This document shows, piece by piece, positions 1 to 64,000 of a DNA stretch of 64,000 bases. The DNA is from Candidatus Cloacimonadales bacterium. Its GTDB lineage: Bacteria; Cloacimonadota; Cloacimonadia; Cloacimonadales; JAFGVF01. Under the pieces are notes generated by a model. That model was not told where the DNA came from and did not search any database. It saw only the letters and a list, made by a program, of their open reading frames with translations. The stretch covers positions 1,784,234 through 1,848,233 of the forward strand of contig OY759729.1 of the NCBI GenBank assembly GCA_963662585.1, read 5' to 3'. Each line of letters starts with the position of its first letter. Positions within the stretch are counted from its first letter, which is position 1. A program made the position numbers and the translations under genes.

Positions 1-72
1 GAAGCAATCCATAAACTGCTTAAATCAGGGGTATTGATAGATCCGTGGGGTAAGAAATACCAGAATATCTAA
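1..72 (+). CDS. 3' end of an upstream CDS (…LIDPWGKKYQNI*), possibly a GspG/pseudopilin-like protein
   Basis: Open frame running off the left edge, stop TAA 70-72. The DPWG..Y motif resembles type II secretion pseudopilin C-termini. Only 23 codons are visible. Confidence 0.25.
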   Translation, partial: EAIHKLLKSGVLIDPWGKKYQNI

Positions 73-82
73 ATCCTGATAG

Positions 83-632
83 GATTGTTTAACTGTTGAT
101 TTGTTTAATTGTTTAATTGAAAAAGAAGGATACAATATGGGCTATATGTTTTCTTTTGAAAGATTGGAAACATGGCAACTATCTAAAAGATTTGTTATAC
201 AAATATATAAAATTACAGACCAGTTTCCAAATAATGAGAAATTTGGATTAGTATCACAGATAAACAGAGCAGCAGTTTCTGTTCCTTCAAATTTAGCAGA
301 AGGAACTTCTAGAACTTCTTCAAAAGATCAAGCACACTTATCGCAGTTAGCTTTTAGTTCTTTAATGGAAGTTATTTGTCAGCTCAGTATTGCTCATGAG
401 TTAAAGTTTATTAAGCAAGAAGATTATTATAACCTTAGAAAACTAGCTGAAGAAATCTCAAACAAGATTAACTCTTTACGAAACTATCAATTAAACAGTT
501 AGAAACATCAACAGTTCAACATTAAATTAGACAATATGCAGGCAAAGCCAACTAAACTCTAAACAGTTTAACAAAGTGGCTGATTAATAAGCTATCAATT
601 AAACAACTAAACAAATCAACGATTAAACAAGG
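83..632. repeat. Inverted-repeat-bounded cassette 1 (IVS-like) carrying the four-helix-bundle gene
   Basis: Left arm 83-119 (GATTGTTTAACTGTTGATTTGTTTAATTGTTTAATTG). Its reverse complement matches right arm 596-632 at 32/37 positions. The element fills the gap between the upstream stop (72) and the aminotransferase ATG (640). Confidence 0.7.
137..502 (+). CDS. Four-helix-bundle protein (23S rRNA intervening-sequence / S23p family, Avd-like)
   Basis: ORF 101-502. It has FSFERLETWQ and VPSNLAEG motifs typical of this family. The track start at 101 lies inside the left repeat arm; the first ATG outside the arm is 137. Confidence 0.8.
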   Translation: MGYMFSFERLETWQLSKRFVIQIYKITDQFPNNEKFGLVSQINRAAVSVPSNLAEGTSRTSSKDQAHLSQLAFSSLMEVICQLSIAHELKFIKQEDYYNLRKLAEEISNKINSLRNYQLNS

Positions 633-639
633 TCATTAT

Positions 640-1815
640 ATGTTAAAGTATCAAGAAGTTATAAATTTTATCCGTGATATCTATGGAACAAACGATTTCA
701 TCCCTCTTCATGAGCCTCGTTTTTGGGGTAATGAAAAGAAATACTTGGAAGAGTGTATTGATTCTACCTTTGTCTCCTCTGTGGGGAAATTTGTAGATCA
801 AATAGAATCAGAGATTGCTAAATATACTGGAGCTAAGAAGGCTATCGCTGTGGTGAATGGAACTGCGGCTTTACACATAGCTCTAAAATTAGTAGGAGTA
901 GAGCCTGATACTGAGGTGATTACTCAACCACTTACTTTTATTGCTACTGCTAATGCTATTTCATATTGTGGAGCAAAGCCTATTTTCTTAGATGTTGATA
1001 GAGATACTATGGGATTATCTCCATTAGCGTTAAAGAAATTTTTCGAAAACGAAACAGAAATTAACAAATCAACAAATAAACGAATCAACAAATCAACAAA
1101 AAAAGAAATTACTGCTTGTGTTCCAATGCATACCTTTGGTCATGCTTGTAGAATAGACGAAATAGTTGCTATCTGTGATGAGTATAATATTCCTGTTGTG
1201 GAAGATTCTGCTGAATCAATAGGAAGTCATTATAAGGGAAAACATACAGGTACTTTTGGGAAGATAGGTGTCTTAAGCTTTAATGGTAATAAGACTATCA
1301 CTTCTGGTGGTGGTGGGATGATTATAACTGATGATGAAGATTTGGCTAAACTCGCAAAGCATCTAACAACTACTGCAAAGATCCCTCATAAATGGGAATA
1401 CAGGCATGATTATGTTGGTTACAACTACCGTATGCCTAATATTAATGCTGCACTTGCTTGTGCTCAATTAGAGCAATTAGATGGCTTTATTGAGAAGAAA
1501 AGAGATTTAGCAAAGAGATACTCTGAATTTTTTTTAGATCAACAAATCAACAAATCAACAAATCAACCGCAGTTTTTTTTTGAACCCAAAAACAGCCTAT
1601 CAAATTATTGGCTCAATGTTGTAATTTTAGAAAATAGGGAAGAGAGAGATTTATTTTTGAAAGAAACTAATGAAAATGGTGTAATGACAAGACCTATTTG
1701 GACATTAATGAATAAATTAGAGATGTTTAGAGATTGCTACACTGATGGATTAGAAAACGCTGAGTGGTTGGAAGATAGAGTCGTTAATATATTAAGTTCA
1801 GTAATTCATGGATAG
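640..1815 (+). CDS. DegT/DnrJ/EryC1/StrS-family PLP-dependent sugar aminotransferase
   Basis: 391 aa with AVVNGTAALH, the PLP-lysine context SFNGNKTITSGGGGMI and YNYRMPNINAAL. It is the first gene of the glycan locus. Confidence 0.85.
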   Translation: MLKYQEVINFIRDIYGTNDFIPLHEPRFWGNEKKYLEECIDSTFVSSVGKFVDQIESEIAKYTGAKKAIAVVNGTAALHIALKLVGVEPDTEVITQPLTFIATANAISYCGAKPIFLDVDRDTMGLSPLALKKFFENETEINKSTNKRINKSTKKEITACVPMHTFGHACRIDEIVAICDEYNIPVVEDSAESIGSHYKGKHTGTFGKIGVLSFNGNKTITSGGGGMIITDDEDLAKLAKHLTTTAKIPHKWEYRHDYVGYNYRMPNINAALACAQLEQLDGFIEKKRDLAKRYSEFFLDQQINKSTNQPQFFFEPKNSLSNYWLNVVILENREERDLFLKETNENGVMTRPIWTLMNKLEMFRDCYTDGLENAEWLEDRVVNILSSVIHG

Positions 1816-1820
1816 ATAAA

Positions 1821-2345
1821 ATGAAGAACAAATTTACTATGTGTGATATAAAATTTAGATGTTTGGAACTTGAAGATGCTGAAAGATTATACTCTATTCA
1901 TAATAATAAGTTGATAAAGGATTGTTATTCTGGTCATCCATTTCCTGTTAGTTTAGAAAGTACTCAAAAATGGATAAGAAGTGTTTCTGAACCAAACAAT
2001 AAACTATCCCTCTTTGGAATAGAGGTAGAAGAGAAATTTGTTGGAATATGTGGTTTAAAAGGGATTAATCATATAAATAGCAATGCTGAATTATTTATCT
2101 TTTTAGATCCTAACCAACAAGGTAAGGGGTTTGCAAGTTTAAGTGTCGCGAAATTACTTGATTTTGGTTTTAGTTCGTTGAACCTGAACAGAATATTTTT
2201 GCAGGTTCAAGCTGATAACACAAAAGCAATTAATTTATATACAAAAAATAAGTTTGTTGTTGAAGGCGAGTTACGTAAAGCAGTTTTTAAGAATAATAAA
2301 TATATTAATGTTATTGTTATGGCTATCCTAAAAGAGGATTTTTAA
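1821..2345 (+). CDS. GNAT-family N-acetyltransferase (RimJ/RimL-like)
   Basis: 174 aa with the acetyl-CoA binding motif QQGKGFAS. Adjacent to the sugar aminotransferase. Confidence 0.7.
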   Translation: MKNKFTMCDIKFRCLELEDAERLYSIHNNKLIKDCYSGHPFPVSLESTQKWIRSVSEPNNKLSLFGIEVEEKFVGICGLKGINHINSNAELFIFLDPNQQGKGFASLSVAKLLDFGFSSLNLNRIFLQVQADNTKAINLYTKNKFVVEGELRKAVFKNNKYINVIVMAILKEDF

Positions 2346-3413
2346 ATGAATTATAGAATTTTATCATCGAAAGATAAACAAGAATGGAATAAATACTTTG
2401 AATTATTACCAATTGAGCAACAAGATGTTTATTATACGCCAGAGTATCATCAATTATATGAAGAGAATGGAGATGGCAAGGCTCAGTGTTTTTTATTTGA
2501 AGAAGATGGAAAGGTTGCTTTATATCCATACTTAATCAACTCGGTTAATGAACTTGGTTACCAATTCAATGAAGAGTATTTTGATATACAAGGGGCGTAC
2601 GGATATAATGGAGTTGTTGCAAATTGCTATGATAGCGACTTTATAGATCGTTTCTTTAAAATATTTGATGCATATTGTTTAAAAGAAAATATTATCGCTG
2701 AATTTACGCGATATAATCCAATACTTGAAAATCATGAATTTGAATCTAGGTTTGAACCGATATACGCATTAGATAATGTTCTTATAGATATTTCTACTGA
2801 TATTGATACCATCTGGAGAGAATCATTTGATAATGGGGTTCGTAAGGCTGTAAAAAAAGGAATCAGAAATGAGCTGGAATATATAAGTTTTCGCGGTGAT
2901 GAAATTACTGATGATTTATTAAAAGCATTTTTAGATATTTATTATTCAACTATGGATAGAAATAACGCTAGTAATTTCTATTATTTTTCAGAAGATTATT
3001 TTTATCAAATGAAAAATTTAATTCCTGAAAGGATATTATTTAGTTTTGTGTTAAAAGATAAAAAAATCATTTCAGTTGAGTTGAATTTACTAAATACTGC
3101 TAATTCTTATGGCTTTTTAGGTGGGACTCTTGCTGATTATTTTCAAATCTCTCCTAATAGCTTTTTAAGGTTTGAACTTATAAAAGATCTTAAAAAGAGA
3201 GGTATTCTGAATTATTCAATAGGGGGTGGCATCACTAAGAATGATTCTAAATATAAATATAAAAAAAGTTTTTCAAAGAATATTGAAAGCAAGTTTTTTA
3301 TTGGAAAAAAAATTCATAATGAAAAGATATATAAACATGTGATAAATCAGTGGAAAAGTATTTATAGCAAAGAAGATAATAATAAATTATTAAGATATAG
3401 GGATGTTAAATGA
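2346..3413 (+). CDS. FemAB/BioF2-like GNAT-fold acyltransferase (tentative)
   Basis: 355 aa. The start abuts the upstream stop. General resemblance to FemAB-type proteins found in glycan loci, but no diagnostic motif could be pinned down by eye. Confidence 0.35.
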   Translation: MNYRILSSKDKQEWNKYFELLPIEQQDVYYTPEYHQLYEENGDGKAQCFLFEEDGKVALYPYLINSVNELGYQFNEEYFDIQGAYGYNGVVANCYDSDFIDRFFKIFDAYCLKENIIAEFTRYNPILENHEFESRFEPIYALDNVLIDISTDIDTIWRESFDNGVRKAVKKGIRNELEYISFRGDEITDDLLKAFLDIYYSTMDRNNASNFYYFSEDYFYQMKNLIPERILFSFVLKDKKIISVELNLLNTANSYGFLGGTLADYFQISPNSFLRFELIKDLKKRGILNYSIGGGITKNDSKYKYKKSFSKNIESKFFIGKKIHNEKIYKHVINQWKSIYSKEDNNKLLRYRDVK

Positions 3414-4621
3414 GGATCGCACTGATATGCCATTTTTCCAATAAGGAAGTTCAAAATATAATCAAACCTTGGAAAAAAATAAATGAATTCGCTCCCTGGA
3501 TTTCCTATTATATAGATGAATTTTGGAAACATCCTGAACATCATTTTTACATTATTTCCCCTCATCAGTGGTTAAAAAAAGACAAAATATATACTGAGGG
3601 GAATATAACGTTTTATTTGTTTAAATATGGGGTTCCATTAATAGGTAGAAGATGGCCTTTTACATTTGATTTAGATTATTATACTGGGTATAAAAAGAAC
3701 ATTAAAAAGGTAAAAAATTACATAGATGCTATAAACCCTGATGTCATTAATTTAATTGGCGCTGAGAATCCATATTACTCTTCATCTATTATGCAATTTA
3801 AAGATAAGTATCCAGTTTTACTCACAATTCAGGGGTTTGTAGGTAGAGCAAGATTAGATTTTAAACTGACCAAGTATTGGAAGTATAGATTAGATTTAGA
3901 AAATTCGATAATATCTACATTTAATCATTTTTGTATCAGAACTGAGGAAATGTTTAATTACATAAAAACTATTAACCCACAGGCAATAGCTTACAGGTTC
4001 AATTTTCCCACACCTTACGGTAAAATTCAGATAACAGAAAAAAAGAAAGAATATGATTTTGTGTTTTTTGCAAGAATTTCTAAAGAGAAGGGAATTTATG
4101 ATTATCTTAATGCTATAAAAAATATTAAAAATAAGTTGCCGACAATAAAAGCGATTATAGTTGGCCCTTGCAGTATTAAAATGAAAAATAAAGTATTAGA
4201 TTATATAAAAGCTAATAATATTCAAAATAATATTGAATTTATAGGATTTTTACCAAACCAACACGAGTTATTTGTGAAAATTAAAAGCGCTAAGATATCT
4301 GTTCTTCCAACATATAATGACTTGATTTCGGGAACTATTATTGAAAGTATGTTTCTCAGCTTACCAGTTGTTACATATAGAACAGGTAGCATTCCTGAGG
4401 TTAATAAGGATAGGGAAAATATTTTGATTTGTGAACAAGGTAATCAGCAAGCATTAGCTCAAGAAATGTATAGGCTGTTAATGGATACTACACTGCAAGA
4501 AGAATTATCTTTATATGGTAAGGAGTGGGTTAGTGAAAGATATAATAATGAAAAAGCAATGTCAGGTTATTTCAAAGCATTAAAGCAGATAATCAAAGAA
4601 TTTAAAAATAAAAGGAACTAA
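3410..4621 (+). CDS. Glycosyltransferase family 4 (GT-B)
   Basis: 403 aa. C-terminal donor-binding region FFARISKEKG…SGTIIESMFLSLPVVTYRTGSIPE. ATGA overlap with the upstream gene. Confidence 0.7.
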   Translation: MRIALICHFSNKEVQNIIKPWKKINEFAPWISYYIDEFWKHPEHHFYIISPHQWLKKDKIYTEGNITFYLFKYGVPLIGRRWPFTFDLDYYTGYKKNIKKVKNYIDAINPDVINLIGAENPYYSSSIMQFKDKYPVLLTIQGFVGRARLDFKLTKYWKYRLDLENSIISTFNHFCIRTEEMFNYIKTINPQAIAYRFNFPTPYGKIQITEKKKEYDFVFFARISKEKGIYDYLNAIKNIKNKLPTIKAIIVGPCSIKMKNKVLDYIKANNIQNNIEFIGFLPNQHELFVKIKSAKISVLPTYNDLISGTIIESMFLSLPVVTYRTGSIPEVNKDRENILICEQGNQQALAQEMYRLLMDTTLQEELSLYGKEWVSERYNNEKAMSGYFKALKQIIKEFKNKRN

Positions 4622-4714
4622 ATGTGATACAAGAAACTCCAGTTTTACAAATTACTTTTAAGAGAAACATTATTATTGATAAAATACATAAACAATATAT
4701 GAAGTTATATACTA

Positions 4715-6016
4715 ATGTTACAAAAAGATAAGTTTAAACTAGTAGATGCTATTGTTTTAATGGGAATGTTATCAACACTACTAAGTGTTTTAAGTAATAG
4801 ACTGCCTGTAGGCTTAGGCAGTTTTAGGTTTTTCTGGGGTCCGGCGATTATAATTGTAATACTGATAACTAAACCTCAATTGCTAATTAAAAGTCCAATA
4901 AAACAAGTAGCTCTATATGGATTTTTTGTAATTTTATTGCTCCAATATACTTTATGGAGACATCTGTCTGAACAGAATCATAGTAATATTGTGGAAGAAT
5001 TTCGTAATATAATAAATTTTTCTATAATATGGGCATATTATTATTATTCCAAGAGAATGAGCATGTTTTCAAAGATATCTCGATTTAGTTTTGTATTTAT
5101 TCTAATTACAATTATAACCACAAACATTGCATTAACAATTAATCCTCTTATAATTAGAGATTCAGCAAACAGTTTTTTTGCTGATGTTTCTCAAAGAAGG
5201 CTTTTTAGAATACTTGGTTCTGCCGGTTATGGTTATGCACAAGCTTTTGTAATGTTAATTCCAATATTAATTTATCATATAAAGAAAAACACAAAACTAG
5301 TATTAACGAAAAGATGGCTTTGGCTCGTGTTGTTTGCAATAATTGTTACTACTTTGAGATCTCAAGTTTTTGCTAATATGCTAGTTATGATAGCGACCTC
5401 ATTATTATCATTTGCAGGGTCTAAAAGAAGGAAAGCCATGTATCGTTATGTTTTTATATTTTTTCTCCTTTTTATAATAATACCCAATAGTACATACATT
5501 AATTTATTAAATTCGGTAAGCGAATACTTTCCTGAAGAATCTAATACATATTCAAAGATTAAAGATTTAGCTATGTTTATTGAAAATCCGGAATTAGAAA
5601 TGACAACAGGTACTGGAAGTAGAGCTGCGCGATACCCTCTTCTTTTCGAAGCATTGTTAAGAAAACCTATATTTGGAGATGCTTCTTACGAAAGTAAAAT
5701 GTCAATAGGTGCAGGTGGACATCTCTACCTGATGAATAAGTTGGCTCTTTTTGGTATTTTTGGTTTTTCTCTTTTTATTTACATGTTATATAAAATATAT
5801 AAATCTATAAGTCGTTTAATTTATGATAATGAAATGGCGTTTTATTATTTTTTATCAGTATTAGCATTTATAATGTTCGGATTAATCAAAACTGTTGGAG
5901 GAAGAGAAGTGTGGGTATTTTTAATAATAGTGATACCCGGACTATTTCTAGGTACTTTAGAAGATATGGAACAAGAAAGATTATGTTCAGAGGAAAACAA
6001 TGATGTTCAAAAATAA
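4715..6016 (+). CDS. Wzy-like O-antigen/capsule polymerase or ligase-family membrane protein
   Basis: 433 aa, about 10 or more hydrophobic helices, no soluble domain. Position inside the glycan locus. Confidence 0.5.
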   Translation: MLQKDKFKLVDAIVLMGMLSTLLSVLSNRLPVGLGSFRFFWGPAIIIVILITKPQLLIKSPIKQVALYGFFVILLLQYTLWRHLSEQNHSNIVEEFRNIINFSIIWAYYYYSKRMSMFSKISRFSFVFILITIITTNIALTINPLIIRDSANSFFADVSQRRLFRILGSAGYGYAQAFVMLIPILIYHIKKNTKLVLTKRWLWLVLFAIIVTTLRSQVFANMLVMIATSLLSFAGSKRRKAMYRYVFIFFLLFIIIPNSTYINLLNSVSEYFPEESNTYSKIKDLAMFIENPELEMTTGTGSRAARYPLLFEALLRKPIFGDASYESKMSIGAGGHLYLMNKLALFGIFGFSLFIYMLYKIYKSISRLIYDNEMAFYYFLSVLAFIMFGLIKTVGGREVWVFLIIVIPGLFLGTLEDMEQERLCSEENNDVQK

Positions 6017-7010
6017 AATTTTATTAATTACAGGTGGTACAGGTTCATTTGGAAATGCTGTACTTAGAAGGTTTGTAAATTCTGATTTGAAAGAAATTAG
6101 AATATTTAGTCGAGATGAGAAGAAACAGGATGATCTAAGAAAAAAAGTTAATAATCCTAAGGTCAAATTCTATATAGGGGATGTTAGAGATATTGAATCT
6201 GTAAACACAGTAATGAAAGGTGTGGATTATGTCTTTCATGCTGCTGCTCTTAAGCAAGTCCCATCTTGTGAGTTTTTCCCAATTGAAGCAGTGAAAACTA
6301 ATATTTTAGGTTCTAATAATGTTATGCAGTCAGCTATGCTTAATGGAGTAAAGAAGCTAATTGTTCTAAGTACAGATAAAGCTGTATATCCTATCAACGC
6401 AATGGGTATTTCTAAAGCTATGATGGAATTGGTTATGGTTGCTAACTCCCGTAATGGAGGGGAAGAGACAACTTTCTGTGGAACCCGTTATGGTAATGTA
6501 ATGGCTTCTCGTGGTTCGGTTATTCCTCTTTTTGTTGAGCAAATCAAAGCTGGTAAGCCACTTACTATTACAGATCCTAATATGACACGCTTTATGATGA
6601 CCTTGGACGATGCTGTCGATTTGGTTATGTTTGCTTTTGAACATGGAAATCAAGGGGACAGATTTGTTCAAAAAGCTCCAGCTTGCACAATTGAAGTATT
6701 AGCTAAAGCACTAAAAGAATTATATAAATCAGATAGTGAAATTAAACTTATTGGTACCAGACATGGAGAAAAATTATTTGAATCTTTAGTAAATCGTGAA
6801 GAGATGCTTAAAGCAGAAGACCTCGGAAGGTACTATCGCATCCCGGCTGATACAAGAGATTTAAACTATAATCGCTATTTCTCAGAAGGGGATAATAAGA
6901 TAGAAGAGATAGTAGAATATACTTCGCATAATACGCATCGGATGGATGTGGAAGAGACTAAGGAGCTCTTGCTGAAATTAGATTTTATCCGAGAGGATCT
7001 CGGGATTTAA
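6000..7010 (+). CDS. fnlA: UDP-N-acetylglucosamine 4,6-dehydratase/5-epimerase (FnlA/CapE/WbjB)
   Basis: 336 aa. ILLITGGTGSFGNAVLRRF, FSRDEKKQ, AAALKQVPSCEFFP and STDKAVYPINAMGISKAMME are near-canonical FnlA sequence. Followed by fnlB and fnlC. Confidence 0.85.
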   Translation: MMFKNKILLITGGTGSFGNAVLRRFVNSDLKEIRIFSRDEKKQDDLRKKVNNPKVKFYIGDVRDIESVNTVMKGVDYVFHAAALKQVPSCEFFPIEAVKTNILGSNNVMQSAMLNGVKKLIVLSTDKAVYPINAMGISKAMMELVMVANSRNGGEETTFCGTRYGNVMASRGSVIPLFVEQIKAGKPLTITDPNMTRFMMTLDDAVDLVMFAFEHGNQGDRFVQKAPACTIEVLAKALKELYKSDSEIKLIGTRHGEKLFESLVNREEMLKAEDLGRYYRIPADTRDLNYNRYFSEGDNKIEEIVEYTSHNTHRMDVEETKELLLKLDFIREDLGI

Positions 7011-7014
7011 GATT

Positions 7015-7245
7015 TTTAGCCACAAATAACACGAATAAACACAAATATGAAAGAAGATTTTTAGCCACGGATATCACAGATAAACACAAATAAGAAATAA
7101 AACAAAAAAATAGTAAAATTTTGTTACTTACAATAAAATTTAGGAAAAAATGTAGAAAAGATAGCAACATAGATAATTAATTTAATTAATACTCTATAAT
7201 ATTATTGCATTTTATTTGTGTAGATTTGTGTTATTTGTGGCCAAA
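7015..7245. repeat. Empty inverted-repeat cassette 2 between fnlA and fnlB
   Basis: Left arm 7015-7047 (TTTAGCCACAAATAACACGAATAAACACAAATA). Its reverse complement matches right arm 7213-7245 at 29/33. A second left-type arm starts near 7060. There is no credible ORF inside. Confidence 0.7.
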
Positions 7246-7265
7246 CAAAAAGAAAAGGTTTTAAG

Positions 7266-8372
7266 ATGAAGATAGGTATTACAGGCCAGACTGGATTTAT
7301 AGGCACTCACCTCTACAACAACTTGGGGTTAGATGATTCTTTTGAAAGGATACCCTTTGCTGATGAGTTTTTTCAAAGTGAAGAGGATTTAGATAAATTT
7401 GTAGCTCAATGTGATGTGATAGTGCATTTGGCTGCGATGAACAGACACAATGATCCTCAAGTATTATATAAAGCAAATATTGAATTAGTAGAAAAGCTGA
7501 TTAATAGTGTGAAAAGATGTGGTACAAAGCCTCATATAATTATGTCTTCCTCAACTCAAGAAGAAAGAGATAATCTTTATGGTAAATCTAAAAGAGAAGG
7601 ACGCGAGAAATTTGTTGAATTTGCTAAAGTAGGTGGATGTTTCTTCACAGGATTAGTAATTCCAAATGTCTATGGTCCTTTTGGAAATCCTTTCTATAAC
7701 TCTGTTACTTCAACTTTTTCTCATCTAATTGCGAATGGGAAAGATGTAAATATTGAGATTGATGCTGAATTAGAGATGATTTATGTGCAAGACCTTAGCC
7801 AAGAGATTATTAAAGCAATTAATGAAAAGAAATATTCTGATGAATTAAGATTAGGATATACTGGTAAGTGTAAGGTGTCTGAATTAAGAGATAAAATTCA
7901 AGAATTTCATAATTTATACTCCCAAGGTGTAATCCCTAAGTTTAGCAATAGATTTGAATTAACTTTATTCAATACCTATCGATGCTACCTTCCTAAAGAA
8001 CATTTTCCTGTTTTATACACGAAACATAGTGATAATCGAGGATCTTTTGTAGAAATTATCAAAAGTAATGGAGAGGGGCAGTTCTCTTTCTCAACTACGA
8101 AACCTGGAATTACTAGAGGGAATCATTTCCATACTAGAAAAATAGAAAGATTCGCTGTGATATCAGGAAAGGCTTCTATTAAGCTTAGAAAAATCGGAAC
8201 TAATGAGGTAATTGAATATATTGTGGATGGTTCAGAACCAGGATTTGTGGATATGCCTATCTGGTTTACTCATAATATAACTAATATTGGGGATGATGAA
8301 CTTATTACGCTCTTTTGGATTAATGAATTTTATGACCAGGAAGATCCCGATACCTTCTATGAAGAAGTCTGA
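7266..8372 (+). CDS. fnlB: FnlB/CapF/WbjC-type reductase-epimerase (Rossmann + cupin)
   Basis: 368 aa. N-terminal ITGQTGFIG, C-terminal cupin (GITRGNHFH…FWINE). Located between fnlA and fnlC. Confidence 0.85.
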   Translation: MKIGITGQTGFIGTHLYNNLGLDDSFERIPFADEFFQSEEDLDKFVAQCDVIVHLAAMNRHNDPQVLYKANIELVEKLINSVKRCGTKPHIIMSSSTQEERDNLYGKSKREGREKFVEFAKVGGCFFTGLVIPNVYGPFGNPFYNSVTSTFSHLIANGKDVNIEIDAELEMIYVQDLSQEIIKAINEKKYSDELRLGYTGKCKVSELRDKIQEFHNLYSQGVIPKFSNRFELTLFNTYRCYLPKEHFPVLYTKHSDNRGSFVEIIKSNGEGQFSFSTTKPGITRGNHFHTRKIERFAVISGKASIKLRKIGTNEVIEYIVDGSEPGFVDMPIWFTHNITNIGDDELITLFWINEFYDQEDPDTFYEEV

Positions 8373-8377
8373 GATTT

Positions 8378-9047
8378 TTTAGCCACGGATAACACAGAAA
8401 AACACTGATAAGAGAAGAAAAAAAATTATAAAAGTAAGATAATAGTTATTAAAAACATATTGTACTCGCTATTAACTTTAAAAATAATAATGAAATTACA
8501 AGATGTTTATTCTATTGATATTGTTGTATTAATCCGTGTTATTCGTGGCTAAGAAAAAGAGGAAGTTATGTTATTTGAACAGGAGTTATCAGACAAGGTT
8601 TTGGGGTGTGCATTTGAAGTATATAATACTTTAGGTAATGGTTTTTTAGAAAAGATTTATGAAAAAGCTTTACTAATAGAATTAGAAAGTAAAAATATTA
8701 AAGCTGAATCACAAAAAGAGATAAAAGTATATTATAAAAATAATTTAGTAGGTGAATATTTAGCAGATATTATAGTTGAAGGTAAAATAATACTTGAGTA
8801 AAATCTTGTTCAACTATCAACGATGCACATTTAGCTCAACTAATTAATTATCTTACCGCAACAGGAATTAAAATAGGTTACATACTAAATTTTGGTAAGT
8901 TTGGATCACTGCAATTTAAGCGGGTAGTAAAATAAAACAAGAAAAGTTAAAAGCACACTGCGCATAACAGAAAAGCGGATTTTAGTATTTGACTAACAAC
9001 AAAGCAATATTTCTTATCCGTGTTCATCAGTGTTATCCGTGGCTAAA
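8378..9047. repeat. Inverted-repeat cassette 3 between fnlB and fnlC, carrying a decayed GxxExxY gene
   Basis: Left arm 8378-8412 (TTTAGCCACGGATAACACAGAAAAACACTGATAAG). The reverse complement of 9013-9047 matches it at 31/35. An extra short right-type arm lies at 8531-8553. Confidence 0.65.
8568..8935 (+). pseudogene. GxxExxY-family (PD-(D/E)XK-like) gene with a 1-nt frameshift
   Basis: ORF 8568-8801 encodes the N-terminal 77 aa (LGNGFLEKIYEKAL). The C-terminal part (KSCSTINDAHLAQLINYLTATGIKIGYILNFG…KRVVK*) continues in the +1 frame to 8935. This is consistent with loss of one T in CTTGAG(T)TAAAATCT near 8799. Confidence 0.7.
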
Positions 9048-9061
9048 AGAAAGGACAAAAC

Positions 9062-10180
9062 ATGAAAAAACTCAAGGTTATTACTATCGTTGGAACGAGA
9101 CCGGAGATTATCCGTCTCTCCGAAGTAATGAAACTATTAGATAAATATACAGAGCACATAACTGTTCATACTGGACAGAACTACGATTATGAACTAAATG
9201 AAATATTTTATCAAGATTTAGATTTAAGGAAACCTGATTATTACCTAGGTGTTGATACTTCTTCTTTAGGTAAAGTCTTAGGTGAAACTTTGATTAAGGT
9301 GGAAGAAGTATTTCTTAAAGAAAAACCAGATGCGGTTTTAATTTTGGGTGATACTAATGCTTCTATAGCTGGGATTATTGCTAAAAGAATGAAGATTCCT
9401 ATCTTTCATATGGAAGCAGGAAATAGATCTTTTGATTTTAATGTTCCAGAAGAAATTAATAGAAGAATTATTGATCATGTTGCAGATTTTAACTTAGTCT
9501 ATACTGAAAATTCTCGTAGACACCTCTTATCAGAAGGATTACCTCACAGGCATATTTATGTTACAGGTTCTCCTATGTACGAAGTGCTTCATAAAAATAT
9601 GGATAAAATAAAAGATTCCAAAATTTTAGAGGAGTTAGGCTTAAAAGAGAAAGAATACTTTATTGTCTCAACTCACAGAGAAGAGAATGTTGATAATCCT
9701 GAAAATCTTAGAGAAATTTTAGATACTCTTAATATGATTGCTGAGACTTACAATGTACCGGTTGTGGTTTCAACCCATCCTCGTACCAAAAAGAGATTAG
9801 AGATGTTAGGGCAAGTGAAAATAGATGAAAGGATTCAGATTCTAAAACCGTTTGGTTTTTTTGATTATAACAAGCTCCAAATGCATGCTATTTGTGCTAT
9901 TTCAGACAGTGGAACTATAAGTGAAGAGTCTTCAATGCTTAAGTTTCCAGCCGTAACTATTAGAAACTCTCTGGAAAGACCAGAGGCTATGGACTATGGC
10001 TCAATTATCTTAACAGGTTTGAAAGCAGATATTGTTTTAAATGCAATTAAAATAGCAGTTGAAGAACCAATTGATTTCAAAAAATGCCCAGAATATGAAG
10101 TAGATAATACTTCTTATAGGGTATTGAAAATTATTACGGGATTAAGTGGATTGAGAAATAGGTGGATAGGACTAGTATGA
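9062..10180 (+). CDS. fnlC: UDP-N-acetylglucosamine 2-epimerase, non-hydrolysing (FnlC/CapG/WbjD)
   Basis: 372 aa. KVITIVGTRPEIIRLS and HTGQNYDYELNEIF. Third gene of the fnl trio. Confidence 0.85.
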   Translation: MKKLKVITIVGTRPEIIRLSEVMKLLDKYTEHITVHTGQNYDYELNEIFYQDLDLRKPDYYLGVDTSSLGKVLGETLIKVEEVFLKEKPDAVLILGDTNASIAGIIAKRMKIPIFHMEAGNRSFDFNVPEEINRRIIDHVADFNLVYTENSRRHLLSEGLPHRHIYVTGSPMYEVLHKNMDKIKDSKILEELGLKEKEYFIVSTHREENVDNPENLREILDTLNMIAETYNVPVVVSTHPRTKKRLEMLGQVKIDERIQILKPFGFFDYNKLQMHAICAISDSGTISEESSMLKFPAVTIRNSLERPEAMDYGSIILTGLKADIVLNAIKIAVEEPIDFKKCPEYEVDNTSYRVLKIITGLSGLRNRWIGLV

Positions 10181-11364
10181 GGATATTTTTGATAACAGGC
10201 CACCAATATCCTGCTGGTAAAGCAGCCACAAATCGTATTAGATCTTATTTAGAAGTTCTTGTTCAACTGGGTCATGATGTTAATGTGTTAATTTACAGGT
10301 CTTCAGAGATTAGTGAAAATATTCAAAATAAGTTTAGAGGCAAGCTTAATGGAGTTCATTATTCAACTAGTGCAAATTCAGTTATTAAAAAAAAAAATCC
10401 TATTTTAGCTAGAATAACTTGGATTTATAGTTATATCAATGCTTTAAAAATATTGAAAGATGAAAATAAAAAAAAACATATCGACATAATAATCCAAGGC
10501 AGTTCTAAAAGTTCAATTATTCCTTTTGTATATTTGATTTCAAGGGTTATGGGAACCAAATATATTTTAGAAAATAGTGAGTATCCATGGTTTATATTAA
10601 AAAAAAAAGTAAGCAATTTTCTGTATAAACCATTATATCTATATATATATTATCGATTATTTGATGGGTTTTTCCTAATGACGCAAAGTTTAATAGAATA
10701 TCACAAAAAATACTGTAAGAATACGGCCACAATGTTGCATATGCCGATGACAGTTGATTATGATAGATTTAATATTAATATTGAAAAAGAAAATCTAATC
10801 ACTTATGTTGGTAATAAGAGTTTTTTCAAAGATGGTGTAGATATATTGATTAAATCATTTGCAAATGTTTCGCCAGAATATCCTAAATGGAAGCTTATGA
10901 TAGTTGGTGAAACAACAAAAGATGATTATATCAAAGATTATTTTAGTGAGCTCAATCTTAGTGAAAAACTAATTTTAACAGGAAATGTTCATAGAGATGA
11001 AATTCCTGCACTTGTTTGCAAATCAAAAATATTAGCACTGTCCCGACCAAATAACAAACAGGCTGAAGGTGGATTCCCTACAAAACTTGGTGAATATTTA
11101 GCTTCAGGAAATCTTGTTATTGCGACTTCTGTTGGAGAAATTCCAAATTATTTGAAAGATAATGTAAATGCCTTGTTAGCATTTCCTAATGATATTGATA
11201 GTTTTTCCAACAGGTTAAGAGATGGAATGCAAAATTATGCCGAATTATCAGAAGTGAGAAAGAAGGGTAGAATTCTTGCAAAAGAGGTTTTTAACGCTAG
11301 AACTCAAGGAAAACGACTTTCAGAATTTTTAATGAGTTTCTTCAACCATAAGGAATTAATATGA
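10177..11364 (+). CDS. Glycosyltransferase family 4 (WbuB-like position, candidate L-FucNAc transferase)
   Basis: ATG 10177 overlaps the fnlC stop (ATGA); the track start 10162 is a GTG. GT-B C-terminal region NKQAEGGFPTKLGEYLASGNLVIATSVGEIP. Confidence 0.7.
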   Translation: MRIFLITGHQYPAGKAATNRIRSYLEVLVQLGHDVNVLIYRSSEISENIQNKFRGKLNGVHYSTSANSVIKKKNPILARITWIYSYINALKILKDENKKKHIDIIIQGSSKSSIIPFVYLISRVMGTKYILENSEYPWFILKKKVSNFLYKPLYLYIYYRLFDGFFLMTQSLIEYHKKYCKNTATMLHMPMTVDYDRFNINIEKENLITYVGNKSFFKDGVDILIKSFANVSPEYPKWKLMIVGETTKDDYIKDYFSELNLSEKLILTGNVHRDEIPALVCKSKILALSRPNNKQAEGGFPTKLGEYLASGNLVIATSVGEIPNYLKDNVNALLAFPNDIDSFSNRLRDGMQNYAELSEVRKKGRILAKEVFNARTQGKRLSEFLMSFFNHKELI

Positions 11365-12677
11365 ATAAAACTAAACTAATCGATTTGATATCAGGAAAAA
11401 ATGTTTTCAAATACTATGAACTTTACAAAAAAACTCAATGGTTTTCTAAGGAAGAAATGGAAGAATTCCAATTAAAAAAATTACAAGCTCTTGTAAATCA
11501 TTGTTTTGTTAATGTACCATATTATACTGAAATTATGAAAAACAATAGCATCATCCCATCAGACATTAAAAGTATAAAAGATTTAGAAAAATTCCCAATA
11601 TTGACTAAAGAGATTATTCAAGAAAATTACGAAAAGTTTTATCCTCTTAATTTAAATAAAATTAAGGGGGTAAAAACCAGTCAAACCTCAGGTACAACAG
11701 GTAGTGTTTTATATAAGAGAAATGATGCAAACACTAGAAGCTCTGTCTGGGGATCATATAAAAGATTTTATGACTGGATGGGAATAAATGAAAAAGACAA
11801 AAATTTTTTATATATGAGTGAAAGTCTTTTAAAGGTAGGAAAAAAGAAAAAAATCTCAAAATATATTAGTCATAAGTTAAAAAACACTATTTCCATAAGT
11901 CCTCATGATACGAGCAAAGCAACATTCGATAAAATAATTTCTATCTTAAATAATAAAAACATCCAATTTATAAGATGTTATCCTCAAGCTTTATATACAT
12001 TAGCATTAAAATTGAAAGAACATGGGCATAGATTTTCACTAAAAGCAATCATGACAACAGCTGAACCATTGACGATTCAACATAGAGAACTATTTAAAGA
12101 GGTTTTTAATGCAGACTGTTTTGATCAATATGGTTCTGGAGAGATAGGTGGTCTTGCCTATGAGTGTTCTGAACATTGTGGATTGCACATAACTGAAGAA
12201 AGAGTCATCATAGAGAGTAATGAAAAGAATGAATTATTGATTACAGATCTAGATAATTATTCTATGCCATTTATTAGATATTGGAATGCTGATCAGGCTA
12301 TTATTTCGGAAAAAAAATGTGCATGCGGACGAGAAGGTAAAATGATAGAACGGGTGTTAGGAAGAACTTGTGATTGTTTAGTTGGAGTTAACGATATAGT
12401 TGTGCATTGGGGTTTTTTTTGGCAGTTGCTGATGTATGATACAAAAATTGCTACAAAGAGAAATTTTAAAAAATTTCAATTAATTCAAAAAACTAAGGAT
12501 CACTTAGTGTTTAGAATAGTTGGTGAATTTTTATCTAAAGAAGAAGAGTCTCAGATAATTTCGATAACAAGAAAGAAATTAGGAGATATGAAAATTGATT
12601 TTATTTATGAAGAAGATATTGAAAATTCAATATCAGGTAAGTATAGAACTTTTATAAATGAAACAATTTTGAGATAA
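11361..12677 (+). CDS. CapK/PaaK-like adenylate-forming ligase (phenylacetate-CoA ligase / F390 synthetase family)
   Basis: 438 aa with the AMP-binding P-loop SQTSGTTGS. ATGA overlap with the upstream GT. Confidence 0.65.
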   Translation: MNKTKLIDLISGKNVFKYYELYKKTQWFSKEEMEEFQLKKLQALVNHCFVNVPYYTEIMKNNSIIPSDIKSIKDLEKFPILTKEIIQENYEKFYPLNLNKIKGVKTSQTSGTTGSVLYKRNDANTRSSVWGSYKRFYDWMGINEKDKNFLYMSESLLKVGKKKKISKYISHKLKNTISISPHDTSKATFDKIISILNNKNIQFIRCYPQALYTLALKLKEHGHRFSLKAIMTTAEPLTIQHRELFKEVFNADCFDQYGSGEIGGLAYECSEHCGLHITEERVIIESNEKNELLITDLDNYSMPFIRYWNADQAIISEKKCACGREGKMIERVLGRTCDCLVGVNDIVVHWGFFWQLLMYDTKIATKRNFKKFQLIQKTKDHLVFRIVGEFLSKEEESQIISITRKKLGDMKIDFIYEEDIENSISGKYRTFINETILR

Positions 12678-12684
12678 GGATAAT

Positions 12685-13752
12685 ATGAAAAAAATAATTA
12701 TATTAGCATCAGCAGAAATGGGAACAGGAACTACTGAAGCAAAATTTGTTCCAATTATTAATACTCAAAAAATTTCTAAAATATATGTATTGCGAAAGAG
12801 CAAAGGTATAGAAATAAATGGTGTAGAGTACTTAGTAGTACCTAAACTTTTCAGAGGGAAAATTAGTGGGTTAATTTTTAGACCTTTATTGCTACTGTAT
12901 TATGCTTTAAAGCTCAAGCCTGGAATCTTGCTTGCTTATCACTTGATTCCTCATTTATTCTTCGTTGCTATTGTAGGCTATCTCTGTAAAATACCCTATA
13001 TCATAGGTCAAACTGGTCTAAGTATTCAAGAAAAAAATACAAATAATAAAGTACTTAGGTTTTTTATACTTAAAGCACTGAAGCATGCTTCATATTTGAA
13101 TGTTCCAGGCACTAAATCATATGAGTTCTGGAAAGAATTAGGTGTCAGTGAAAAAAAAATCAATTTACTTCATAGCACAATTGATACTGATAAGTTTCAT
13201 TTTCAAAATAGTCAAAAAAAATACGATTTTATAGTTCTTGGTGGACTTTGTAAAGGAAAGCGTATAGATTTAATAATCAATATTTTATATAAATTAAAAG
13301 AAGAAGGGCATCCTTATAAAGCTGTTATAGTAGGAGATGGAGAGGAGAGAGTTAATCTCTTGAACCAAGTTAAAAAGCTAAATTTATCTAATCATATAGA
13401 GTTTGTAGGTTTTCAAAAAAATACAGCTAACTGGTTTAATAGCTCCAAATATTTTCTTATGCATTCTGAAAGCGAAGGTCTTCCCACAGCTTTAATGCAA
13501 GCTATGGCTTGCCATTTAATACCTATAGTTACTAATGTGGGTAATATTCCTGATTTGGTAAACCCTAACAATGGATTTTTAATTGAATTTGGAGATGAAG
13601 AGTCTTACAGGAAAAGTTTAATAACTCTATTAAAGGCAGATATCAAGTCGTTAACATCTCTTCAATTATCAGGTCGTTCAGAAATTGAGCAAAAGCATTC
13701 TTATAAATATGCAACACATAAATGGATTAAACTAATTGAAGATATTAAATAA
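12685..13752 (+). CDS. Glycosyltransferase family 4
   Basis: 355 aa. HSESEGLPTALMQAMACHLIPIVTNVGNIPDLV is the E-x7-E GT4 motif. Confidence 0.7.
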   Translation: MKKIIILASAEMGTGTTEAKFVPIINTQKISKIYVLRKSKGIEINGVEYLVVPKLFRGKISGLIFRPLLLLYYALKLKPGILLAYHLIPHLFFVAIVGYLCKIPYIIGQTGLSIQEKNTNNKVLRFFILKALKHASYLNVPGTKSYEFWKELGVSEKKINLLHSTIDTDKFHFQNSQKKYDFIVLGGLCKGKRIDLIINILYKLKEEGHPYKAVIVGDGEERVNLLNQVKKLNLSNHIEFVGFQKNTANWFNSSKYFLMHSESEGLPTALMQAMACHLIPIVTNVGNIPDLVNPNNGFLIEFGDEESYRKSLITLLKADIKSLTSLQLSGRSEIEQKHSYKYATHKWIKLIEDIK

Positions 13753-13860
13753 GTTTGGACTATATTATGGATTTATATTATAAGTTAAAAAGTTTTAAAT
13801 AATGTAATAAAGATGATTTTATTAAGTCAATGCAACAGATATTGGAAGGAGATTGTATTA

Positions 13861-15219
13861 ATGAGTTTCAATAATATTGTATCAGAAAAATTTATTTTGC
13901 CATTAAGCGATTTATTGCTAGGTTTTTCAATTAACAAAGATCTGAAATTTCTTATGAAAAGCCAATGGTGGAGTAAAAAACAAATTGATGATTATCAAAA
14001 TAAGAAGTTAAGAGAACTTATTCACCATGCATATACCAATGTTCCATATTATAAGGAAATGTTTGATAAAATTGGACTAAAACCAGAAGACATTAAAACA
14101 AAAGAAGATTTACATAAAATTCCTATTACTACAAAATCAGATTTAAAAAAACATAAAGATAAGCATGTAGCTGTAAATATTTCTCCTAAAAATTTAATGT
14201 TTAGAAGTTCAAGTGGATCTACAGGAGAACCATTTCAATTTTATACCACAAAAAAAGCTGAATCATTTTCTAAGGCAACAACTATTAGGGGGTGGTATTG
14301 GATGGGATATAAGCTTGGTGATAAATATGTCAAACTTAGTATGAATCCCCGATCATCAAAAATAAAGAAACTCCAAGACAAAATTAATAATTGTTTGTAT
14401 TTGTCCGTAAATCAATTGTCACCTAAAGAGATTGTTAAGATTGGAAAAGCTATAAGTAATTTCAACCCTAAATTTATTCGTGGGTACCCTGTTCCTCTCT
14501 ATTCGCTTGCAAAGGCTATTAAAGATGTGGGAGGATATTCAAAAAGTTCTTTAAGAGGAATAAATACTACCGGTAGTTCTTTGCGTGAAAATGTTCGTGA
14601 CGAGATAGAATCTGTATTTCAAAGCAAAATTTATGATGCTTATAGTTGCGAAGGTGGTTCATGTTTTCATCAATGTTCAGCAAGTAAATTCTATCATCCT
14701 GCTGAAGAATATGCTATTTCAGAATTTATTGAAGATGATTTCTCCAAATCAAACAATGAATATCCTTTAAGGCATATTACAACAGATCTGCATAATTTTG
14801 CTTCACCTTTTATTAGATATGATACCCAAGATTATATTATTTTAGAAGATAAAGATAGGTGTGAATGTGGAAGAAGTTTTATTAATGTTAAAAAAATATT
14901 GGGTAGAGATGGTGATATTTTGATTACTCCATCTGGGAAGTATTTAATTGTAGAAAATTTTGTTGCTTATTTTGAATGGATAGTTGGGATAGATCAAATA
15001 CAAGTTATCCAAGAAAAAATAAATAAAATTACTATAAATATTATTATAAACAATGATTTTACTAAAACAATTTTTAATACAGTTCAGGATTATTGGAAGA
15101 CCTACATAGGAAATGATGTTGAAGTTAATCTCAAAATAGTTGATGATATAAGACTAACACCCACAGGCAAAAGAAGAACTGTTATTCGAAATGCGGACAT
15201 AAAATTATATGATAATTAA
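13861..15219 (+). CDS. Second CapK/PaaK-like adenylate-forming ligase
   Basis: RBS GGAAGGAG lies 8 nt before ATG 13861; the track start 13813 is less likely. P-loop SSSGSTGEPF. Paralogue of 11361-12677. Confidence 0.65.
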   Translation: MSFNNIVSEKFILPLSDLLLGFSINKDLKFLMKSQWWSKKQIDDYQNKKLRELIHHAYTNVPYYKEMFDKIGLKPEDIKTKEDLHKIPITTKSDLKKHKDKHVAVNISPKNLMFRSSSGSTGEPFQFYTTKKAESFSKATTIRGWYWMGYKLGDKYVKLSMNPRSSKIKKLQDKINNCLYLSVNQLSPKEIVKIGKAISNFNPKFIRGYPVPLYSLAKAIKDVGGYSKSSLRGINTTGSSLRENVRDEIESVFQSKIYDAYSCEGGSCFHQCSASKFYHPAEEYAISEFIEDDFSKSNNEYPLRHITTDLHNFASPFIRYDTQDYIILEDKDRCECGRSFINVKKILGRDGDILITPSGKYLIVENFVAYFEWIVGIDQIQVIQEKINKITINIIINNDFTKTIFNTVQDYWKTYIGNDVEVNLKIVDDIRLTPTGKRRTVIRNADIKLYDN

Positions 15220-16078
15220 ATCTCTTGTTAAAGGAATTTTATCTTACATTCCTGGTGTTTTAGAATACAGCCATCATAATAGAAATAAAATGAGGCATAG
15301 TTGTGCTGATTCTCACTATAGCTATAATCTTTGGCTAACAATTTTTTTATTTTTAAAAGAAAATAACGTAAATCCACATTTTGATACAATTGCTGAATTA
15401 GGAACAGGAGGTTCTTTAGGAGTGGCAAGTTGTTTTTTGTTATTAGGTGTAAAGCAATTTTACGCATTAGAAGTAGAAGATGAATTCGATTTAGACAAAA
15501 ATCTAAAAATATATGATGAACTGGTGAATCTTCTAAGGATACAAAGCCCTGCAACATCAAAATATAAAAATTTAAATTTTAGATTAATTGATTCAGCTTA
15601 CCCTGAGGAACTGAAAAACTTAGAAATTCTTAAATCTGAGAATATTGAATCTGTAAGAAAGTCACTATTATCTATAGGTCAGTCAGATAATCGGATAAAG
15701 ATTATTTATGATTGGCACAATAAAGAAAAGATATCTTTAGATTTTATTTACTCAAGAGCTGTTATGGAACATGTTGATAATCCTCCAGAAGTTCATCTCA
15801 AGCTATATAACACTTTAAATGAAGGTGGTTATATATTGCATGATATCGAACTTCACTCACATGGAATCACTAAGCAACCGCATGGTCACCTTAAGATTAA
15901 TAAGTTTGTTTGGAAACTTATTAAAGGGAAAAGAAAATATTCATTGAATAGATTTACCATGGAAGATCATCTTGATGCTATGAAAAATTGTGGGTTCAAA
16001 ATTATCTCTCAAAATCCTGTATATCTTGAAAATTACTCCAAACATGCATATGGGGTTGTTATATTGGCAATGAAATAA
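15209..16078 (+). CDS. Class I SAM-dependent methyltransferase (tentative)
   Basis: 289 aa with motif I-like AELGTGGSLG. 11-nt overlap with the upstream ligase. Confidence 0.5.
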   Translation: MIIKSLVKGILSYIPGVLEYSHHNRNKMRHSCADSHYSYNLWLTIFLFLKENNVNPHFDTIAELGTGGSLGVASCFLLLGVKQFYALEVEDEFDLDKNLKIYDELVNLLRIQSPATSKYKNLNFRLIDSAYPEELKNLEILKSENIESVRKSLLSIGQSDNRIKIIYDWHNKEKISLDFIYSRAVMEHVDNPPEVHLKLYNTLNEGGYILHDIELHSHGITKQPHGHLKINKFVWKLIKGKRKYSLNRFTMEDHLDAMKNCGFKIISQNPVYLENYSKHAYGVVILAMK

Positions 16079-16207
16079 ACTTTTATTTATGATGTCATAG
16101 ATTAACTAAAGGTTTAGTTTGTACTAATGCTTAAGAGTGTAAAGTTTTCTTTGATGTATTTACTCTCATGAAACCTAAAAACAAAAATTTTTTTATAAAG
16201 GACCAAA

Positions 16208-17344
16208 ATGAAAGTTATATTTGCAGTTAATCACCCATCACAATACCACATGTTTAAAAATCTTGCAAGAAAAATTATAAAAGATAATGGAGATGTAATG
16301 TTCTTTATTCAGTCAAGGGGGATTATAGAAGATTTAATTGAATCTGATGGCTTTAAATATAGATATTCAGTATCTACTAAAATAAGATCTAATCTAAAAG
16401 GTAAGGTAGGCATTGCACTCCGAACTGTTATTACTTTGATTAGTCAAGAGTTAAATTTACTATTATATATGTGTTTTAATAAAGTTGATTTTTTAATGGG
16501 TACCGATGTCGCTATCTCGCATGTTGGATTTCTCTTTAGGAAAAAAGTTTTTGTATTTACTGATGATGATTACTATTTTATAAAACCGTTTTGCCATCTT
16601 GCTTTCCCTTTAGCTACACATATAGTTGCTGCAGAAGTTGTTGATGTAAATAAATGGAGTAAAAAACAAATAACCTACCTTGGTACTCAAAAAAATACAT
16701 ACTTGCACCCAAAATATTTTTCTCCAAATCCTGAGGTATTGGATAAGTATAAATTAGCAGGGAAAAGATTTTTTATAATACGATTAGTTGATTTTAAAGC
16801 ATTTCATGATTCATCACATAACGCTTTTACTGGCTTGTCTGATTTAGTGATTGATAACTTGCTAGCTTATTTAGAAAAATTAGGAGTAGTGATTATTAAC
16901 ATCGAAAAAGGATTAGACTCTAAATACGCTAACTATTCTCCTAAAATAGAACCTGAAGATATGCATAGTTTAATGTTTTATTCTGATCTATTAATTGGTG
17001 ATAGCCAAAGTATGATTATAGAGGCAGCTTTGTTAGGAACTCCTGCTATAAGATCTAATAAGTGGGTCGTATCGGAAGAAAAAGTTAGTGTTATAGAGTA
17101 TCTTGAAAAAAAGTATTCACTGTTTTATAGCGTAGCACCAAATGATGGTGACAGTATTTTAGAACTAACGAAAAAACTTATTGGTTTACATATAAAGGGT
17201 CAATGGAAAGAAAAGAGAGAAAAATTCTTTTCAGAAAATACAAATCTTACAGACTTTTTATTTTGGATTATCAAAGATTATGAAACTAATATACAGGAAT
17301 TGAAGAAAAATAAAGACCTTATTAAGGAGTTTTCAAAATTATGA
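16208..17344 (+). CDS. DUF354-like GT-B-fold protein of unknown function
   Basis: 378 aa. The N-terminus MKVIFAVNHPSQYHMFKNLARKI…GDVMFF resembles DUF354/epimerase-like proteins. This is recall-based only. Confidence 0.35.
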   Translation: MKVIFAVNHPSQYHMFKNLARKIIKDNGDVMFFIQSRGIIEDLIESDGFKYRYSVSTKIRSNLKGKVGIALRTVITLISQELNLLLYMCFNKVDFLMGTDVAISHVGFLFRKKVFVFTDDDYYFIKPFCHLAFPLATHIVAAEVVDVNKWSKKQITYLGTQKNTYLHPKYFSPNPEVLDKYKLAGKRFFIIRLVDFKAFHDSSHNAFTGLSDLVIDNLLAYLEKLGVVIINIEKGLDSKYANYSPKIEPEDMHSLMFYSDLLIGDSQSMIIEAALLGTPAIRSNKWVVSEEKVSVIEYLEKKYSLFYSVAPNDGDSILELTKKLIGLHIKGQWKEKREKFFSENTNLTDFLFWIIKDYETNIQELKKNKDLIKEFSKL

Positions 17345-18402
17345 AGAAAATAATAACAATAGTTGGAGCAAGACCTCAATTTATAAAATTAGCACCGATA
17401 TCAAGAGAGCTTAGAAAGTATTTCAAGGAAATTATAGTTCATACTGGACAGCATTATGATGATAATATGTCTGATGTGTTTTTCAAGCAACTTAATATTC
17501 CTTATCCTGATATAAATCTAGGTGTTGGTTCTGCTTCTCATGCTATCCAAACAGCCAACATGTTGACCAAATTAGAGGAAATATTTATAAAAGAGAATCC
17601 ATCATTAATAGTAATTTTTGGTGACACAAATTCTACCTTAGCTGCTACCTTAGCTGCTGTTAAAATACATTTGCCCATTGCCCATATTGAAGCAGGCTTA
17701 AGAAATTTTGATCTCTCAATTCCAGAAGAAGTTAATAGACTTGTTGCTGACAGATTATCTACATTTCTTTATGCACCTACAAATCTAGCTGTTAATAACT
17801 TAGCTAAGGAAGGTATAAGAGAAAATGTATTTATGTTAGGTGATGTCATGTATGACTCTCTTTTAAGTGGATTAGAGAAGGCAAAGCAATTTTCTAAAAT
17901 ATTAAATACCTTAAATATTGAGGAAAAAAAATATTGCTTAGCTACAATTCATCGTGCAGAAAATACAGACAATATACATAATCTTAAAGAAGTAATCAAG
18001 GCTATAGGGCTGTTTGAAGAGAAGGTTATTTTTCCAATTCACCCAAGAACCAGAAAAGTAATTGAAGAGAATATAATTGAAATACCCCAAAATGTTATGC
18101 TTATACAACCACTAGGATATTTAGATTTTATTAGTTTAGAGAATAATGCTCGGATGATTGTAACAGACTCAGGCGGAGTACAAAAAGAAGCTTATTGCCT
18201 AAAAATCCCTTGTATTACAATTTTTCCATCGACATCTTGGAATGAAACAGTTGAAGATGGTTGGAATAAATTGGCAGATGCAAAAGTTGATTCAATCATG
18301 GAAAAGTATAATTCTGTTTATAATGATTCAATCTACAATTATCACTTTGGTGATGGAAATTCAGCTGTTAAGATTATCGATAACATTAAAAGTCTTATAT
18401 AG
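17341..18402 (+). CDS. UDP-N-acetylglucosamine 2-epimerase (WecB-type, non-hydrolysing)
   Basis: 353 aa. IVGARPQFIKLAPI, HTGQHYDDNMS, DSGGVQKEA. ATGA overlap with the upstream gene. Confidence 0.8.
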   Translation: MKKIITIVGARPQFIKLAPISRELRKYFKEIIVHTGQHYDDNMSDVFFKQLNIPYPDINLGVGSASHAIQTANMLTKLEEIFIKENPSLIVIFGDTNSTLAATLAAVKIHLPIAHIEAGLRNFDLSIPEEVNRLVADRLSTFLYAPTNLAVNNLAKEGIRENVFMLGDVMYDSLLSGLEKAKQFSKILNTLNIEEKKYCLATIHRAENTDNIHNLKEVIKAIGLFEEKVIFPIHPRTRKVIEENIIEIPQNVMLIQPLGYLDFISLENNARMIVTDSGGVQKEAYCLKIPCITIFPSTSWNETVEDGWNKLADAKVDSIMEKYNSVYNDSIYNYHFGDGNSAVKIIDNIKSLI

Positions 18403-18411
18403 GAGGATTAG

Positions 18412-19044
18412 ATGGATGATTTTAAAAAAGTACTAATATTAGCACCACATACAGATGATGGGGAGTTCGGTTGTGGAGGCACTATTGCTAAGCTTATAGA
18501 GCAAGGGGCAGATGTCTACTATGCTGCTTTTTCTCTTGCAGAGGAATCGGTTCCTGAGGGGTTCCCAAAGAATATTCTTGAGACTGAGGTAAAGTTAGCA
18601 ACAGAAATATTAGGAATTAAACCCGAAAATTTATTGATTTACCGATATCGTGTAAGGAGATTTGCTCAATATCGTCAAGAGATATTGGAAGATTTAGTTA
18701 AACTAAGTAGAGATTTAGCCCCAGATTTAGTCTTCTTACCTTCTACCAATGATTTACATCAAGATCATAGCACTATTGCTATAGAAGGAATTAGAGCATT
18801 TAAAAAGACAAGTATATTATCTTATGAAATTCCTTGGAACAATTTGAACTTTTCAACTCAGCTATTTGTCAAAATAACCGACAATCACCTTAAGAAAAAA
18901 ATTGAAGCATTAAAAGCTTATGAATCTCAATATCATAGATCATACGCATCCGAAGAATTTATAAAGAGCTTAGCTGTTACTAGAGGAACACAAATAGGCA
19001 CAAAATATGCTGAAATTTTTGAAGTAATTAGATGGATACTATAG
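18412..19044 (+). CDS. PIG-L/LmbE-family N-deacetylase
   Basis: 210 aa. APHTDDGEFGCGGTIAK (PHxDD metal motif) and HQDH. RBS AGGAGG upstream. Confidence 0.75.
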   Translation: MDDFKKVLILAPHTDDGEFGCGGTIAKLIEQGADVYYAAFSLAEESVPEGFPKNILETEVKLATEILGIKPENLLIYRYRVRRFAQYRQEILEDLVKLSRDLAPDLVFLPSTNDLHQDHSTIAIEGIRAFKKTSILSYEIPWNNLNFSTQLFVKITDNHLKKKIEALKAYESQYHRSYASEEFIKSLAVTRGTQIGTKYAEIFEVIRWIL

Positions 19045-19054
19045 GATTAAGAAC

Positions 19055-19891
19055 ATGAAATATGAGAATAAAGAAAAAAATATTAAAATTTATGCTGAAG
19101 ATATTGAAATTGGAGAGAATGTTAAGTTTGGGGATAATATAAATATTAAAATTAACGGGAAATTTAAGATAGGTAATCACTCAAGATTAGGTTCTAATAC
19201 AAAAATTACAGGAAATAATATCATTTTAGGAGAACATTTATTTAATAGCAGTGGATTAATTATTGGGGGAGGTGGAAGATATCATCCAAATGCTAATTTA
19301 ACAATCGGTGATAGATGTACAATTCATAATAACTTTATCAATGTTTGCGAGGATATCATTATTGGTAATGATGTTGGGCTTTCTCCAGATGTATCTATCC
19401 TGTCTCATGGATATTGGTTATCTGTTTTAGAAGGATATCCTGCAAAATTTTCTGGTGTAAAAATTGGAAATTCTGTCATAGTTGGTTATAGAAGTCTTAT
19501 AATGATGGGTGTTAGTATAGCTAATGAGGTTGTTGTAGGAGCTTCTTCTGTAGTAACAAAATCAATAGATAAAAAAGGAATTTATGCAGGTAATCCTGCA
19601 AGATTTTTAAAAGAAATAAAACCGTTGACTGAAAATGAAAGTATAGAAAAAGTACAGCAAATTGTGATTGAATATAAGAAAATTGCAAAATATCATAATA
19701 TTACTCCTAAAATAAAAATTGATTACCCACTAATATATGTTAATGATTTGTGCATCAATGTTATTACTCAATCCCACGAAGGTACAGAAGATAACGAAAC
19801 AGATGATTTTAGAGATTATGTGAGAAAATGGGGTATAAGGATTTATACTAGCAGAGGCTTTAAATCAATTTTACCTGAAAGGTTAAGGTAG
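19055..19891 (+). CDS. Left-handed beta-helix (hexapeptide-repeat) acyl/acetyltransferase
   Basis: 278 aa with imperfect hexapeptide periodicity over roughly residues 20-180 (IGENVKFGDNINIKINGKFKIGNHSRLGSNTKITGNNIILGEH…). Confidence 0.6.
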   Translation: MKYENKEKNIKIYAEDIEIGENVKFGDNINIKINGKFKIGNHSRLGSNTKITGNNIILGEHLFNSSGLIIGGGGRYHPNANLTIGDRCTIHNNFINVCEDIIIGNDVGLSPDVSILSHGYWLSVLEGYPAKFSGVKIGNSVIVGYRSLIMMGVSIANEVVVGASSVVTKSIDKKGIYAGNPARFLKEIKPLTENESIEKVQQIVIEYKKIAKYHNITPKIKIDYPLIYVNDLCINVITQSHEGTEDNETDDFRDYVRKWGIRIYTSRGFKSILPERLR

Positions 19892-19900
19892 GTAATAGAT

Positions 19901-20893
19901 ATGAAACAAATGGTTAGAAATGTAAAAATTATTGGTACTGGGTCTTATGTACCAGAAAATATATATACAAATGAATATTTAGAGACATTGGTGGATACTA
20001 ATTCTGAATGGATTTATAAAACTCTAGGTATTAAAGAGAGAAGAATTGCCTCAAAAGATGAAGCAACTAGTGATTTAGCATGGAAGGCTGGAAATAGAGC
20101 AATTGAAAATGCTAGATTAACTGTTGACGATATCCAGTTAATAATTGTTGCTACCTCCACACCTGATAGATTAGCTCCTTCCACTGCAGCCTTTGTTCAA
20201 TACAAATTGCAGGCTTTTAATGCTGTTGCATTTGATATAGCTGCTGTGTGTTCAGGCTTCTTATACGGTATGTCTGTTGCTTCTCAATATGTAGCTTCAG
20301 GAGTTTATGATAATGTTCTTGTAATTGGTGCTGACACTTTTTCTAAAATAACTGATTGGACAAGAAGAGATAGTGTCTTTTTTGGTGATGGAGCTGGGGC
20401 GGCTGTAGTAACTCATTGTGATTCAGATTCAGGATTTCTGGCCTACAGATTATATACTGATAGTCGCGGGAGATACCATTTTACAGTACCTGCTGGTGGT
20501 TCTGAACAACCAGCAAGTAAAGAAACCGTAAAAAAAGGACTTCACTATTTTCAAATGGATGGAGGAGAGGTTTATAGAACAGCTACTCAAGTCTTACCTC
20601 AAGCAATTAATCAAGTTTTAGAAGATACAGGTTTAACAATTGATGATATTGACTTGATGATACCTCATCAACCAAGTATAGGAATTTTGAAAAAGACTGC
20701 CGAAATTATAGGACTTCCTTTTGAAAAAGTCATGACTTCAATGGATAGATATGCCAATACATCTGGTGGAACAGTTCCTATAATGTTAGATGAAGTTAAT
20801 AGAGCGGGAAAACTTAAACCTGGAATGAATATTCTTTTTGCAGCTGTTGGAAGTGGTTGGACCTATGGAGCTTCAATAATTAAGTGGGGATAG
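19901..20893 (+). CDS. KAS III (FabH-like) 3-oxoacyl synthase / acyltransferase
   Basis: 330 aa. Catalytic contexts AAVCSGF (Cys), IPHQPS (His), YANTSGG (Asn). Confidence 0.8.
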   Translation: MKQMVRNVKIIGTGSYVPENIYTNEYLETLVDTNSEWIYKTLGIKERRIASKDEATSDLAWKAGNRAIENARLTVDDIQLIIVATSTPDRLAPSTAAFVQYKLQAFNAVAFDIAAVCSGFLYGMSVASQYVASGVYDNVLVIGADTFSKITDWTRRDSVFFGDGAGAAVVTHCDSDSGFLAYRLYTDSRGRYHFTVPAGGSEQPASKETVKKGLHYFQMDGGEVYRTATQVLPQAINQVLEDTGLTIDDIDLMIPHQPSIGILKKTAEIIGLPFEKVMTSMDRYANTSGGTVPIMLDEVNRAGKLKPGMNILFAAVGSGWTYGASIIKWG

Positions 20894-20894
20894 G

Positions 20895-21575
20895 ATGATA
20901 ATTATTACTGGAGCATCTAAAGGGATTGGTAACTATTTAACAAAGAAATTTATGGAGGAGGGTGAAGAGGTTTTTGGTACCTATAATACCACTATTCCTA
21001 ATAACATAAATAATGAACTATTAACTAAAGTAGATGTTAGTGATTATTCTTCTGTTGAGAAATGGATTCATTCACTGACAAATAAAAAAAATTTAGTCTT
21101 AATTAATTGTGCAGGTATAAACTATAACTGCTTTGCTCATAAATGTGATATTGATAAGTGGGTTGAAGTTATTAATACAAATTTGATTGGTTCTTTTAAT
21201 ACTATTAGGTCTATTCTTCCCTATATGAGGCAAGAAAGCTTTGGTAGAATAATTAACTTCTCTTCTATTGTAGCACAAACAGGTGCAATGGGAGCTTCTG
21301 CTTATGGAGCTTCGAAAGCTGGTTTATGGGGACTTACTAAATCCTTAGCTAAAGAAAATGGGAATAAAAACATCACTATTAATAATTTGAATATTGGATA
21401 TTTTAATATTGGTATAATCTCTGAAGTTCCTGATAATTACCAAGATTACCTAAAAACACAAATACCATCAGCAAAATTTGGTGATCCTGAAGAGATATTT
21501 AAAATAGTTAAATACCTGATTGATAGTGAATATGTTAATGGAACTTCGATTGATATAAATGGTGGATTGTATTAA
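20895..21575 (+). CDS. Short-chain dehydrogenase/reductase (FabG-like)
   Basis: 226 aa. ITGASKGIG cofactor motif and YGASKAG (Y-x3-K). Confidence 0.75.
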   Translation: MIIITGASKGIGNYLTKKFMEEGEEVFGTYNTTIPNNINNELLTKVDVSDYSSVEKWIHSLTNKKNLVLINCAGINYNCFAHKCDIDKWVEVINTNLIGSFNTIRSILPYMRQESFGRIINFSSIVAQTGAMGASAYGASKAGLWGLTKSLAKENGNKNITINNLNIGYFNIGIISEVPDNYQDYLKTQIPSAKFGDPEEIFKIVKYLIDSEYVNGTSIDINGGLY

Positions 21576-22021
21576 GAACTTAAGATTTACCACTAAGTCA
21601 CAAAAGTCACTAAGAAGAAAGAATTTTTTAGCCACGAATGAACACAAATTAACACGAATAATTTAAGACAAGGTGAATAAGAATTTTTACCACAAAGGCA
21701 CAAAAGACACAAATAAAATGAAAAGAAGAATGTTGAATTGTTTAGGTGTTTAAAATTTTCAAAAAAAATAGTTATTGAAATCACCCCCTGTGTCCCCCTT
21801 GAGGCGTCGCACAAGGCTATGGAAGGGGATTTAAGAGATTTATTATGGAAGCAGGGACGCTTCCATTCCATAGGAATCACCCCTTGTGTCCCCCTCATGG
21901 AAGGGGATTTTAAGAGTTTAGGAATTAAGTTCTAGCCACAAATTAACACAAATAAGAAAAAACAATAAGAGTTTTATCAGTCTATTACTTTAAATTAAAG
22001 GATGATATTACAGGTAAAAAT
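21576..22021. repeat. Repeat-filled intergenic block: four left-type CCAC… arms plus an H1-H2-H1 hairpin triad (21779-21910)
   Basis: Arms TTACCACTAAGTCACAAAAGTCAC, TTAGCCACGAATGAACACAAATTAACACGAATAA, TTACCACAAAGGCACAAAAGACACAAATA and CTAGCCACAAATTAACACAAATAAG. Hairpins TGGAAGC-AGGGAC-GCTTCCA and ATCCCC…GGGGAT. Confidence 0.6.
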
Positions 22022-22444
22022 ATGCCAAACACAACAATAGACAAAATCAGAAAAGCCTTTAATGCAACTAAGAAGCCTGAAAAGATTAATGAATCTTTAG
22101 CAAAAGCTAAATCTATATTCGAGGAAAGTCTAAAAGAGCAATTTGTCAGGTGTGAAAAGATAGATTTCAATGATGTGGTTTTGTATGAGTATAAATCTTT
22201 TTCTAGTTCAGGATGTTATCTCTGTAATGAAAGTACTTTTGTTTTGTTGAATGTTAAAGCTCATCCTAATTTTGTGAATTACTGGAAGATTAAAACCGAT
22301 GGCCTGGCAGAAAAGATTGAGAATGCGATTGTGTTTTTTGAGAAAGGGAGTCATGGTGTGTCTGAAGTAGTGTTATCGAAGTATGAGATTGAGAAAAGAA
22401 GGGGCTTGCTGAAGCAAGAATTAAAAGATAAAAATGAAAAGTGA
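22022..22444 (+). CDS. Hypothetical protein (140 aa)
   Basis: ORF only, with no recognisable motif. Embedded between repeat blocks. Confidence 0.4.
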   Translation: MPNTTIDKIRKAFNATKKPEKINESLAKAKSIFEESLKEQFVRCEKIDFNDVVLYEYKSFSSSGCYLCNESTFVLLNVKAHPNFVNYWKIKTDGLAEKIENAIVFFEKGSHGVSEVVLSKYEIEKRRGLLKQELKDKNEK

Positions 22445-22687
22445 AAAGTTGTGGTATTGCCTTGCAATGATGATCTGAAGAAGAAAGAAGTTTTAGCCAC
22501 TAATGAACACAAATTAACACGAATAATTTAAGACAGGGTGTAATAGTGACGGGGAGACATAGAGACAAGGCGATTAAGAGATTTAATTATTTAAGAGTTT
22601 ATAAATTTAAAAATAAGAATAGAACACAGTATACTCAGAGTGGACAGATTAATAAGATAGAGTGACGGGGATTTTAAGAATTTTTAT

Positions 22688-22806
22688 GGAATCACCCCTG
22701 TATCCCCCTCATGGAAGGGGATTTTAAGAGTTTTATTATGGAAGCAGGGACGCTTCCATTCCATAGGAATCACCCACTGTGTCCCCCTCGTGGAAGGGGA
22801 TTTTAA
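22688..22806. repeat. H1-H2-H1 hairpin triad (second copy)
   Basis: ATCACCCCTGTATCCCCCTCATGGAAGGGGAT / TGGAAGCAGGGACGCTTCCATTCCATAGG / ATCACCCACTGTGTCCCCCTCGTGGAAGGGGAT. Nearly the same as 21779-21910. Confidence 0.7.
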
Positions 22807-22912
22807 AACTTTTTTCAACTTTTTTTTCAAAAGTGGACCATTTTCAGAAAAAGTGGGCCCTATAAGTATATGAAGGGTTAATAACCTTAATACTTAAAAA
22901 GGAGAAACCATT

Positions 22913-23281
22913 ATGAGTTTCCAAAAAAAAGAAAATTTAGTAGCAGTTAATGAAGAGTGTCCAGTGTTAGCAAAGGAAAGACAGAAGAAAAAAGAAGTGT
23001 GTGAATATTTAGCATTAGTCTCCAATTTATTATTACTTGTAGATGATTTCACAGAAGAATATCTAGCTGATATGAAACAATTAAGGTTTGAAGTAGAACA
23101 TTATTTATACAAAGGTATTAAAAATTTAGATCCTGATTTTCCTTGGGATGATCCTTTTTGCAAAGTAGGATCTGGAGAAACAAATAACGAAGATGTTCCT
23201 GAAGGGATGTATGAAATACTTAAAGAATATCTTGAAGAAGAAGAAATAATAGCTAATAAGCAATTAGCTTCTCCCTGTTAA
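22913..23281 (+). CDS. Hypothetical acidic protein (122 aa)
   Basis: ORF preceded by RBS AAAGGAG and followed by a strong terminator. No recognisable motif. Confidence 0.45.
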   Translation: MSFQKKENLVAVNEECPVLAKERQKKKEVCEYLALVSNLLLLVDDFTEEYLADMKQLRFEVEHYLYKGIKNLDPDFPWDDPFCKVGSGETNNEDVPEGMYEILKEYLEEEEIIANKQLASPC

Positions 23282-23345
23282 TACAATAGATTCTTAGTCT
23301 CAATGTCGTGGTTTATAAAATTTAATTAGTTTGGCCTCCTTTACA

Positions 23346-23382
23346 CTGCCGAATAAGTATTTCTTGTTCGGCAGTTTTTTTT
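23346..23382 (+). terminator. Rho-independent terminator
   Basis: CTGCCGAA-(13 nt loop)-TTCGGCAG followed by T8. Confidence 0.7.
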
Positions 23383-23420
23383 AATCTGAAAAGAACAAGA
23401 TCTTTCACACGAATTAACAC

Positions 23421-23888
23421 AAATTAAAGACGAATTTCACAAATTAAGAGAAAGAAAAGAAAAATCCTTAACACAGAGTTGTACAGAGGTTAAGAGGAGT
23501 TTCACAGAGTTTTGTAGGGTGCAAGTCATTATTCGCCATCTTAAATGAAGTTTTAACCACAAATGAACATTAATAATTAAGACAAAGTGATGGAGTGTCG
23601 GAGAGACAAGGAGAATAAGAGTTTTCACCACTTAGACACAAAGGCACTAAGAAGAGAAAGAATATAAAAGTGAAAAATGAAAAGTTAAAGAAGTTTTAGC
23701 CACGAATGAATACAAATTAAAGACGAATTTCACAAATTAAGAGAAAGAAAAGAAAAATCCTTAACACAGAGTTGTACAGAGGTTAAGAGGAGTTTCACAG
23801 AGTTTTGTAGGGTGCAAGTCATTATTCGCCCTCTTAAATGAAGTTTTAACCACAAATAAACACGAATAATTAAGACAAAGACTAAGTG
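23421..23888. repeat. Direct duplication of a ~175-bp segment (copies at ~23421 and ~23714, offset 293 bp)
   Basis: The first ~145 nt differ at 1 position. Each copy contains a left-type arm TCCTTAACACAGAGTTGTACAGAGGTTAAGAGGAGTTTCACAGAGTTT and a CCACAAAT… arm. Confidence 0.7.
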
Positions 23889-24021
23889 AAGGAGTGACGG
23901 AGAGAATTTTTATTACTAATTTGTTTTCATCATTAGTGGAATGTATTTTTTGTGTCTTAGTGTCTTTGTGGTGATAAATATTCTTGGACTCCCCTCTTAT
24001 GGAAAGGGGATTTATATGAAA

Positions 24022-24064
24022 AGACTGATTAATAGGTAAAAGCCTAATAATCAGTCTTTTTTTT
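24022..24064 (+). terminator. Candidate Rho-independent terminator
   Basis: AGACTGATTAATAGG-TAAAAG-CCTAATAATCAGTCT (one mismatch) followed by T8. It is not obvious which transcript it ends. Confidence 0.5.
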
Positions 24065-24136
24065 ATTGACAAGTTTATTGACTATAGAATAGTTAAGAAG
24101 AGAGGATTTAAGATAGAAGCGGAATATGATAATGAA

Positions 24137-24277
24137 GCACCCCCTGTGTCCCTCTTGAGGTGTCGCACAAGGCTATGCCCTCACAGGCTATGAGGGGAAT
24201 TTTAAGAGATTTATGGAAGCAGAGACGCTTTCATTCCATAGGAAACACCCCCTGTGTCCCCCTCGTAGAGGGGGATA
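24137..24277. repeat. H1-H2-H1 hairpin triad (third copy)
   Basis: CACCCCCTGTGTCCCTCTTGAGG…, TGGAAGCAGAGACGCTTTCATTCCATAGG, ACACCCCCTGTGTCCCCCTCGTAGAGGGGGAT. Lies directly upstream of the sugar transferase gene. Confidence 0.7.
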
Positions 24278-24302
24278 AATAAATTTGAGAGAAGGTAGTG
24301 TG

Positions 24303-25910
24303 ATGAAAAAGAAGGTTTGGTATCTTTTATATTTACTGTTGGATATAGGAATAGTTCTTTTTTCTTTTGCGGTAGTCGCATGGTTAAGGAACGGGACTCG
24401 TAAAGTCCTAGTTGTTTATGCTAGACCGGTGATAGGTTTATCTGTCGCATGGGTTATTGCTGGTTTAATCGGTGGGAAGTTCTCGATTAAGAATAAACCA
24501 AGGTTAAGATCCTTGTGGGCTTCGATTATTAAGAACGATGCAATGGCCATTGCGGTTGTTTTTGGGGCTATGATCTTCTTCCATAGGTTTGAGTATTCTC
24601 GCTATATTACTTTTGGAACTATCGGTTTAACTATTGTTATAGAATTAATTATTTTTGGATTGATGTATTTTTCTTTTAGATTTCATAAGGATAATCCTTC
24701 TTTTGCTAAAACTACCTTTATTACTAAGTCTAAAAAATTAGAGGAAGAGGGTTCTGCTTATGAGTTATCCAAGTTTGAATCTTCCGATAAGGTACCTGAA
24801 AGTCCTATTAAGATAGTGAAACATTATTGTTTGGAAGATAAAATTCAGAAGCAATCGATGAAGCAATTACTGAAAGATAAATTCCTCCATGATGAAGAGG
24901 AAATATTTGAATTTGTTAATAAATATCTTGATCTTGATTGTTTCTGCAAGGATAAGTCTATGGTGATTAACAGTCATGCACTTTATAATATTGAGAGCAT
25001 AGATTCCGGTTCACAAGCTCTGTTTATGAATCTACATAAAGCTAATAATTTTCGAAGAATCAATCAATATATCATTCAGGTAAATGAGAATCTTACTCAT
25101 GGTGGTGTTTTTGTTGGTTGTGTAGAAACAAAAAATCAAAGACGAAGACGCTTCATTAAGACTTATTCTGTTATTTTTGGTAATATTTTTTATTTTATAG
25201 ATTTTATTCTACGCCGAGTTTTTCCTAAACTTGCTCTTCTAAAAGGCTTATACTTCGCTATTACTAAAGGGAAAAACAGAGCTTTTAGTGAAACTGAAAT
25301 TTTAGGTAGACTCTACTTTTGTGGTTTTGAGCTATTAGCTAAGAGAGAGATTCATGGAATAAACTACTTTATTGCAATTAAGACTAAAGAACCCTCTCAA
25401 GATGAAAGTCCATCTTATGGTCCGATTATTCAGTTAAAACGCAAAGGGAAGAATGGTAAACTTCTCTATGTTAATAAATTTAGGACTATGCACCCTTATT
25501 CAGAATATCTTCAAGATTATGTTTATAAGACTTGTAGTCTGCAAGAGGGTGGTAAATTTAAAAATGATTTCCGGGTTACTCGTTGGGGAAAGGTATTCCG
25601 TAAATTATGGATTGATGAGCTTCCTCAATTTATTAACTTCTTTAAAGGTGAACTTAATTTAGTTGGTGTCAGAGCTCTTAGTGAACATTACTTTAGTCTT
25701 TATCCGGAAGATGTAAGAGTGCTTAGGGTTCAGGTTAAACCAGGCTTATTGCCTCCATTTTATGCAGATATGCCGAAGACATTTGAAGAGATTGTTGCTT
25801 CGGAGAAGAAGTATTTGTTGCAGAAGATAGAGAGACCGGTGTGGACGGATTTTAAGTATTTCTGGTTGGTATTATGGAATATAATCGTGAAACGAGCTCG
25901 AAGTAACTAA
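24303..25910 (+). CDS. Polyprenyl-phosphate sugar-phosphate transferase (WbaP/WcaJ-type initiating enzyme)
   Basis: ATG 24303 (MKKKVWYLL…). N-terminal TM helices. C-terminal bacterial sugar-transferase motifs KFRTM…DELPQFINFFKGELNLVGVRAL. Confidence 0.75.
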   Translation: MKKKVWYLLYLLLDIGIVLFSFAVVAWLRNGTRKVLVVYARPVIGLSVAWVIAGLIGGKFSIKNKPRLRSLWASIIKNDAMAIAVVFGAMIFFHRFEYSRYITFGTIGLTIVIELIIFGLMYFSFRFHKDNPSFAKTTFITKSKKLEEEGSAYELSKFESSDKVPESPIKIVKHYCLEDKIQKQSMKQLLKDKFLHDEEEIFEFVNKYLDLDCFCKDKSMVINSHALYNIESIDSGSQALFMNLHKANNFRRINQYIIQVNENLTHGGVFVGCVETKNQRRRRFIKTYSVIFGNIFYFIDFILRRVFPKLALLKGLYFAITKGKNRAFSETEILGRLYFCGFELLAKREIHGINYFIAIKTKEPSQDESPSYGPIIQLKRKGKNGKLLYVNKFRTMHPYSEYLQDYVYKTCSLQEGGKFKNDFRVTRWGKVFRKLWIDELPQFINFFKGELNLVGVRALSEHYFSLYPEDVRVLRVQVKPGLLPPFYADMPKTFEEIVASEKKYLLQKIERPVWTDFKYFWLVLWNIIVKRARSN

Positions 25911-25913
25911 GAG

Positions 25914-27065
25914 TCCTTAACACAGAGTTACACAGAGGTCACCACAGAGTTTAACGGAGTTTTAAGAGAGTTATTATTAATAAGAATGATAGATTAAAAA
26001 AGTAGCCAAGAATAAAGATGTCATTTGGAACAGAGACTGGATAAGCTTAAAATCAGAGTTGAAGAGAGTAAGAAGAAGATTCTTAATTCCTTTAATTTCT
26101 TGGATGGTGCAGTGTTAATGATGAAATTTAAATTTAGAAAAAGATCTTTACGTTACAGATGTAAAATACTGTGGGAAATCATGTTCTGTTGTATTGTATT
26201 AAACTCTGTGAAACTCCTCTTAAACCTCTGTGTAACTCTGTGTTAAAGGAAAATTATATTAAGTAAAAGGAGGTTGCTGGTATGTATGAAGAATTAACAG
26301 AAAGAATTTTAAACTGTGCTTATAAGGTACATAGTAAGCTTGGTGCTGGTATGTTAGAGTCTGTATATCAAAGATGTTTAAGTTACGAACTAACTAAAAA
26401 TGGTATAAAGAATGAAACAGAAAAAGCAATTCCATTAAAGTATGGAGATATGTTTATTGAAAATGCTTTTAAGATTGATATCTTAGTTGAAAATTGCGTA
26501 ATCTTAGAATTGAAATCTGTTGAAAAGTTTAATGAACTGCATCAATCTCAGATATTGAGTTATATGAAGACAGCTGAGAAAAAAGTAGGCTTGTTGATAA
26601 ATTTTAATGTGGGTAGTTTGAGGAATGGGATTAAAAGATATAGCTTGTAATTCCTTAATGTAGAGTGAAGAGAAGATCCTTAACACAGAGTTACACAGAG
26701 GTCATCACAGAGTTTCGCAGAGTTTAAGAGAGAAAGAAAGAAGATTCTTATTTTTTTTAATTTATTGGATGGAGAAGTGTTAGTGATGAAATATAAATAT
26801 AGAAAAAGATCTTTATGTTAGATTTGTAAAGTACTTTGCGAAATCATGTTTTGTTATATTATATTAATCTCTGTGAAACTCTGTGTTAAGGAAAAATAGT
26901 TTGAAAAGAATATCCTTGATACAAAGTTTGAAGATACTGGTTAATATAGAAAAGTTACCAAAATTTAGAGTTTAATTTATAAAAGTGAAGAAGAGCATAA
27001 TTTATTGTATTATATTAAACTCTGTGAAACTCTGTGGTGACCTCTGTGTAACTCTGTGTTAAGGA
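25914..27065. repeat. Nested inverted-repeat cassette 4 enclosing an intact GxxExxY gene
   Basis: Outer left arm 25914-25962. The reverse complement of 27017-27065 matches it at 47/49. Inner right arm 26201-26250, inner left arm 26677-25 (26677-26725, also 47/49 to the outer right arm), and a truncated right arm near 26866-26892. The ~150-bp cores at ~26085 and ~26745 are diverged copies of each other. Confidence 0.7.
26282..26650 (+). CDS. GxxExxY-family protein (PD-(D/E)XK nuclease-like superfamily)
   Basis: 122 aa. LGAGMLESVYQRCL (GxxExxY), DILVENCVILELKSV and SQILSYMK are typical of the family. RBS AAGGAGG upstream. Confidence 0.8.
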   Translation: MYEELTERILNCAYKVHSKLGAGMLESVYQRCLSYELTKNGIKNETEKAIPLKYGDMFIENAFKIDILVENCVILELKSVEKFNELHQSQILSYMKTAEKKVGLLINFNVGSLRNGIKRYSL

Positions 27066-27094
27066 AAAATAGTGAGTAAGTATTAGGAGAAAAG

Positions 27095-28150
27095 ATGAAG
27101 ATTTTAATAACAGGTACAGCCGGATTTATCGGCTTTCATTTAGCAAACAGGTTGCTCAAAGAGCAAGATGTTGAGATAGTAGGATTAGATGTAATTAATG
27201 ATTATTATGATTTGAGAGTAAAGTATGGTAGATTAGCTGAAGATGGTTTTCCTCTCCAGAACATTCGTTATGGCGAGATTATTCAGAGTGAGAAGCATGC
27301 TAACTACAGATTTATAAAATTAGATTTATGTGATAGAGCTAAACTCTACAAACTTTTTCAAAATGAGGAGTTTGATGTCGTAGTAAATTTGGCTGCACAG
27401 GCTGGAGTCCGCTATAGTATTACCAATCCTGATGCTTATTTAGAGAGTAATATTATTGGTTTCTTTAATATTTTAGAAGCATCGCGTCAGAATAAAATTA
27501 AGCATTTAGTTTATGCTAGTTCTTCTAGTGTTTATGGTTGGAACGACAAGCTTCCTTTCTGTACCACTGATAATGTGGATCATCCTATTTCACTTTATGC
27601 AGCCAGTAAGAAATCTAATGAATTATTAGCTCATTCTTATAGTGCTTTGTATGATATTCCTACAACAGGTCTAAGATTCTTTACAGTCTATGGTCCATGG
27701 GGCAGACCTGATATGGCTCTATTCCTTTTTGCCAAAGCAATTGCTGAAGGAAAGCCGATTGATGTCTTTAATCATGGTAAAATGAAACGCGACTTTACTT
27801 ACATTGATGATATTGTAGAAGGTATAAAACGCGTGATTTATCATCCTGCCCAGCCAATGCCAGGCTGGAGTGGTGAAAATCCTACTCCAGGAGCTTCAAA
27901 AGCACCATATAAGATCTATAACATAGGAAATAACGATACTGTATTGCTAATGGATTTCATCGAAGCTATTGAGGAAGAAATGGGCAAGAAAGCCATTAAG
28001 AATATGTTGCCACTTCAACCAGGGGATGTTCCTGCTTCTCATGCCGATGTTACTGATTTAGTTGAAGATCTAGGTTACAGACCTAATACTCCTATTAGGG
28101 AAGGGGTGAAGAAGTTTATTGAGTGGTACAAGAATTTCTACAGAATTTGA
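27095..28150 (+). CDS. UDP-glucuronate 4-epimerase (CapI/WbnF/LpsL-type NAD-dependent epimerase)
   Basis: 351 aa. ITGTAGFIGFHL, YAASKKSNE (Y-x3-K), FTVYGPWGRPDMA. Confidence 0.8.
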   Translation: MKILITGTAGFIGFHLANRLLKEQDVEIVGLDVINDYYDLRVKYGRLAEDGFPLQNIRYGEIIQSEKHANYRFIKLDLCDRAKLYKLFQNEEFDVVVNLAAQAGVRYSITNPDAYLESNIIGFFNILEASRQNKIKHLVYASSSSVYGWNDKLPFCTTDNVDHPISLYAASKKSNELLAHSYSALYDIPTTGLRFFTVYGPWGRPDMALFLFAKAIAEGKPIDVFNHGKMKRDFTYIDDIVEGIKRVIYHPAQPMPGWSGENPTPGASKAPYKIYNIGNNDTVLLMDFIEAIEEEMGKKAIKNMLPLQPGDVPASHADVTDLVEDLGYRPNTPIREGVKKFIEWYKNFYRI

Positions 28151-28540
28151 CGGAGAGACAAAGAGATGGAGATTTTTTTCGCCTGTGGCTCAAAGACGGG
28201 GAGACGGGGTGATGGAGAGAATGTAGGGGCAAAACATTTTTTGCCCAATGAATGATTAGAGATTCTGAAAAATGGACTTTTTCCAAGTCAGAAGATGGAG
28301 AGACAAAGAGATAGAGAGGGGAATTAAGCCACGAACTAAAGGTCCTTAACCCTATTTATAAAGATATAAAGATAGACAAAGAGAATGGAGCTTTGATTAA
28401 AGGTTTTCATTGAATACAAAGAATTATTAGAATGGAAAACAAGAAGATAATGATTTATGGAAAAGATGGATGTAAGAGTATTTTTCTTTCTCTCTATCAC
28501 TCCCTCTCTCCATCACTTTGTCTTTTTTTCAAGGAAATAT

Positions 28541-28909
28541 ATGAATATATATAAATTAATTAGATGGTTTTTAGTCCTCTATCTCATAACACTGATAACA
28601 GTATCGGTAATTCCCTTAGGGAGTGTGAGTAGAGAAATTACTAATGTTACAGTAATTCATCTGCGAGGAGATTATTTTTTACATTTGCTGGTGTATCTTC
28701 CGGTAGTGTCCCTCTTAATGCTTAGTTTGCAGAAATGGAAGTGGAAAATGCTACTTGTAGCTTTTGGTGTAGCGATAGGTTTGGAATATATCCAAATGTT
28801 GCTTCCTTATAGAAGCTTTAATATTAATGACTTGATTGCTAATGCTTCTGGGGTTCTTGTAGGAGCTTTGATTTATCCTCTAATTACACGGATTTCAAGA
28901 ATTCTGTAA
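28541..28909 (+). CDS. VanZ-like family membrane protein
   Basis: ATG 28541 (MNIYKLIRW…), four hydrophobic helices, NINDLIANASGVLVG near the C-terminus. The 5' extension to 28457 in the ORF track lies in repeat sequence. Confidence 0.5.
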   Translation: MNIYKLIRWFLVLYLITLITVSVIPLGSVSREITNVTVIHLRGDYFLHLLVYLPVVSLLMLSLQKWKWKMLLVAFGVAIGLEYIQMLLPYRSFNINDLIANASGVLVGALIYPLITRISRIL

Positions 28910-28915
28910 AGATTC

Positions 28916-29446
28916 AAAATTATGGACATAACCCTGTAAGGATTTAATCAAATTTATATAATAAGGTCCTTGCACCTTAAATTTTCCAGTTCTCCGCTAG
29001 AGCGTCGAACCACTAATGGTGGGTTGCTTTGTGCTACCAAGAAACAGCTCCTCTGGAGCTAAAACCAATGAATTAACTCAGAATGATGCTAGCAAGAAAC
29101 CGCTCCGCTGACAGGAACCAAAATTATCTCTTTATGATACCAAGATTGAACCAAGCATATCTCTTCGCTTCGGAGAAGCGGTTTCTTGGTAGTCATGAGT
29201 ACCTATCACGAACACCTTCGCTCCGTAGGTGCGAATTTATTTTAATTAAATAGCATATTATATAATATTTATTAACAAATAATATAAATATATTTTGTTT
29301 GTATACTTTTTTACTAGCAAGGAAAAATAATATCCCTGAAAGGGATTAATAGATTAGCCTGGGGTAAGATCCTATAGGGATCGTCACCCCAGGTGCAATA
29401 TCTAAAATTATGGACATAACCCTGTAAGGGTTTAATCAAATTTATA
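28916..29446. repeat. Segment bracketed by 43-bp direct repeats, containing a hairpin-rich GC-richer core and an AT-rich stretch
   Basis: AAAATTATGGACATAACCCTGTAAGG(A/G)TTTAATCAAATTTATA at 28916-28958 and 29404-29446 (42/43). Inside, ACCAAGAAAC(A/C)GCT occurs three times, one of them inverted. Confidence 0.55.
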
Positions 29447-29463
29447 GAAGGATTAATGAGAAA

Positions 29464-32458
29464 TTTTATAAGGTATTTCGCACGCAAGGGTGCATGCAAT
29501 CCGGCAGAAGAGGTCTTATCATGCTGTAAACTATCATCTTTAGTGATTAACTGGGGTTACGGACCTTTAGTCCGTGAATACATCAGGCTGTATTTCAGTC
29601 TGTTTTATTTAATCCCTTTGGGATTGAATGACACAGGGGGTGTTTTCTTCTATGGAGTGGAAGCGTCTCTGCTTCCACATTAGACAAAAATAAGATAACA
29701 TTAGAATTTTATAAGGTTTTTCGCATGCAAGGGTGCATGCAATCCGGCAGAAGAGGTCTTATCACATTTGTTACCTTTTTAGGATATGTCGCCCTGCTAG
29801 GGCTATATGCTGGTTGTTTCCTCTAGGAGTGTCTTGCGAACACTCCCTGTTATATGTTATCCCTCCGGGATGTAAAAGGCTCGACAAGAATACAGCACAT
29901 TAAACCAGGATTAAAGAGGTCAACATTATTCACCATTCTACCAGCTCCCTCTGCAGCTAAGAAGATTTTGAAGGATTAATGAGAAATTTTATAAGGTATT
30001 TCGCACGCAAGGGTGCATGCAATCTGGCAGAAGAGGTCTTATCATGCTGTAAACTATCATCTTTAGTGATTAACTGGGGTTACGGACCTTTAGTCCGTGA
30101 ATACATCAGGCTGTATTTCAGTCTGTTTTATTTAATCCCTTTGGGATTGAATGACACAGGGGGTGTTTACTTCTATGGAGTGGAAGCGTCTCTGCTTCCA
30201 CATTAGTCAAAAATAAAATAACATTAGAATTTTATAAGGTTTTTCGCATGCAAGGGTGCATGCAATCCGGCAGAAGAGGTCTTATCAAATTTGTTACCTT
30301 TTTAGGATATGTCGCCCTGCTAGGGCTATATGCTGGTTGTTTCTTCTAGGAGTGTCTTGCGAACACTCCCTGTTATATGTTATCCCTCCGGGATGTAAGA
30401 GGTCCCGTATCAAGTATTTATTACAGCACATTAAACCAGGATTAAAGAGGTCAACATTATTCACCAATCTACCAGCTGCCTCTGCAGCTAATAAGATTTT
30501 GAAGGATTAATGAAATATTTTTATAAGGTATTTCGCACGCAAGGGTGCATGCAATCCGGCAGAAGAGGTCTTATCACATTTGTTACCTTTTTAGGATATG
30601 TCGCCCTGCTAGGGCTAAATGCTGGATGTTTCTTCTAGGAGTGTCTTGCGAACACTCCCTGTTATATGTTATCCCTCCGGGATGTAAGAGGTCCCGTATC
30701 AAGTATTTATTACAGCACATTAAACCAGGATTAAAGAGGTCAACATTATTCACCAATCTACCAGCTGCCTCTGCAGCTAAGAAGATTTTGAAGGATTAAT
30801 GAGAAATTTTATAAGGTATTTCGCACGCAAGGGTGCATGCAATCCGGCAGAAGAGTTCTTATCATGCTGTAAACTATCATCTTTAGTGATTAACTGGGGT
30901 TACGGACCTTTAGTCCGTGAATACATCAGGCTGTATTTCAGTCTGTTTTATTTAATCCCTTTGGGATTGAATGACACAGGGGGTGTTTTCTTCTATGGAG
31001 TGGAAGCGTCTCTGCTTCCACATTAGACAAAAATAAGATAACATTAGAATTTTATAAGGTTTTTCGCATGCAAGGGTGCATGCAATCCGGCAGAAGAGTT
31101 CTTATCATATTTGTTACCTTTTTAGGATATGTCGCCCTGCTAGGGCTATATGCTGGTTGTTTCTTCTAGGAGTGTCTTGCGAACACTCCCTGGTATATGT
31201 TATCCCTCCGGGATGTAAGAGGTCCCGTATCAAGTATTTATTACAGCACATTAAACCAGGATTAAAGAGGTCAACATTATTCACCATTCTACCAGCTCCC
31301 TCTGCAGCTAAGAAGATTTTGAAGGATTAATGAGAAATTTTATAAGGTATTTCGCACGTAAGGGTGCATGCAATCTGGCAGAAGAGGTCTTATCATGCTG
31401 TAAACTATCATCTTTAGTGATTAACTGGGGTTACGGACCTTTAGTCCGTGAATACATCAGGCTGTATTTCAGTCTGTTTTATTTAATCCCTTTGGGATTG
31501 AATGACACAGGGGGTGTTTACTTCTATGGAGTGGAAGCGTCTCTGCTTCCACATTAGTCAAAAATAAAATAACATTAGAATTTTATAAGGTTTTTCGCAT
31601 GCAAGGGTGCATGCAATCCGGCAGAAGAGGTCTTATCAAATTTGTTACCTTTTTAGGATATGTCGCCCTGCTAGGGCTATATGCTGGTTGTTTCTTCTAG
31701 GAGTGTCTTGCGAACACTCCCTGTTATATGTTATCCCTCCGGGATGTAAGAGGTCCCGTATCAAGTATTTATTACAGCACATTAAACCAGGATTAAAGAG
31801 GTCAACATTATTCACCATTCTACCAGCTCCCTCTGCAGCTAAGAAGATTTTGAAGGATTAATGAGATATTTTATAAGGTATTTCGCACGCAAGGGTGCAT
31901 GCAATCCGGCAGAAGAGGTCTTATGATGCTGTAAACTATCATCTTTAGTGATTAACTGGGGTTACGGACCTTTAGTCCGTGAATACATCAGGCTGTATTT
32001 CAGTCTGTTTTATTTAATCCCTTTGGGATTGAATGACACAGGGTGTGTTTTCTTCTATGGAGTGGAAGCGTCTCTGCTTCCACATTAGACAAAAATAAGA
32101 TAACATTAGAATTTTATAAGGTTTTTCGCATGCAAGGGTGCATGCAATCCGGCAGAAGAGGTCTTATCACATTTGTTACCTTTTTAGGATATGTCGCCCT
32201 GCCAGGGCTATATTCTGGTTGTTTCTTCTAGGAGTGTCTTGTGAACACTCCCTGTTATATGTTATCCCTCCGGGATGTAAGAGGTCCCGTATCAAGTATT
32301 TATTACAGCACATTAAACCAGGATTAAAGAGGTCAACATTATTCACCATTCTACCAGCTCCCTCTGCAGCTAAGAAGATTTTGAAGGATTAATGAAATAT
32401 TTTTATAAGGTATTTCGCACGCAAGGGTGCATGCAATCTGGCAGAAGAGGTCTTATCA
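29464..32458. repeat. Composite tandem array: 12 copies of a 58-bp hairpin repeat (J) alternating with two body types (A 185 bp, B 222-231 bp)
   Basis: J starts at 29464, 29707, 29987, 30230, 30519, 30807, 31050, 31338, 31581, 31869, 32112 and 32401. Periods are 243 (A) and 280-289 (B). Order: A B A' B B A B A' B A B. Confidence 0.9.
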
Positions 32459-32550
32459 TTTACTTAAGTTAATACTAAAACTCTGTGTTAAGGAACTTCT
32501 CTTATTCTTTCTTATTAGTGAAATTAGTGGATAGATTCTTCTTGCTTAAA

Positions 32551-34509
32551 CTAATCATTAATCAAGGAGAATTTAATAATATCCTTTTCAGGGTCTATTC
32601 TGTCAATTATAAGATTAACACTATCTCCAACAAGGAGTTCTTCTTTGCATCTAATATTATACCTTTTTCCAAAAGAGAGTAATTCGCAGGTGTAATTATT
32701 TTGGTTATCACTAACGACTACTGCAGGTAGTGGTTCATAGAGAAGATTCTGTTTTAAGTATTTCAGGAACCAATAATTAAAGGAACTAGAATAAAGTTGA
32801 GAGTAGTTTTTGTTTGTCCATTCGATATCAGAAAGGAAGCTAAGTAACTCTTCTTGGGTGTAGGAAAAGATTTGATTCTTTAAATAACCTGTTATTTGAC
32901 GCTGTGTTAATAAGTCAAAATACCTGCGTAAAGGCGAAGTAATCTGAGAATAGTAATCAACACCTAATCCGTAATGTTTTCCTGGAATAGAAGAGAAATT
33001 AGAAGGACGGATAAGTCTGATGAGTTTATCATTCATTATTGGGTCATAATAATCTGGCTGAAGAAAGTGCTTATAATCCTCATTGGGCATTTCTTGAATT
33101 CTGTAGATATAAGGGATATTATTCGTAGAAGCAAATTCAGCAAGACTTGTATTCATTTGGATCATTAATTCACTGATAATTTTACGGGAGAATGATCTTT
33201 GGTTAGTCATTTTCAAAGTTACTTCATCATTGATTACCCTCATTTCAATTTCAGGTCTGTTAATCTCGATTGCTCCAGCTTCAAATCTTCTATTTCTAAG
33301 ATTATCAGTTAATTTTCTGAGAATATTAAAATCACTATTGGCTTCGTTTTTGGATTTCTTCAGTATTTTATCAAATTCATCGTAGGATATTTTGTGAGTT
33401 ACTGCTAGTTTTGATAAGATAATTTTTTTATCTAATAACTCAAATTCTGGTGAGAAAGTGAATAGAGTGCTGAGAGTTGGGCGTATTTGTCCTTTAACTA
33501 AGCTGAGTTTATCATGACTAAGTTCAGGAGGAAGCATTGGGATTTCTCCAGTTTCAAGATAGACAGTAGAGACTCTTTGATTAGCTACTTTGTCTAAGAG
33601 TGAATCCTTAGGGATATAGCTTCCTAAATCTGTTATATGAACACCAAGAAGATAGTTACCTTCAATTATGTCGAAAGATATAGCATCATCAATTTCTTTA
33701 GTATCCTCACTGTCTATAGTATAGCTAGTGAGGTGAGATAGGTCTTCTCTTCCTGTGAGGTCAATTTTTAGATGATTAGCTTCATCAATTTCTGCTAGGG
33801 AAAATTCAGTAGTAAGACCGTAGATTATAGCAAATTTATCTGAATCCTGAGCTACTTTATCATTAATCTTTAAAATATTATAAACAAAGAAGCGACTATC
33901 TTGTCCGTTAGCATATTTATCAATAACGGAAGTAAGTACTTGATTTTCAGGCTTCTTTAACCAAGAAAAAAGACAGTCGAATATTTTAGAATCGACTGCT
34001 TGGTCATTTCTCATTGCTAAACCAATATTGTCAGAGTAGAAGCTATGAATCTCAAGTTTCTCTTTCTCTTTTTTCTCTTGAACTAGTATTTCCTCAATCT
34101 GTTCTAAAGAGCGGGGAGTAACTTGTAGTCCTTTTCTTTTGAAGTGATTTTTTTCTTCTCTAATTGCCCGAAAAAGAGCAGATTGGATTAAGGTACTAGG
34201 ACTATCTATTAAAAAAGAGGCTAGTTCCTCTATAGAATACTCTCTACTATCTTCTTGGGTAAGTTCCCATAGGTCCATAACTGAGATATTATCTTTTTCT
34301 GATTCTATTAAATGGTCCAAATCAGAGATAGCACTTGAAAGGTTATCTTGAGATAGAACTTGATGTTGGAAAAGTATCCGACTACTAGTTAATTTTAGTT
34401 TTTGCTTAGAAGCTTTCTCAACAACAATACGATTATCTGATTCTTCTGTTTTCTTACCAAAATGAATTTCATTACCTTCGAAGTATTCTACTATCTCTAA
34501 TTTTTCCAT
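32551..34509 (-). CDS. RNB-domain 3'-5' exoribonuclease (RNase II/R family)
   Basis: 652 aa. DSEDTKEIDDAIS and HYGLGVDYYSQITSPLRRYFDL catalytic motifs. Confidence 0.75.
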   Translation of the reverse strand: MEKLEIVEYFEGNEIHFGKKTEESDNRIVVEKASKQKLKLTSSRILFQHQVLSQDNLSSAISDLDHLIESEKDNISVMDLWELTQEDSREYSIEELASFLIDSPSTLIQSALFRAIREEKNHFKRKGLQVTPRSLEQIEEILVQEKKEKEKLEIHSFYSDNIGLAMRNDQAVDSKIFDCLFSWLKKPENQVLTSVIDKYANGQDSRFFVYNILKINDKVAQDSDKFAIIYGLTTEFSLAEIDEANHLKIDLTGREDLSHLTSYTIDSEDTKEIDDAISFDIIEGNYLLGVHITDLGSYIPKDSLLDKVANQRVSTVYLETGEIPMLPPELSHDKLSLVKGQIRPTLSTLFTFSPEFELLDKKIILSKLAVTHKISYDEFDKILKKSKNEANSDFNILRKLTDNLRNRRFEAGAIEINRPEIEMRVINDEVTLKMTNQRSFSRKIISELMIQMNTSLAEFASTNNIPYIYRIQEMPNEDYKHFLQPDYYDPIMNDKLIRLIRPSNFSSIPGKHYGLGVDYYSQITSPLRRYFDLLTQRQITGYLKNQIFSYTQEELLSFLSDIEWTNKNYSQLYSSSFNYWFLKYLKQNLLYEPLPAVVVSDNQNNYTCELLSFGKRYNIRCKEELLVGDSVNLIIDRIDPEKDIIKFSLIND

Positions 34510-34601
34510 TAATCTTTAGTCCTAAATTTTTGACTGATGTTTTCAGCCTTCTTTCTCGTGTATTATATCATACACTTGTATCAAGCTGTTCTCTATTTCT
34601 A

Positions 34602-35891
34602 TTACTTGGAGTTTTTACTCTCTGTCTGCTTTGCATTAATAGCTTCTCGCTTGAAAGGCATGGTCATACAACGACAGCCACCACCACCTCTAGCTAATTC
34701 TGAACCCTCAATAGCTACACAGTATCTCTCATAATCAGCAATATTTGTCTTCTTAGAAACAATATCTCGAGCAGGAATAATAGCATAACCATGTTTAGCT
34801 AATTCATCCATTGTGTGAGTATTTCTTCCGTAACCAAGGACTTTTCCAGGTCCAACAGAAAAGAAGTTTGTTCCACTATGCCATTGCTCTCTTTCTTGAG
34901 TCCAAACATCTGTTCTTCCTCCACAAAAGAGTGGTTCAACTTCATGACCTAAACTCTTTAAAGCTGTAATGAGGTTGTTTTCATAAGAGATTTTAACTTC
35001 TCCATTTCTGATTAAAATAGAGACAGTTTCTAGTCGATTATTTTTTAATATTACAGGTTCATAAACCATACATTGATTAAAATCTAAGAAAGTAAATACC
35101 ATGTCTAAATGGATAAAGGATTCTGGAGCGAGAGGTAGTTCCTGAACAATAATATTGAAGTCCTTACCACTATTTTTATAATGCTCTATTAAGTAATCTA
35201 TACCTTCAGATGTCGTTCTTCCTCCCATTCCGATAAGTAGAGTATTCTCATTAGCCACAAGTACATCACCACCTTCGATAGTAATCTTATGAGCAGGAAC
35301 TTTTTTGGAGTTAAGTGGATTGAAAGTTCTTGTTTTAAAATCAGGATGATAATCAAAGATAGTTTCCATTATTATGGATTCTCTCTCTCTCACTTGATTA
35401 GCCATCTTTCCAATTAATACTTCATTGCCAATAGACATAGAAGCATCTCTCATGAAAAAGAAGTTATGTAAAGGGCGTAAAATATATTTCTCTTGACTAA
35501 GAAAATTAGTCAGATTATTCTTCTTAAGAACTACTCCTTCAAATAATTGACGAGTTGTTTCTTTAGGTGAAAGTGCCATTAGAGAGCTAAAGATTCTTGG
35601 CTCATTCTCATTCTGGCATATTTTGTGAATAAGATTGTGTTTAACTTTTTCGTTGATCAAAACCTCTGTAAGTAAATCTCTTACTTCATAAGTGTTAGTT
35701 ATCATTGAAAGAACATCGTAAAAATCTGAATACTCTTTATCTGCTACATTTAAATTTAGAATATCACTGTAAAGTGCTTTTTCTGCATTTCCCGGAGTCA
35801 TGTTCTCAACTTCTCTGCCAGGTCTATGGAGAATTACACCATCTAATTTACCGACTTCAGAAGAGACTTGCACAGGTATTAAGTTTGTCAT
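34602..35891 (-). CDS. arcA: Arginine deiminase
   Basis: 429 aa. N-terminal SEVGKLDGVILHRPGRE and the C-terminal active-site context GGGGCRCMTMP. Confidence 0.8.
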   Translation of the reverse strand: MTNLIPVQVSSEVGKLDGVILHRPGREVENMTPGNAEKALYSDILNLNVADKEYSDFYDVLSMITNTYEVRDLLTEVLINEKVKHNLIHKICQNENEPRIFSSLMALSPKETTRQLFEGVVLKKNNLTNFLSQEKYILRPLHNFFFMRDASMSIGNEVLIGKMANQVRERESIIMETIFDYHPDFKTRTFNPLNSKKVPAHKITIEGGDVLVANENTLLIGMGGRTTSEGIDYLIEHYKNSGKDFNIIVQELPLAPESFIHLDMVFTFLDFNQCMVYEPVILKNNRLETVSILIRNGEVKISYENNLITALKSLGHEVEPLFCGGRTDVWTQEREQWHSGTNFFSVGPGKVLGYGRNTHTMDELAKHGYAIIPARDIVSKKTNIADYERYCVAIEGSELARGGGGCRCMTMPFKREAINAKQTESKNSK

Positions 35892-35921
35892 TTAAATCTC
35901 CTTTAATGGGATAGGAATTTT

Positions 35922-35958
35922 AAAAAAAATCCCTGTACTTAAACTGTTAGCACAGGGA
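35922..35958 (-). terminator. Rho-independent terminator after the efp / small-protein unit
   Basis: On the minus strand: TCCCTGT-(15 nt)-ACAGGGA followed by T8. Confidence 0.6.
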
Positions 35959-35977
35959 TATAATAAATCAATTCAAA

Positions 35978-36190
35978 TTAAGCGTTAACTTTTCCAGCTG
36001 CTATATCTTTTTCATTGCATTTACACATGCTAACAAATTGATATTTAGGAGCCCAAGTGTTTCCTTTGCTATTTCTGGATCTAACTAATTTAATCTTTTT
36101 TACTTCTGAATTACAAACTGGGCAAATTACCTTACCTTCACTTGAAAGTTCATGGGCAAGTTTTGCCGCAAATGCTTTTCCTTTTGCCAT
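35978..36190 (-). CDS. Small zinc-ribbon-like protein (70 aa), unknown function
   Basis: CPVC…CKC cysteine pairs, basic composition, RBS AGGAGG upstream. Immediately downstream of efp. Confidence 0.4.
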   Translation of the reverse strand: MAKGKAFAAKLAHELSSEGKVICPVCNSEVKKIKLVRSRNSKGNTWAPKYQFVSMCKCNEKDIAAGKVNA

Positions 36191-36224
36191 ATAATCCTCC
36201 TAGGGATATCTTATTATTGTTGTT

Positions 36225-36785
36225 TTAAGCTCTTTCTATATATTCACCATTTCTGGTGTCAATCTTAATCTTCTCACCTTGTTCTACAAAGAAAGGAACA
36301 GTAATTCTCAAACCTGTTTCAGTAATAGCAACTTTTCCACTTCCTGAAGCAGTGTTTCCTTTGAAGTTAGGCTCACACTCAGCAATTTCTTGAATCACAT
36401 AAACAGGTAATTCTATATCAACAATCTCCATATCGGGAGTTGTTTTGATAGTAATCTGCATATTTTCTTTCAAGAATTTTGCATATTTTTCCATAACATT
36501 TTGGTGCACATTCATCATCTCATAATTCTCTAAATCCATGAGTACATAAAATTCACCATCTCTGTATAAATACTCTTTTTTACTCTTTTCTATTCTAACT
36601 TCATTAAATGTTTCGTTGATCCTGAAAGAGTTATCAATAACTTGACCAGTTCTCACATTTCTTAATTTCGATCTTACAAAGGTATTACCTTTACCTGGTT
36701 TAACATGAAGGAATTCGATAAATTCGTAAATTCCATTTTTCCATTCTATAATCATTCCATTACGGATATCAGAAGTTGAAGCCAT
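36225..36785 (-). CDS. efp: Translation elongation factor P
   Basis: 186 aa. MASTSDIRNGMIIE…HVKPGKGNTFVRSKLRN is canonical EF-P. Confidence 0.9.
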   Translation of the reverse strand: MASTSDIRNGMIIEWKNGIYEFIEFLHVKPGKGNTFVRSKLRNVRTGQVIDNSFRINETFNEVRIEKSKKEYLYRDGEFYVLMDLENYEMMNVHQNVMEKYAKFLKENMQITIKTTPDMEIVDIELPVYVIQEIAECEPNFKGNTASGSGKVAITETGLRITVPFFVEQGEKIKIDTRNGEYIERA

Positions 36786-37069
36786 ATATTCCTCTTTATT
36801 TTATTATCTCAACTATGACAAAAAAATTAAAGTAACAAATATGGCAAGAAAAAAATCTAAATACTTTCAAGTAATCTCTTTATAACTATAATTTTAGCCT
36901 CAAATTCCACAAATAAATCACAAAAGAAGTTTTGTAAAACTACTAAGTGTTTTTTATTAATTTTTAGTGTCGCTAAAAATATCAATATAATTTTTAGTAG
37001 CTAGCTAGGTGAAATATTCGGTACTATCTAGCTTCAAACATAACTTAATCAGTAATTTATATTTTTTTA

Positions 37070-37098
37070 TTGACAATTATTTAGTAACAGTATATTGT
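37070..37098 (+). promoter_or_regulatory. Possible sigma-70-type promoter upstream of the histidine kinase gene
   Basis: TTGACA (37070-37075), 17-nt spacer, TATTGT (37093-37098). Pattern match only. Confidence 0.25.
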
Positions 37099-37180
37099 AG
37101 TAAAACATTATTATTCAATGAAGACTGTGAATGATTTGGACCTATAAAAAGGCTATGGTAGTTTTTTTTGAGGAGTAAAT

Positions 37181-39487
37181 ATGGCTTATAAAAATAGATT
37201 AGTAGAATTGTTGAACAATGCTAATGAAACAGATTCTATGGACCCTGAGACTAAATTAAAAAATGTACTAGAACTATATTCAGAGATAAAGGATAGTGAT
37301 GACTATGAATCAATAGGGAAGTTATGCAAACTTATAGGGACAATTTATCTTCAGAATGGTCATTCCGAAAAATCTGCAAATTATTATCAGCAAGCAATCG
37401 CTAATTTTAAGCTAGTAAATAGTTATAGTGATTTAGGCAATGTATATAACAATTTAGTAATAACTGCTTACTATCAAAATACTTTTAATAAGATTGAAGA
37501 GTATAGCAATTTAGCCTTAGAGAATTTTGAAAAAGCTGGTGTTGCAAGTGGGGTAATTGCAGTAACTAATAATTTAGCTAAGTATTATAGAAATATTCAG
37601 GCCTTTGATAAAGCTTATTCATTATTAAAAAAGACTCTTAGTGATTATGGTAAATTATTGGATGATGAAAGTAGAGTAGTAATGCGAGCAAACTATGGTA
37701 ATGTGTGTATAAACCTTGGAAATATTGATGAGGGACTTAATATCTTAAAAGAGATTTCTCAAGAAGTTGATGGTAGTAGGAATTTTCAAGGTATGGCTAT
37801 TGTTAATCTTTATTTAGCTGAATATTATGAATCTATTGGTGATTATAAAAGTGCTTTGAGTAGTTACAAGAGAAGGTACACAAGTGCAATAGTTGGTAGG
37901 CAAGAAGAAATTAACTCTGAACTGAATAAATATTTAAACTCTTTCAATATGGATATTGACAGACTTCAATATGATAGAATGGTAAAGCAGAATGAAAAAT
38001 TAATAAATGATCACAAAGCAGCCACAAAAAAGAATGGTTTCTTAGAAACTTTGATTAATACAATTCCTTTACCTCTATTTTACTGTGATTTAGATTATTA
38101 TTATCTTGGATGTAATGATGCACTTGCCAAATACTTTGACATTACAAAGAAAGATATCATAGGTAGGCGGGTCGGATTTACTCTGACCAAAGATAAAGAG
38201 GTCAACTATATTGCTAAGAAAATATTAGAATTAAAAGAGCAAAAAGAACCAGTCCAATTTGTTACTAAATTAACTAAACATGGTAATGATAAAAGGACTG
38301 TTGAGCTTTTCTTTAGTCTGTTTTATAATGATGATGGAGAAGTAGCTGGAATATTAGGGATGATTAAAGATATTACTCAAGAGAAAAAACAGCAGTATGA
38401 GATTAAAGAGTTAAATGCTCATTTGAAGTCTGTTTTGGAGAGTGCTTCTCAAGTATATATCTGTTCCATAGATAGGAATTATAAGTACAAGTATTTTAAT
38501 AAAAACTATGCAAAATCAGTTAAAAGGCATATTGGAAAAGTAATTGATAAAGGTAGTAGCTATTTTGAGAGATATCAAACTGAAACAGAGATAAGAGATA
38601 AACATAAATTACTTGATAAAGTCTTTGCTGGTGAAGTTATCTCTGGTATTCGAGAATATAATGATGTTAATCCACCTGAAATTCTTCAATACTATTACTC
38701 ACCAATTATTGAAGAAGGTGGCCAGATTATTGGGGCAACTGTCTTTTCTTATGATATAACAGAGCGAGTATTAGCTCAGAGAGAACTAGCTCTTTCTAAC
38801 AAGACTAAGGATAAATTCTTTTCAATTATCGCTCATGATTTACGCTCTCCTATTGGAAATATTAAATCTGCTTTAGAATTCATCACCACTGAAGAAGAGT
38901 TATCAAATAGTGAGATGATGGAGTTACTAGAAAAGCTATCAGGTTCAGCAATGAATACTTACGATTTATTAGAGAATCTACTACAATGGTCATTAACCCA
39001 GAGAGGACTTATAGAAAATAACTCTACTTATCATTGGCTTTCTAATTTATGCGAAAAAGTGATAAAACTTTCCCTAAACATAGCTCATAGCAAGAACATA
39101 AATATTGAAGTTATTTGTTCTGAAGAGATAAAAGTTTTTGTAGATAAAAATATGTTCTTTACTATTCTAAGAAATCTTCTAAATAACGCAATTAAGTACT
39201 CTTATGAAAATACTACTATTTTTGTTAAAGTAGAAAGTGATGATAATTTTGCAGTTATAAGAGTAATTGATCATGGAATCGGGATTAAGCCAGAAGTAAT
39301 ACCTTATCTTAATCAAATGGATAAAACAGTTACTACTTATGGTACTGCTGGTGAAATTGGCTCAGGTTTAGGCTTGGTTTTATGTCATGAGTTAGTTGAT
39401 AAATTAGGTGGAAGACTTTGGATCGAGAGTGAAGAAGGTAAAGGCTCTACCTTCAGTTTTACTGTACCAGTAAAAGAGAGTTATTAA
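37181..39487 (+). CDS. Sensor histidine kinase with TPR-like N-terminus and PAS domains
   Basis: 768 aa. H-box FFSIIAHDLRSP. HATPase boxes NNAIKYS, DHGIGI, GSGLGL. Confidence 0.8.
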   Translation: MAYKNRLVELLNNANETDSMDPETKLKNVLELYSEIKDSDDYESIGKLCKLIGTIYLQNGHSEKSANYYQQAIANFKLVNSYSDLGNVYNNLVITAYYQNTFNKIEEYSNLALENFEKAGVASGVIAVTNNLAKYYRNIQAFDKAYSLLKKTLSDYGKLLDDESRVVMRANYGNVCINLGNIDEGLNILKEISQEVDGSRNFQGMAIVNLYLAEYYESIGDYKSALSSYKRRYTSAIVGRQEEINSELNKYLNSFNMDIDRLQYDRMVKQNEKLINDHKAATKKNGFLETLINTIPLPLFYCDLDYYYLGCNDALAKYFDITKKDIIGRRVGFTLTKDKEVNYIAKKILELKEQKEPVQFVTKLTKHGNDKRTVELFFSLFYNDDGEVAGILGMIKDITQEKKQQYEIKELNAHLKSVLESASQVYICSIDRNYKYKYFNKNYAKSVKRHIGKVIDKGSSYFERYQTETEIRDKHKLLDKVFAGEVISGIREYNDVNPPEILQYYYSPIIEEGGQIIGATVFSYDITERVLAQRELALSNKTKDKFFSIIAHDLRSPIGNIKSALEFITTEEELSNSEMMELLEKLSGSAMNTYDLLENLLQWSLTQRGLIENNSTYHWLSNLCEKVIKLSLNIAHSKNINIEVICSEEIKVFVDKNMFFTILRNLLNNAIKYSYENTTIFVKVESDDNFAVIRVIDHGIGIKPEVIPYLNQMDKTVTTYGTAGEIGSGLGLVLCHELVDKLGGRLWIESEEGKGSTFSFTVPVKESY

Positions 39488-39895
39488 TTGGAGACAGTTT
39501 GTGTTAGATTAACCCCAGGTTCAAAGCTGAGGGAATCAATTTATCAGATAGCTAAAGAAGGAAATATAAAGGCTGGGATAGTTTTAACTTGTGTAGGAAG
39601 TTTGCAAGAGCTTAATATCCGCTTAGCTGGAGCAAATCATAAAATCTCCAATCATGACAAGTATGAAATAGTATCTTTAGTCGGAACATTTAACCAACTA
39701 GATCAGGGACATTTTCATATCTCTGTTGCAGATAGGAAAGGAAATTGTTATGGAGGACATCTTTTGGAAGATAATATAGTAGCTACAACAATAGAATTAG
39801 TGTTAGGTATTTTACCTGGAAAACAATTTTTGAGAAAAACAGACCCTGAAACAGGATATTTAGAGTTAGTAATAGAAGATGATATACTTAGATAA
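39488..39895 (+). CDS. PPC/DUF296-domain protein
   Basis: 135 aa. VRLTPGSKLRESI…GSLQELNIRLAG…GHFHISV resembles the DUF296 fold family. TTG start. Confidence 0.55.
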   Translation: METVCVRLTPGSKLRESIYQIAKEGNIKAGIVLTCVGSLQELNIRLAGANHKISNHDKYEIVSLVGTFNQLDQGHFHISVADRKGNCYGGHLLEDNIVATTIELVLGILPGKQFLRKTDPETGYLELVIEDDILR

Positions 39896-41033
39896 TGCGG
39901 CTACATCATTTCCTAAAGCACCTGGCCTTGCAGAAGGAATTGCTTGGCATCTTAACAATATTGCTGGAAATACTGGTCGCTCTTCCTATAGAGCTTCTGT
40001 TCATAATTCTATAATGATTTATGAAGCTAGGGAGAAGTTAGCTGACTTGCTTCATTGCTCAGATAGCTCTAGAATAATTTTTACAAATAATGCTACCCAC
40101 TCTTTAAATATGGTAATTTTAGGAAGTATAAAAGAAGGGGAGAGGATTTTAGTTTCTCCTTTAGAACACAATTCAGTAATGCGTCCTTTATCCTACCTCA
40201 AGCAGAATAAAAATATTGAAATATTAACTTATAAATTAACTGATAATTTAGAAATAGATTGGACTGATTTCCACTTTCAGCTCAAGAATAACAAAATTGA
40301 CAGAGTGGTAACTACTATTTCTTCTAATGTTACCGGGACTATTTTTCCTTTAGAGAAAATTAGTGAACTTTGTACTCAGTATAATATCCCCCTTCTAGTA
40401 GATGCTGCTCAATTTATTGGCTATGAAGAACTAGACTTAAGTAAAATGAATGTTAGTGCTCTTTGTTTTCCTGGTCATAAAGGCTTATTAGGACCAAGTG
40501 GTACTGGAGCTTTATGGTTTAAGGAAGATTATGATTTTCAAGCCCTTACTTTTGGTGGGACTGGCTCTAAATCAGATTCAATTCTCCAACCAGATTTCCT
40601 TCCTGATAAATATGAAAGTGGGACTTTGAATATTAGTGGTATTTATGGATTGTCTCTTGCTTTAGATTATCTAAAAAAGAAAGGGATAAGCAATATAAGA
40701 AAAGAAAGAAAAGAAATCACCCACTATATACTTCAAAGAATGAATGAAATTGATGAAGCTATTATCTACAGTAATTCTGATTTAGATAGACAGATAGGGG
40801 TAATTTCCTTTAACCTGAAAAATATACCTTCTTCTGATGTAACTCTACACTTAGATAGAAAAGATATTGCGGTCAGAATGGGATTGCATTGTTCTCCCCA
40901 AGCCCATAAATTCCTGGGCACTTTAGAGTTAGGTGGAACTGTGAGGATTAGTCCAAGTTCCTTCACAACATCAGATGAGATTGATAAAACTATTGAAACA
41001 TTAAAAGAGATTATTTATGGATTTAAAATTTAA
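39879..41033 (+). CDS. Class V aminotransferase: cysteine desulfurase / selenocysteine lyase-like
   Basis: 384 aa. PLP-lysine context FPGHKGLLGPSGTGALW and active-site RMGLHCSP. Directly upstream of selD. Confidence 0.75.
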   Translation: MIYLDNAATSFPKAPGLAEGIAWHLNNIAGNTGRSSYRASVHNSIMIYEAREKLADLLHCSDSSRIIFTNNATHSLNMVILGSIKEGERILVSPLEHNSVMRPLSYLKQNKNIEILTYKLTDNLEIDWTDFHFQLKNNKIDRVVTTISSNVTGTIFPLEKISELCTQYNIPLLVDAAQFIGYEELDLSKMNVSALCFPGHKGLLGPSGTGALWFKEDYDFQALTFGGTGSKSDSILQPDFLPDKYESGTLNISGIYGLSLALDYLKKKGISNIRKERKEITHYILQRMNEIDEAIIYSNSDLDRQIGVISFNLKNIPSSDVTLHLDRKDIAVRMGLHCSPQAHKFLGTLELGGTVRISPSSFTTSDEIDKTIETLKEIIYGFKI

Positions 41034-42066
41034 AGTTAAAAAGCTTACTGATTACAGTAAGTACTCCGGCTGAGGAGCTAAATTGAGTCCAGAGGTTCTG
41101 GATAGAGCTTTGTCAGGTATGGTGCAAGCCCATTACCCTAACTTACTGCTTGATTATTCTCATGCTGAAGATGCAGGTGTTTATCTCATAAATGAGGACT
41201 TAGCCATTGTGCAAACTTTGGACTTCTTCCCACCAATTGTAGATGACCCTTATCATTTTGGACAGATTGCTGCCTGTAATGCTCTTTCTGATATCTACGC
41301 CATGGGAGGAATACCTAAAACTGCTATGAGTATTGTCTGTTTCCCTGATGATACTCTCGATATTGGTATTCTTAGAGAAATAATGCAAGGAGCCTTGAGT
41401 ATCTTAACAGAGGCGGAAACAGCTCTTGTAGGTGGGCATAGTATTAGTGATAGTGATATTAAATTTGGACTTTCAGTAACGGGTTTTGTTAATCCTAAAA
41501 AAATAATTAAGAATAATACACCGCGAGATAAGGATGTAATTATTGTTACTAAACCTATCGGAACAGGGATTATTAATACTGTGTTAAAAGCAGATATGGC
41601 TTCACCTAAATTGATAGACTTGTCAATAAAATACATGACTCAACTCAACAAGAAGGCAGCTGAAATTGCTTTAAAATATGATATATCATGCGGGACAGAT
41701 ATTACAGGATTTGGTCTCTTAGGCCATCTAGTGGAAATGATTCAAGACTCTTCACTTGGTGCTTTAATTCAATATGAGAAGATTAATGTTTTGCCTGAAG
41801 TTTTAGATTTTGCTGAAATGGGACTAGTTCCTGCTGGAGCTTATAATAACAAAAATTATAGAAGCTGTTTTATAAATAATTTTGCTAATCACCCTGCGGA
41901 AAAAATGGATATTCTTTTTGATCCTCAAACTTCAGGAGGGCTTATGTTAGGAGTAAATCCTGAACAAGCAGAATTAATGCTCAAAGAATTACTTGAAGCT
42001 GGGATTGATGCCTATATTTGTGGTAAGTTTAGCTCTAGTATTTCTAAGATAGAGGTTGAGTTTTAA
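41017..42066 (+). CDS. selD: Selenophosphate synthetase (selenide, water dikinase), selenocysteine-containing
   Basis: ATG 41017 is in frame with track ORF 41083-42066 through one TGA at 41071-41073. The translation MDLKFKVKKLTDYSKYSG-U-GAKLSPEVLDRAL aligns with the E. coli SelD N-terminus [23 protein letters not shown], with U at the catalytic Cys17 position. Confidence 0.8.
41088..41102 (+). promoter_or_regulatory. Candidate SECIS hairpin apex
   Basis: TCCAGA-GGT-TCTGGA perfect 6-bp stem starting 14 nt after the UGA, with a G/U-containing loop. Bacterial SECIS elements lie immediately downstream of the UGA. Confidence 0.4.
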
Positions 42067-42305
42067 TGCAGTTCGTGATTACCTTTCCTTCTTCTCATAA
42101 TGCTATGCAGGCTAATAAGATATTCTCTTCTAGTGATATAAAATGTGAAATAATTCCTACTCCTAGGCAAATAAGTTCAGAGTGCGGTTTCGCTATCTTA
42201 GGTGAGATTGAAGATATAATAGATTTGACAGAATTTAGCTCGATAAATAAACTAAAAATTGATAAAATATATATAAAGAGAGGGGAGATTTATGAAGAGT
42301 GTTGA
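42066..42305 (+). CDS. DUF3343-like small protein
   Basis: 79 aa. Starts at the selD stop. This family is commonly next to selD/yedF; assignment is recall-based. Confidence 0.5.
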   Translation: MQFVITFPSSHNAMQANKIFSSSDIKCEIIPTPRQISSECGFAILGEIEDIIDLTEFSSINKLKIDKIYIKRGEIYEEC

Positions 42306-42909
42306 TGGCAGAAAACTAGCTTGTCCAAAGCCTGTTTTGTTAACCAAAGAAGCAATTAGTGATGAATCAACTAATCAAGTTGAAGTGATTGTAGATAACT
42401 CTGCAGCCTTAGAGAATGTTAAAAGATTTCTTGTGAAATTTGGTTTTGAGGTTAAGGATGTTCAGCAGAAGGCTAATGACTATCATATTTTTGCTGATAG
42501 ACTGGAAATTATTGACTCTGACTCCGAATTCGATGTTAATGAATATCCTTGTCCTGTGCCAAATACCGCAAATAAAGGGAAAACAATATTTATTAAGAGT
42601 GAATTCCTAGGTATCGGAGATGATAAACTAGGTGCTTTACTTATGAAAGCATTCATCTATACTTTGAATGAAGTTGATAACCAACCAGTGAGGCTTCTCT
42701 TTATGAATTCAGGAGTAAAACTCTGTATTGAGAATGCAATTACTCTTGATAATTTGCAAAAATTAGAAGAGAAAGGTGTGGATATTTTAGTTTGTGGTAC
42801 TTGCTTAGATTTCTTTGGATTATCAGACAAATTAAAAGTTGGCAAAGTATCAAATATGTACGATATAGCTGGAAGTCTTACTAGCGACAAGGATGTGGTA
42901 ACTATTTAA
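42292..42909 (+). CDS. YedF-type selenium-metabolism protein (TusA/SirA-like N-domain + DsrE-like C-domain)
   Basis: 205 aa with an N-terminal LACPKPVL (CPxP) motif. C-terminal half ends with VCGTCLDFFG. Confidence 0.65.
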   Translation: MKSVDGRKLACPKPVLLTKEAISDESTNQVEVIVDNSAALENVKRFLVKFGFEVKDVQQKANDYHIFADRLEIIDSDSEFDVNEYPCPVPNTANKGKTIFIKSEFLGIGDDKLGALLMKAFIYTLNEVDNQPVRLLFMNSGVKLCIENAITLDNLQKLEEKGVDILVCGTCLDFFGLSDKLKVGKVSNMYDIAGSLTSDKDVVTI

Positions 42910-42955
42910 TGATTTAAAAGACAAAATCTTGGTCAAAGCAAATATAATTATGATT

Positions 42956-42985
42956 AGGGCAAACTTCAGTGATTGCCCTTTTTTA
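42956..42985 (+). terminator. Rho-independent terminator between convergent genes
   Basis: AGGGCAA-(10 nt)-TTGCCCT followed by T6. Overlaps the stop of the minus-strand kinase. Confidence 0.55.
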
Positions 42986-45325
42986 TAGCTTCTTTTTAAT
43001 TTTATAAGCTCTTTCTAATATAATGGTTAAGTGTTTAATGTTAATAGGTTTACTAATATAGTTATCCATCCCTGCATCTAGATATTTGCTTTCATCTTCT
43101 GTTTTAGCATTCGCAGTAACTGCAACAATATATGGTTGAAGAAGGTCTTTCTTTTCTCTAATTAATTCCATAGCCTTCACCCCGTTCATAACTGGCATTT
43201 CAACATCCATTAAGATAATATCATAAATGTTGTTTATTGCTTTCTCATAAGCCTCTTTGCCATTATTGACTAAAGTAGGTAGATATCCAAGTTTTTTAAG
43301 GATAGCTATAATTAATTTTTGATTAATTTTATTATCTTCAGCAATTAAAATTTTAAGTGGGTAGTGTTTAGCAAAATCTTTATCAAATTTAAAGTGTGTA
43401 GAAATAGTTTGGTCTATCTTTTTAATATTTTCTTCAGTAGAAGGAGAAATATTTAATTCTACTGTGAAAGTTGAGCCTCGCCCGTATTTACTTTTAACAT
43501 AAACTTTACCTTGCATTGCATCAACTAATCTTTTAACAATAGCTAGACCTAAACCCGTTCCACCGGTTTGATTTGTTATTGATGATTTAGTTTGGGTAAA
43601 AGGTTCAAAGAGGTTCTTTAAATCTTCATTTTTTATCCCAATTCCAGTATCTTGAATAGAGAATCTATAATAGTTTTCTTGGATCATTTTTTCGAAAGTA
43701 ATTTCTATGCCACCTGTATCAGTGAATTTTACGGCATTATAGATAATATTCAACAATATCTGCTTAATTCTGATTTTGTCTCCATAAAAAAAGTTCTTCC
43801 CTTCTTTGTCATAGACAAATTTTATATATAGTCCTTTTTCTCTAATTCTAGAAATTACGATTGTTTCTATTTCGTGAAAAAGTTCGACTATTGAGAAGTT
43901 AGACTTTATAAGAGAGAAATTTGTTGATTCAAGTTTAGAAAAGTCTAAGACATCGTTAATAACCTCGAGTAATGTTCTTCCAGAAATTTTGATAGAGTTA
44001 ACAAAATCTTCTTGTTCTGCGTCAAGATGAGTATCCCTTAATAGGTCAGTCATTCCTAAAATACCATTGAGGGGAGTTCTGATCTCATGGCTCATTGTTG
44101 CTAAGAATTGACTTTTAGCAATATTCGCCGTTTCAGCTCTTTCTGTTTCTAATTTCAATTTATTTTGAAATTCAATAAATCGAGTGATATCCCGGGAAAT
44201 AATGGAAATTCCCACTACTTCATCGTTAAATACGATAGGGCTTGAAGAGAGCTCTCTGTAAATGGTTTTATTATCAACTTTTACCACAATATTCTTTTTC
44301 CTGCTACTCCCTTGAAAAGCATTTTCTATGAAACTTCTATGAGCTTCTAACTTGCTAGCTTCTTTATGAAGATAGAGGTTTAAACCAATTTCTATTTTAA
44401 AACCATACTCTCTAAGAAGATGTTCTTGATAAGATTTATTGAAATAAACAACATTTCCCAGAATATCTAAAGAGATGATCATTTCATCAATACTTTCAAG
44501 GAGAGAGTTAAGGTAGAGTTTTGTTTTAGTTAACTCTGAATGGGTCTTAATTTCATCATCTATGTCTCTGTAAATAGCATATAATCCGAAAGAACCATCT
44601 GGGAATCTAATTCTAGTACTCACTAAAGAGACATTCTTGGGATGTCCATCCTTGTGATATCTGATTAGGTTAATTTTAATAGTTTCTTGTGTTTCTAAGT
44701 CACGGTTAATTTTTTTACCAGCTTCTCGATCTTCAATTGAACAAATTGCATCATCAATAGATTTGCCAATTAAATCATCAGGCGTGTACCCAAAAATTTT
44801 AGTGAACATTGGATTTATACTAACAACATAACCATCTTCAGAGGTAAGAGCAATTGCTTCAGGAGCATTTTCGAAAAGTGTCTTGAACATTACCTCTTGT
44901 TTAGCAAGTTGATCTTCAATTAAATGAGTTTTAAAACTTGTTCTGGAGTTATCTATAATTGATTTAATAGCTATTGGTAGGCGAAAAGAGAATTTAGCAT
45001 CACTTAAACTATAATCTTTAACCCCTAGTTCAAGAAGATGCTTTATATCACCAACTTTAGTCCTTTCGACAAAGGCGAATATTGGTACTTGCGGTCTTAG
45101 GGAATTTAAAAAGGTGATAATTTGCTCACTTTTTCCCCAAGTGATATTGCAATAAAGAATCGCAATATCGAAAGCGTTACTTTCGAAAATACTTTTAAAC
45201 TCTTGCCAAGCCTGAACGCTAGAAATTATTGATTCTGGGAAATCAGTATTAAGTCGTTCTTTAGCAATAACTAAGTCCTGATTATTTTCGTGAATGATTA
45301 AAAATTTATATATTTCTCTTTTCAT
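42983..45325 (-). CDS. Hybrid sensor histidine kinase / response regulator with PAS domains
   Basis: 780 aa. H-box MSHEIRTPLNG, HATPase GGTGLGLAI, C-terminal receiver ILIAEDN…DVEMPVMNG. Confidence 0.8.
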   Translation of the reverse strand: MKREIYKFLIIHENNQDLVIAKERLNTDFPESIISSVQAWQEFKSIFESNAFDIAILYCNITWGKSEQIITFLNSLRPQVPIFAFVERTKVGDIKHLLELGVKDYSLSDAKFSFRLPIAIKSIIDNSRTSFKTHLIEDQLAKQEVMFKTLFENAPEAIALTSEDGYVVSINPMFTKIFGYTPDDLIGKSIDDAICSIEDREAGKKINRDLETQETIKINLIRYHKDGHPKNVSLVSTRIRFPDGSFGLYAIYRDIDDEIKTHSELTKTKLYLNSLLESIDEMIISLDILGNVVYFNKSYQEHLLREYGFKIEIGLNLYLHKEASKLEAHRSFIENAFQGSSRKKNIVVKVDNKTIYRELSSSPIVFNDEVVGISIISRDITRFIEFQNKLKLETERAETANIAKSQFLATMSHEIRTPLNGILGMTDLLRDTHLDAEQEDFVNSIKISGRTLLEVINDVLDFSKLESTNFSLIKSNFSIVELFHEIETIVISRIREKGLYIKFVYDKEGKNFFYGDKIRIKQILLNIIYNAVKFTDTGGIEITFEKMIQENYYRFSIQDTGIGIKNEDLKNLFEPFTQTKSSITNQTGGTGLGLAIVKRLVDAMQGKVYVKSKYGRGSTFTVELNISPSTEENIKKIDQTISTHFKFDKDFAKHYPLKILIAEDNKINQKLIIAILKKLGYLPTLVNNGKEAYEKAINNIYDIILMDVEMPVMNGVKAMELIREKKDLLQPYIVAVTANAKTEDESKYLDAGMDNYISKPINIKHLTIILERAYKIKKKL

Positions 45326-45430
45326 ATTAATAAAAATAAACTATATTGTATTTTAGTCAATCTAAAAAAGAAAAAAATATAAAAAAAGTAATAGATTGAG
45401 AAAAAAATAAGATTAGAATAAGGAGTCTCT

Positions 45431-46348
45431 ATGAAAAGAGGAGTGTTTTTTTTAATTGCGATAACAATAATATCAGTTTTTGCTTGTAGTAAAGATACTA
45501 AAGTTGAAGAGAATTATTTCGTAAGCATTTTACCACAAAAGTATTTTGTTGAGAGAGTAGTTGGTGAGATGTTTAATATCGAGGTACTTGTTAAGCCAGG
45601 AGAAAGTCCTGCTACTTATGAACCAACTACCAAACAGATGATTGGATTAAGTAAGGCTAAAGCTCTATTTACTATTGGAGTGGCTTTTGAAGATAATTTA
45701 ATTCCAAAACTTAAAGAACAATATCCTAAGCTAGGAATAGTAGCCACTGATAAAAATATTATTAAGCATAATCCTGCTAGTTTTGTAGAAATTTTTGCAG
45801 AGGAAGATCATACTTCTCATCAGCATAATGAAGAAATGGATGAACACCACCACCATGAAGGATTAGATCCGCATATTTGGCTAAGTCCCGACCTAGTAAA
45901 AATACAAGTAACTAATATTGCAGATTATTTTATCAGAGCATATCCAGAGGAAAAGTCTTATTTTGAAAAGAATAGGGATGCCTTTATTGCGGAATTAGAT
46001 GAGGTCTCTCAAGAGATAAAACAAATATTTATAAATAAAGAAAGCAGAGAATTTTTATGTTTTCATCCTGCTTGGGGATATTTTGCTGATCAATTTAATT
46101 TGAAACAGATTCCTATTGAAATAGAAGGGAAAGAGCCAACCCCTAGAGAACAAGAACAGATTATAGAATTCGCTCAAACTCAAGGAATTAAATTTATTTT
46201 TGTACAGGCCCAGTTTGATCAAAGAGTCGCATCTTCAATAGCAGAACAAATTTCTGGTTCAGTAATTTTGATTGACCCTTTAGCTGAAAATTATTTAGTT
46301 AACTTAAAAAATATCGCTATTAAATTAGCAGAAAGTATGGGAAAATGA
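45431..46348 (+). CDS. Metal (probably zinc) ABC transporter substrate-binding lipoprotein, ZnuA-like
   Basis: 305 aa. Signal peptide plus lipobox-like FAC. His-rich loop HTSHQHNEEMDEHHHHEGLDPHIW typical of ZnuA. Confidence 0.8.
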   Translation: MKRGVFFLIAITIISVFACSKDTKVEENYFVSILPQKYFVERVVGEMFNIEVLVKPGESPATYEPTTKQMIGLSKAKALFTIGVAFEDNLIPKLKEQYPKLGIVATDKNIIKHNPASFVEIFAEEDHTSHQHNEEMDEHHHHEGLDPHIWLSPDLVKIQVTNIADYFIRAYPEEKSYFEKNRDAFIAELDEVSQEIKQIFINKESREFLCFHPAWGYFADQFNLKQIPIEIEGKEPTPREQEQIIEFAQTQGIKFIFVQAQFDQRVASSIAEQISGSVILIDPLAENYLVNLKNIAIKLAESMGK

Positions 46349-47073
46349 ATGTAATTGAATTTGAAGATGTAGATTTTAACTATGATAACAGTCCAGCATT
46401 AATAGATATAAATTTTTCTATTGATAGTAATGATTTTGTAGCTATAGTTGGACCTAACGGAGGGGGCAAGTCAACACTGCTTAAGTTAATTCTTGCCCAG
46501 TTATCCCCTTCAAAGGGAACAATAAGCGTGTTTGGAGAGAAGAACTATAAGTCTTTAGAGAAACTAGGTTATGTTCCTCAATTCACTACTCATCAACATG
46601 ATTTTCCATTAAGGTTGATGGATATGGTTTTACAGGGTCGGCTTAGAAGCAACTCTCTCTTTGTTAGACATTCCCGAGAGGATAAGAGAAGAGCAACTGA
46701 AATATTAGAAATGCTTAAGATTGGTGAATTTAAAGATAGGTTCTTGTCAGAACTATCAGGAGGGCAGAGACAAAGGGCTCTAATTGCTCGAGCTTTAATT
46801 GATGACCCAGAAATCTTAATTTTAGATGAGCCTACTGCTTCTGTAGATATCTCAGTTGAACAAGATATTTATGATATTTTGAAGAATTTAAACAAGAATA
46901 TGACTATTTTGTTGGTTACTCATGATGTTAGTTTTGTCTCTAAATATGTAAATAAGGTATTTTGTGTTAATAGATATCTTCATGCTCATCAGTTGGATGA
47001 ATTAACAGATACTAATGCTCAGGAAGTATATAATAAATCAATGAAAATGATAAAACATCAGTGTGGATTATAA
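46345..47073 (+). CDS. Metal ABC transporter ATP-binding protein (ZnuC-like)
   Basis: 242 aa. Walker A GPNGGGKST, signature LSGGQRQR, Walker B ILILDEP. Confidence 0.85.
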   Translation: MNVIEFEDVDFNYDNSPALIDINFSIDSNDFVAIVGPNGGGKSTLLKLILAQLSPSKGTISVFGEKNYKSLEKLGYVPQFTTHQHDFPLRLMDMVLQGRLRSNSLFVRHSREDKRRATEILEMLKIGEFKDRFLSELSGGQRQRALIARALIDDPEILILDEPTASVDISVEQDIYDILKNLNKNMTILLVTHDVSFVSKYVNKVFCVNRYLHAHQLDELTDTNAQEVYNKSMKMIKHQCGL

Positions 47074-47074
47074 G

Positions 47075-47881
47075 ATGGAATTTTTTGAATCACTATTCAC
47101 TGTCTCATTTCTAAGAAATGCCTTATTAGCTGGATTAATGGCCAGCATTGTTTGCGGAGTTACTGGAAGCTTGGTTGTAGTTAAAAGAATATCTTTCGTT
47201 AGTGGAGCAATTGCTCATTCAGTTTTAGGTGGCATAGGAATAGCTTATTTCTTGAATATTTCTCCTACGATTGGGGCCTTTGTTTTTGCTATATTGGCTG
47301 CTATTTTAATTAGTATTATTAAACAGAAGAAGAAGCAAAACGAAGATACTGTTTTAAGCGCTTTTTGGGCTGTGGGTATGGCTATAGGTATCATATTTAT
47401 GTCAATGACTCCTGGTTATAACTCCAATCTAATGAGTTATCTTTTTGGGAACATACTTTTGGTTACCAACTCTGATCTTTGGTCTCTCTTGGCTTTGGTT
47501 TTTGTGATTGTCATTACAGTAGTAATATTTTACAGACAGTTCTTAGCAATGATTTTTGATGAAGAATATGCCCGGTTAAAGAAAATAAAGGTAAATTTTC
47601 TCTACACTCTTTTACTTATCTTGATTTCGCTTAGTGTAGTTATTCTTATTAGAGTAGTTGGTATTATTCTGGTCATTGCACTTCTTACCCTACCAGCAGC
47701 TATTTCAAGATTATTTAATCGTTCTATTGGGGGGATGATGTTCTGGGCTTCAATTTTGGGACTAGTTTTCACCTTTCTTGGTCTGTGGTTATCATATTTA
47801 CTAAATCTTCCTACAGGCTCTGTGATCATCGTTTTAGCTGGCATAAGCTATATTATAGGTGCTTTTGCTGTAAAGAAATAG
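47075..47881 (+). CDS. Metal ABC transporter permease (ZnuB-like)
   Basis: ATG 47075 (MEFFESLF…); the track start 47063 is a GTG. About 8 TM helices. Confidence 0.8.
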   Translation: MEFFESLFTVSFLRNALLAGLMASIVCGVTGSLVVVKRISFVSGAIAHSVLGGIGIAYFLNISPTIGAFVFAILAAILISIIKQKKKQNEDTVLSAFWAVGMAIGIIFMSMTPGYNSNLMSYLFGNILLVTNSDLWSLLALVFVIVITVVIFYRQFLAMIFDEEYARLKKIKVNFLYTLLLILISLSVVILIRVVGIILVIALLTLPAAISRLFNRSIGGMMFWASILGLVFTFLGLWLSYLLNLPTGSVIIVLAGISYIIGAFAVKK

Positions 47882-47899
47882 GGGTAGCTAACTACCCCT
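47880..47899. terminator. Hairpin between convergent genes (possible bidirectional terminator)
   Basis: AGGGGTAG-CTAA-CTACCCCT perfect 8-bp stem, but without a clear U-tract. Confidence 0.35.
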
Positions 47900-47920
47900 A
47901 AAGTTATTATATTTTAACTA

Positions 47921-48823
47921 TTAATTATTAGCTACAAGTAAACCCATTGCCATACAGAGCATTTTAGTCTCTCCTGAGTCTGCTCTTGAAGGAATAAGGA
48001 TTGGTACTTTAGTTCCCATAACAGCATGAGCTACGCGATAATTACAGTAATAAGTTAACATTTTACCATAAATATTACCTGCTTCAATATTAGGAACGAT
48101 GAGCACATCAGCTTTACCACCAACAGGAGAATTAATCCCTTTGATTTTACAAGCTTCTTCATCAATTGCATTATCAAATGCTAGAGGTCCATCTACTGTG
48201 CAACCTTTGATTTGTCCTCTCTTATTCATTGCTGAAATAATTGCTGCATCAATGGTTGCTGGCATTTTGGGATTTACCTTTTCAACTGCACAGATTAAGG
48301 CAATTTTAGGGTCTTTTATTCCAAAAGCTCTTGCTACTTGAGCTCCACTATTTACGATTGCCACTTTTTCAGCTAATTCAGGTAAGAGGTTGATTCCTCC
48401 ATCACCCATAAAAAGAATCTTCTCAGGATGTTCATAAGCAAGAATATCACAAATTACTTTACTAGTTCTAATTCCAGTTTCTTTATCTAAAACTGCTTTT
48501 AAGAGAAGAGCTGTATCAGCTTTTCCTTTCAAAATAACATGTCCTTTATTCTCTTTAGCTAAGCGGACACTCACTTTACAAGCTTCAACTAAATCACTGC
48601 CTGTATCGATAATTTCGAAAGTATCAGCAATTTCTGGAGCCATAGATTGTAAAAGATGCTTGATTTTTTCTGCATCTCCAACTAGAATACTGTCACAAAG
48701 ACCCTCTGTTTTTGCTAAGATTGCTGCTTCTAAAGGAAGTTCTCCTTGAGCTCCGGCAATAATTGCTTTTTTACCTTCAATAGCCTTGGCAGCTTCTAAC
48801 ATCTCTGTAAAGTTTTTAATCAT
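47921..48823 (-). CDS. Phosphate butyryltransferase / phosphotransacylase (PTA_PTB family)
   Basis: 300 aa. Length and overall sequence are typical of Ptb-type enzymes. No adjacent acyl kinase. Confidence 0.7.
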   Translation of the reverse strand: MIKNFTEMLEAAKAIEGKKAIIAGAQGELPLEAAILAKTEGLCDSILVGDAEKIKHLLQSMAPEIADTFEIIDTGSDLVEACKVSVRLAKENKGHVILKGKADTALLLKAVLDKETGIRTSKVICDILAYEHPEKILFMGDGGINLLPELAEKVAIVNSGAQVARAFGIKDPKIALICAVEKVNPKMPATIDAAIISAMNKRGQIKGCTVDGPLAFDNAIDEEACKIKGINSPVGGKADVLIVPNIEAGNIYGKMLTYYCNYRVAHAVMGTKVPILIPSRADSGETKMLCMAMGLLVANN

Positions 48824-48835
48824 TTCTCCTCCAAT

Positions 48836-49696
48836 TTATAATTCATTATTTTTAAAATATTCTTCAAACTTCTCTTTATGATAGGAAATCTTATCTCTGA
48901 TCTTCTCTAAAGCTATTATCTGAAGTTGCCTTACTCTCTCTCTTGATAGTCCCATTTTTTCTGCTATTTGAGCAAAGTTCTCCGATTTATTATCTTTCAA
49001 CCCGAAATAGGAATTGATGATAAATTTTTCTCTGGGACTTAAGGATTCAATCGCATTATCAATCTCTTGGGTAATCTTCTCTTTATAATAAATGGACTGG
49101 GGATCTTGAGATTCTATATTACTAATAAAATCTCCTAAAGATAAGCCTTCATCATCACCAATCTTAGAATCCATAGATAAGGTATCAACAATTTGATGCT
49201 TCAATTTCTTGATAATTTTCTCATTTATATCTGTATTATTACTAAGTTCTTGGTCCGAAGCATGCCGTCCTGTTTTAGTATAAATAGAAGATTCTGTCGA
49301 TTTTAGTTTATAAGCAGTATTGATTTTTCCAAGAGGAACTTTTATCATCGAACTTCTTTCAGCTACTGCTTGCATAATCTTTTGCTTTATCCACCAGATA
49401 GCATAAGAGATAAGTTTTATATTTTTATCAGGGTCAAATTTTTGAATTGCTCTGATTAATCCTAAGTTTCCTTCACTAATGAGCTCTGATAAAGTTAAGC
49501 CACGATTCTGATATTTAGCTGCTATTTTAACCACAAACTTTAAATTAGCTTGGAGAAGCTTATTCATTGCGTCTTGGTCTCCTCTTGCTGCTTTTATCGC
49601 GAGAGCATTCTCCTCTTCTCTAGTATAAGTACCAAATTTGGAAATCTGGTTTAAATAACTCTGAAGAGCTCTGTCAGAAAATACATTTTCACTCAT
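48836..49696 (-). CDS. Sigma-70 family RNA polymerase sigma factor (RpoS/RpoD-like, 286 aa)
   Basis: Region 2 FDPDKNIKLISYAIWWIKQ and region 4 HTH IAEKMGLSRERVRQL. Confidence 0.8.
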   Translation of the reverse strand: MSENVFSDRALQSYLNQISKFGTYTREEENALAIKAARGDQDAMNKLLQANLKFVVKIAAKYQNRGLTLSELISEGNLGLIRAIQKFDPDKNIKLISYAIWWIKQKIMQAVAERSSMIKVPLGKINTAYKLKSTESSIYTKTGRHASDQELSNNTDINEKIIKKLKHQIVDTLSMDSKIGDDEGLSLGDFISNIESQDPQSIYYKEKITQEIDNAIESLSPREKFIINSYFGLKDNKSENFAQIAEKMGLSRERVRQLQIIALEKIRDKISYHKEKFEEYFKNNEL

Positions 49697-49723
49697 CTTT
49701 TATCTCCTAATTATCTGTATAAA

Positions 49724-50713
49724 TTATATCTTCTTAAGAGTATTAATCTCTGATATAATTTTAGCAGGGTCAATTGGTTTATTAGCCACTCTAATCTCAA
49801 AATGTAGATGTGGACCAGTTGATCGTCCAGTTGAGCCTAAGCGGGCAATTATATCACCCTTATTTACTTTATCACTCTTTTTTACTAAATTAATCTCGTT
49901 GTGGGCATAAACTGTTACAACATCTTTACCATGCTCAATAACTATGACATTTCCATAGTCCCTTAAAAAGCCAGTATAGCTGACTGTTCCAGAATAAGCT
50001 GCCTTTATTTCAGTACCTGGGGGAGCAGTTATATCAACCCCTTTGTGGAGACTTCCTCTTCTCATCCCAAAAGGAGATGAAATTCTACCACTCACAGGTA
50101 ACAAATAGCTATTTTTCCACTCTTGAGGGAAGCTACTCGCCTTTCCTTCATTAGGTGAAGAGAAAAGAGTTGAAGATTTAGTGCCTGTTTGGGAAATTTT
50201 AGGCTGAGAAATCTTATCCTTCTTTTTAGCTTCTTCAATATTCTTTTTTTGCTTCTTTTTAGCTTCAAATTTCTTAATATATAATTCTTGATCAATTGAT
50301 ATAAGATCTGTATCAAGATTATTTATCTCTTTTAACTGAGAAACTGTTAATCCAAAATTTCTACTAATCCCATATAGTGTATCCCCTGCTTTAACTTTGT
50401 AGAGCAGACCATCTTTACTTTTTAAAGAGTTATACTCTTTTTCTACTATTTGATTATCTTTAACATAAGTTTCTTTTATTGCTAAATCATGGTTAGCTAA
50501 AGGAATATAAAGTCTTTCACCTATTATCAAGTCTGCAAAATATTTATCATTATAATACATAAGTGCAGAGACAGGTACATTATACTCGCTACTTATTTTA
50601 GATAATGTATCGCCACTTTTAACTACATAAATAAAACCTTCACTTTTTCCCTTATTAAAGGAACAAGCAGAAAGTAGTATCATTAATATTAAAAGTAGCA
50701 GTTTTATTTTCAT
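49724..50713 (-). CDS. LysM-domain M23 peptidase lipoprotein (NlpD-like)
   Basis: Lipobox LLSAC. Two LysM repeats (YVVKSGDTLSKIS, YKVKAGDTLYGIS). M23 motifs HKGVD and GPHLHFE. Confidence 0.8.
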   Translation of the reverse strand: MKIKLLLLILMILLSACSFNKGKSEGFIYVVKSGDTLSKISSEYNVPVSALMYYNDKYFADLIIGERLYIPLANHDLAIKETYVKDNQIVEKEYNSLKSKDGLLYKVKAGDTLYGISRNFGLTVSQLKEINNLDTDLISIDQELYIKKFEAKKKQKKNIEEAKKKDKISQPKISQTGTKSSTLFSSPNEGKASSFPQEWKNSYLLPVSGRISSPFGMRRGSLHKGVDITAPPGTEIKAAYSGTVSYTGFLRDYGNVIVIEHGKDVVTVYAHNEINLVKKSDKVNKGDIIARLGSTGRSTGPHLHFEIRVANKPIDPAKIISEINTLKKI

Positions 50714-50979
50714 TTAATAGCAAATCCTTCATACTCTTTCACTAAAGGTATTTTGAAGGAAGTAACCTTCTCTACTCGGGAGAAAGTATTTCCTTTTTCT
50801 AATTTATCAAGAAATAAGTTTATCCTAAATTCCTCTCCTGTGGCAATTATATAAACTTCTCTTGTGAACCTATTCTTCACATAGCCTGAAATGTTATATT
50901 GGTGAGCTAGGCCTAAGACAAATCGTCTAAACCCCACACCTTGAACTTTTCCCGTAACTACAATTTCGCAACTTATCAT
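50710..50979 (-). CDS. Acylphosphatase
   Basis: 89 aa. VTGKVQGVGFRRF and GYVKN motifs. Confidence 0.8.
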   Translation of the reverse strand: MISCEIVVTGKVQGVGFRRFVLGLAHQYNISGYVKNRFTREVYIIATGEEFRINLFLDKLEKGNTFSRVEKVTSFKIPLVKEYEGFAIK

Positions 50980-51238
50980 AAGTATTAGAATAAAACAATA
51001 ATTGAATTGATGTCAAGATAAAAGTTTTATAATTTTACAAAATCTATAAAGTTTTACAAATTTAGAGTGATTTAAAGCTAGATCTGCTATTCTCGAAAGA
51101 GACAGTATGAATTGGGATTTAGCTGAAATAATTTCTGATTTTTGTAGTTTAACTATTAATATCTGCTTTTTAAGTAAATAATTTGCTTTTTTCTAAATAA
51201 ACTCTTGCCAAAAAAAAGAATGGTTTATAAAAAAGAGA

Positions 51239-53074
51239 TTGAGACAAAATGATAATAGGATAAAGGATTTGAAAATTAATAAAGTACTGTTGATGATATT
51301 AAGTTTATTGGGATTAAGCTATCTAATAGGTGAAGAAGCAGTTCTTCACTATCTTTTAGAAGCAGATAAATTTACTTATCATTTAATTGAAAAAGAAGAT
51401 AAGCTAAATATAGATAACCTAAACTCAGATCTTTTAGATTGGTATAGTATAGATTACTTAAACTATAAAGAGAAGAAAAATACTGAAAAGATTCTCTATA
51501 GGTTAGAGTTACCTGATTCATTAGGAGCTCAAAATAGGATTTTTTTTGTAGGTTATTATACAGCTTTTAGAATTTACTATGATTCTCAAGAAATCTATGC
51601 AGATACTACTCGCTCAGAGTTTATTCATCTTTTTACTTTAAATTATCAGCCTAATGAAAAGTATCTCTACTTCCTCTATGATGAGGTAATTCCTGGTTAT
51701 CCTGTTCCTTTTTCTTTAGTCTTTTTAAATGAAGATCTCACAGATACGCCATTTGTATATTTAATTATAGAATTAATTTTTGTGCAAATGCTCAACTACT
51801 CGGTTGCTATATTCTTCTTTTTAATAGCCTTGATTAGTCTATTTCTTCTTCTGAGAAGTGCCAAATCTATTAAGAAATATGTGTTTGCTGTCTTTATTTA
51901 CTCCCTAATAATTGGACTTGATCATGGTCTGAATACCCTTCTAATGGCCTATACTGGAGTATCACCAAAGATATACTATTGGATTGATTCCATGATGTTC
52001 CAACTTTTCTTAATTATGATTGTTACGATGGCAGATTATATCTTCTCTGATGGCAAATCTAAGTTTTTACGCCTGTTAAAATACCTGATTATTTTACTTA
52101 CAGTCGTTAATTTATTAGTAACTAACTTTATCCAGTTCTTCACCTTTTTTGATAAGCTGAATTTTGCTTTATATGCTATCACTATTATCTATTTAATTAT
52201 TTATTTAATCAAGAAATTTAGATTTATAAAAGAAAAACTTAATATATTTGTGGCTATTATCTTTATTTTAGCCCCCATGCTAATGTTTGTAACTCGTAAT
52301 CTTAAGTATGTCCCTTATGTCTCATCAATTTATGTTCTTATCTCTGTATCAATTCTCTATATCTTTGTCTATAATTTCTTTGCTAGATTTAGAAATAATG
52401 AAACTATTTTAATCAATACTAAGCTAGATCTACAAGAGAAAGAGAATGAAATTCTCAGATTAGAAAAAGACCAACTTAAGAGCAGTGTTTCTCATTTGAA
52501 AGGACAGCTCAATCCTCACTTCTTATTTAACAGCCTATCAACCTTAACAGGGATTATTACTCTTGATCAAGAAAAAGCAGTTAATTATGTTGAAGAATTA
52601 TCTTCTATGTATCGGTATGTACTGCAAACCGATAGTAAAGAACTTATAGATTTAGGCTCTGAGTTAGATTTAATTAATTCTTATAACTATTTAATCAAAA
52701 TGAAATATGGCAAAAACTATTGCCTAAATATAGATATTGATGATGAGTACTTAGAGTACAAACTCCCACCTTTATCGCTTCAAACTATGTTGGAAAATGT
52801 CTTTAAGCATAACACCATAGATATTAATCACAAAATGAATATTGACATCTTTATGGAGAAAATGTTTATTGTAATTATTAATGATATTCATGAGAAAGCC
52901 TCTGCTTTCCAATATAAAGAGAAATTACCAGGTATAGGTCAGCAGAATATTACAGCTATTTACCAATACTATGGTCATGAAAAACCAAGTTATGAGATAG
53001 TAGAAAATAAATATATTGTAAAAATACCACTAATAGATAAGGATGTAAAAAATGTTAAATATACTAATCATTGA
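51239..53074 (+). CDS. LytS/YehU-type sensor histidine kinase with multi-TM sensor domain
   Basis: 611 aa. His_kinase motif LNPHFLFNSLS. The start is uncertain (TTG 51239 or ATG 51293). Confidence 0.75.
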   Translation: MRQNDNRIKDLKINKVLLMILSLLGLSYLIGEEAVLHYLLEADKFTYHLIEKEDKLNIDNLNSDLLDWYSIDYLNYKEKKNTEKILYRLELPDSLGAQNRIFFVGYYTAFRIYYDSQEIYADTTRSEFIHLFTLNYQPNEKYLYFLYDEVIPGYPVPFSLVFLNEDLTDTPFVYLIIELIFVQMLNYSVAIFFFLIALISLFLLLRSAKSIKKYVFAVFIYSLIIGLDHGLNTLLMAYTGVSPKIYYWIDSMMFQLFLIMIVTMADYIFSDGKSKFLRLLKYLIILLTVVNLLVTNFIQFFTFFDKLNFALYAITIIYLIIYLIKKFRFIKEKLNIFVAIIFILAPMLMFVTRNLKYVPYVSSIYVLISVSILYIFVYNFFARFRNNETILINTKLDLQEKENEILRLEKDQLKSSVSHLKGQLNPHFLFNSLSTLTGIITLDQEKAVNYVEELSSMYRYVLQTDSKELIDLGSELDLINSYNYLIKMKYGKNYCLNIDIDDEYLEYKLPPLSLQTMLENVFKHNTIDINHKMNIDIFMEKMFIVIINDIHEKASAFQYKEKLPGIGQQNITAIYQYYGHEKPSYEIVENKYIVKIPLIDKDVKNVKYTNH

Positions 53075-53843
53075 AGATGAAGAAATTATTGCTCAACGCT
53101 TAGTTCAGTTATTAAATCAAATACAAGTTGATTACCATCTTTGTGGCATATTAGGTTCTGTACAGGAAACTATTGAATGGTTAACCCAAAATGATCAGCC
53201 TGATTTAATTTTTGCCGATATTCAATTATCAGATGGTAACAGTTTTTCTATCTTCAAAGCTGTAACCGTTAAGTCAAAAATTATTTTCACAACCTCTTAT
53301 GATGAATTTGCCCTTGATGCTTTCAATGTCAATAGCGTAGATTATCTCCTTAAACCTATTACTGCCAAAAAACTACAAAAATCTTTTGAAAAACTAGAAG
53401 AAATGACCTTAGCCTTTGCTCATAATCAAGAAGAAAAGAGTGATGAATCAGAAGAAGAAAAAATTGCTCATCTGTTAGATTATCTAGATCATAAAGATAA
53501 AGGTTTTAGAAATCGCTTCCTAATCAAAATGGGTAACTCCTATAAATCTATTACTGCCGAAGAGATAGCTTATTTCTTTGTTTCTAACAAAACTACTTAT
53601 CTCATGACTTTTACAAAAAGAAAGTACTCCTTAGATACTCCCCTAGATGAACTCGATAAAGAACTTGATACTAAACTTTTTTTTAGAATTAACCGTCAAA
53701 TGATTGTTAATATTAATGCTATTCAAGAAATTCATACCTTCTTTAATAGTAGATTACTTCTAAATATTGATCCTTCTTTTGAGGAAGATGTATTGGTTAC
53801 CAGATCTAATATTGCCAAGTTTAAAGATTGGATGAATAGCTAA
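53052..53843 (+). CDS. LytTR-family response regulator
   Basis: 263 aa. Receiver (ILIIEDEE…DLIFADIQLSDGNS…DYLLKP) plus a C-terminal LytTR DNA-binding domain. Confidence 0.85.
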   Translation: MLNILIIEDEEIIAQRLVQLLNQIQVDYHLCGILGSVQETIEWLTQNDQPDLIFADIQLSDGNSFSIFKAVTVKSKIIFTTSYDEFALDAFNVNSVDYLLKPITAKKLQKSFEKLEEMTLAFAHNQEEKSDESEEEKIAHLLDYLDHKDKGFRNRFLIKMGNSYKSITAEEIAYFFVSNKTTYLMTFTKRKYSLDTPLDELDKELDTKLFFRINRQMIVNINAIQEIHTFFNSRLLLNIDPSFEEDVLVTRSNIAKFKDWMNS

Positions 53844-53862
53844 AAAGCAAATTTATAATTTA

Positions 53863-53927
53863 GAATGGAGAATGGAGAATGGAGAATTGAGAGACAGAGA
53901 GACAGAGAGACAAAGAGACAGAGAGAA
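53863..53927. repeat. Microsatellite block: (GAATGGA)3-GAATTGA then (GAGAGA/GAGACA) hexamers
   Basis: Read directly from the sequence. Starts 20 nt after the response-regulator stop. Confidence 0.85.
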
Positions 53928-54320
53928 GAAAAATCTACCAATAATTTCACGAATTAAGAAAATATCCTGAAGGGATTAAATAGATTAGCCCAGGGTCTCA
54001 TTTTTTGAAGAAAAATTGACCCTGGGTATGGTACACCAATATTTATTTAACCCTGTCTTGTGAAGGCGAAGCATTAGCGTAGACTCAAAGGGTTTAATAG
54101 AGAAAATAATAATTACTAAAAAATCGGTCAAATTATTTAGGACTGAACATTCACACGAATTAACGCGAATGTAGGGGCCAATTGCCATACGCCTTCTTGA
54201 AAAGTTCCCTAACACAAAGTTTTTAAGAAAAGTTTTGAGAATGTGATAAGATCTCTTCAGCCGGATTGCATGCACCCTTGCATGCGAAAAACCTTATAAA
54301 AATCTAATGTTATCTTATTA

Positions 54321-55973
54321 CTAATCTTTCCGACACCTAAGTTATTGCAAATAAACTACTAATTTGCACATCATAGCGACTCATATGTCTTTTTATCAGT
54401 TAATTATGCAATTCTGCCATTATACCGAATATCTACCTCTGTGATTTTATCTATAATTTCTTCATTTTCAAAGAATTTTCTTATCATGATATCAACATCC
54501 TTTCTTAACTCAGTTAAATTTGTGTATCCATAAGCTATTGAATAATCGATGAAGTCTTTTACTTTTTGAGTAAAAATCGTATTAATAAATATGATTAATG
54601 ATGCATCTTCAAGCTCTTCATAAAATTCAATTAATAACTGTTCCATAGAAGGATATGGTTTTTGCTGTTTTTTGTAACATAGTATGTTATAAAAAACATA
54701 CCTAATAGTCAAATCAGCTATCATAGCAGAGTATTTTGAAGAATGGCTCTGATTATATCCAAAATATTGTTTAATCTCTTTAAATACACATTCTATTGAC
54801 CATCTTCTCATATAAATTTTTAAAACTTCTATTTCTGAAAGTTGTAAATCAGTTGCTAAAATAGCCTTCCATCTTTTAACATTAGGGTACTTAAAAAAGC
54901 ATATTTTAATCTTTTCTATTACTTTTCTTTCATTTATTTTTCTTGAACTTGAAGTATCTAATAATTCAACAATAACAGATTTATATTTTATTCCGGATTT
55001 CCTATCATAAAACCATTTACCAGCTATTTTGTTTAGGGTTTTCAAATCATAATATTGACCTTTAAACTTATATTTCTGGGAACCATTTTTTAACATAGAC
55101 ACTAGTGTTATTCCAAGTGGTACAAGTCTTTTAAATACAAAGTTATAACTTGTGTTGTTATTGAACCAAGAATCCCATAATACATATTTAAAAGGTATTT
55201 TTCTCTGAATAGTGCGTTTTATCATTTTAATTACAATTTGAGTCTTCTTTTCTTTTGAGAAACGATTTCTTTGCTCAGTATGAGTGCCTTTGTGGTATCT
55301 GGGTCTTTTTGACTTTTTGACTTTTTTCTTTCCAATTTTTAATTCAAAATCTAATACAATAGCTGATAACCCATTACTCCACACTTCAGTTATGTTTTGA
55401 AACCCTTTGAAGTATTTTGATAAACAGTGATCATGAAACCAACTGATATATTCTGTCTTTTTCCCTGTTTTTACTTTCGATGTATCATCAAAAATTATAC
55501 AATTATCATTTTCACAGGAAGTATCACTTAGCTTAATAAACCTTAAAGCAACTTTATATAATAGATTTCTCCATTTATAATTAGAGTTGTTTAGCATATC
55601 ATTAATGGGTGTTTTAAATTTTGATATATTATTGAATTTTAGACCAAAATATAAGGATTTTTTATTCTCAAGAATCATGAACATAAAAAGAAGCATCAAT
55701 TCAATGATGGTATGACCTTTTTGTTTTACTATACCAACTTGCTTCAAAATACTTCCAAATTTAAATATTTCAAATAACTCTATTATTAATCCTGAATTCA
55801 AGCTTGACACTTTTACCTGTTTGTATTTTTTTAGCATATATACCTCGTTTTTTATAGTTTCGTTTATTTCCGTAAACAACTAAACTATAATCATATACGA
55901 GGTATTTTTGTCAATATCTATTTTTATCTATTTTATTGTTACACAACAACTTAATTCATGTCGGAAAGATTAG
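54321..55973 (-). mobile_element. IS4-family insertion sequence (1653 bp)
   Basis: 15-bp perfect terminal inverted repeats CTAATCTTTCCGACA. 6-bp direct duplication TTATTA (54315-54320 / 55974-55979). An uninterrupted paralogous site occurs at ~56451-56470. Confidence 0.8.
54404..55879 (-). CDS. IS4-family DDE transposase
   Basis: 491 aa. D (IIFDDTS), D (VLWDSWF) and an exact Y-x2-R-x3-E-x6-K signature (YMRRWSIECVFKEIK). Confidence 0.8.
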   Translation of the reverse strand: MFTEINETIKNEVYMLKKYKQVKVSSLNSGLIIELFEIFKFGSILKQVGIVKQKGHTIIELMLLFMFMILENKKSLYFGLKFNNISKFKTPINDMLNNSNYKWRNLLYKVALRFIKLSDTSCENDNCIIFDDTSKVKTGKKTEYISWFHDHCLSKYFKGFQNITEVWSNGLSAIVLDFELKIGKKKVKKSKRPRYHKGTHTEQRNRFSKEKKTQIVIKMIKRTIQRKIPFKYVLWDSWFNNNTSYNFVFKRLVPLGITLVSMLKNGSQKYKFKGQYYDLKTLNKIAGKWFYDRKSGIKYKSVIVELLDTSSSRKINERKVIEKIKICFFKYPNVKRWKAILATDLQLSEIEVLKIYMRRWSIECVFKEIKQYFGYNQSHSSKYSAMIADLTIRYVFYNILCYKKQQKPYPSMEQLLIEFYEELEDASLIIFINTIFTQKVKDFIDYSIAYGYTNLTELRKDVDIMIRKFFENEEIIDKITEVDIRYNGRIA

Positions 55974-57110
55974 TTATTATTGTCTTATGTGGAAGCAGAG
56001 ACGCTTCCACTCCATAGAAGAAAACACCCCCTGTGTCCCCCTCACGGAGGGGGATTTAAGATTCACGGACTAAAGGTCCGTAACCGTAACCCCAGTTCTT
56101 CAATCCCAAAGGGATTAAATAGATTAGCCCAGGGTCTCATTTTTTGAAGAAAAATTGACCCTGGGTATGGTACACCAATATTTGTGTAACCCTGTCTTGT
56201 GAAGGCGAAGCATTAGCGTAGACTCAAAGGGTTTAATAGAGAAAATAATAATTACTAAAAAATCGGTCAAATTATTTAGGACTGAACATTCACACGAATT
56301 AACGCGAATGTAGGGGCCTATTGCCATACGCCTTCTTGAAAAGTTCCCTAACACAAAGTTTTTAAGAAAAGTTTTGAGAATGTGATAAGATCTCTTCTGC
56401 CGGATTGCATGCACCCTTGCATGCGAAAAACCTTATAAAAATCTAATGTTATCTTATTATTGTCTTATGTGGAAGCAGAGACGCTTCCACTCCATAGAAG
56501 AAAACACCCCCTGTGTCCCCCTCACGGAGGGGGATTTAAGATTCACGGACTAAAGGTCCGTAACCCCAGTTAATCACTAAAGATGATAGTTTACAGCATG
56601 ATAATCCCTCTTCTGCCGGATTGCATGCACCCTTGCATGCGAAAAACCTTATAAAAATCTAATGTTATCTTATTATTGTCTTATGTGGAAGCAGAGAGGC
56701 TTCCACTCCATAGAAGAAAACACCCCCTGTGTCCCCCTCACGGAGGGGGATTTGAGATTCACGGACTAAAGGTCCGTAACCCCAGTTCTTCAATCCCAAA
56801 GGGATTAAATAGATTAGCCCTGGGTCTCATTTTTTGAAGAAAAATTGACCCTGGGTATGGTACACCAATATTCGTGTAACCCTGTAAGGTTTTATCACAC
56901 TCTTGAAATTCTCTCCATTTCCCTTGCTCTGTGACTGTCATCTCAAATATTATTTGAATTTTATTCGTAATATCATTAATGGAGCATTAAGAGACTAAGA
57001 GAAAAGGAAAGAAAAAGCAGAATTGTAGAAAAGGATAAAAGCTATAATATCAACAATTTACGAATCTAAAATCTAAAGTAAAAGATAATAATATAAAAAA
57101 GATATTGACA

Positions 57111-57130
57111 GTTTGACGAATTTGTCAAAC
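57111..57130 (+). promoter_or_regulatory. Palindromic candidate ArsR operator overlapping the ars promoter region
   Basis: GTTTGAC-GAATTT-GTCAAAC perfect 7-bp inverted repeat, 25 nt upstream of the arsR ATG, flanked by TTGACA/TTGACG -35-like hexamers. Confidence 0.45.
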
Positions 57131-57154
57131 TTGAAATTATCAGGAGATAAAACT

Positions 57155-57478
57155 ATGGAATATTCAAAAGAAAAATATGAAATGCTAGCAGATATATTAA
57201 AAGCTACAGCACACCCTGTCAGACTTTATATATTAGAGACTTTGTTAGATCGTAAGCTCTGCGTAAAGGAATTTGCCGATGAATTAGGTTTTGATATTTC
57301 AACCATATCAAAACATTTAACTATGATGAAGAAGAGTGGTTTAATTTATGATTATCGAGAAGGTAATTGTGTTTATTACATGATTAGATGTGATTGTGTT
57401 AGCAGATTTTTAAAGGCTTCTAAGGATATTTTATATTCAAATATGGAGCGAGAAAAACAGCTTTTTAAAGGAAATTAG
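57155..57478 (+). CDS. arsR: ArsR/SmtB-family transcriptional repressor
   Basis: RBS AGGAG lies 8 nt before ATG 57155. Winged HTH: HPVRLYILETL…CVKEFADELGFDISTISKHL. Confidence 0.75.
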   Translation: MEYSKEKYEMLADILKATAHPVRLYILETLLDRKLCVKEFADELGFDISTISKHLTMMKKSGLIYDYREGNCVYYMIRCDCVSRFLKASKDILYSNMEREKQLFKGN

Positions 57479-57481
57479 ATT

Positions 57482-58438
57482 ATGTTTCATTTTTTAGAAG
57501 TTTTTGGAGAATTCATAACGAGATCAGTTGGCTTGGATTTAGATTCACATTGGGGTGAAGCTTTAACTTTCTTTATCTATGATACTTTAAAGATTATTAT
57601 TATGCTAAGTATAATGATTTTCTTAATATCATATTTAAGATCTTACATTAATCCGACTAAATTAAAGAAGGTAATATCTAAGGTTAGTGGGCTTGGTGGT
57701 CATATTTTAGCATCAATATTTGGTATAGTGACTCCATTCTGTTCTTGTTCATCAGTGCCAATGTTCATAGCTTTTGTCGAGGCTGGTATTCCTGTAGGAG
57801 TAACACTCTCATTTTTGATAACTTCACCAATAGTTAATGAAGCAGCATTTGCTATTTTATTAGCATCCTTTGGCTGGAAAATTGCTGTTATATATGTTAT
57901 CTGTGGTCTTGTAGTGGGAATTGTTGGTGGAATAGTAATTGGATTATTTAAACCAAGAAAATGGGTTGAACCCTATGTTTTTGAAATGAAGTTTGGTAAC
58001 TCAGCAGAAGAGCAATTCTCAAGTCAAAATGATAGATTGAAGTGGTCAATTGATCAGGTGAAAGATATTGTCGGAAGAGTTTGGTACTTCGTTTTAATAG
58101 GAATAGGAATTGGAGCCGTTATTCATGGTTGGGTGCCTGACGGAGCTTTAGCAAATATTGCTGGTTCAGATAATCCTTTTAGCGTAATAGTAGCTGTAAT
58201 TGTAGGTATTCCTTTGTATTCTAATGCTTTAGGGACAATACCAATTGCTGAAGCATTAATTAATAAAGGTGTGGGAATCGGTACTGCCTTAGCATTCATG
58301 ATGTCTGTTACTGCCTTATCTCTTCCTGAGTGTATAATCCTTAAGAAGGTAATAAAACCGAAATTAATAGCTATATTTATAGCAACTACAGGGATTGGAA
58401 TTATCCTGGTGGGATATGTTTTTAATCTGTTATTTTAA
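57482..58438 (+). CDS. ArsP-type (DUF318/PF03773) permease
   Basis: 318 aa, multi-TM, with a conserved TPFCSCSSVP cysteine motif. ars operon context. Confidence 0.65.
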   Translation: MFHFLEVFGEFITRSVGLDLDSHWGEALTFFIYDTLKIIIMLSIMIFLISYLRSYINPTKLKKVISKVSGLGGHILASIFGIVTPFCSCSSVPMFIAFVEAGIPVGVTLSFLITSPIVNEAAFAILLASFGWKIAVIYVICGLVVGIVGGIVIGLFKPRKWVEPYVFEMKFGNSAEEQFSSQNDRLKWSIDQVKDIVGRVWYFVLIGIGIGAVIHGWVPDGALANIAGSDNPFSVIVAVIVGIPLYSNALGTIPIAEALINKGVGIGTALAFMMSVTALSLPECIILKKVIKPKLIAIFIATTGIGIILVGYVFNLLF

Positions 58439-58465
58439 ACAAAATCAATAAAAAGGAGAAGAGAG

Positions 58466-58699
58466 ATGATTATTAAAGTATTAGGTACAGGTTGTAGCAA
58501 GTGTAAAAAACTCGAGCAAGAAACTATTAAAGCTGTGAAAGAAACAGGAATCGAAGCAACTATTGAAAAAGTAACAGAACTAAAAGATATTATGGAATAT
58601 GGGGTAATGATGACACCTGCCTTAGTAATTGATGAAAAAGTAGTCTCTTCGGGTAGGCTAATATATTCCAAAGAAATCATAAAATTAATAAAAGGTTAA
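58466..58699 (+). CDS. Thioredoxin-fold redox-active disulfide protein (77 aa)
   Basis: CxxC motif GTGCSKCKK. Size and context match small thioredoxin-like proteins that accompany ArsP-type permeases. Confidence 0.65.
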   Translation: MIIKVLGTGCSKCKKLEQETIKAVKETGIEATIEKVTELKDIMEYGVMMTPALVIDEKVVSSGRLIYSKEIIKLIKG

Positions 58700-58701
58700 T
58701 T

Positions 58702-59097
58702 ATGAAAAGAGTCTTATTTCTTTGTACAGGTAATTCCTGCCGTAGTCAAATCGCAGAGGGATTAATGAATCAGTATGAAGGATATGAAGCTTTTTCAGCT
58801 GGGACAAAACCGACAGAAAGAGTGAATCCTAATGCTATAGAAGTTATGAAAGAGTTAGGTATAGATATTTCAAAACATAGACCAAAATTAGTAGATGAAT
58901 TTTTGCAAGCTGAATTTGATTTTGTAATTACTGTTTGTGATTCAGCCAAAGAGACTTGTCCTATTTTTACAGGAAAAGTAAAGAATCATCTTCATATTGG
59001 CTTTGAAGATCCTGATGGCCACTCTTTAGAAAAGTTTAGAGAAGTTAGGGATTTGATTTCTGATGCAGTAAGAGAGTTAATTAAATTGACTAAATAA
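58702..59097 (+). CDS. arsC: Arsenate reductase, LMW-PTPase family (thioredoxin-coupled)
   Basis: 131 aa. P-loop LCTGNSCRSQ and downstream cysteines (VCDSAKETCP). Confidence 0.8.
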   Translation: MKRVLFLCTGNSCRSQIAEGLMNQYEGYEAFSAGTKPTERVNPNAIEVMKELGIDISKHRPKLVDEFLQAEFDFVITVCDSAKETCPIFTGKVKNHLHIGFEDPDGHSLEKFREVRDLISDAVRELIKLTK

Positions 59098-59120
59098 TCC
59101 CTATAAATATTCTAACTTCT

Positions 59121-59696
59121 ATGAGAAAAATACTGCTTATAGATAATTATGATTCATTCACTTATAATCTTTATTACTTAATTCAAGAGAACTATTCTGG
59201 AGAAGTTGAGGTAATAAGGAATAATCTTGTTCGCTTAGAAGAAATAGGAAATTATGAAGCGATAGTGATTTCACCAGGACCTGGTAGGCCTGAGAACTCT
59301 GGACTTACCATGAGAGTTCTTGCCGAATATTATGATAAGAAAGCTATTCTAGGAATATGCTTAGGAATGCAGTGTATCAATGAGTATTTTGGAGGGAAAA
59401 CTATTAAAGCTCCTTTTCCAGTACATGGCAAGCAATGTGAAGTTTTTACTACTTGTCAAAGTTTAATTATGAATAATTTGACTAATCCAAGCAAAGTAGC
59501 CCGTTATCACTCTTTAGTTATTAGTGATATTAGTGATATTCTGAGAGTTACGGCTAAAACTTCTGATAATTTGCCTATGGTTATTGAACATAAATTTCTC
59601 CCCATTTACGGAATCCAATTTCATCCTGAATCATTCATGACAGAAGAAGGCAAGGCTATGATTAAGAACTTTTTAGAAATATTGGAGAAGAGATGA
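59121..59696 (+). CDS. pabA: Aminodeoxychorismate/anthranilate synthase glutamine amidotransferase component
   Basis: 191 aa. Triad contexts ILGICLGMQ and FHPES. Followed by pabB and pabC. Confidence 0.7.
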   Translation: MRKILLIDNYDSFTYNLYYLIQENYSGEVEVIRNNLVRLEEIGNYEAIVISPGPGRPENSGLTMRVLAEYYDKKAILGICLGMQCINEYFGGKTIKAPFPVHGKQCEVFTTCQSLIMNNLTNPSKVARYHSLVISDISDILRVTAKTSDNLPMVIEHKFLPIYGIQFHPESFMTEEGKAMIKNFLEILEKR

Positions 59697-60979
59697 AGAT
59701 TCAAGTGAAAGCTTTAAAAAAAGTTCCCTTTATTGAACCTCTTGAATGGGTTAATAATCACAATTATCATAACTCTTCTCTTTTAACTGGTCATGAATCA
59801 CAATCTGAATTCTCTCTTTATGGCTGGAATCCTCTTCATCAATATCAATATTCTCAAGATAGAGAAGTCTGGACAAAAATAGCTGATTTGATTGAAAAAT
59901 ATGACTTTAATCACTTAGATTTTCCTGCTAATAGATGTGGGTGGATTGGTTATTTAGACTACGATTTAGGGAGATATTTAGAGACATTGCCTGATATAAA
60001 TAAATACTCTTATAAACTACCCCAAGCAATCATAACTCTCTATAGGAATTACAGATATTGGGATAATAAGACTCAGCAATGCTGGGATGTTATCTTCGAT
60101 TATAGTGAGTTTATGCCATCACAAGCTAATGAGAATCAAGCTCCTTATCAGCTTACAAATTTCTCTCAAGAGTGTAATGAAGAAGAGTATTGCTCTAAAG
60201 TTAAGAGAATTCAAGACTATATTCTTAGTGGCGATGTTTATGAAGTAAATCTTACTCAGCAATTCACTGCAGACTTCTCTGGTTCAACTTGGAATTTCTT
60301 CAAAAAGCTCTACCAGAAAAACAGTGCTCCCTTCTCTGCTTATTTAACTTATGATGACTTTACAGTATGTAGTATTTCTCCTGAGCAGTTCCTCAAGTGT
60401 GAAAATAAAAAGGTGCTAACCAAGCCTATCAAAGGTACAGCTCCTCGAGGAAAAGACAAGACGGAAGATAGAATTAATCAAGAGATGCTTTTAAGCTCAG
60501 AGAAAGATTTAGCAGAACTGCACATGATTGTTGACTTACTCAGAAATGATCTGTCAAAAGTTTGCGAGATTGGCACGGTAAATGTCTTACAAGCTAATAA
60601 ATTAGAGACTTTTGCCAATGTCTTTCACTTAGTTGGAGTTGTTGAAGGTCTTTTAAAAGAAGGATTCTCTAATATTGATTTACTTAAAGCTTGTTTCCCT
60701 GGAGGTTCTATTACAGGTTGTCCTAAAATAGCTTCTATGAAGGTTATTGAAGAGTTAGAAACCTATAAAAGAAAGCTCTACACTGGAAGCATCTTTATTA
60801 TGAATAATGTTTTTCTCCAAAGTAGTATTGTGATCAGAACTGGCATAGTTGTTCAAGATAAGTTGTTTGTTAACAGCGGAGGAGCAATCACAATAGAATC
60901 AGACCCTAAAAGTGAATATCAAGAGATTCTTCATAAAATTAGAACTTTCTTAAATATAAGTGAGCTTAACAATGATTAG
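59693..60979 (+). CDS. pabB: Aminodeoxychorismate synthase component I
   Basis: 428 aa. Chorismate-binding motifs GDVYEVNL, PGGSITGCPK. ATGA overlap with pabA. Confidence 0.7.
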   Translation: MKIQVKALKKVPFIEPLEWVNNHNYHNSSLLTGHESQSEFSLYGWNPLHQYQYSQDREVWTKIADLIEKYDFNHLDFPANRCGWIGYLDYDLGRYLETLPDINKYSYKLPQAIITLYRNYRYWDNKTQQCWDVIFDYSEFMPSQANENQAPYQLTNFSQECNEEEYCSKVKRIQDYILSGDVYEVNLTQQFTADFSGSTWNFFKKLYQKNSAPFSAYLTYDDFTVCSISPEQFLKCENKKVLTKPIKGTAPRGKDKTEDRINQEMLLSSEKDLAELHMIVDLLRNDLSKVCEIGTVNVLQANKLETFANVFHLVGVVEGLLKEGFSNIDLLKACFPGGSITGCPKIASMKVIEELETYKRKLYTGSIFIMNNVFLQSSIVIRTGIVVQDKLFVNSGGAITIESDPKSEYQEILHKIRTFLNISELNND

Positions 60980-61742
60980 TTATTATAATGGTAGATATCT
61001 GCCTCAAGAATCTATTCTAATCTCTGGAGAAAGTCCTGCTTTTCAATATGGCTTGGGAGTTTTTACTTCTCTAAGAACAAAGCAAGGTAAAGCTATTCTT
61101 CTAACTCAGCATCTTAACAGATTAAATGAAAATGGCAAGAAGCTTGGATTAACTTTGCCTAGGGTTGATTATGAAGAGATTATTCAGGAACTAGTAAGGC
61201 TAAATAAAAGCGAAAAGCTTCGCCTAAAGATTATTCTTTTTGAAGATACTAATAAAAAGACAGGATTGTTAATAATGACTTCTCAATTTCAAGCAAATAA
61301 TACACCTAGAAAGCTAACTGTAATATCTGATAATTACCAGCCTAGTATGTTCAGGAATATTAAATCTTTGAATTATATGGAAAATGTTATCTTACATCGA
61401 GAGGCTATTAGAAAAGGCTTTGATGATGGGCTTTTGGTTAATTCGCAAGAGCTTATCTGTGAATGTTGCTATGCTAATATCTTCTTTGTAAGGCAGGGTA
61501 TTATTTATACACCAAAAGCTAATGGAAATATTCTTAATGGTATTATAAGGCAAGAACTTATGAAAGAATTTCCTATAATAGAGAAAGATATTCTTCTCTC
61601 AGAACTTGCCAGCTTTGAACAAGTATTTACTAGCAATTCAGTTCAAGGTATTAGCTTTGTCAAAGAAATAGCTGGATATTGCTATAATAGCCAGGCTATT
61701 CCTGAACTTGAAAAGTGGGCTACTAAGCTAGGATTTCTTTAG
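60972..61742 (+). CDS. pabC: Aminodeoxychorismate lyase (class IV aminotransferase fold)
   Basis: ATG 60972 (MISYYNGRYL…) overlaps the pabB stop by 8 nt. Fold-type IV layout. Confidence 0.6.
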   Translation: MISYYNGRYLPQESILISGESPAFQYGLGVFTSLRTKQGKAILLTQHLNRLNENGKKLGLTLPRVDYEEIIQELVRLNKSEKLRLKIILFEDTNKKTGLLIMTSQFQANNTPRKLTVISDNYQPSMFRNIKSLNYMENVILHREAIRKGFDDGLLVNSQELICECCYANIFFVRQGIIYTPKANGNILNGIIRQELMKEFPIIEKDILLSELASFEQVFTSNSVQGISFVKEIAGYCYNSQAIPELEKWATKLGFL

Positions 61743-61886
61743 TAGATAAAGCAATACTACATTGTTAGGGAGATGCTAATTCCTGCAATTACTCCGACAG
61801 TAGATAGTATGATTAATCTTGTATAACTATTTTTGTATTGACACAAAATCGATATAAAAAATAGGGTACGCTTGAGGTATAAATAT

Positions 61887-63686
61887 ATGAAACAAACTAA
61901 TATTAGAAATTTCTGTATAATTGCTCACATCGACCATGGTAAATCAACTTTGGCTGATCGATTATTAGAAGAAACAAATACAATAGATAGAAATAAAATC
62001 GTAGATCAGGTTTTAGATAACATGGATCTTGAGCGAGAAAAAGGGATAACTATTAAATCCCATGCAATTAGAATGAAGCACACTAAAGATAAAGAAGAGT
62101 ATGTTTTTAATCTGATTGATACTCCAGGTCATGTTGACTTCACTTATGAAGTATCAAGATCTTTAGCTTCTTGTGAAGCTGCTCTGCTTCTAGTAGATGC
62201 TGCTCAAGGAATTGAAGCACAAACAATGAGTAATCTTTATCTAGCAATGGATAATAATTTAGAGGTTATTCCTGTAATAAATAAGATTGATTTACCTAAA
62301 GCTGATGTGGAAGGTACTGAACATGATTTAATGGATTTATTAGGTTGTGACCCTGATCATATTTTCAAGGTTAGTGCTAAAACAGGTTTAGGAGTTCAAG
62401 AATTATTAGATGGAATCGTAGATGCTATTTCTGCACCTAAAGGTCTTATTGATGCCCCACCGAAAGCTGTTATATTTGATTCCTATTTTGACACTTACCG
62501 TGGTGTAGTAGTCTTGGTAAGAGTTTTCAACGGAAAGCTGACTAAGGGTGATACAATAAGATTAATGCAAACTGATAAAGTTTATGATATAGAAGAGATT
62601 GGCTATCTAGGAATGAAATTAGAACCTCAAAAAGAACTCACAACTGGAGAAGTAGGTTATCTGATTTGTAATATTAAAGAGATAGCTGATGCTCGGGTAG
62701 GCGATACAGTTACTTCTGTAAAAAACGGTTGTAAAGAAGCAATAACAGGTTATGAAGAACCAAAGCCTATGGTTTATAGTGGAATATTCCCTATTGATGG
62801 AGATGATTATGCAGGTTTAGTTGAGGCCATGGGCAAACTAAAATTAAATGACTCTTCTCTAATCTATGAGAAAGAAAGCTCTCTTGCTTTGGGTTATGGG
62901 TTCCGTTGTGGTTTCCTAGGAATGCTTCATCTTGAAATCGTTAAAGAGAGACTTTATCGTGAGTATAATGTCCCAATTATTGCTACAACTCCAAGTGTTA
63001 AATTTATTATTCATTTAAAAGATGGAACAGAAAAAATCGTCTATAATCCTATTGATTTCCCAGATCCTACCTTAATTGATTTTATTGAAGAACCAGTAAT
63101 GAATGTGGAAATCATTCTTCCTTCTGAATATATAGGGAATATTATGCAATTAGCTCAAGATAGAAGAGGCGTGCAAAAAGATATTCAATATATTGATGAT
63201 AAAAGAGTTGCACTTCACTATGATCTACCTCTAATTGAAATTATTTTTGACTTCTATGATAAGTTGAAGACCTTGTCTCGTGGCTATGCCTCATTTGATT
63301 ATAGCTTTAAAAACTATCAAACTTCTGATGTTTCAAAAGTTGATATAATGATTAATGGAGAAAAAGTTGATGCTATGTCCTTTATCTGCCATGTCGATAA
63401 AGCCTATAGTTGGGGTAAAAGTGTTACTGAAAAACTTTCTGAAGTGATACCTAGACATCTCTTCAAAATCGCTCTTCAAGCTTGTATCGGTGGTAAAATC
63501 ATCGCCCGTTCTACTATCAACGCTATGAGAAAAGATGTTTTAGCTAAATGTTATGGTGGCGATATCTCTCGTAAAAGAAAACTTCTTGATAAACAAAAGA
63601 AGGGTAAGAAGAGAATGAAAGAAATCGGTTCAGTTACTGTACCTCAAGAAGCCTTCTTAGAAGTATTAAAAGCAGATAGAGAGTAG
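61887..63686 (+). CDS. lepA: Translation elongation factor 4 (LepA)
   Basis: ATG 61887. IRNFCIIAHIDHGKSTLADRLL, DTPGHVDF, NKIDL and a LepA-type C-terminus. Confidence 0.9.
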   Translation: MKQTNIRNFCIIAHIDHGKSTLADRLLEETNTIDRNKIVDQVLDNMDLEREKGITIKSHAIRMKHTKDKEEYVFNLIDTPGHVDFTYEVSRSLASCEAALLLVDAAQGIEAQTMSNLYLAMDNNLEVIPVINKIDLPKADVEGTEHDLMDLLGCDPDHIFKVSAKTGLGVQELLDGIVDAISAPKGLIDAPPKAVIFDSYFDTYRGVVVLVRVFNGKLTKGDTIRLMQTDKVYDIEEIGYLGMKLEPQKELTTGEVGYLICNIKEIADARVGDTVTSVKNGCKEAITGYEEPKPMVYSGIFPIDGDDYAGLVEAMGKLKLNDSSLIYEKESSLALGYGFRCGFLGMLHLEIVKERLYREYNVPIIATTPSVKFIIHLKDGTEKIVYNPIDFPDPTLIDFIEEPVMNVEIILPSEYIGNIMQLAQDRRGVQKDIQYIDDKRVALHYDLPLIEIIFDFYDKLKTLSRGYASFDYSFKNYQTSDVSKVDIMINGEKVDAMSFICHVDKAYSWGKSVTEKLSEVIPRHLFKIALQACIGGKIIARSTINAMRKDVLAKCYGGDISRKRKLLDKQKKGKKRMKEIGSVTVPQEAFLEVLKADRE

Positions 63687-63690
63687 TTTA

Positions 63691-63725
63691 GAATTGAGAA
63701 TTGAGAATTGAGAATTGAGAATTGA
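63691..63725. repeat. Perfect heptamer microsatellite (GAATTGA)x5
   Basis: Read directly from the sequence. Begins 5 nt after the lepA stop. Confidence 0.9.
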
Positions 63726-63784
63726 AGAAAGATGAATCTATCCACTAATTTCACGAAATTTTAAAAATATCACCAAGGGATTAA

Positions 63785-64000
63785 ATGGATTCGCCCGAAT
63801 GTAGGGGCGTATTGCCATACGCCCTTTTAATCAAAAAAGAGGTAATTATCACTAAAAACTGGAAATTATTTAAGATATTCTTTAAGATTGGAGCCTTCAC
63901 TATTGGAGGTGGCTATGCAATGCTACATTTAATTGAGTATGAATTGGTGGAAAAAGAGAAATTATTAGATTATGATACTTTTCATGATGGTCTTGCTCTT
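63785..64000 (+). CDS. 5' part of a chromate-transporter (CHR) family protein, runs off the right edge
   Basis: Open frame to the window end encoding …FFKIGAFTIGGGYAMLHLIEYELVEKEKLL, the CHR-family FGGGxAM motif. The start is uncertain (ATG 63785 inside a repeat module, or TTG 63812). Confidence 0.45.
   Translation, partial: MDSPECRGVLPYALLIKKEVIITKNWKLFKIFFKIGAFTIGGGYAMLHLIEYELVEKEKLLDYDTFHDGLAL

Follow-up and report, generated by a model that had tools for sequence, protein, structure and literature searches.

A lineage-restricted family of intergenic mosaic hairpin repeats in Cloacimonadota that is analogous to REP/BIME and NIME elements and belongs to neither

Two short stem-loop modules, designated H1 and H2, belong to a lineage-restricted family of intergenic mosaic hairpin repeats that is analogous to the REP/BIME and NIME families and is a member of neither. 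The elements are non-coding and modular, they occur at unlinked loci and on phage-like contigs, and the arrays and intergenic slots that they form change between close relatives. Intergenic mosaic hairpin repeats have been well studied in Proteobacteria (REP/BIME-RAYT and NIME/NTS-Ssn) and in pneumococci (BOX). A search of the literature on repeats of Cloacimonas and Cloacimonadota found nothing relevant, and the family described here is, within the literature searched, the first intergenic mosaic hairpin family found for Cloacimonadota, a phylum of importance in anaerobic digesters that remains uncultivated. The analysis is centred on a stretch of 64,000 nucleotides from a Candidatus Cloacimonadales contig, hereafter called the window, and all positions are counted from its first letter.

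Each module consists of a hairpin with an almost invariant stem and a conserved single-stranded box or tail. In H1, the segment GAA(A/T)-CACCCCCTGTGT precedes the hairpin TCCCCCTC-NNN-GA(G/A)GGGGA, which is followed by T(T)(T)AAGA, and the parts of the element are a 12-nt box, an 8-bp stem and a 3-nt loop. H2 has the form TGGAAGC-N6-GCTTCCAyTCCATAG, in which an 8-bp stem encloses a 6-nt purine-rich loop and is followed by the 7-nt tail TCCATAG. Ten copies of H2 with three or fewer mismatches are present in the window, as well as an eleventh with four, and 100 shuffles produced none. The H1 core (CACCCCCTGTGTCCCCCT) occurs eight times in the window, against zero expected. Local copy number in the 64 kb amounts to 11 H2 and nine full H1 elements, and all window copies lie outside the ORFs having family matches.

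We aligned 16 copies of H1, drawn from several genomes and contigs, and found the 8-bp stem and the box to be almost invariant, whereas the 3-nt loop exists in nine variants. One C-G pair of the stem is changed to C-A in six of the 16 copies, and a covariation test on the alignment yielded zero compensatory changes. The H2 stem exhibits one G-C to A-T compensatory pair, which separates the triad type from the array type described below, in addition to one G-U pair. The compensatory pair is non-significant (84 of 500 shuffles reached it), and the structural assignment of both modules therefore rests on conservation rather than on compensatory change. The stem variants favour opposite strands, because the G-U pair in H2 of triad 3 forms on the plus strand, whereas many H1 copies carry C-A on the plus strand and G-T on the minus strand.

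Three H1-H2-H1 triads, all on the plus strand, reside within a polysaccharide-synthesis locus that extends from about 0.6 to 28 kb of the window (DegT, GT1, epimerases, UDP-GlcNAc 2-epimerase and Bac_transf) and has housekeeping genes to its right. Triad 1 (21780-21908) is composed of a long-loop H1 (21780-21830), H2 (21846-21874) and H1 (21876-21908), and triad 2 (22691-22801) of H1 (22691-22722), H2 (22739-22767) and H1 (22769-22801). Triad 3 (24137-24276) comprises a long-loop H1 (24137-24200), an H2 with a G-T wobble (24214-24242) and H1 (24243-24276), and its end lies 26 nt upstream of the probable ATG of Bac_transf. When the three are aligned, their mutual identity is 83-87% with linkers included. 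With its linkers conserved as well, the triad counts as a composite unit in its own right, of approximately 115-140 nt. The first H1 of two triads carries a conserved loop expansion of 20-35 nt, and a similar long-loop form of H1 was found in a viral contig. Triads have a GC content of 49-53% versus 32% for the window, in which GC ranges from 28 to 40%, and they fold marginally better than shuffled sequences (z = -1.0 to -2.9). A solitary H1-type hairpin that carries no box (TCCCCTCttatggaaAGGGGA) was also read in the sequence at 23990-24010 on the plus strand.

AT-rich linkers join the modules not only into triads but also into cassettes termed A, A', B and C, each bounded by an element called J, and within each cassette small GC-rich hairpins follow one another in an AT-rich matrix. 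J is a 60-nt element in which the hairpin GCATGCA-AGGG-TGCATGC is followed by AATCCGGCAGAAGAGGTCTTATCA; TCCGRCAGAAGAGG denotes its tail. A second type, J2 (GGCGGAGAgaaTCTCCACC-GTCCGACAGAAGAGG...), is present in a conspecific genome and in one phage. Array 1 (29462-32458, plus strand) contains 12 copies of J that bound five A cassettes with a period of 243 nt and six B cassettes with a period of 280-289 nt. In the A cassettes, H2 lies on the minus strand (29649-29677, 30172-30200, 30992-31020, 31523-31551 and 32054-32082) and is followed by the H1 box, the small hairpin H4 (AATCCCaaaGGGATT) and H3. The reverse complement of H2 together with the H1 box (ACACAGGGGGTG) is found in every A cassette, for example at 29636-29677.

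Locus 2 is split by an insertion sequence (IS). Its left part (53970-54320, plus strand) is a cassette C, which contains H4, H5, a K-type motif and a GTAG palindrome, with J on the minus strand at 54244-54303. The IS encodes a DDE_5 transposase, occupies 54321-55973 on the minus strand inside the linker between J and H2, and is flanked by the target-site duplication TTATTA. The right part (55975-56885, plus strand) holds three H2-H1-H3 units and one further cassette C. H2 lies on the plus strand at 55990-56018, 56470-56498 and 56686-56714, H1 lies on the same strand at 56025-56055, 56505-56535 and 56721-56751, and two copies of J are on the minus strand at 56383-56442 and 56599-56658. Relative to array 1, the cassettes of locus 2 (C and A') lie in the opposite orientation. 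The H2-H1-H3 unit folds far better than shuffled sequences (z = -4.8). The IS carries the only transposase in the window, and we rejected it as an agent that targets the modules. The 6-bp target duplications around its six copies are AT-rich and unrelated to one another, and no more than two of these copies reside in arrays; the unrelated duplications indicate that the IS is an opportunistic insertion, and neither a mobilizer nor a part of the repeat family.

These results bear on most of what an earlier note on this DNA had proposed. The motif scans and the alignment confirm its central observation that the same modules build both the dispersed triads and the arrays, and the threefold H1-H2-H1 triad of the glycan locus that it described is present at the positions given above. 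H2 plus H1 also recurs in the second locus, as the note had stated, in three full copies (55990-56055, 56470-56535 and 56686-56751). Its account of array body A needs partial revision: reverse-complement H2 is indeed present in all five bodies, but the adjoining 'half H1' is an H1 box joined to H4. Because the box is followed by a different hairpin, this form is a variant module and not a truncation. Likewise, the statement that stems are conserved while loops vary is accurate for H1, with its nine loops, whereas GTCTCT was mistaken for a third loop variant of H2; it is the reverse complement of AGAGAC, and the H2 loop thus varies little.

The modules are assembled in a variety of orders. In addition to H1-H2-H1 in the triads, H2-H1-H3 in locus 2 and H2-box-H4 in the A cassettes of array 1, loci elsewhere in the conspecific genome carry H2-H1-H1 and H2-box-other (L013), a threefold tandem of H3 (L017) and a solitary H1 (L014), the last comparable to the one at 23990. 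H1, H2 and H3 share one orientation within every triad, cassette and array. A different module, a classic REP-like palindrome tagged by GTAG (GTAGGGGC-N12-GCC), is embedded in the same mosaics. A pattern scan located it four times in the window, against 0.07 expected, at 28223-28245 (plus strand), 54171-54193, 56310-56332 and 63801-63823.

Comparison with a conspecific genome revealed how the composites change between strains. The RNase II ORF of the window is 100% identical to a protein on a contig of 3.30 Mb. The conspecific genome is represented by a 3.12-Mb contig (ENA ERZ25042269, ctg13228c), which holds a member of the 90%-identity protein cluster of that ORF, and conspecific loci were reached through P0032, the LMWPc protein and the IS copies. 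At three of them (L004, L012 and L016) the conspecific DNA runs in the same order as the window, with 91-99% DNA identity. Triads 2 and 3 have counterparts at syntenic sites of this genome, that of triad 2 in L004, and colinearity ends just left of 21937, at the clutter of triad 1, to the left of which the glycan genes differ. Between strains, triad 2 differs by 9.6% substitutions plus indels, compared with 0-2.8% for the non-coding flanks and 4-5% for the neighbouring ORFs. None of its 11 substitutions affects a hairpin arm or H2; all are located in the H1 loops, the box or spacer, or the linker. The arrays also differ between the strains. Array 1 occupies 3 kb with five A and six B cassettes in the window, but its counterpart in L004 measures about 0.65 kb, with approximately two B and no A cassettes. 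The L004 array also contains a J2 element and an extra hairpin inserted within a B hairpin, and a neighbouring 530-bp unit is instead duplicated there. Similarly, locus 2 has three H2-H1-H3 units in the window versus one in L012. The base directly 3' of J is variable.

Modules are also dispersed to unlinked sites of the conspecific genome. Four loci of 21 kb each, at 2.27, 1.73, 1.50 and 3.01 Mb, were sampled around IS copies and are thus biased towards IS neighbourhoods. L013 contains H2-H1-H1 and H2 adjoining J units, L014 has a single isolated H1 hairpin, L017 carries a J2 element besides its tandem of H3, and L015 includes H4, H5 and the GTAG palindrome.

Beyond the species, the family is dispersed yet phylogenetically narrow. 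An exact-pattern scan for H2 across 185,579 representative (GTDB) genomes returned one copy each in two other Cloacimonadota MAGs, and scans of JGI metagenomes and of IMG/VR returned none. The few matches across these scans indicate that H2 is narrowly distributed. H1 was found in three contigs (L005-L007) of one JGI metagenome and in viral contigs, including L008. The phage-like and viral contigs that contain H1-type modules resemble this AT-rich Cloacimonadota species in GC content. The more distant relatives of the window are MAGs of Candidatus Cloacimonadales and Cloacimonadota, and no modules were found in a relative with 79% amino acid identity (L003, 22 kb) or in a locus of another species (L020, 21 kb). 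The distribution of H1 and H2 in the scans, together with these two module-free loci, defines the narrow range. No match to the modules was found among GenBank phages or PLSDB plasmids, and concatenated module translations had no match among 5.8 billion protein clusters.

Three of the contigs with H1 (L006, L007 and L008) carry phage genes for a replication initiator, minor head protein, endolysin, head protease and tape measure. The H1 of L006 is identical to locus-2 H1 at 35 of 35 positions, loop included, and its flanks are unrelated. This copy may be situated in-frame in an ORF resembling a minor head protein, where the profile matches begin after the element. Two related phages, L009 and L010, whose upstream proteins share 82% amino acid identity, differ entirely in the modules that fill one and the same slot between a stop codon and the next Shine-Dalgarno sequence: one carries H1 and long-loop H1, and the other an H1-like hairpin and a J2-type element.

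The gene context of the modules is consistent with transcription. Ten contexts have both neighbouring genes on one strand, and in nine of them the modules run in the direction of those genes; the remaining arrays sit between convergent genes. The H1 of L005 is antisense to both neighbouring genes. In the phage contigs, modules begin at the stop codon and reach to within 15-26 nt of the next start. Co-orientation, the filling of stop-to-start intervals and the placement of arrays between convergent genes together fit transcription of the modules with the upstream gene. Other products encoded in the window include a 768-aa histidine kinase, a LytTR regulator and the RNase II ORF.

We favour, with roughly evenly balanced confidence, an explanation in which H1 and H2 are members of a lineage-restricted superfamily of oriented GC-rich stem-loop modules that recombination shuffles into composites and that are tolerated, or have a role, at the RNA level. 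Homologous recombination or slippage between the repeated copies of J and of the modules would let composites grow, shrink and exchange cassettes. Ordinary homologous recombination can act on a repeat of 60 nt, the length of J, so cassette changes would require no dedicated enzyme. Single modules might reach new intergenic sites by a copy-and-paste or a recombinational route. In the loci compared, no H1 or H2 insertion could be paired with a clean empty site or showed a target duplication, so it is dispersal that points to copy-and-paste mobility. Modules would then persist by being co-transcribed with the upstream gene, and by acting, or being tolerated, as intercistronic or 3'-end RNA hairpins. 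REP elements in enterobacteria act as hairpins of this kind. A host factor that recognizes the stem and box sequence would explain their invariance, and the fact that stem and box are nearly invariant despite diverged loops argues for sequence-specific recognition and not merely recent copying. Several observations speak against the favoured explanation, namely the lack of covariation, the marginal folding of the triads, the antisense H1 of L005, the stem variants that favour opposite strands, and the two module-free loci L003 and L020.

Alternative explanations draw on the known repeat systems that these elements resemble. A REP is an extragenic imperfect palindrome of 20-40 nt with a GT(A/G)G or CGTC head; repeats alternate in orientation in BIMEs and form inverted pairs in REPINs; and in REP/RAYT systems the rayt gene lies between two inverted repeat copies, with more than 100 copies per genome (PMC2817692). 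H1 and H2 have the palindrome size and the extragenic location of REPs. They also combine a hairpin with a conserved non-palindromic box, cluster into mosaic composites, often occupy 3'-end or intercistronic positions, and could fold into GC-rich hairpins in RNA or single-stranded DNA. These features, along with the classic GTAG palindromes in the same mosaics, would be expected of a true REP/RAYT system, in which a REP-associated transposase of the Y1 (IS200/IS605-like) type, with its gene at another site of the 3.3-Mb genome, recognizes single-stranded H1 and/or H2 hairpins and disseminates them. Indeed, the GTAG palindromes mean that a RAYT may exist in the genome. We nevertheless regard this origin for H1 and H2 as unlikely, since their consensus sequences have no GT(A/G)G or CGTC head outside the stem, all module copies are direct and neither alternating nor inverted, and neither the scanned ORFs of the window (every one of 100 aa or more in 20895-60979, plus ten of those upstream) nor the Pfam gene lists of the fetched conspecific loci include a Y1_Tnp or RAYT gene. 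RAYT systems are vertically inherited, and presence in phages would be atypical. REP/BIME/RAYT hosts are Enterobacteria, Pseudomonas and Stenotrophomonas (PMC2817692), whereas here the host is of a different phylum, several unrelated hairpin types are mixed, and the modules are also found in phage genomes. A second possibility, which we judge quite unlikely, is that the modules mark and promote exchange of variable loci, such as the glycan locus, and of phage modules, with J serving as the crossover site of cassette arrays. In Neisseria NIMEs, the element dRS3 (ATTCCC-N8-GGGAAT) bounds RS units whose number varies by strain at syntenic positions (PMC1797815), and J-bounded cassettes vary likewise in number and type at syntenic positions (array 1 versus L004, and locus 2 versus L012). 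The break in conspecific synteny at triad 1, where glycan genes differ, the variable base immediately 3' of J, and the occurrence of J2-type modules and H1 in phages are all compatible with exchange, and oriented hairpin repeats are known nuclease targets in the Ssn system. There, a small GIY-YIG gene (cd10448) is flanked by the SRM, which has the pattern HGTCWY..YYVSBRH..WNVSBRG..RNCYNB (PMC11893778). However, the SRM pattern had zero matches in the window and six conspecific loci, dRS3 had zero matches, and six-frame translations of the window and fetched loci, scanned for the GIY..YIG motif rather than with a profile, contained no candidate ORF. Membership in Ssn/SRM or dRS3 was rejected on these zero motif matches. 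No recombinase is present except the unrelated DDE IS, and a repeat of the length of J needs no special exchange system to recombine.

Two further readings concern RNA signals and CRISPR. If selection had acted site by site to produce terminators, attenuators or RNA-processing signals, the likeness of the elements would reflect a preferred terminator sequence and not mobility. Intergenic and intercistronic positions, co-orientation with genes and the ATTTTAAG that follows the triad H1 agree with such signals. Yet the canonical terminators of this genome carry long T runs, as at 23345 and, read directly in the sequence, around 24027-24060, and a terminator scan that flags canonical terminators and other array hairpins flags neither H1 nor H2. 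The 3' flanks of H1 copies vary, and many are TAAACC, TAAGAA or CGAATA instead of a T tract. We therefore rejected termination as the main role, and since independent selection would be expected to yield neither tandem arrays of 5-12 units nor copies that agree at 35 of 35 positions, loop included, despite unrelated surroundings, signals arising site by site are a very unlikely source of the family. A highly improbable alternative casts the modules as CRISPR-repeat-like RNA hairpins dispersed among host and phage genomes, each being a solitary repeat unit or else a decoy or processing target of a Cas6-type endoribonuclease. Their presence in phage intergenic regions and a match of H4 to CRISPR-DR17, which at 18.6 bits lies well below the gathering score of 42, lend themselves to this idea. 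We also take as a lead that the 29-nt form of H1, GTGTCCCCCTCGCTGAGGGGGATAAACCA, presumably shares 20-21 of 29 ungapped positions with the E. coli type I-E repeat. By contrast, H1 matches no CRISPR-DR model even at E = 10, the 'spacer' cassettes between J copies are themselves repeated, IMG/VR contains no pair of H1 hairpins spaced 20-50 nt apart, no cas genes were found among the window ORFs scanned or the gene lists of fetched loci, and few H1 copies have the ATAAACC-like tail. Finally, the modules might be substrates of an unrecognised hairpin-targeting system, neither RAYT nor Ssn, that is common to the lineage and its phages and inserts, swaps and amplifies cassettes at gene boundaries. 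Such non-coding, integron- or NIME-like shuffling of intercistronic signals and of variable glycan and phage modules is a distinctly doubtful proposal; in view of the likeness of H1 to type I-E repeats and of H4 to CRISPR-DR17, the system may share ancestry with CRISPR repeats.

Several other element types offer useful comparisons. BOX elements of Streptococcus pneumoniae have the structure boxA-boxB(n)-boxC, with a fixed A-B-C grammar, complementary ends and no transposase of their own. Like them, the elements described here are modular, non-coding intergenic repeats with stable hairpins and a variable number of sub-modules, but they have no sequence similarity to BOX and occur as many module types in many orders and in long tandem arrays. 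PeSLs of T4-type phages are repeated intergenic stem-loops that bracket small ORFs and have been called 'mobile regulatory cassettes', and Rickettsia palindromic elements (RPEs) may be tolerated in-frame inside genes. The phage modules recall PeSLs in that repeated intergenic stem-loops coincide with modular shuffling, and the possible in-frame H1 in the L006 reading frame recalls RPEs. Unlike either, the present elements are common to the host chromosome and phage, and unlike PeSLs, the H1/H2 modules have no known promoter component. With respect to MITE features, the hairpin arms are the only inverted repeats of H1 and H2, neither module resembles the termini of the sole IS (CTAATCTTTCCGAC), and a search for an unoccupied site to compare them with found none. 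A search of the whole window against Rfam gave no match at the gathering threshold. A permissive search gave only sub-threshold matches, among them Acido-Lenti-1 for H5 plus H4 (21 bits versus 37).

Among known elements, the single modules most resemble REPs and the triads most resemble BIME or BOX composites. The array architecture is nearest to that of Neisseria NIMEs, and nearer to it than to that of BIMEs. As in NIMEs, a short inverted-repeat element (here J) bounds families of 50-300-bp repeat units, IS elements insert opportunistically, variable surface or glycan genes are nearby and there is a link to phages. As in the NTS/SsnA system, hairpins are oriented by non-palindromic flanks (PMC11893778). 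However, J is 60 nt long and not 20, its cassettes are built from further hairpin modules, and no phage transposase partner was seen for the modules, unlike in the Neisseria system. The family is kept separate from REP/BIME, NIME and BOX because membership in each fails on at least one defining feature that was tested. The description of these elements as 'REP/BIME-like but apparently distinct' in the earlier note therefore holds for the analogy and the distinctness, and not as membership in REP/BIME, given the missing head, the direct orientation and the lack of a RAYT in the sampled sequence. That note had named two outcomes that would count against it. On the first, a known identity for the modules, Rfam, GenBank phages, plasmids, the literature and the scanned ORFs yielded no named repeat family or known mobilizing enzyme. 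On the second, confinement to the window, copies were found in conspecific loci, Cloacimonadota MAGs, and JGI and viral contigs.

The family combines properties in an unusual manner. Many hairpin types, with invariant stems and free loops, serve as interchangeable parts; whole slots are replaced between related phages; arrays change between conspecific strains beside a variable glycan locus; and the same modules are common to the host chromosome and phage-like contigs. If a dedicated enzyme or RNA-binding factor lies behind the modules, it would represent a new hairpin-recognition system. If there is no dedicated factor, the family would be a clear example of repeat mosaics built by recombination alone. 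On the practical side, short-read assemblies break at these repeats, which also give rise to spurious ORFs in the MAGs of this group. MITE-like elements with 50-nt TIRs, which constitute a family separate from H1/H2, are also located nearby.

Colinearity with the conspecific 3.12-Mb genome ends in the clutter surrounding triad 1, the first composite of the H1 and H2 hairpin modules (window 21593-21937 versus the reverse complement of 1100-1181 in L004, a locus of that genome), and the glycan-synthesis genes to the left of this clutter are different between the strains. Thus, the triad 1 repeats border a block of genes that varies from strain to strain. Further along, intergenic clutter carrying CACAAAT, CACAGAG and GTAGGGTGC motifs forms a tandem duplication of 293 bp (23485-23777), which the conspecific genome lacks. 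At position 28252 the window has a 391-bp deletion relative to that genome (reverse complement of L004, 7155-7545), which removes a 23S_rRNA_IVP gene for an Avd-like four-helix-bundle protein, such that only its 3ʹ end remains. The hairpin-rich non-coding unit of ~530 bp that lies between the VanZ gene and array 1 (28916-29449) is present once in the window, whereas it is a tandem duplicate in L004.

Variation on a finer scale is observed at J, the 60-nt element that bounds the cassettes of array 1. Directly 3ʹ of J (TCTTATCA|N; for example at 29765, 30288, 30577, 31108 and 32459), B cassettes that are otherwise near-identical have C, A or T as the first base, and at the array-flank junction this base is T in the window versus C in L004. 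This variable base could mark where crossover or joining takes place, or alternatively a hot spot for mutation. Comparison of two other hairpin modules with Rfam yielded sub-threshold matches on the minus strand, and therefore no family membership: H5 plus H4 (56102-56134) scored 21.4 bits against the Acido-Lenti-1 RNA (gathering score 37), and H4 (56099-56122) scored 18.6 bits against CRISPR-DR17 (gathering score 42).

GC-rich palindromes tagged with GTAG, of the form GTAGGGGC-N12-GCC, occur four times in the window (28223-28245, 54171-54193, 56310-56332 and 63801-63823) versus 0.07 expected, and constitute a classic REP signature. The palindromes reside within cassette C, adjoining CACGAAT-type motifs. 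Judged from these sequence features, a REP-associated transposase (RAYT) may be encoded elsewhere in the genome. Heptamer-like low-complexity runs (GAGAATG, GAGAGAC and GAGAATT) also lie beside the repeat loci, at 53862-53926, 63690-63725 and 28150-28310, and the same motifs are found in L006 (567-603), a phage-like contig.

The second locus is interrupted by a 1653-bp insertion sequence (54321-55973) that encodes a 477-aa DDE_5 transposase, has inverted repeats CTAATCTTTCCGAC at its ends and is associated with an AT-rich, 6-bp target duplication. Further copies are present at 10001-11434 of L012-L017 (conspecific genome) and of L020 (another species). The element occupies different insertion sites in the two conspecific genomes, two of six copies reside inside J arrays, and a copy with a transposase at least 90% identical occurs in the other species, for which RNase II identity is only 68%.

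Two MITE-like elements (25914-26246 and 26677-27065) flank a PD-(D/E)XK gene of the PDDEXK_3, GxxExxY type (26282-26650), and both have ~50-nt terminal inverted repeats with the sequence TCCTTAACACAGAGTTACACAGAGGTCAyCACAGAGTTT. This motif is also present in the phage-like contig L007 (1724-1772).

In L006, an H1 copy (326-360, minus strand) falls within an uninterrupted 162-codon reading frame (487-1) and is translated there as ETPPVSPSRRGI. Towards its C-terminus, this frame matches phage minor head proteins. The copy may be an in-frame insertion, and in this respect is a candidate counterpart of the Rickettsia palindromic elements. Two related phages, whose upstream proteins share 82% amino acid identity, carry wholly different hairpin modules in the same slot (L009, 3220-3350, versus L010, 3245-3345), which in both phages lies between a shared stop codon and a shared GGAGG Shine-Dalgarno sequence.

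Follow-up and report, generated by a model that had tools for sequence, protein, structure and literature searches.

Free-standing homing endonuclease genes, such as seg and mob of phage T4, sit between conserved genes. The attC sites of integron cassettes have the core-site consensus RYYYAAC / GTTRRRY, and the REP and REPIN repeats with their RAYT genes have a literature of their own (Nunvar, Ton-Hoang, Bertels, Rainey). Intervening sequences in 23S rRNA that carry an S23p / 23S_rRNA_IVP ORF are found in Leptospira and Coxiella (PMC4990558). The locus described here, a GxxExxY gene cassette in a window of 64,000 nucleotides (the whole stretch of DNA that was analysed), resembles each of these in part.

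With the 23S rRNA intervening sequence it shares a small size (~430-500 nt), a single ORF of ~120-135 aa flush between terminal inverted repeats with a potential stem of ~28 bp, a sporadic distribution and a long-standing suspicion of selfishness, and in these genomes IVP-family genes sit in equivalent cassettes at the very intergenic sites in question. Both the window and the family have a small ORF enclosed by terminal inverted repeats that can form a long stem. However, the intervening sequence lies in helix 9, 25 or 45 of the 23S rRNA, whereas the cassette lies between protein genes of an operon, here those for a sugar transferase and an epimerase, and the window has no rRNA or Rfam match. 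The cassette ORF is also a PD-(D/E)XK protein (PF13366) and not a four-helix bundle, and the cassette arms are arrays of a conserved heptamer.

As in the REP/REPIN-RAYT systems, a low-copy gene lies between inverted copies of a short repeat, the repeat is dispersed in intergenic DNA without the gene, as singlets and hairpin doublets, and target duplication is absent. RAYT is a Y1/HUH transposase (PF01797), but the cassette gene encodes a PD-(D/E)XK protein, in which a profile search gave no PF01797 match. The REP is a single palindrome of 20-40 nt with a GTAG head and is lineage-specific, whereas the cassette repeat is a tandem heptamer array whose word is common to several phyla. The one strain with a Y1_Tnp fragment is L196, where it lies a further 1.4 kb or so downstream; the window is without it.

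Integron cassettes, too, are small ORFs that have no promoter, all point the same way and lie between imperfect inverted repeats, and here as there related genomes have different cassettes at the same site. The arm ends in the window, CCTTAAC and GTTAAGG, come near the attC consensus, each being one base off. No integrase or attI was found nearby, among the flanking genes and the 20 window ORFs scanned. Unlike in integrons, every cassette has an arm on each side, each arm has three to four boxes where attC has two, the arm ends in other phyla do not fit the consensus, and the cassettes are scattered through housekeeping operons instead of being collected in arrays. The resemblance to seg and mob lies in a small, here predicted, nuclease gene wedged between co-directional conserved genes, in sporadic presence and absence, and in the lack of target duplication; those genes encode GIY-YIG or HNH enzymes and have no conserved terminal inverted arrays, which the cassette does have.

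Organization of the locus

The features of the block at 25914-27065, and related features elsewhere in the window, are as follows.

8385..9049, + strand: second GxxExxY cassette, its gene (8569-8935) a frameshifted pseudogene
23465..23513, + strand: solo left arm of the same family, inside the 293-bp tandem duplication 23408-23880
23758..23806, + strand: another solo left arm, the copy that lies in unit two of that duplication
25914..25962, + strand: left arm L-b, with TCCTTAA and then CACAGAG-type words in tandem, period 10-12 nt
25963..26054, + strand: stretch of ~92 nt between arm and core
26055..26200, + strand: core 1 of hairpin unit H1
26201..26250, + strand: inner right arm R-a, with CTCTGTG words
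26267..26273, + strand: AAGGAGG, the Shine-Dalgarno sequence for the GxxExxY gene, as seen in the DNA letters
26282..26650, + strand: intact GxxExxY gene, 122 aa, PF13366 PDDEXK_3, from profile matches and a structure model
26677..26727, + strand: left arm L-b', the start of hairpin unit H2
26728..26863, + strand: core 2, 86% identical to core 1
26864..26892, + strand: short right arm R-short, which closes H2
26913..26941, + strand: degenerate left arm, TCCTTGATACAAAG...
26975..27014, + strand: part of the core end in a third copy, with 76% identity to 26159-26216
27015..27065, + strand: outer right arm R-b, pairing with L-b and L-b'
32478..32495, + strand: isolated right-arm end fragment AAACTCTGTGTTAAGGAA

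L-b starts 3 nt past the sugar-transferase stop codon (25908-25910) and R-b ends at 27065, followed by an AGGAG at 27085-27089 and the epimerase ATG at 27095. The block thus fills the space from the transferase stop to the epimerase ribosome binding site, as an earlier note on this sequence had observed. All features given in the note were located at its positions. The note had also described one outer right arm with two left arms, and both pairings were reproduced: 27017-27065 matches 25914-25962 at 47/49 positions (96%, 49 nt) and 27015-27065 matches 26677-26727 at 49/51 (96%, 51 nt). The inner right arm closes hairpin unit H1 (25914-26250) and has an alternative partner at 26677-26725, around the gene. 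The statement that it best matches arms located 2.4 kb upstream is correct, because it agrees with the left arms at 23465 and 23758 at 46/48 positions, with two 1-nt gaps, as compared with 42/48 and 44/48 for the local left arms. The alternative stems arise because two left and three right arms lie within 1.15 kb. The third right arm, R-short, was absent from the list of arms drawn up earlier; its sequence resembles an outer right arm shortened by 22 nt. The 8 nt that follow it (AAAATAGT) duplicate the flank that follows 27065, and the sequence of the degenerate left arm is found directly 3' of the gene in strain L017.

Two diverged cores are present as claimed (26073-26216 versus 26738-26881, 144 nt at 86%), and alignment places 25963..26054 as an insertion relative to 26726-26737, the second hairpin unit being without it. 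Core 1 is conserved at 85-94% in all copies accompanying the GxxExxY gene lineage of the window, and neither a conserved fold nor an ORF was detected in it. A conserved RNA structure was rejected after RNAalifold analysis of 7 copies (-17 kcal/mol, with a covariation term of -0.24 kcal/mol), and a small ORF of 73 aa (26025-26246) was rejected as a gene given stops or changes in the other copies, such as MKFKF to EMLEL. The core was also discarded as a dispersed repeat, since among the 114 loci listed it is present only at the window locus and its orthologues.

The word CACAGAG occurs 25 times against 3.6 expected, 19 of the 25 within 23472-27058, and there are 7 matches to the 23-mer TTAACACAGAGTTACACAGAGGT when no more than 3 mismatches are allowed, where 0.00 are expected. 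The 293-bp duplication that carries the two solo arms is single-copy in strain L001. The second cassette, at 8385..9049, uses words of a separate family (CACGGAT, CACAGAA, CACTGAT) but is laid out like the main cassette, with a left arm (8385-8420), a right arm (8531-8554), the gene and another right arm (9016-9049).

The GxxExxY gene and its product

That the GxxExxY gene is intact was borne out by profile matches far above the cut-offs, at 140 bits versus 35 for TIGR04256 and 139.7 bits versus 22 for PF13366. The motif GMLESVY occupies residues 23-29, and D66, E76 and K78 are kept here and invariant across 72 homologues. The AF2 model (pLDDT 95.5) has an alpha-alpha-beta-beta-beta-alpha-beta topology, by which the protein is modelled as a minimal PD-(D/E)XK fold with the catalytic D/E/K positions present, and is a predicted nuclease. 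The best matches in a fold search were Cas4 and lambda exonuclease with a TM of ~0.5, which indicates a generic PD-(D/E)XK only.

The family is very large, with more than 6,500 clusters recovered using the window protein as query. In a survey of PD-(D/E)XK proteins the function of PF13366/TIGR04256 is listed as unknown (PMC3424549), and we found no paper connecting this family to a repeat. No relative of the window gene above 55% identity was found in the JGI metagenomes, and population variants of the locus were taken from ENA assemblies. Phage records gave no homologue and plasmid records only 8 matches, of which 6 are on large non-mobilizable replicons of 0.4-1.6 Mb and 2 on small plasmids (25 and 42 kb), so that carriage by plasmids or phages is not typical of the cassette.

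Word arrays accompany GxxExxY genes across phyla

We surveyed 74 unrelated metagenomic GxxExxY loci, with 41-55% identity to the window protein and a GC content of 32-69%, for C[AG]C[AG]GAG words occurring two or more times, either on the sense strand in the 200 nt before the gene or as the reverse complement downstream. Words were found upstream in 43 of the 74 loci, inverted downstream in 43, and on both sides in 37, as compared with 3 of 542 background segments. With redundancy removed, both arms were present in 35 of 70 loci, or in 48 of 70 with a broader word class, and about a third of GxxExxY loci are without such words. The top 7-mer in an unbiased count was CACAGAG on both sides of the gene. 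Words were present in 64 of 86 intergenic regions adjoining the gene versus 3 of 67 elsewhere in the same loci. All three of these other regions are gene-less hairpins, and gene-less hairpins occur in other phyla too.

Scores of the upstream sequence against the reverse-complemented downstream sequence had a median of 16.8, versus 9.5-10 in controls, and were at least 22 in 40% of loci, versus 0% in reversed, complemented and shifted controls. The arms begin with TTCAC and mostly contain 3 words, spaced by 9 nt (129 cases), 10 nt (54) or 8 nt (26), and a typical cassette in the other phyla has one left and one right arm only. As sequence comparisons, these results show that the word arrays belong with the GxxExxY gene family across phyla, an association in many bacterial phyla that is apparently undescribed.

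Within 41 cassettes, the two arms mismatch at 6.6% of word positions but at 37% of spacer positions (p=1e-39). The comparison of arms shows the words, rather than the pairing, to be the conserved part. Word class (CAC versus CGC) did not co-vary with protein similarity (mean identity 0.573 versus 0.565) or with GC content; there is no sign of protein-word co-evolution in the sampled subfamily, because word class does not track protein similarity. Cassettes of the 23S_rRNA_IVP type have inverted arrays of other words, for example GACGGGG and GGGGAGA.

The neighbours of GxxExxY loci are mostly on the same strand (54 of 62 upstream, 47 of 59 downstream), with median gaps of 64 nt upstream and 73 nt downstream. 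The same arm repeat is also dispersed without the gene at more than 113 loci, about 56 of them in Cloacimonadota among the matches listed, mostly as solo arms. An inverted partner within 1.5 kb was found for only 7 of 40 Cloacimonadota arms of this family, and no GxxExxY gene is encoded in the other Cloacimonadota stretches with arms (those of the ~56 arm loci among the matches listed). Arms thus persist or spread with no gene nearby, being mostly solo there and GxxExxY being absent. The identity of 22-mers across phyla was set aside as evidence for horizontal transfer, because exact matches between members of so large a number of arrays are expected from fixed words and a common prefix, and also because the Anaerolineales matches are copies of one MITE family.

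Variation among related genomes

Four related Cloacimonadales genomes each have a different arrangement, differing exactly at the arms, which supports the earlier description of the block as a substrate for recombination; no inversions were found in the related genomes compared. In the sister strain L001, 98% identical over the aligned block, the outer right arm has lost 22 nt lying between two direct CTCTGTG words. L017 is without the hairpin unit 26677-26912, core 1 and the inner right arm, and L195 has in addition a solo left arm, a remnant of the gene's 3' part with a duplicated right arm and flank, and, one intergenic site further on, another complete cassette. As the arrangement differs in each of the four genomes, conservation does not extend to the long stems. 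These differences show that word slippage and unequal recombination alter the arrays from strain to strain.

The intergenic sites themselves also turn over. Between transferase and epimerase, a GxxExxY cassette is present in the window and in L001, L017 and L195, and one of the IVP type in L034, and the site between epimerase and VanZ holds an IVP gene in L001, an IVP remnant in the window, a bare hairpin in L017, and in L195 a GxxExxY cassette flanked by two direct hairpin units. These comparisons show that a given intergenic site can carry one cassette gene in one genome and another, with other words, in a relative. No insertion event with an empty site for comparison was caught.

Proposed reading of the locus

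The pairing of the same gene with the same words in many phyla points to a selfish cassette rather than an RNA switch. With moderate confidence, we read the block as a promoterless selfish cassette for a GxxExxY predicted nuclease, whose ends are word arrays that have been locally multiplied, and whose mechanism we infer as set out below. Each cassette end is usually three tandem CRCNGAG words after TT(A/C)AC, with a period of 9-11 nt, inverted and flush with the start or stop of the gene. Presumably the gene is read through from the host operon, because the cassette, in which neither a promoter nor a terminator was detected, sits between co-directional host genes. In the Cloacimonadales lineage each end would have grown into a hairpin unit of 220-340 bp (left arm, core, right arm); the gene lies between two such units in direct orientation, with a further partial unit. 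The arrays may mark the two ends of the cassette as sites recognised by their sequence, the most economical candidate for the recognising protein being the predicted nuclease that the cassette encodes, and the cassette and gene-less arm copies would spread or change places as selfish DNA. The hairpin units, being direct repeats, could recombine homologously and so loop the gene out of the block or into it. The arms would also form long stems in the transcript of the operon, like those of 23S rRNA intervening sequences.

A wider reading can be put forward only tentatively, and as a whole it seems to us more doubtful than probable. GxxExxY genes with inverted CRCNGAG arrays would form an unrecognised class of autonomous selfish elements across phyla, in which the minimal PD-(D/E)XK nuclease recognises its own arrays and has arrays without a gene as its non-autonomous offspring. 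This would be the REPIN-RAYT partnership with a nuclease in place of the transposase. Cassettes of 23S_rRNA_IVP, with words of their own, would then make up a second class alongside, and the classical intervening sequences of 23S rRNA would be the special case in which such a cassette landed in rRNA.

Alternative explanations

Perhaps the pairing itself is the function. The cassette would then be an RNA element of the 23S rRNA intervening-sequence type, in which the arms pair into a stem of ~27-50 bp that RNase III cuts, the cut frees the cassette ORF from the host mRNA or insulates it there and controls translation of the ORF, and the words are merely how stems grow, by slippage. The thermodynamic fold of 25900-27090 does contain both long stems simultaneously, an outer stem 25914:27065 and an inner stem 26201-26250:26677-26725 around the gene, with a predicted minimum free energy of -322 kcal/mol. 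The presence of PF05635 genes in equivalent cassettes at the same sites in these genomes is consistent with this explanation, as are the orientation of the cassettes with their neighbours, the lack of a promoter of their own (5 promoter-like sites in the cassette versus 7.8 expected), and the identity of word type in both arms of every cassette. However, spacers and word position 4 mismatch at 34-37% and the other six word positions at 0-4%, and the arm mismatches have no excess of G.U-compatible differences in the sense transcript (71 against 104, plus 199 transversions). Pairing does not require the same heptamer across phyla, and the IVP cassettes indicate that arbitrary words serve. Most Cloacimonadota arms are partnerless, and the 22-nt deletion in the sister strain breaks the long stem. 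We consider this explanation unlikely on balance, and the best placed of the alternatives.

An ordinary MITE or an integron-type cassette, with arms moved by a transposase or integrase encoded elsewhere and GxxExxY as a passive passenger, appears improbable to us. In Anaerolineales HSG24 a CACAGAG hairpin does form the interior of a transposon-like MITE, present in more than 50 copies, with apparent target duplications of ~7-8 bp, judged by eye in ~6 aligned copies; since that MITE has its own terminal inverted repeat, the hairpin there moves by another route. The GxxExxY cassettes have inverted repeats but no target-site duplications, direct repeats of at least 4 nt flanking 12% of them versus 8.7% of randomly paired flanks, and the window holds no tRNA genes as insertion targets. 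The occurrence of different cassettes at the same sites in different genomes and the resemblance of the window arm ends to attC core sites speak for an integron, but the family consensus of the arm ends, TTCAC...GTGAA in most phyla, does not fit attC. No recombinase or integrase was found among the 20 window ORFs scanned, at 32.5-58.4 kb, or the genes flanking the cassette. The only transposase found was a DDE_5 gene 27 kb away, with different end repeats. A passive passenger would also leave unexplained why the same words go with one gene family in many phyla and others with IVP.

An RNA switch, in which the left arm pairs with the inner or the outer right arm in two functional conformations that regulate the GxxExxY gene or the downstream epimerase, was suggested earlier from mutually exclusive long stems and is very hard to sustain: pairings of near-equal quality do exist, and the cassette at 8385..9049 likewise has one left and two right arms, but all four long arms can pair at once, so that the stems need not exclude one another, the arrangement differs in each of the four genomes, with stems unconserved even in the sister strain, typical cassettes of other phyla have a single arm on each side, covariation and a G.U bias are absent, there is no terminator/anti-terminator logic (and no terminator inside the cassette), and Rfam searches of the window (gathering thresholds), of the region (E<=1) and of 20 typical loci were all negative.

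Significance and cultured carriers

A conserved sequence partner gives PF13366/TIGR04256 a concrete candidate substrate, namely inverted arrays of three CRCNGAG words lying flush against the gene. It would also explain why GxxExxY and four-helix-bundle IVP genes sit wedged in housekeeping and polysaccharide operons, and where some of the short word repeats crowding the intergenic DNA of Cloacimonadota come from. The long-unexplained rRNA intervening sequences would be tied to a wider class of cassettes.

Experiments are possible, as carriers are in culture, with cassettes in housekeeping operons: between leuA and leuB in Runella salmonicolor, gpsA and pgi in Dysgonomonas sp. 521, manC and an epimerase gene in Algoriphagus pacificus, and fabD and fabG in Sphingomonas parapaucimobilis, where the words are CGCGAAG.

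Structure of the GxxExxY cassette

The block at 25914-27065 lies within a long polysaccharide operon on the + strand and is a GxxExxY cassette with locally multiplied end arrays. It fills the intergenic space, as an earlier note had it, beginning 3 nt past the stop codon of the sugar-transferase gene and ending 19 nt before the ribosome-binding site of the epimerase gene, and the gene that it carries (26282-26650) is intact and encodes a full-length GxxExxY protein (TIGR04256, 140 bits; PF13366, 139.7 bits). A scan of the cassette gave neither a promoter-like excess nor a terminator, and the cassette is presumably transcribed together with the operon. Its left arms are tandem CACAGAG-type words and its right arms the inverse (CTCTGTG); a left arm, a core and a right arm form a hairpin unit. 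CACAGAG occurs 25 times in the window against 3.6 expected, and an arm 23-mer 7 times against 0 expected.

The pairings proposed from the sequence alone were recovered. The right arm 27017-27065 is complementary to 25914-25962 at 47/49 positions and, extended to 27015-27065, to a second left arm at 26677-26727 at 49/51. The inner right arm (26201-26250) does favour left arms further upstream, at 23465 and 23758 (46/48, with two single-base gaps), over the local ones, with which it agrees at only 42/48 and 44/48. The two diverged cores (26073-26216 and 26738-26881) share 86% identity across 144 nt. The block contains two further pieces:

26864-26892, short third right arm
26975-27014, third partial core end

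Association of the gene with the words

The gene and the words are associated across phyla. The sample consisted of 80 GxxExxY loci from JGI metagenomes, 41-55% identical to the window protein and with a GC content of 32%-69%; because these were selected by peptide patterns only, the choice of loci was blind to the flanks. Apart from a few distant members they sample a single part of the family, with pairwise identities of 40-89%. When upstream regions were compared with reverse-complemented downstream regions the median score was 16.8, versus 9.5-10 in controls, and an arm-pairing score of at least 22 was reached by 40% of loci versus 0% in reversed, complemented or shifted controls. The paired segments are built, as in the window, from the words CACAGAG, CACGGAG, CGCAGAG, CACGAAG, CACTGAG and CACAGTG. 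In an unbiased count, CACAGAG was the commonest 7-mer in the 200 nt upstream (29/75 loci in sense and 5 in antisense; background 1.7%) and its reverse complement the top 7-mer in the 200 nt downstream (29/79; background 1.7%). Two or more C[AG]C[AG]GAG words were found upstream in 43/74 loci, inverted downstream in 43/74 and on both sides in 37/74, with a background of 3 in 542 segments. After removal of redundancy both arms were present in 35/70 loci, or 48/70 with a broader word class. Words occurred in 64 of 86 gene-adjacent intergenic regions versus 3 of 67 other intergenic regions of the same loci, and these three are gene-less hairpins with the same arms.

In a typical arm three words, 9 nt apart (more rarely 8 or 10 nt), come after a TTCAC or TTAAC prefix, and the distance from the arm end to the start or stop codon ranges from a few nucleotides to a few tens. 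The cassettes are positioned between co-directional genes: the upstream neighbour is co-oriented with the GxxExxY gene in 54/62 cases and the downstream neighbour in 47/59, and the gaps have medians of 64 and 73 nt. Cultured carriers have them in housekeeping operons:

Runella salmonicolor, leuA-leuB
Dysgonomonas sp. 521, gpsA-pgi
Algoriphagus pacificus, manC-epimerase
Sphingomonas parapaucimobilis, fabD-fabG, with CGCGAAG words

The window itself holds a second GxxExxY cassette, whose layout of left arm, right arm, gene and right arm matches the finding at 25914-27065:

8385-9049, second GxxExxY cassette with a frameshifted pseudogene (8569-8935) and its own words CACGGAT, CACAGAA and CACTGAT

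Conservation of the words and the cargo gene

The words are more conserved than the pairing. Between the two arms of one cassette (41 cassettes), six of the seven word positions mismatch in 0-4%, word position 4 in 34% and the spacers in 37%. Among the arm differences there was no bias towards keeping G.U pairs in the sense transcript (71 such changes against 104 opposite ones, with 199 transversions besides). Given that the word positions agree, the spacers differ and G.U is not preferred, the conserved feature is the heptamer CRC-N-GAG and not a continuous helix; this is the pattern that would be expected of sites read by a protein.

The words are also specific to the cargo gene. Cassettes carrying an IVP gene (23S_rRNA_IVP, PF05635) have inverted tandem-word arms too, but the words are different: one subfamily uses GACGGGG, GGGGAGA and GAGACGG, and others use TTAAACAA or TTTAAGAG. 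Since the words differ by cargo gene, arms and gene behave as a single heritable unit. Within the sampled GxxExxY subfamily, the CAC or CGC word class tracks neither protein similarity nor GC content, which counts against a simple co-evolution of protein and word. One IVP cassette of the window is intact:

72-630, intact IVP gene (101-502) between inverted TTAAACAA-type arrays, the T-rich arm upstream and the A-rich arm downstream

IVP cassettes with G/A-rich word arms also lie between dut and dnaE in several assemblies (L208-L211), a further case of cassettes inside essential gene neighbourhoods.

Turnover in related genomes

Different cassettes turn over at fixed sites, and indels fall at word boundaries. 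The sister strain L001 (an ENA contig of 3.1 Mb) encodes an identical GxxExxY protein and is 98% identical to the window across the aligned block, falling to about 96% when the wider shared region is counted. Its outer right arm has a 22-nt deletion lying precisely between two direct CTCTGTG words, and after this loss equals the short arm 26864-26892 of the window. A 293-bp unit that is single in L001 is duplicated in the window at 23408-23880.

The named Cloacimonadales genome L017 (OY829950.1; gene about 90% identical) has the orthologous locus as well, and so does a third assembly, L195/L196, whose proteins are 94% and 89% identical. These relatives place the window on a Cloacimonadales chromosome. 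The layout is simplest in L017, where the transferase stop is followed by a left arm, 68 nt, a frameshifted gene, a degenerate left arm TCCTTGATACAAAG, about 125 nt, a short right arm and the epimerase gene, with no counterpart of the window unit 26677-26912, of core 1 or of the inner right arm. The ancestral form is left arm, gene, right arm, as in L017 and most other phyla. L195 has one additional solo left arm, a remnant of the GxxExxY 3' end between the short and outer right arms, and a duplication of the right arm with 19 nt of flank. Its epimerase-VanZ interval holds a second complete cassette, the gene lying between two nearly identical direct left-arm/core/right-arm units; at this site L001 has an IVP gene, the window what is left of one, and L017 a bare hairpin. 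At the transferase-epimerase site of L034 (3620-4420), another Cloacimonadota genome, an IVP gene lies between inverted GACGGGG word arrays.

The layout thus differs in every relative and the structural changes fall at the arms, which upholds the earlier suggestion that these are a substrate for recombination; no inversions between arms were seen among the relatives compared, and no empty version of a site turned up for any cassette. From the differing layouts and contents it follows that the intergenic sites are cassette hot spots and the arms the places of structural change.

Immediately after the transferase stop codon L034 also has a leftover CACAGAG right-arm fragment, CTGTGTTAA. The IVP remnant of the window is as follows:

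28150-28310 (about), IVP gene remnant; the intact 133-aa gene is at 7970-8421 in L001

About 390 bp has been lost there at a short AATG/ATATG microhomology, and the site is flanked by GACGGAG/GATGGAG word arrays with an inverted partner at 28489-28522. Downstream of VanZ, L196 carries a C-terminal fragment of a Y1 (IS200/RAYT-type) transposase (5231-5473) without a window counterpart.

Possible function of the protein and the arms

The AlphaFold model of the GxxExxY protein (pLDDT 95.5) is a minimal PD-(D/E)XK core, and D66, E76 and K78 are invariant across 72 homologues. Foldseek against the PDB returned only generic relatives at a TM of about 0.5 (Cas4 SSO0001, lambda exonuclease, Bax1, tRNA-splicing endonuclease), and no solved structure of a sequence relative was found. 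The function of PF13366 is listed as unknown in a PD-(D/E)XK survey (PMC3424549), and open-access papers and bioRxiv yielded no literature tying the family or TIGR04256 to a repeat. Probably the arrays are sites at the cassette ends that a protein recognises, most simply the encoded nuclease itself, and the cassette is probably selfish DNA, with gain, loss and exchange taking place at intergenic sites. In the window lineage both ends have developed into hairpin units that enclose the gene, the two in direct orientation, an arrangement that could let homologous recombination loop it out or in; word slippage and unequal recombination then gave rise to a short arm, a third core end and a duplication of the right-arm flank.

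The main rival explanation would give the arms a role at the RNA level, comparable to that of the terminal stem in 23S rRNA intervening sequences, which is cut by RNase III (PMC4990558); the two readings are compatible with each other. An RNA switch, which the earlier note derived from mutually exclusive stems, is much less likely. A thermodynamic fold pairs the four long arms simultaneously, outer with outer and inner with inner round the gene, and the alternative long stems are not conserved among relatives, the 22-nt loss in L001 destroying the 47/49 stem. The stems appear alternative because one family of arms is represented here by two left and three right copies.

Arms without the gene

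The main weakness of a dependence on the nuclease is the existence of gene-less arms. The 22-mer TTAACACAGAGTTNNACAGAGG was found in more than 113 places among the matches listed for species-representative genomes, which include six Cloacimonadota genomes, one Anaerolineales genome with more than 50 hits, several Bacteroidota, one Phycisphaerae and one Termitinemataceae. In Cloacimonadota the arms share a strand-specific consensus module some 55 nt long, which usually begins shortly past the stop codon of the upstream gene, is flanked by other word blocks (CACGAAT, CACTAAT, GACGGGG) and often continues into the next gene's ribosome-binding site, even in a multi-copy Mu-like prophage. An inverted partner lies within 1.5 kb of only 7 of 40 Cloacimonadota arms, and none of the stretches around such arms encodes a GxxExxY gene. 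In Anaerolineales HSG24 (JAUCGB01; L002-L113) a CACAGAG four-word hairpin is the interior of a 200-bp MITE with more than 50 copies among the matches listed. The element has a terminal repeat of its own (CTTAGTACCCGACA), and in about six aligned copies what look like target duplications of some 7-8 bp could be read by eye.

The many gene-less arms and the MITE-borne hairpin indicate that arms can spread or persist by routes without the gene nearby, and the gene-less arms fit a REPIN-like relationship. That the cassette is a passive passenger of a MITE or integron is much less likely; target-site duplications were looked for at the cassettes and not found.

Genome CAXXJV01 carries the Mu-like prophage at least four times, and solo CACAGAG and CACGAAT modules make up entire spacers between the prophage genes (L026 960-1050, 3376-3480 and 4200-4265).

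Other repeats and candidate cassettes in the window

Twelve direct copies of a repeat of roughly 55 nt (core TTCGCAYGCAAGGGTGCATGCAATC) occupy 29477-32438, a 3-kb stretch without a long ORF; the sequences between them are of two alternating kinds, about 190 and 230 nt long. The spacer diversity of this array is not CRISPR-like. Three more copies on the - strand (54264, 56403 and 56619) flank a DDE_5 transposase gene (54404-55879), and the array could be elements derived from the ends of a DDE_5 insertion sequence.

The intergenic regions 21575-24285 and 28150-28530 consist almost wholly of other purine-rich word blocks (CACGAAT/CACAAAT, CACTAAG, GACGGGG and a GGGGA-hairpin family with copies at 21780-21910, 22680-22810 and 24130-24280). 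Such blocks, direct and inverted, surround two small ORFs, at 22022-22444 and 22913-23281, that have no family assignment and may be cassette genes as well.

Follow-up and report, generated by a model that had tools for sequence, protein, structure and literature searches.

Tandem array of hairpin repeats in a Cloacimonadota-like genome, a probable strain-specific amplification within a family of non-coding mosaic intergenic repeats

The window (the whole 64,000-nucleotide stretch of DNA that was analysed) comes from a Cloacimonadota-like genome, which is the host of a family of mosaic intergenic repeats. A 58-bp repeat (J) of this family alternates with longer bodies in a tandem array of 12 J copies. 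We conclude that the array is probably a recent, strain-specific tandem amplification within a lineage-specific, non-coding repeat family. Modules of the family are dispersed and recombined at several loci, and both the copy number and the content of the array vary within the species.

Results

Organization of the array

The array lies at the VanZ/RNase II locus, where J alternates with body A (185 bp) or body B (222-231 bp). A preliminary description of this DNA had reported 12 J copies and the body order A B A' B B A B A' B A B. We found all 12 copies on the + strand at the reported starts with 0-1 mismatch to the reported consensus, and both the body lengths and their order were as described. 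In the whole window the J consensus had 15 matches, compared with 0 in 100 shuffles. The features of the array are as follows.

29464..32458, + strand: tandem array of 12 J, 5 A bodies and 6 B bodies
29464..29521, + strand: J type Ja (A12/C20; C.A mismatch in the + strand stem); further Ja copies, also +, start at 29987, 30519, 30807, 31338, 31869 and 32401
29707..29764, + strand: J type Jb (T12/T20; perfect 7-bp stem GCATGCA-AGGG-TGCATGC); further Jb copies, also +, start at 30230, 31050, 31581 and 32112
29522..29706, + strand: body A, 185 bp; other A copies, also +, at 30045-30229 (A'), 30865-31049, 31396-31580 (A') and 31927-32111
30288..30518, + strand: body B, 222-231 bp; other B copies, also +, at 29765-29986 (divergent middle), 30577-30806, 31108-31337, 31639-31868 and 32170-32400

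The higher-order unit is J-A-J-B (523-532 bp, n = 5); the array also includes a single additional J-B (289 bp) and ends in a J. Array copies are 97-100% identical to each other, J copies are spaced 243-289 bp apart, and TRF reported a 289-bp period at 30228-30864. The periodicities within the array are nested and include one J+B duplication. Nesting is also seen in the phasing of ~25 variant sites (A/A', B1-B6). The A' units are copies 2 and 4 of the five A bodies, that is, every second one; they share private substitutions as previously reported, although these number four (three in the body and one in J) rather than three. B2 and B3 have two private substitutions in common, and the loop variants described at 32196 and 32240 are present. 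The array had been noted to be GC-richer than its flanks; its GC content is 40.4%, compared with 32.1% in the window and 16-32% in other intergenic DNA. Its neighbours are, as described, a VanZ gene (+) and an RNB-domain RNase II gene (-). Genes adjoining the repeats differ from locus to locus, and the strand of the array relative to those genes varies among loci.

The J repeat

J begins with TTTTATAAGG and terminates in GGTCTTATCA. Its flanks are conserved and single-stranded, with TTTTATAAGGT located 5' of the hairpin and CAATCC plus GRCAGAAGAGNTCTTATCA located 3' of it, and its stem is 7-9 bp long. The 7-bp stem originally ascribed to J is perfect in 5 of the 12 array copies (Jb), whereas the remaining seven (Ja) contain a C.A mismatch; on the + strand the Ja copies fold no better than shuffles. 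Ja always follows a B body or the start of the array and Jb always follows an A body. Because the variant found in the 5' part of J depends on which body lies before it, the fifth copy (J5) is the expected product of a J+B duplication. The earlier reading of the J5 anomaly as exchange inside J had overlooked the linkage of the J 5' half to the upstream body.

A variant, J', matches J only in a 19-22-nt tail. The diverged J of a more distant relative (L012) keeps its flanks and has 3 of the 7 stem pairs changed on both sides, on which account the J hairpin appears to be under structural selection, this covariation coming from one diverged sequence. As far as sequence comparison can tell, J is an oriented junction element in which hairpin pairing, rather than the hairpin sequence, seems to be conserved. 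Judged by eye, neither a DnaA box nor an IHF site fits the J tail.

Hairpins and folding of the bodies

The hairpins that had been named in A and B are present in the sequence. Body A links as modules the ACGGAC hairpin, a terminator-like CAGGCTG..CAGTCTG hairpin with TTTTATTT after it, an AATCCC-TTT-GGGATT hairpin, CACAGGGGGTG and a GTGGAAGC..GCTTCCAC hairpin. Hairpin density was ~3 to 9 times that of shuffles: one 531-bp unit contained 8 perfect hairpins with a stem of at least 5 (2.6 +/- 1.5 in shuffles) and 6 with a stem of at least 6 (0.7 +/- 0.8 in shuffles). On either strand the same unit gave better folds than its shuffles did (z = -3.8 on + and -5.5 on -). Stems vary less than loops and spacers: of 48 stem columns in eight B copies, 1 varied, as opposed to 19 of 117 non-stem columns (p = 0.009), with 4 of 17 loop columns variable. 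The strong conservation of hairpins and the high GC content in an AT-rich genome would be compatible with a functional RNA as well.

All terminator-like hairpins in the array are on the + strand (11, compared with 3.4 expected for the whole 4.6-kb region scanned), which hints at transcription units. In each A body a + strand hairpin that includes a G.U pair precedes TTTTATTT, B has a weaker counterpart, and a promoter-like site at 29381-29408 is directed into the array. The A-like bodies of a second locus (see below) are without the terminator module. We agree with the preliminary description that the strand evidence is equivocal, since G.U-only pairs occur both on the minus strand (J) and on the plus strand (the A terminator-like hairpin and the ACGGAC stem). 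The Bacteroidetes-type promoter TAnnTTTG was rejected, as it is not enriched upstream of the real genes of the window; several of these genes have TTGAC-type -35 boxes and Shine-Dalgarno sites. CsrA-type GGA loops were also rejected, the GGA motifs being in stems.

Flanking modules, a second mosaic and dispersed sub-modules

The account previously given of the array was accurate, but a second locus, dispersed sub-modules and an insertion sequence (IS) had not been seen. The additional features are listed below.

29332..29433, - strand: K module, ~100 nt, inverted relative to the array
29037..29195, no strand assigned: left-flank structured segment
32459..32520, + strand: right flank, the head of body C, containing AAAACTCTGTGTTAAGGAACTT
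53965..56893, - strand: second mosaic (locus 2)
54321..55973, - strand: IS4-family insertion sequence, 1653 bp, within an A-like body
21770..21925, - strand: dispersed A sub-modules, with more at 22650-22815 and 24125-24285
63770..63830, + strand: fragment of K together with a perfect GTAG-tagged hairpin, GTAGGGGCGTAT-TGCC-ATACGCCC

A 46-nt end of the K module is duplicated at 28916-28961, immediately after the VanZ stop codon. The left-flank segment contains convergent terminator-like hairpins at 29045-29061 (-) and 29165-29181 (+) together with repeated CAAGAAAC boxes, and belongs to a ~490-540-bp unit that is duplicated in tandem in a sister genome (L009). On the right, AAAACTCTGTGTTAAGGAACTT is the terminus of a CACAGAG-type inverted-repeat family, and the same sequence follows J at locus 2.

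Locus 2 has three J copies on the minus strand (56599-56656, 56383-56440 and 54244-54301) in the order K - A-like - Jb - A-like - Jb - C - K - A-like (IS-split) - Jb - C - partial K. The IS4-family element that splits the third A-like body has 15-bp inverted repeats (CTAATCTTTCCGACA), and its target site, TAATAA (6 bp), is duplicated. Both loci have K, C and the CACAGAG-type terminus. A sub-modules were found at five sites in the window, at least three of them intergenic sites besides the array and locus 2; the dispersed ones at 21770..21925 comprise a TCCCCYT..AGGGGGA hairpin, CACAGGGGTG and a ATGGAAGC..GCTTCCAT hairpin. At the equivalent of 63770..63830, the sister genome has a longer K+C version.

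Two small hypothetical genes with A sub-modules on both sides were considered as the cognate enzyme and rejected. That at 22022-22444 encodes a syntenic, lineage-restricted protein of a polysaccharide cluster, and one relative is without the upstream module; that at 22913-23281 has only six weak relatives.

Variation among related genomes

Same-species relatives were reached via cluster members of the RNase II protein and via an identical ArsC protein. Flanks of the array locus in two genomes of the species are 98-99% identical to the window (L009 and L010, 98.2-98.8% over 4-12 kb of the RNase II-side flank). At the VanZ/RNase II locus both genomes contain only Ja-B*-J'-B'-Ja, without A; J thus occurs twice, its variant once and a B-like body twice, and related arrays are present elsewhere in these genomes. 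Thus the array locus of three same-species haplotypes ranges from 2-3 J copies up to 12, and since the same-species genomes carry few J and no A at this position, we consider the 12-copy array to be a strain-specific expansion. In L009 the ~500-bp left-flank unit is duplicated instead.

The locus 2 orthologue of the sister genome shows whole-module differences and is without the IS, and that genome holds a third array, (J'-C-K) x2.5. The J' hairpin occurs at both orthologous loci of the sister genome and is missing from the window, which points to homogenisation between loci.

Database searches

We obtained no Rfam match in the window at gathering thresholds, and with the limit relaxed to E <= 10 matches within 28800-32700 were at chance level only (E >= 2). 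The statement of the preliminary description that the window is free of cas, integrase and RAYT-type genes was confirmed in the 51 window ORFs of at least 120 aa, which also had no GIY-YIG (ssnA-type) domain. Recombinase, RAYT, IS110, GIY-YIG and integrase genes were found neither in the window nor in the examined loci of relatives, and no enzyme to mobilise or recognise the modules was found in ~64 kb of the source genome plus ~50 kb of same-species sequence.

An 18-mer of J gave 7 single matches of at most 31 nt in species-representative genomes; these lie in unrelated taxa and are due to chance. JGI metagenomes gave no match for a J 22-mer or for a gapped pattern of the A module. Viral contigs matched neither this A-module pattern nor any of four patterns taken from J, the tail, K or the flanks only, and phage and plasmid records did not match the 531-bp unit. 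Exact-word repeat searches overlook diverged copies such as the J of L012.

Comparison with known repeat systems

Like CRISPR, the array consists of regularly interspaced, partly palindromic direct repeats in one orientation at an intergenic site, and like integron attC sites and CALINs it has directly oriented hairpin sites between cassette-like units with no integrase nearby. Both assignments had been rejected before, rightly in our view. CRISPR repeats are ~23-50 bp and are separated by unique spacers of similar length (~26-72 bp), whereas the repeat here is 58 bp and the intervening sequences, 185 and 222-231 bp, are of only two kinds, each present 5-6 times; moreover, the same J occurs at other loci with other bodies. 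The absence of cas genes in 64 kb is not decisive by itself, because orphan arrays exist. The attC site has R''-L''...L'-R' arms with a GTTRRRY core at the cassette boundary, and cassettes usually carry a promoterless gene; by contrast, J is without the RYYYAAC/GTTRRRY pair of R'' and R' cores, its stem is 7-9 bp and the cassettes are without genes.

The closest analogues are the Neisseria NIMEs and the enterobacterial BIMEs, although the array belongs to neither. The earlier statement that no described element has this architecture was consequently too strong, NIMEs (PMC1797815) and BIME-2 arrays (PMC2817692) being close. NIMEs are intergenic arrays in which short hairpin repeats alternate with longer bodies of a few kinds; at syntenic positions they vary in repeat number and length between strains, and they contain IS insertions and yield new body variants by recombination (PMC1797815). 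The longer form of the NIME repeat dRS3, termed NTS, forms a hairpin that is oriented and whose non-palindromic flanks are conserved (PMC11893778). The mosaics of the window resemble NIMEs in combining a hairpin repeat with a few longer families, in their strain variability and in the IS insertion at locus 2, and J resembles NTS; this is a resemblance of architecture and not homology. The dRS3 pattern ATTCCCN8GGGAAT had 0 window matches with up to 1 mismatch, and the pattern of the Ssn-related motif (SRM), HGTCWYN(0-2)YYVSBRHN(0-5)WNVSBRGN(0-2)RNCYNB, which is associated with a small GIY-YIG gene (ssnA), had none. In addition, J is a 58-bp element and not a simple 20-bp palindrome, the 3-4 body types seen are multi-hairpin chains of 185-260 bp rather than 50-150 bp, the phylum is another one, and a partner nuclease or phage recombinase was not found in the sequence searched.

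BIMEs are extragenic mosaics of GC-rich imperfect palindromes and linkers, often at gene 3' ends, that amplify in tandem, show strong length polymorphism between strains and preserve their palindromes by complementary changes (PMC2817692). The hairpin mosaic, the tandem amplification and the strain polymorphism are features in common. REPs are imperfect palindromes of 20-40 bp with a 5' GT(A/G)G tag; GTAG-tagged hairpins exist in the mosaics described here, namely GTAGGGGC..GCCC hairpins at positions 28223 and 63801 and imperfect versions in C bodies. J itself, however, is without a GT(A/G)G tag, its unit is 243-289 bp as compared with ~40-100 bp, and no RAYT gene was seen in the loci examined. 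REPs alternate in orientation within BIMEs and have defined linkers, whereas J keeps one orientation per locus (12 copies on + in the array, 3 on - at locus 2). The LDR repeats of E. coli, which are ~500-bp intergenic direct repeats in which stable RNA-type hairpins accompany a short ORF of hydrophobic product (PMC2887945), also resemble the array in these respects, but the array ORF is without purifying selection, is not in all copies or loci and belongs to no recognisable toxin family.

Discussion

Of the candidate explanations raised earlier (a multi-hairpin structured RNA, a protein-binding or decoy scaffold, and a BIME-like recombination hotspot), the last is favoured, because modules are dispersed and recombined at several loci, same-species copy number and composition vary, and the ORFs are neutral; the positive support for a structured RNA is hairpin conservation. 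The family is apparently built of short GC-rich hairpin modules in a limited order, K, optionally A, J or J', and then B or C. Expansion to 12 J is most simply explained by unequal recombination between J copies: the 58-bp copies, 243-289 bp apart, would provide portable homology for RecA-type unequal crossing-over or slippage, and might also serve ectopic conversion between loci. An ancestral J-B-J'-B-J locus may have gained an A-Jb segment, after which the 531-bp J-A-J-B unit would have multiplied. Hairpins could be retained through recognition by a trans-acting protein, as in RAYT-REP and Ssn-NTS, or for a role in transcripts as intergenic terminators or 3'-end barriers. The modules may have dispersed by transposition; no single-module insertion with clean boundaries was seen.

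Inflation of a short repeat by the assembler is highly improbable. Repeats of this type do assemble poorly, but the copies are non-identical and their variant sites are phased, independent assemblies of related strains hold the same modules at the same locus, and the source contig is 3.30 Mb, a contiguity that normally spans a 3-kb array. Also very improbable, and largely refuted, is the explanation by small-protein genes in tandem, such as those of a type I toxin-antitoxin array resembling the LDR repeats. It would draw on an ORF spanning J and the head of B (29-33 aa, hydrophobic, MQGCMQSGRRGLITFVTFLGYVALLGLYAGCFF), with its start codon and an AAGGG box in the J hairpin, which is present in all 6 J+B units and in one B-like unit of L009 and has a hairpin after its stop codon; moreover, type I toxin loci are commonly tandem duplicates (PMC2887945). 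Yet non-synonymous to synonymous changes in this ORF number 7:1, with both L>P and Y>N falling within its hydrophobic part, the second B-like unit of L009 (B') is without the start codon and has compensating +1/-1 indels, the ORF is not retained after J at locus 2, and its Shine-Dalgarno spacing is 3 nt compared with ~5-9 nt in real genes of the window. The 75-aa and 84-aa ORFs had already been judged probably not to be genes, which the variation supports: the A and B ORFs gave ratios of 6:1 and 10:2 (the neutral non-synonymous fraction is 0.76), with a stop codon in one copy. A coding role for the 75-, 84-, 57-, 96- and 33-aa ORFs was rejected, as we found no homologues or family matches and the variation is neutral. 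The array ORFs evolve neutrally, without purifying selection.

Could the array specify RNA, either as tandem small-RNA genes or as one long multi-hairpin RNA acting as a protein sponge or scaffold, with J as a 5' stem-loop or processing site and the body hairpins as the functional structure? Hairpin density far above chance, the conservation of stems relative to loops, the covarying J stem of L012, a GC content of 40% compared with 16-32% in intergenic DNA of this genome, the G.U-containing hairpin of every A body and the promoter-like site are all consistent with this. We nevertheless regard it as unlikely given the chance-level Rfam matches, the G.U-only pairs on both strands, the inconstant strand of the array relative to adjoining genes and the absence of a consistent promoter ahead of the units. 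In addition, bodies are present or absent within the species, an IS lies inside one of them without evident cost, and the A-like bodies of locus 2 are without the terminator module. Another explanation, to which we give only a slender chance, is that J is the target of a dedicated recombinase or hairpin-specific nuclease encoded elsewhere in the genome, the bodies being non-coding cassettes (integron/attC-, dRS3-phage- or RAYT/Ssn-like). Conserved, oriented J flanks around a covarying hairpin are reminiscent of REP, NTS and attC (PMC2817692; PMC11893778), whole bodies are exchanged between loci and strains, J' keeps just the J tail as if this were a functional core, and GTAG-tagged hairpins occur in the same mosaics. 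Against this, no such gene was found in the window or the examined loci of relatives, J is without GTTRRRY core sites and a GTAG or CGTC tag, SRM and dRS3 had no match in the window, and homologous recombination alone explains both the linkage of the J 5' variants and the nested periodicities.

Mosaic hairpin repeats such as REP/BIME and NIME are known mainly from Proteobacteria, where their effects extend to genome plasticity, mRNA 3' ends and recombination with incoming DNA; in each case the dedicated protein, RAYT for REP and Ssn for NTS, came to light only decades later. The locus described here shows that an unrelated repeat family follows the same logic in a phylum that is uncultivated and AT-rich, and the three same-species haplotypes document rapid expansion of the array from 2-3 to 12 J copies. 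Arrays of this type can serve in strain typing through their copy number; they probably disrupt the short-read assembly of these genomes and could be mistaken for CRISPR arrays or genes. It is improbable, though conceivable, that J is the recognition site of a putative hairpin-specific Cloacimonadota protein that assembles and spreads the cassettes, or that the cassettes are tandem structured RNAs. If so, the family would have a machinery and a function of its own as a repeat system and would not be passive recombination debris.

A mosaic hairpin array between the VanZ and RNase II genes

A search of the whole window with the consensus of J, a 58-bp hairpin repeat, gave 15 matches, and none in 100 shuffles. 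As the preliminary description had claimed, twelve copies lie on the + strand at 29464-32458 (locus 1), each with 0-1 mismatch to that consensus. Two types of body separate them, five copies of A (185 bp) and six of B (222-231 bp), in the order A B A' B B A B A' B A B, where A' is a variant of A. Copies of one kind are 97-100% identical, with the exception of B1, the first B copy, whose middle is divergent. The bodies had been called hairpin-dense, and the 531-bp J-A-J-B unit does contain 8 perfect hairpins with a stem of at least 5 bp, compared with 2.6 ± 1.5 in dinucleotide shuffles (6 versus 0.7 ± 0.8 for stems of at least 6 bp). Folding of this unit also beats shuffles on both strands (z −3.8 and −5.5). 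The array is GC-richer (40.4%) than the window (32.1%) and other intergenic DNA (16-32%), and its flanking genes encode a VanZ-family protein (+) and an RNB-domain RNase II (−). No cas, integrase, RAYT or GIY-YIG gene was found among the 51 window ORFs of at least 120 aa. The feature is genuine, and its preliminary description proved accurate as regards the two body types and their order, the base composition, the neighbors and the lack of cas, integrase and RAYT genes.

The J copies occur in two forms. Jb (T12/T20) has a perfect 7-bp stem and follows an A body without exception, whereas Ja (A12/C20), which accounts for 7 of the 12 array copies, occurs only after a B body or at the array start; thus, the 5′ half of J is linked to the upstream body. 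The 7-bp stem proposed for all copies holds for Jb, but in Ja it contains a C·A mismatch on the + strand. Folding of Ja was no better than that of shuffles on the + strand and good on the − strand, where the mismatch becomes G·U. The fifth copy, J5, had been considered anomalous. Instead, it is the expected product of duplication of a J+B unit. TRF detected a 289-bp period in this region, and B2 and B3 have two private substitutions in common. The suggested higher-order repeat was borne out: A' occupies every second A position, resulting in a second-order period of ~1.06 kb.

Dispersed modules and a second J mosaic

Modules of the array recur elsewhere in the window, including a second J mosaic (locus 2), so that the array at locus 1 represents one case of a modular repeat family.

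Features of the repeat family outside locus 1
~53965-56893, − strand: second J mosaic, between a LytTR response-regulator gene and an ArsR gene
54244-54301, 56383-56440 and 56599-56656, − strand: J copies matching the consensus, all Jb
54321-55973, − strand: IS4-family element of 1653 bp with 15-bp inverted repeats and a 6-bp target duplication (TAATAA)
21770-21925, 22650-22815 and 24125-24285: A sub-module block found alone

The order at locus 2 is K - A-like - Jb - A-like - Jb - C - K - A-like - Jb - C - partial K, where K and C are further modules and the IS4-family element splits one A-like body. The ACGGAC and GTGGAAGC hairpin modules occur in both A and A-like bodies, with a TCCCCCT..AGGGGGA hairpin in A-like bodies in place of the terminator-like hairpin and AATCCC-TTT-GGGATT of A. 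K lies ahead of the units, on the same strand at locus 2 and inverted at locus 1. Both arrays terminate in J followed by an identical ~60 nt holding AAAACTYTGTGTTARGGAACTT; this is the terminus of the CACAGAG-type inverted repeats, a family frequent in the window. The edge of locus 2 (53900-53945) bears a TCTCTGTCTCTTTGTCTC-type simple repeat, which is found again at array edges in a sister genome (L011 ~7470-7500 and 17300-17350).

CACAGAG/CACGAAT-type inverted repeats resembling MITE termini were seen at 25912-26250, 26668-26895, 27000-27065 and 23387-23905, with a 293-bp tandem duplication at 23.4-23.9 kb, and the right end of the array bears one such terminus. These repeats flank a PDDEXK_3 (GxxExxY) gene at 26282-26650; a small nuclease-family gene bracketed by repeats is reminiscent of the repeat-flanked RAYT and Ssn genes. 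Two small hypothetical genes (22022-22444 and 22913-23281) lie between A sub-module clusters at the end of a polysaccharide-biosynthesis cluster. For the 140-aa product of the first, just 9 homologues were found, each from a close relative; it has no Pfam match and an AlphaFold mean pLDDT of 73. A search of 1.8 billion representative proteins gave 6 weak relatives for the 122-aa product of the second.

Comparison with the same species and with relatives

The nearest named relative of the RNase II protein, from a Candidatus Cloacimonetes bacterium, is 50% identical. Members of the 90% cluster that contains the window's RNase II protein led us to L009, a locus in a 3.12-Mb genome, and to L010, a 7.4-kb contig, whose flanks are 98.8% (over 12 kb) and 98.2% (over 3.9 kb) identical to the window; both are the same species. 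An identical ArsC protein led to L011, the sister-genome orthologue of locus 2.

At the VanZ/RNase II locus, L009 and L010 contain only Ja - B* - J' - B' - Ja followed by the right flank of the window, with no A body in either. B* is a truncated B plus other modules, and B' carries a ~90-nt insert within the AGCTGC..GCAGCT hairpin. J' has in common with J only the last 19-22 nt (GRCAGAAGAGNTCTTATCA), preceded by a different hairpin, GGCGGAGA..TCTCCACCGTCC. A left-flank unit of ~490-540 bp is tandemly duplicated in L009 but not in L010 or the window. At locus 2, L011 and the window are alike through K - A-like - Jb into the start of the body that follows, after which L011 has different modules and J'; the IS is absent from this site in the sister genome. 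A third array lies just past the window end.

L011 16400-17280, + strand: (J'-C-K) x2.5 with a period of 318-351 bp, between chromate-transporter and EPSP synthase genes

The J' hairpin is absent throughout the whole window, so the strains differ in the junction variant at orthologous loci. The window and the sister genome also differ by whole modules at the LepA 3′ end. These comparisons indicate that the 12-copy array arose after divergence of these strains, at ~1% flank divergence. We infer that the A-Jb segment at locus 1 was imported from another J-bearing locus and that sequence exchange occurs between arrays at different loci.

In L008, a relative with 79% RNase II identity, there is no array after RNase II and no module in 22 kb; a methyltransferase gene begins 14 nt after RNase II. 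Gene order from RNase II to TusA/DsrE is in common and stops exactly at the array (window 32459, L008 11960-12000), placing the mosaic at a synteny breakpoint.

Several further elements were observed in these regions. Downstream of VanZ, inside the left-flank unit that is duplicated in L009, lies a structured segment (29000-29240; L009 12675-13758) with two convergent terminator-like hairpins, each adjoining GTTTCTTGGTAG, and three CAAGAAAC boxes; 29000-29240 had no Rfam match. In the window this segment is bracketed by a 46-nt K piece (28916-28961 = 29404-29450). A 23S_rRNA_IVP (four-helix-bundle) gene is present at 101-502, and the sister genome has another between VanZ and an epimerase gene (L009 14352-14753), where the window has only ~300 bp (28150-28457), part of which is the GTAG-tagged hairpin GTAGGGGCAAAACATTTTTTGCCC (28223). 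After the LepA stop codon there is a heptamer microsatellite, (GAGAATT)n (63690-63725).

Constraint on the hairpins and coding potential

The B comparison covered eight copies, six of them from the window and two from L009, and 165 homologous columns. Variation was found in 1 of 48 stem columns versus 19 of 117 non-stem columns (Fisher p = 0.009), a test that is indicative only because the copies are related; 4 of 17 loop columns varied. Stronger evidence for selection on the hairpin came from a more distant relative, L012, which is ~78% identical at the nucleotide level in a shared gene and has one J-like copy at 4518-4584. This copy keeps the 5′ TAAGATAACAT..TTTTATAAGGT and the 3′ CAATCC..AGAAGAGGTC, and its stem is GCGAACA/TGTTCTC rather than GCATGCA/TGCATGC, such that both members of 3 of the 7 pairs differ and one further pair is disrupted. 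This pattern was reached in only 1 of 500 shuffles and in no slid register. From this one diverged sequence, we conclude that J is an oriented element whose flanks are conserved and whose hairpin is structurally constrained. Run over 145 kb, a covariance model of these sequences picked up no more than the J copies already known, that of L012 (70 bits) and weak J' matches.

The array is not protein-coding. Three ORFs were considered: 75 aa (Ja+A), 84 aa (J+B) and a hydrophobic 29-33 aa (J+B head) whose ATG is inside the J stem. Non-synonymous to synonymous variants among copies were 6:1, 10:2 and 7:1, respectively, against a neutral non-synonymous fraction of ~0.76, and the 75-aa ORF contains TCA>TGA in one copy. 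None of the ORFs matched Pfam or NCBIfam, and the 75-aa ORF had no words in common with any of 5.8 billion proteins, in keeping with the earlier view that the 75-aa and 84-aa ORFs are probably not genes. A type I toxin is an unlikely reading of the hydrophobic ORF: its variants include L>P and Y>N, its Shine-Dalgarno-like box is 3 nt from the start codon, compared with ~5-9 nt for real genes in the window, and B' of L009 lacks the start codon and has compensating +1/−1 indels.

Relation to known systems

CRISPR membership is ruled out by repeat and spacer properties and attC membership by core sites, as the preliminary description had concluded. The closest architecture is that of the neisserial intergenic mosaic element (NIME), in which families of 50-150-bp RS elements lie between 20-bp dRS3 hairpin repeats and cluster into arrays whose repeat number varies by strain and which contain IS insertions (PMC1797815). 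About half of the dRS3 copies sit in a longer oriented hairpin, NTS, that is cut by a small GIY-YIG ssDNA nuclease (PMC11893778). In BIMEs, REP palindromes and linkers form mosaics, which are tandemly amplified in BIME-2; they are highly strain-polymorphic, show complementary palindrome changes and are associated with RAYT transposases (PMC2817692). The J family shares the logic and behavior of NIME and BIME but fails the defining sequence features of each. The dRS3 pattern and the SRM motif of Ssn/NTS are absent from the window, J copies have neither the alternating orientation nor the GTAG tag of BIME/REP, and no cognate enzyme of the RAYT or Ssn kind was seen for the J family in the window or fetched loci. 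Some hairpins of these mosaics do carry a GTAG tag, at 28223, at 63801 and in the C bodies.

Possible roles and expansion of the array

Strand evidence had been described as equivocal, and it is. Mismatches on the J strand are C·A, that is, G·U on the opposite strand, both for the stem-extending pair in all window copies (T-A in L012) and for the Ja variant, and on that opposite strand the J helix reaches 9 bp. Conversely, the terminator-like hairpin and the ACGGAC stem extension of A have G·U on the J strand only. The array may act as DNA, with the hairpin recognized by a putative protein, or as RNA, as a putative terminator or 3′-end protection between genes; the bodies may also have no role. 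Terminator-like hairpins number 11 within the array, all on the + strand, with none at locus 2. Orientation relative to neighboring genes varies between the loci examined, and an Rfam search gave no match for the array.

J provides 58 bp of near-identity at 243-289 bp intervals. Unequal homologous exchange or slippage between J copies would explain why the array has 531-bp and ~1.06-kb periods and one additional J+B unit, why J 5′ variants are tied to the body upstream and why strains differ in copy number. Ectopic conversion via J or its tail would be the source of A at locus 1 and would have replaced J' with J. These data can be explained without a site-specific enzyme, although one may take part. 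We conclude that this is a lineage-specific intergenic mosaic hairpin repeat array that is strongly expanded in one strain.

Follow-up and report, generated by a model that had tools for sequence, protein, structure and literature searches.

The selD gene of Candidatus Cloacimonadales bacterium very probably encodes a selenoprotein, in which residue 19 is, judging from comparative sequence evidence, a selenocysteine (Sec) encoded by the in-frame UGA at 41071-41073 of the plus strand. All positions refer to the window, which is the whole 64-kb stretch of DNA analyzed here. The full-length coding sequence (41017-42066, plus strand) starts with the ATG at 41017-41019, passes through 18 sense codons to the TGA at 41071-41073 and is then open until the TAA at 42064-42066, giving a product of 349 aa. 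Its translation across the TGA reads MDLKFKVKKLTDYSKYSG*GAKLSPEVLDRAL... The mechanical ORF list places the start of selD at TTG 41083 and reports 327 aa. The 18 N-terminal codons (41017-41070, plus strand), which encode MDLKFKVKKLTDYSKYSG, are dropped in this call, and the ATG and the open frame of this part are conserved among relatives. The original prediction had described a frame open from ATG 41017 except for one TGA, an N-terminus hidden by the choice of TTG 41083 and a hairpin beginning 14 nt downstream of the TGA, and all these coordinates were found to be exact. The ORF of 327 aa from the TTG is an artefact of gene calling. The TTG (41083-41085, plus strand) is a false start and an internal leucine codon, which is preceded at a distance of 5 nt by a Shine-Dalgarno-like GAGGAG motif composed of UGA-GGA-GCU.

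The claim that selD is itself a selenoprotein gene agrees with the profile searches, in which the read-through product is a full-length SelD. It matched TIGR00476 with 360.6 bits (cutoff 125) over positions 1-311 of 311, i.e. from the very first profile position, and NF002098 with 315.7 bits (cutoff 299). The domains PF00586 and PF02769 (AIRS and AIRS_C) were found on all SelD homologs, and the protein belongs to the same family and has the same AIRS plus AIRS_C order as the Sec-containing SelD/SPS2 proteins of Haemophilus influenzae, Aquifex aeolicus (Sec13), Clostridia and Deltaproteobacteria. Among solved structures, the best match of the read-through SelD is the Cys-type SelD of E. coli (3u0o, E = 4e-69), with an alignment covering residues 9-337. 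Cys17 and Lys20 are catalytic in E. coli SelD. Query residue 19, which is encoded by the UGA, aligns with chain residue 17 (Cys17) of this structure and Lys22 aligns with Lys20, so the placement of U at the Cys17 position, as had been proposed, holds. The segment KLTDYSKYSG-U-GAKLSPEVL is aligned to the N-terminal loop of E. coli SelD, and the two proteins share the loop pattern LTxYSxxxG-(C/U)-GxK along with the lysine. E. coli has TGC (Cys) at this site and needs no recoding, whereas in the window the N-terminal Gly-rich loop with the catalytic Cys/Sec and Lys is present in the product only if the UGA is read through.

Conservation of the UGA and of the codons upstream of it was analyzed in a clade of 11 distinct Cloacimonadales loci from independent assemblies (the window, L001, L145, L146, L140, L002, L082, L142, L144, L138 and L143), with amino-acid identities of 69-99%. 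SelD of the Candidatus Cloacimonadales bacterium chromosome OY782499.1 is 84% identical. TGA occupies the Cys17-equivalent codon in 11 out of 11 loci, and in every one of them an ATG is situated 17-19 codons upstream of the TGA with the frame open in between. The peptide KLT(D/N)YSKYSG-U-GAKLSPE is also common to all 11. If selD were a pseudogene through a recent nonsense mutation, or the TGA an assembly error from faulty sequencing, this would explain the presence of a stop codon and nothing more. Such a reading is effectively refuted by the TGA in all 11 clade loci, which come from independent assemblies and samples, and the remainder of selD is intact and constrained; the probability left to it is negligible.

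The codons ahead of the TGA carry a signature of protein-coding constraint. Nine of the last ten codons before the TGA vary among the clade loci, eight of these nine only synonymously, and therefore the stretch ahead of the TGA is translated. This constancy at the protein level would not be expected had the stretch ended at a true stop with a new start after it. That is what is proposed if the TGA is a real stop, with a truncated SelD without the Gly-rich loop made from TTG 41083 or ATG 41119 and the 18 upstream codons serving as a leader ORF or staying untranslated. The GAGGAG motif in front of the TTG and the public gene calls for close relatives, all of which begin downstream of the TGA, are in keeping with such a start. 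However, the GAGGAG is forced by the UGA-Gly-Ala codons and by the lower SECIS helix. Seven of the 11 clade loci have CTA, CTT or TTA, none of them a start, at the codon of TTG 41083, and four have Leu or Ile in place of Met35 (ATG 41119). None of the downstream starts is therefore conserved, and a genuine start at 41083 in homologues, which would have spoken for a short SelD, is not upheld. The product would also be without Cys17/Sec and Lys20, while the upstream codons, which are under protein-level purifying selection, encode the SelD N-terminal loop of Cys-type homologs and of E. coli SelD. Taken with the conserved frame, this makes a truncated SelD extremely unlikely.

The same truncation was found in public gene calls. 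The TTG-start ORF of the window is identical to one public call. Among the matches listed, the close public homologs (P0001-P0014, 81-99% identity) and those at about 70% identity are truncated to 286-327 aa, whereas more distant homologs (50-57% identity) have the full length and carry SGCGAKLGP, i.e. Cys. The calls of relatives have lengths of 286, 315, 322 or 327 aa and begin at three or more different positions. In one Logan call, P0015 (344 aa), W stands at the Sec site; the P0015 locus has TGA there, and translation of this locus under table 11 does not give the P0015 protein. The W in P0015 would fit an alternative genetic code (table 4 or 25) that assigns an amino acid to UGA. Against this, TGA is the terminator of 9 of the 44 window ORFs with 150 aa or more, table 11 leaves long ORFs uninterrupted, and a read-through ORF scan of the window yielded no other credible TGA-interrupted gene but only repeat-derived or out-of-frame artefacts. 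The standard genetic code therefore applies, and the table 4/25 code, refuted for the window by the TGA stop usage and the read-through scan, has a probability of practically nil. With the UGA taken as Sec, the practical value of the finding lies in annotation. The public clade proteins retrieved are without the catalytic loop or, once, have W at the site, and predictions of function and alignments made from the truncated clade records are off by 22-63 residues.

A SECIS-like element (41074-41111, plus strand) starts right after the UGA. The perfect hairpin predicted 14 nt downstream, at the expected SECIS site, was present as part of a conserved stem-loop. It is formed by TCCAGA-GGT-TCTGGA at 41088-41102 after a 14-nt spacer following the TGA, and it spans 41087-41103 if an additional G-U pair is counted. 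The fold of lowest energy places this hairpin on top of a lower helix. The lower helix pairs 41074-41078 with 41107-41111 and the upper helix pairs 41087-41092 with 41098-41103, enclosing an apical loop at 41093-41097 (AGGUU), in which an extra A-U pair of the window element leaves a GGU triloop. RNAalifold analysis of ten non-identical clade sequences gave 11 pairs with 109 of 110 cells paired, a 6-bp upper helix and a 5-nt loop starting with AG. Stem substitutions in the clade are one-sided and keep the pairing (A-U to G-U, G-C to G-U and G-U to G-C), the underlying codon changes being CCA to CCG, CTG to TTG and GAT to GAC. Compensatory double changes were found at none of the pairs within the clade in this alignment of ten sequences. 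In L147, a relative with 57% identity which also has TGA, the same lower helix is present and a different upper stem (GGGACC/GGUCCU) is formed at the same place.

The element resembles the bacterial SECIS of E. coli fdhF and fdnG in being a stem-loop immediately 3' of the UGA inside the ORF with 19 nt to the loop. The upper helix of the window element has 6-7 bp, and a G is located within the first two nucleotides of the loop. It is unrelated in sequence to the fdhF SECIS and has no evident bulged U. The distance of 19 nt from UGA to apical loop and the G among the first two loop bases presumably fall within the consensus model of bSECISearch, which is said to go back to Zhang and Gladyshev in 2005. 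Rfam searches of the whole window at gathering thresholds and of 40950-41250 at E <= 10 gave no SECIS match, returning two chance-level matches only; no Rfam family is applicable to this bacterial SECIS-like element.

The amino-acid sequence SPEVLD itself supplies much of the stem complementarity. The contribution of the codons was tested because the stem region also codes for this peptide. The free energy of the window hairpin is unexceptional against dinucleotide shuffles (z = 0.07). Such shuffles are uninformative for a short coding hairpin, and therefore synonymous-codon resampling and a codon-choice test were used. Against synonymous-codon resampling the window hairpin had z = -0.68, with 26% of the resamples equally stable, and the stem-loops of the relatives were stronger (z = -1.3 to -2.8). 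The upper stem requires AGT for Ser, CCA or CCG for Pro and CTG or TTG for Leu, a combination with a joint chance of about 1.5% from the codon usage of the window. CTG is the rarest Leu codon in this usage (4.6%) and is used at the stem in 9 of the 11 clade loci, while Leu and Ser codons which adjoin the stem but lie outside it drift freely among synonyms. Judged by these comparisons, it is the conservation of the TGA, the upstream frame and the hairpin-compatible codons in 10 other assemblies that goes beyond chance, and not the free energy.

SelD genes beyond the clade were also compared, using a wider set of 111 scored loci taken from GTDB genomes and metagenomes of many phyla. Comparison with Sec- and Cys-type SelD had been suggested along with the original prediction, and it revealed TGA at the same codon in 89 of the 111 loci and Cys (TGC or TGT) in the other 22. 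The stability of the fold after this codon, relative to synonymous resamples, differed between the two types, with a median z of -1.4 in TGA-type genes (n = 86) and +0.15 in Cys-type genes (n = 22; Mann-Whitney p = 3e-7). The Cys-type genes of the set have no surplus of structure after this codon. In prokaryotic SelD only Sec or Cys occurs at the catalytic site; the share of Sec-encoding genes in a reference set of prokaryotic SelD is 19%, the Sec is invariably in the same place and the SECIS forms part of the coding sequence (PMC4561486). No other bacterial selenoproteins are as widespread as SelD and FdhA (PMC1794560). The present gene shares with the known Sec-containing SelD genes the catalytic UGA position, a putative SECIS in the coding sequence just downstream and selenium-related neighbours (PMC4561486, PMC1794560), and differs in its motif, which is G-U-G-A-K in the Cloacimonadales clade and G-U-A-(A/S/C)-K in most of the TGA-type genes fetched. 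At the level of sequence it has all the features of the Sec-containing SelD class. This class is already well known, and the gene is a mis-annotated further case and not new biology; it had been presented from the outset as an annotation correction of a kind known in several bacteria, in agreement with the two sources cited above. The understanding of selenium biology is unchanged by it.

In a rough NJ tree the window clade is placed within a Sec-rich group of 44 leaves, representing 12 confirmed TGA genes, 30 truncated calls and 2 Cys genes. This group joins a large Cys-type set before other Sec forms, in a tree which is crude and whose sampling is biased to near hits. Among the matches listed, several of the nearest Cys-type homologs (P0020-P0025) carry G-C-G-A-K. 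Because of this placement and this motif, an independent Cys-to-Sec conversion in the clade, with a newly evolved SECIS shaping the SPEVLD peptide, is conceivable though rather unlikely. Zhang et al. are said to have reported, in 2006, no Cys-to-Sec events in the SelD family. As a weaker possibility, the GAGGAG and the TTG inside the SECIS of this species might permit a selenium-dependent switch between full-length and truncated SelD.

The genes for Sec decoding were found neither in the window nor next to selD in relatives, and their presence elsewhere in this genome is assumed. Pfam and NCBIfam searches on most window ORFs of at least 100 aa, together with Pfam on the syntenic genes of L001, revealed no selA or selB in the 64-kb window, and tblastn queries with the SelA and SelB proteins of E. 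coli gave no match in it or in any of the Cloacimonadales loci. In the tblastn search of all loci, SelA and SelB were seen adjoining selD only in unrelated Clostridia, Chloroflexi and other loci. No tRNA of any kind was found in the 64-kb window and no tRNA-Sec in it by ARAGORN or Rfam; near the clade selD genes, tRNA-Sec was likewise found neither by ARAGORN on the loci of relatives nor by Rfam on 8 related loci. In five related genomes selA, selB and tRNA-Sec are absent from the flanks of selD (about 10-20 kb). A 'Cloacimonetes type tRNASec' with a 7+5 acceptor/T stem is on record in a passage of PMC5330540 that cites Mukai et al. 2016, and at the level of the phylum this record supports the Sec system predicted for this genome.

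That no Sec machinery was located in the window or around selD in relatives would also suit a read-through of the UGA without it, by a near-cognate Cys or Trp tRNA or a non-Sec suppressor tRNA, with the hairpin acting only as a stimulator. For the SPS1-UGA genes of insects, hairpin-stimulated read-through of this kind has been suggested (PMC4561486). The site, however, is the catalytic position, to which prokaryotic SelD admits only the two residues named above, and the stem-loop has the position and the G-containing loop of a bacterial SECIS. The phylum-level tRNASec record also speaks against it, and a leaky stop kept throughout the order in place of TGC or TGT is hard to explain. Read-through independent of Sec is on these grounds very unlikely.

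If the UGA is decoded as Sec, the steps would follow the established bacterial pathway. During translation the stem-loop at 41074-41111 would act as a bacterial SECIS, its apical part being bound by SelB-GTP-Sec-tRNASec. At the ribosomal A site the SelB complex would then supply Sec for the UGA, taking the place of release factor 2. SelD would make selenophosphate from selenide and ATP and may thereby feed its own synthesis. A Sec-containing SelD would mark the genome as Sec-decoding, and other UGA-interrupted selenoprotein genes are worth seeking in it, e.g. those of glycine/proline reductases and formate dehydrogenase. The Cloacimonadales hosts are amino-acid-fermenting digester bacteria.

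The organization of the neighbouring genes also points to selenium metabolism. In the window, five genes lie close together on the plus strand, with selD in third place. The first (39488-39895) encodes a PCC-domain (PF03479) protein, assigned by Pfam on the syntenic genes of relatives and without an NCBIfam match. It is followed by a cysteine desulfurase/selenocysteine-lyase-like gene (39879-41033), which matched TIGR01977 with 407.8 bits (cutoff 377) and lies in conserved synteny. This SclA-like desulfurase scored 278 bits with the SclA model itself, below the cutoff of that model, and its last 17 nt overlap the start of selD. Downstream, a DUF3343/Se_S_carrier protein (42066-42305; PF11823 on the syntenic gene) has its ATG overlapping the selD stop codon, and the last gene (42292-42909) encodes YedF, a sulfurtransferase-like selenium metabolism protein composed of TusA and DsrE parts (TIGR03527, 209.1 bits, cutoff 110). 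The order of the five genes is kept in the clade loci with readable flanks, and they probably form an operon for selenium mobilisation and delivery.

A role in selenium trafficking has been proposed for DUF3343 (PMC9312934), and Cys desulfurase/Sec lyase, DUF3343 and YedF are described as selD neighbours in selenium metabolism by Lin et al. 2015, according to the summary in PMC9312934. As in the known selenium neighbourhoods, the SclA-like desulfurase, DUF3343 and YedF genes flank selD in the window, here with overlapping frames. The window cluster differs in being headed by the PCC-domain gene, which is fused to the desulfurase in one relative, and in having no yedE adjoining it within the window. 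The window as a whole has a G+C content of 32%. Its first 28 kb are a polysaccharide-synthesis cluster, and the rest contains histidine kinases, a zinc ABC transporter, an ars operon and folate/aminobenzoate genes.

In a rough neighbor-joining tree built from every SelD locus and protein that was fetched, the Cloacimonadales Sec clade, which carries the motif G-U-G-A-K, grouped together with other probable Sec forms beside a large Cys-type set, and was separate from the common Sec forms with G-U-A-x-K.

All the retrieved public SelD proteins of this clade (P0001-P0019 and those of the selD loci L001, L002 and L138-L146) are N-terminally truncated, including P0016, a GenBank entry which is named SelD. 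The truncated records are 286, 315, 322 or 327 amino acids long and differ in their false starts. In one Logan call a W stands at the position of the TGA. In the window, a Shine-Dalgarno-like GAGGAG arises from UGA-GGA-GCU (41074-41085 region), 5 nt upstream of TTG 41083, and is probably the reason that gene callers begin the selD ORF there. The lower helix of the SECIS-like stem-loop is built from the same bases as this GAGGAG.

In one relative (L146, 1494-2951) the PCC-domain and cysteine desulfurase genes are called as a single 485-amino-acid fusion, hinting that within the selenium cluster the PCC-domain protein acts jointly with the desulfurase. Downstream of YedF, two relatives (L138, 11684-13298; L144, 2806-4426) carry an ABC permease (BPD_transp_1) after an unannotated gene of about 298 amino acids, in place of which the window possesses a hybrid histidine kinase. 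The gene of about 298 amino acids and the permease may represent a selenium-related transporter. Elsewhere in the window, an ars-type cluster (57113-59097) is composed of ArsR, an ArsP_1 permease and a low-molecular-weight phosphatase-type ArsC, with a gap of 264 nt at 58438-58702.

A 3.1-kb tandem array with few ORFs was also observed at 29368-32459. It is composed of about 6 units of roughly 531 bp, each of which contains the 59-nt motif TTTTATAAGGTATTTCGCACGCAAGGGTGCATGCAATCCGGCAGAAGAGGTCTTATCAT twice. The 12 copies show 93-100% identity and an alternating spacing of 243 and 288 nt, and the only ORFs within the array are repeated ones of 75-84 amino acids. A CRISPR-like reading was rejected because the sequence between the motifs is also repeated, and a search of the array against Rfam gave no match. 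Intergenic repeats belonging to one family, each about 95-200 nt long, are dispersed over 21626-24287 (for example 21825-21919, 22718-22812 and 24193-24287) and 55903-56885 (for example 56383-56576 and 56599-56792), the second group adjoining a DDE_5 transposase gene (54404-55879). Spurious translations of these dispersed repeats and of the tandem array have '...YGVEASLLPH' in common.
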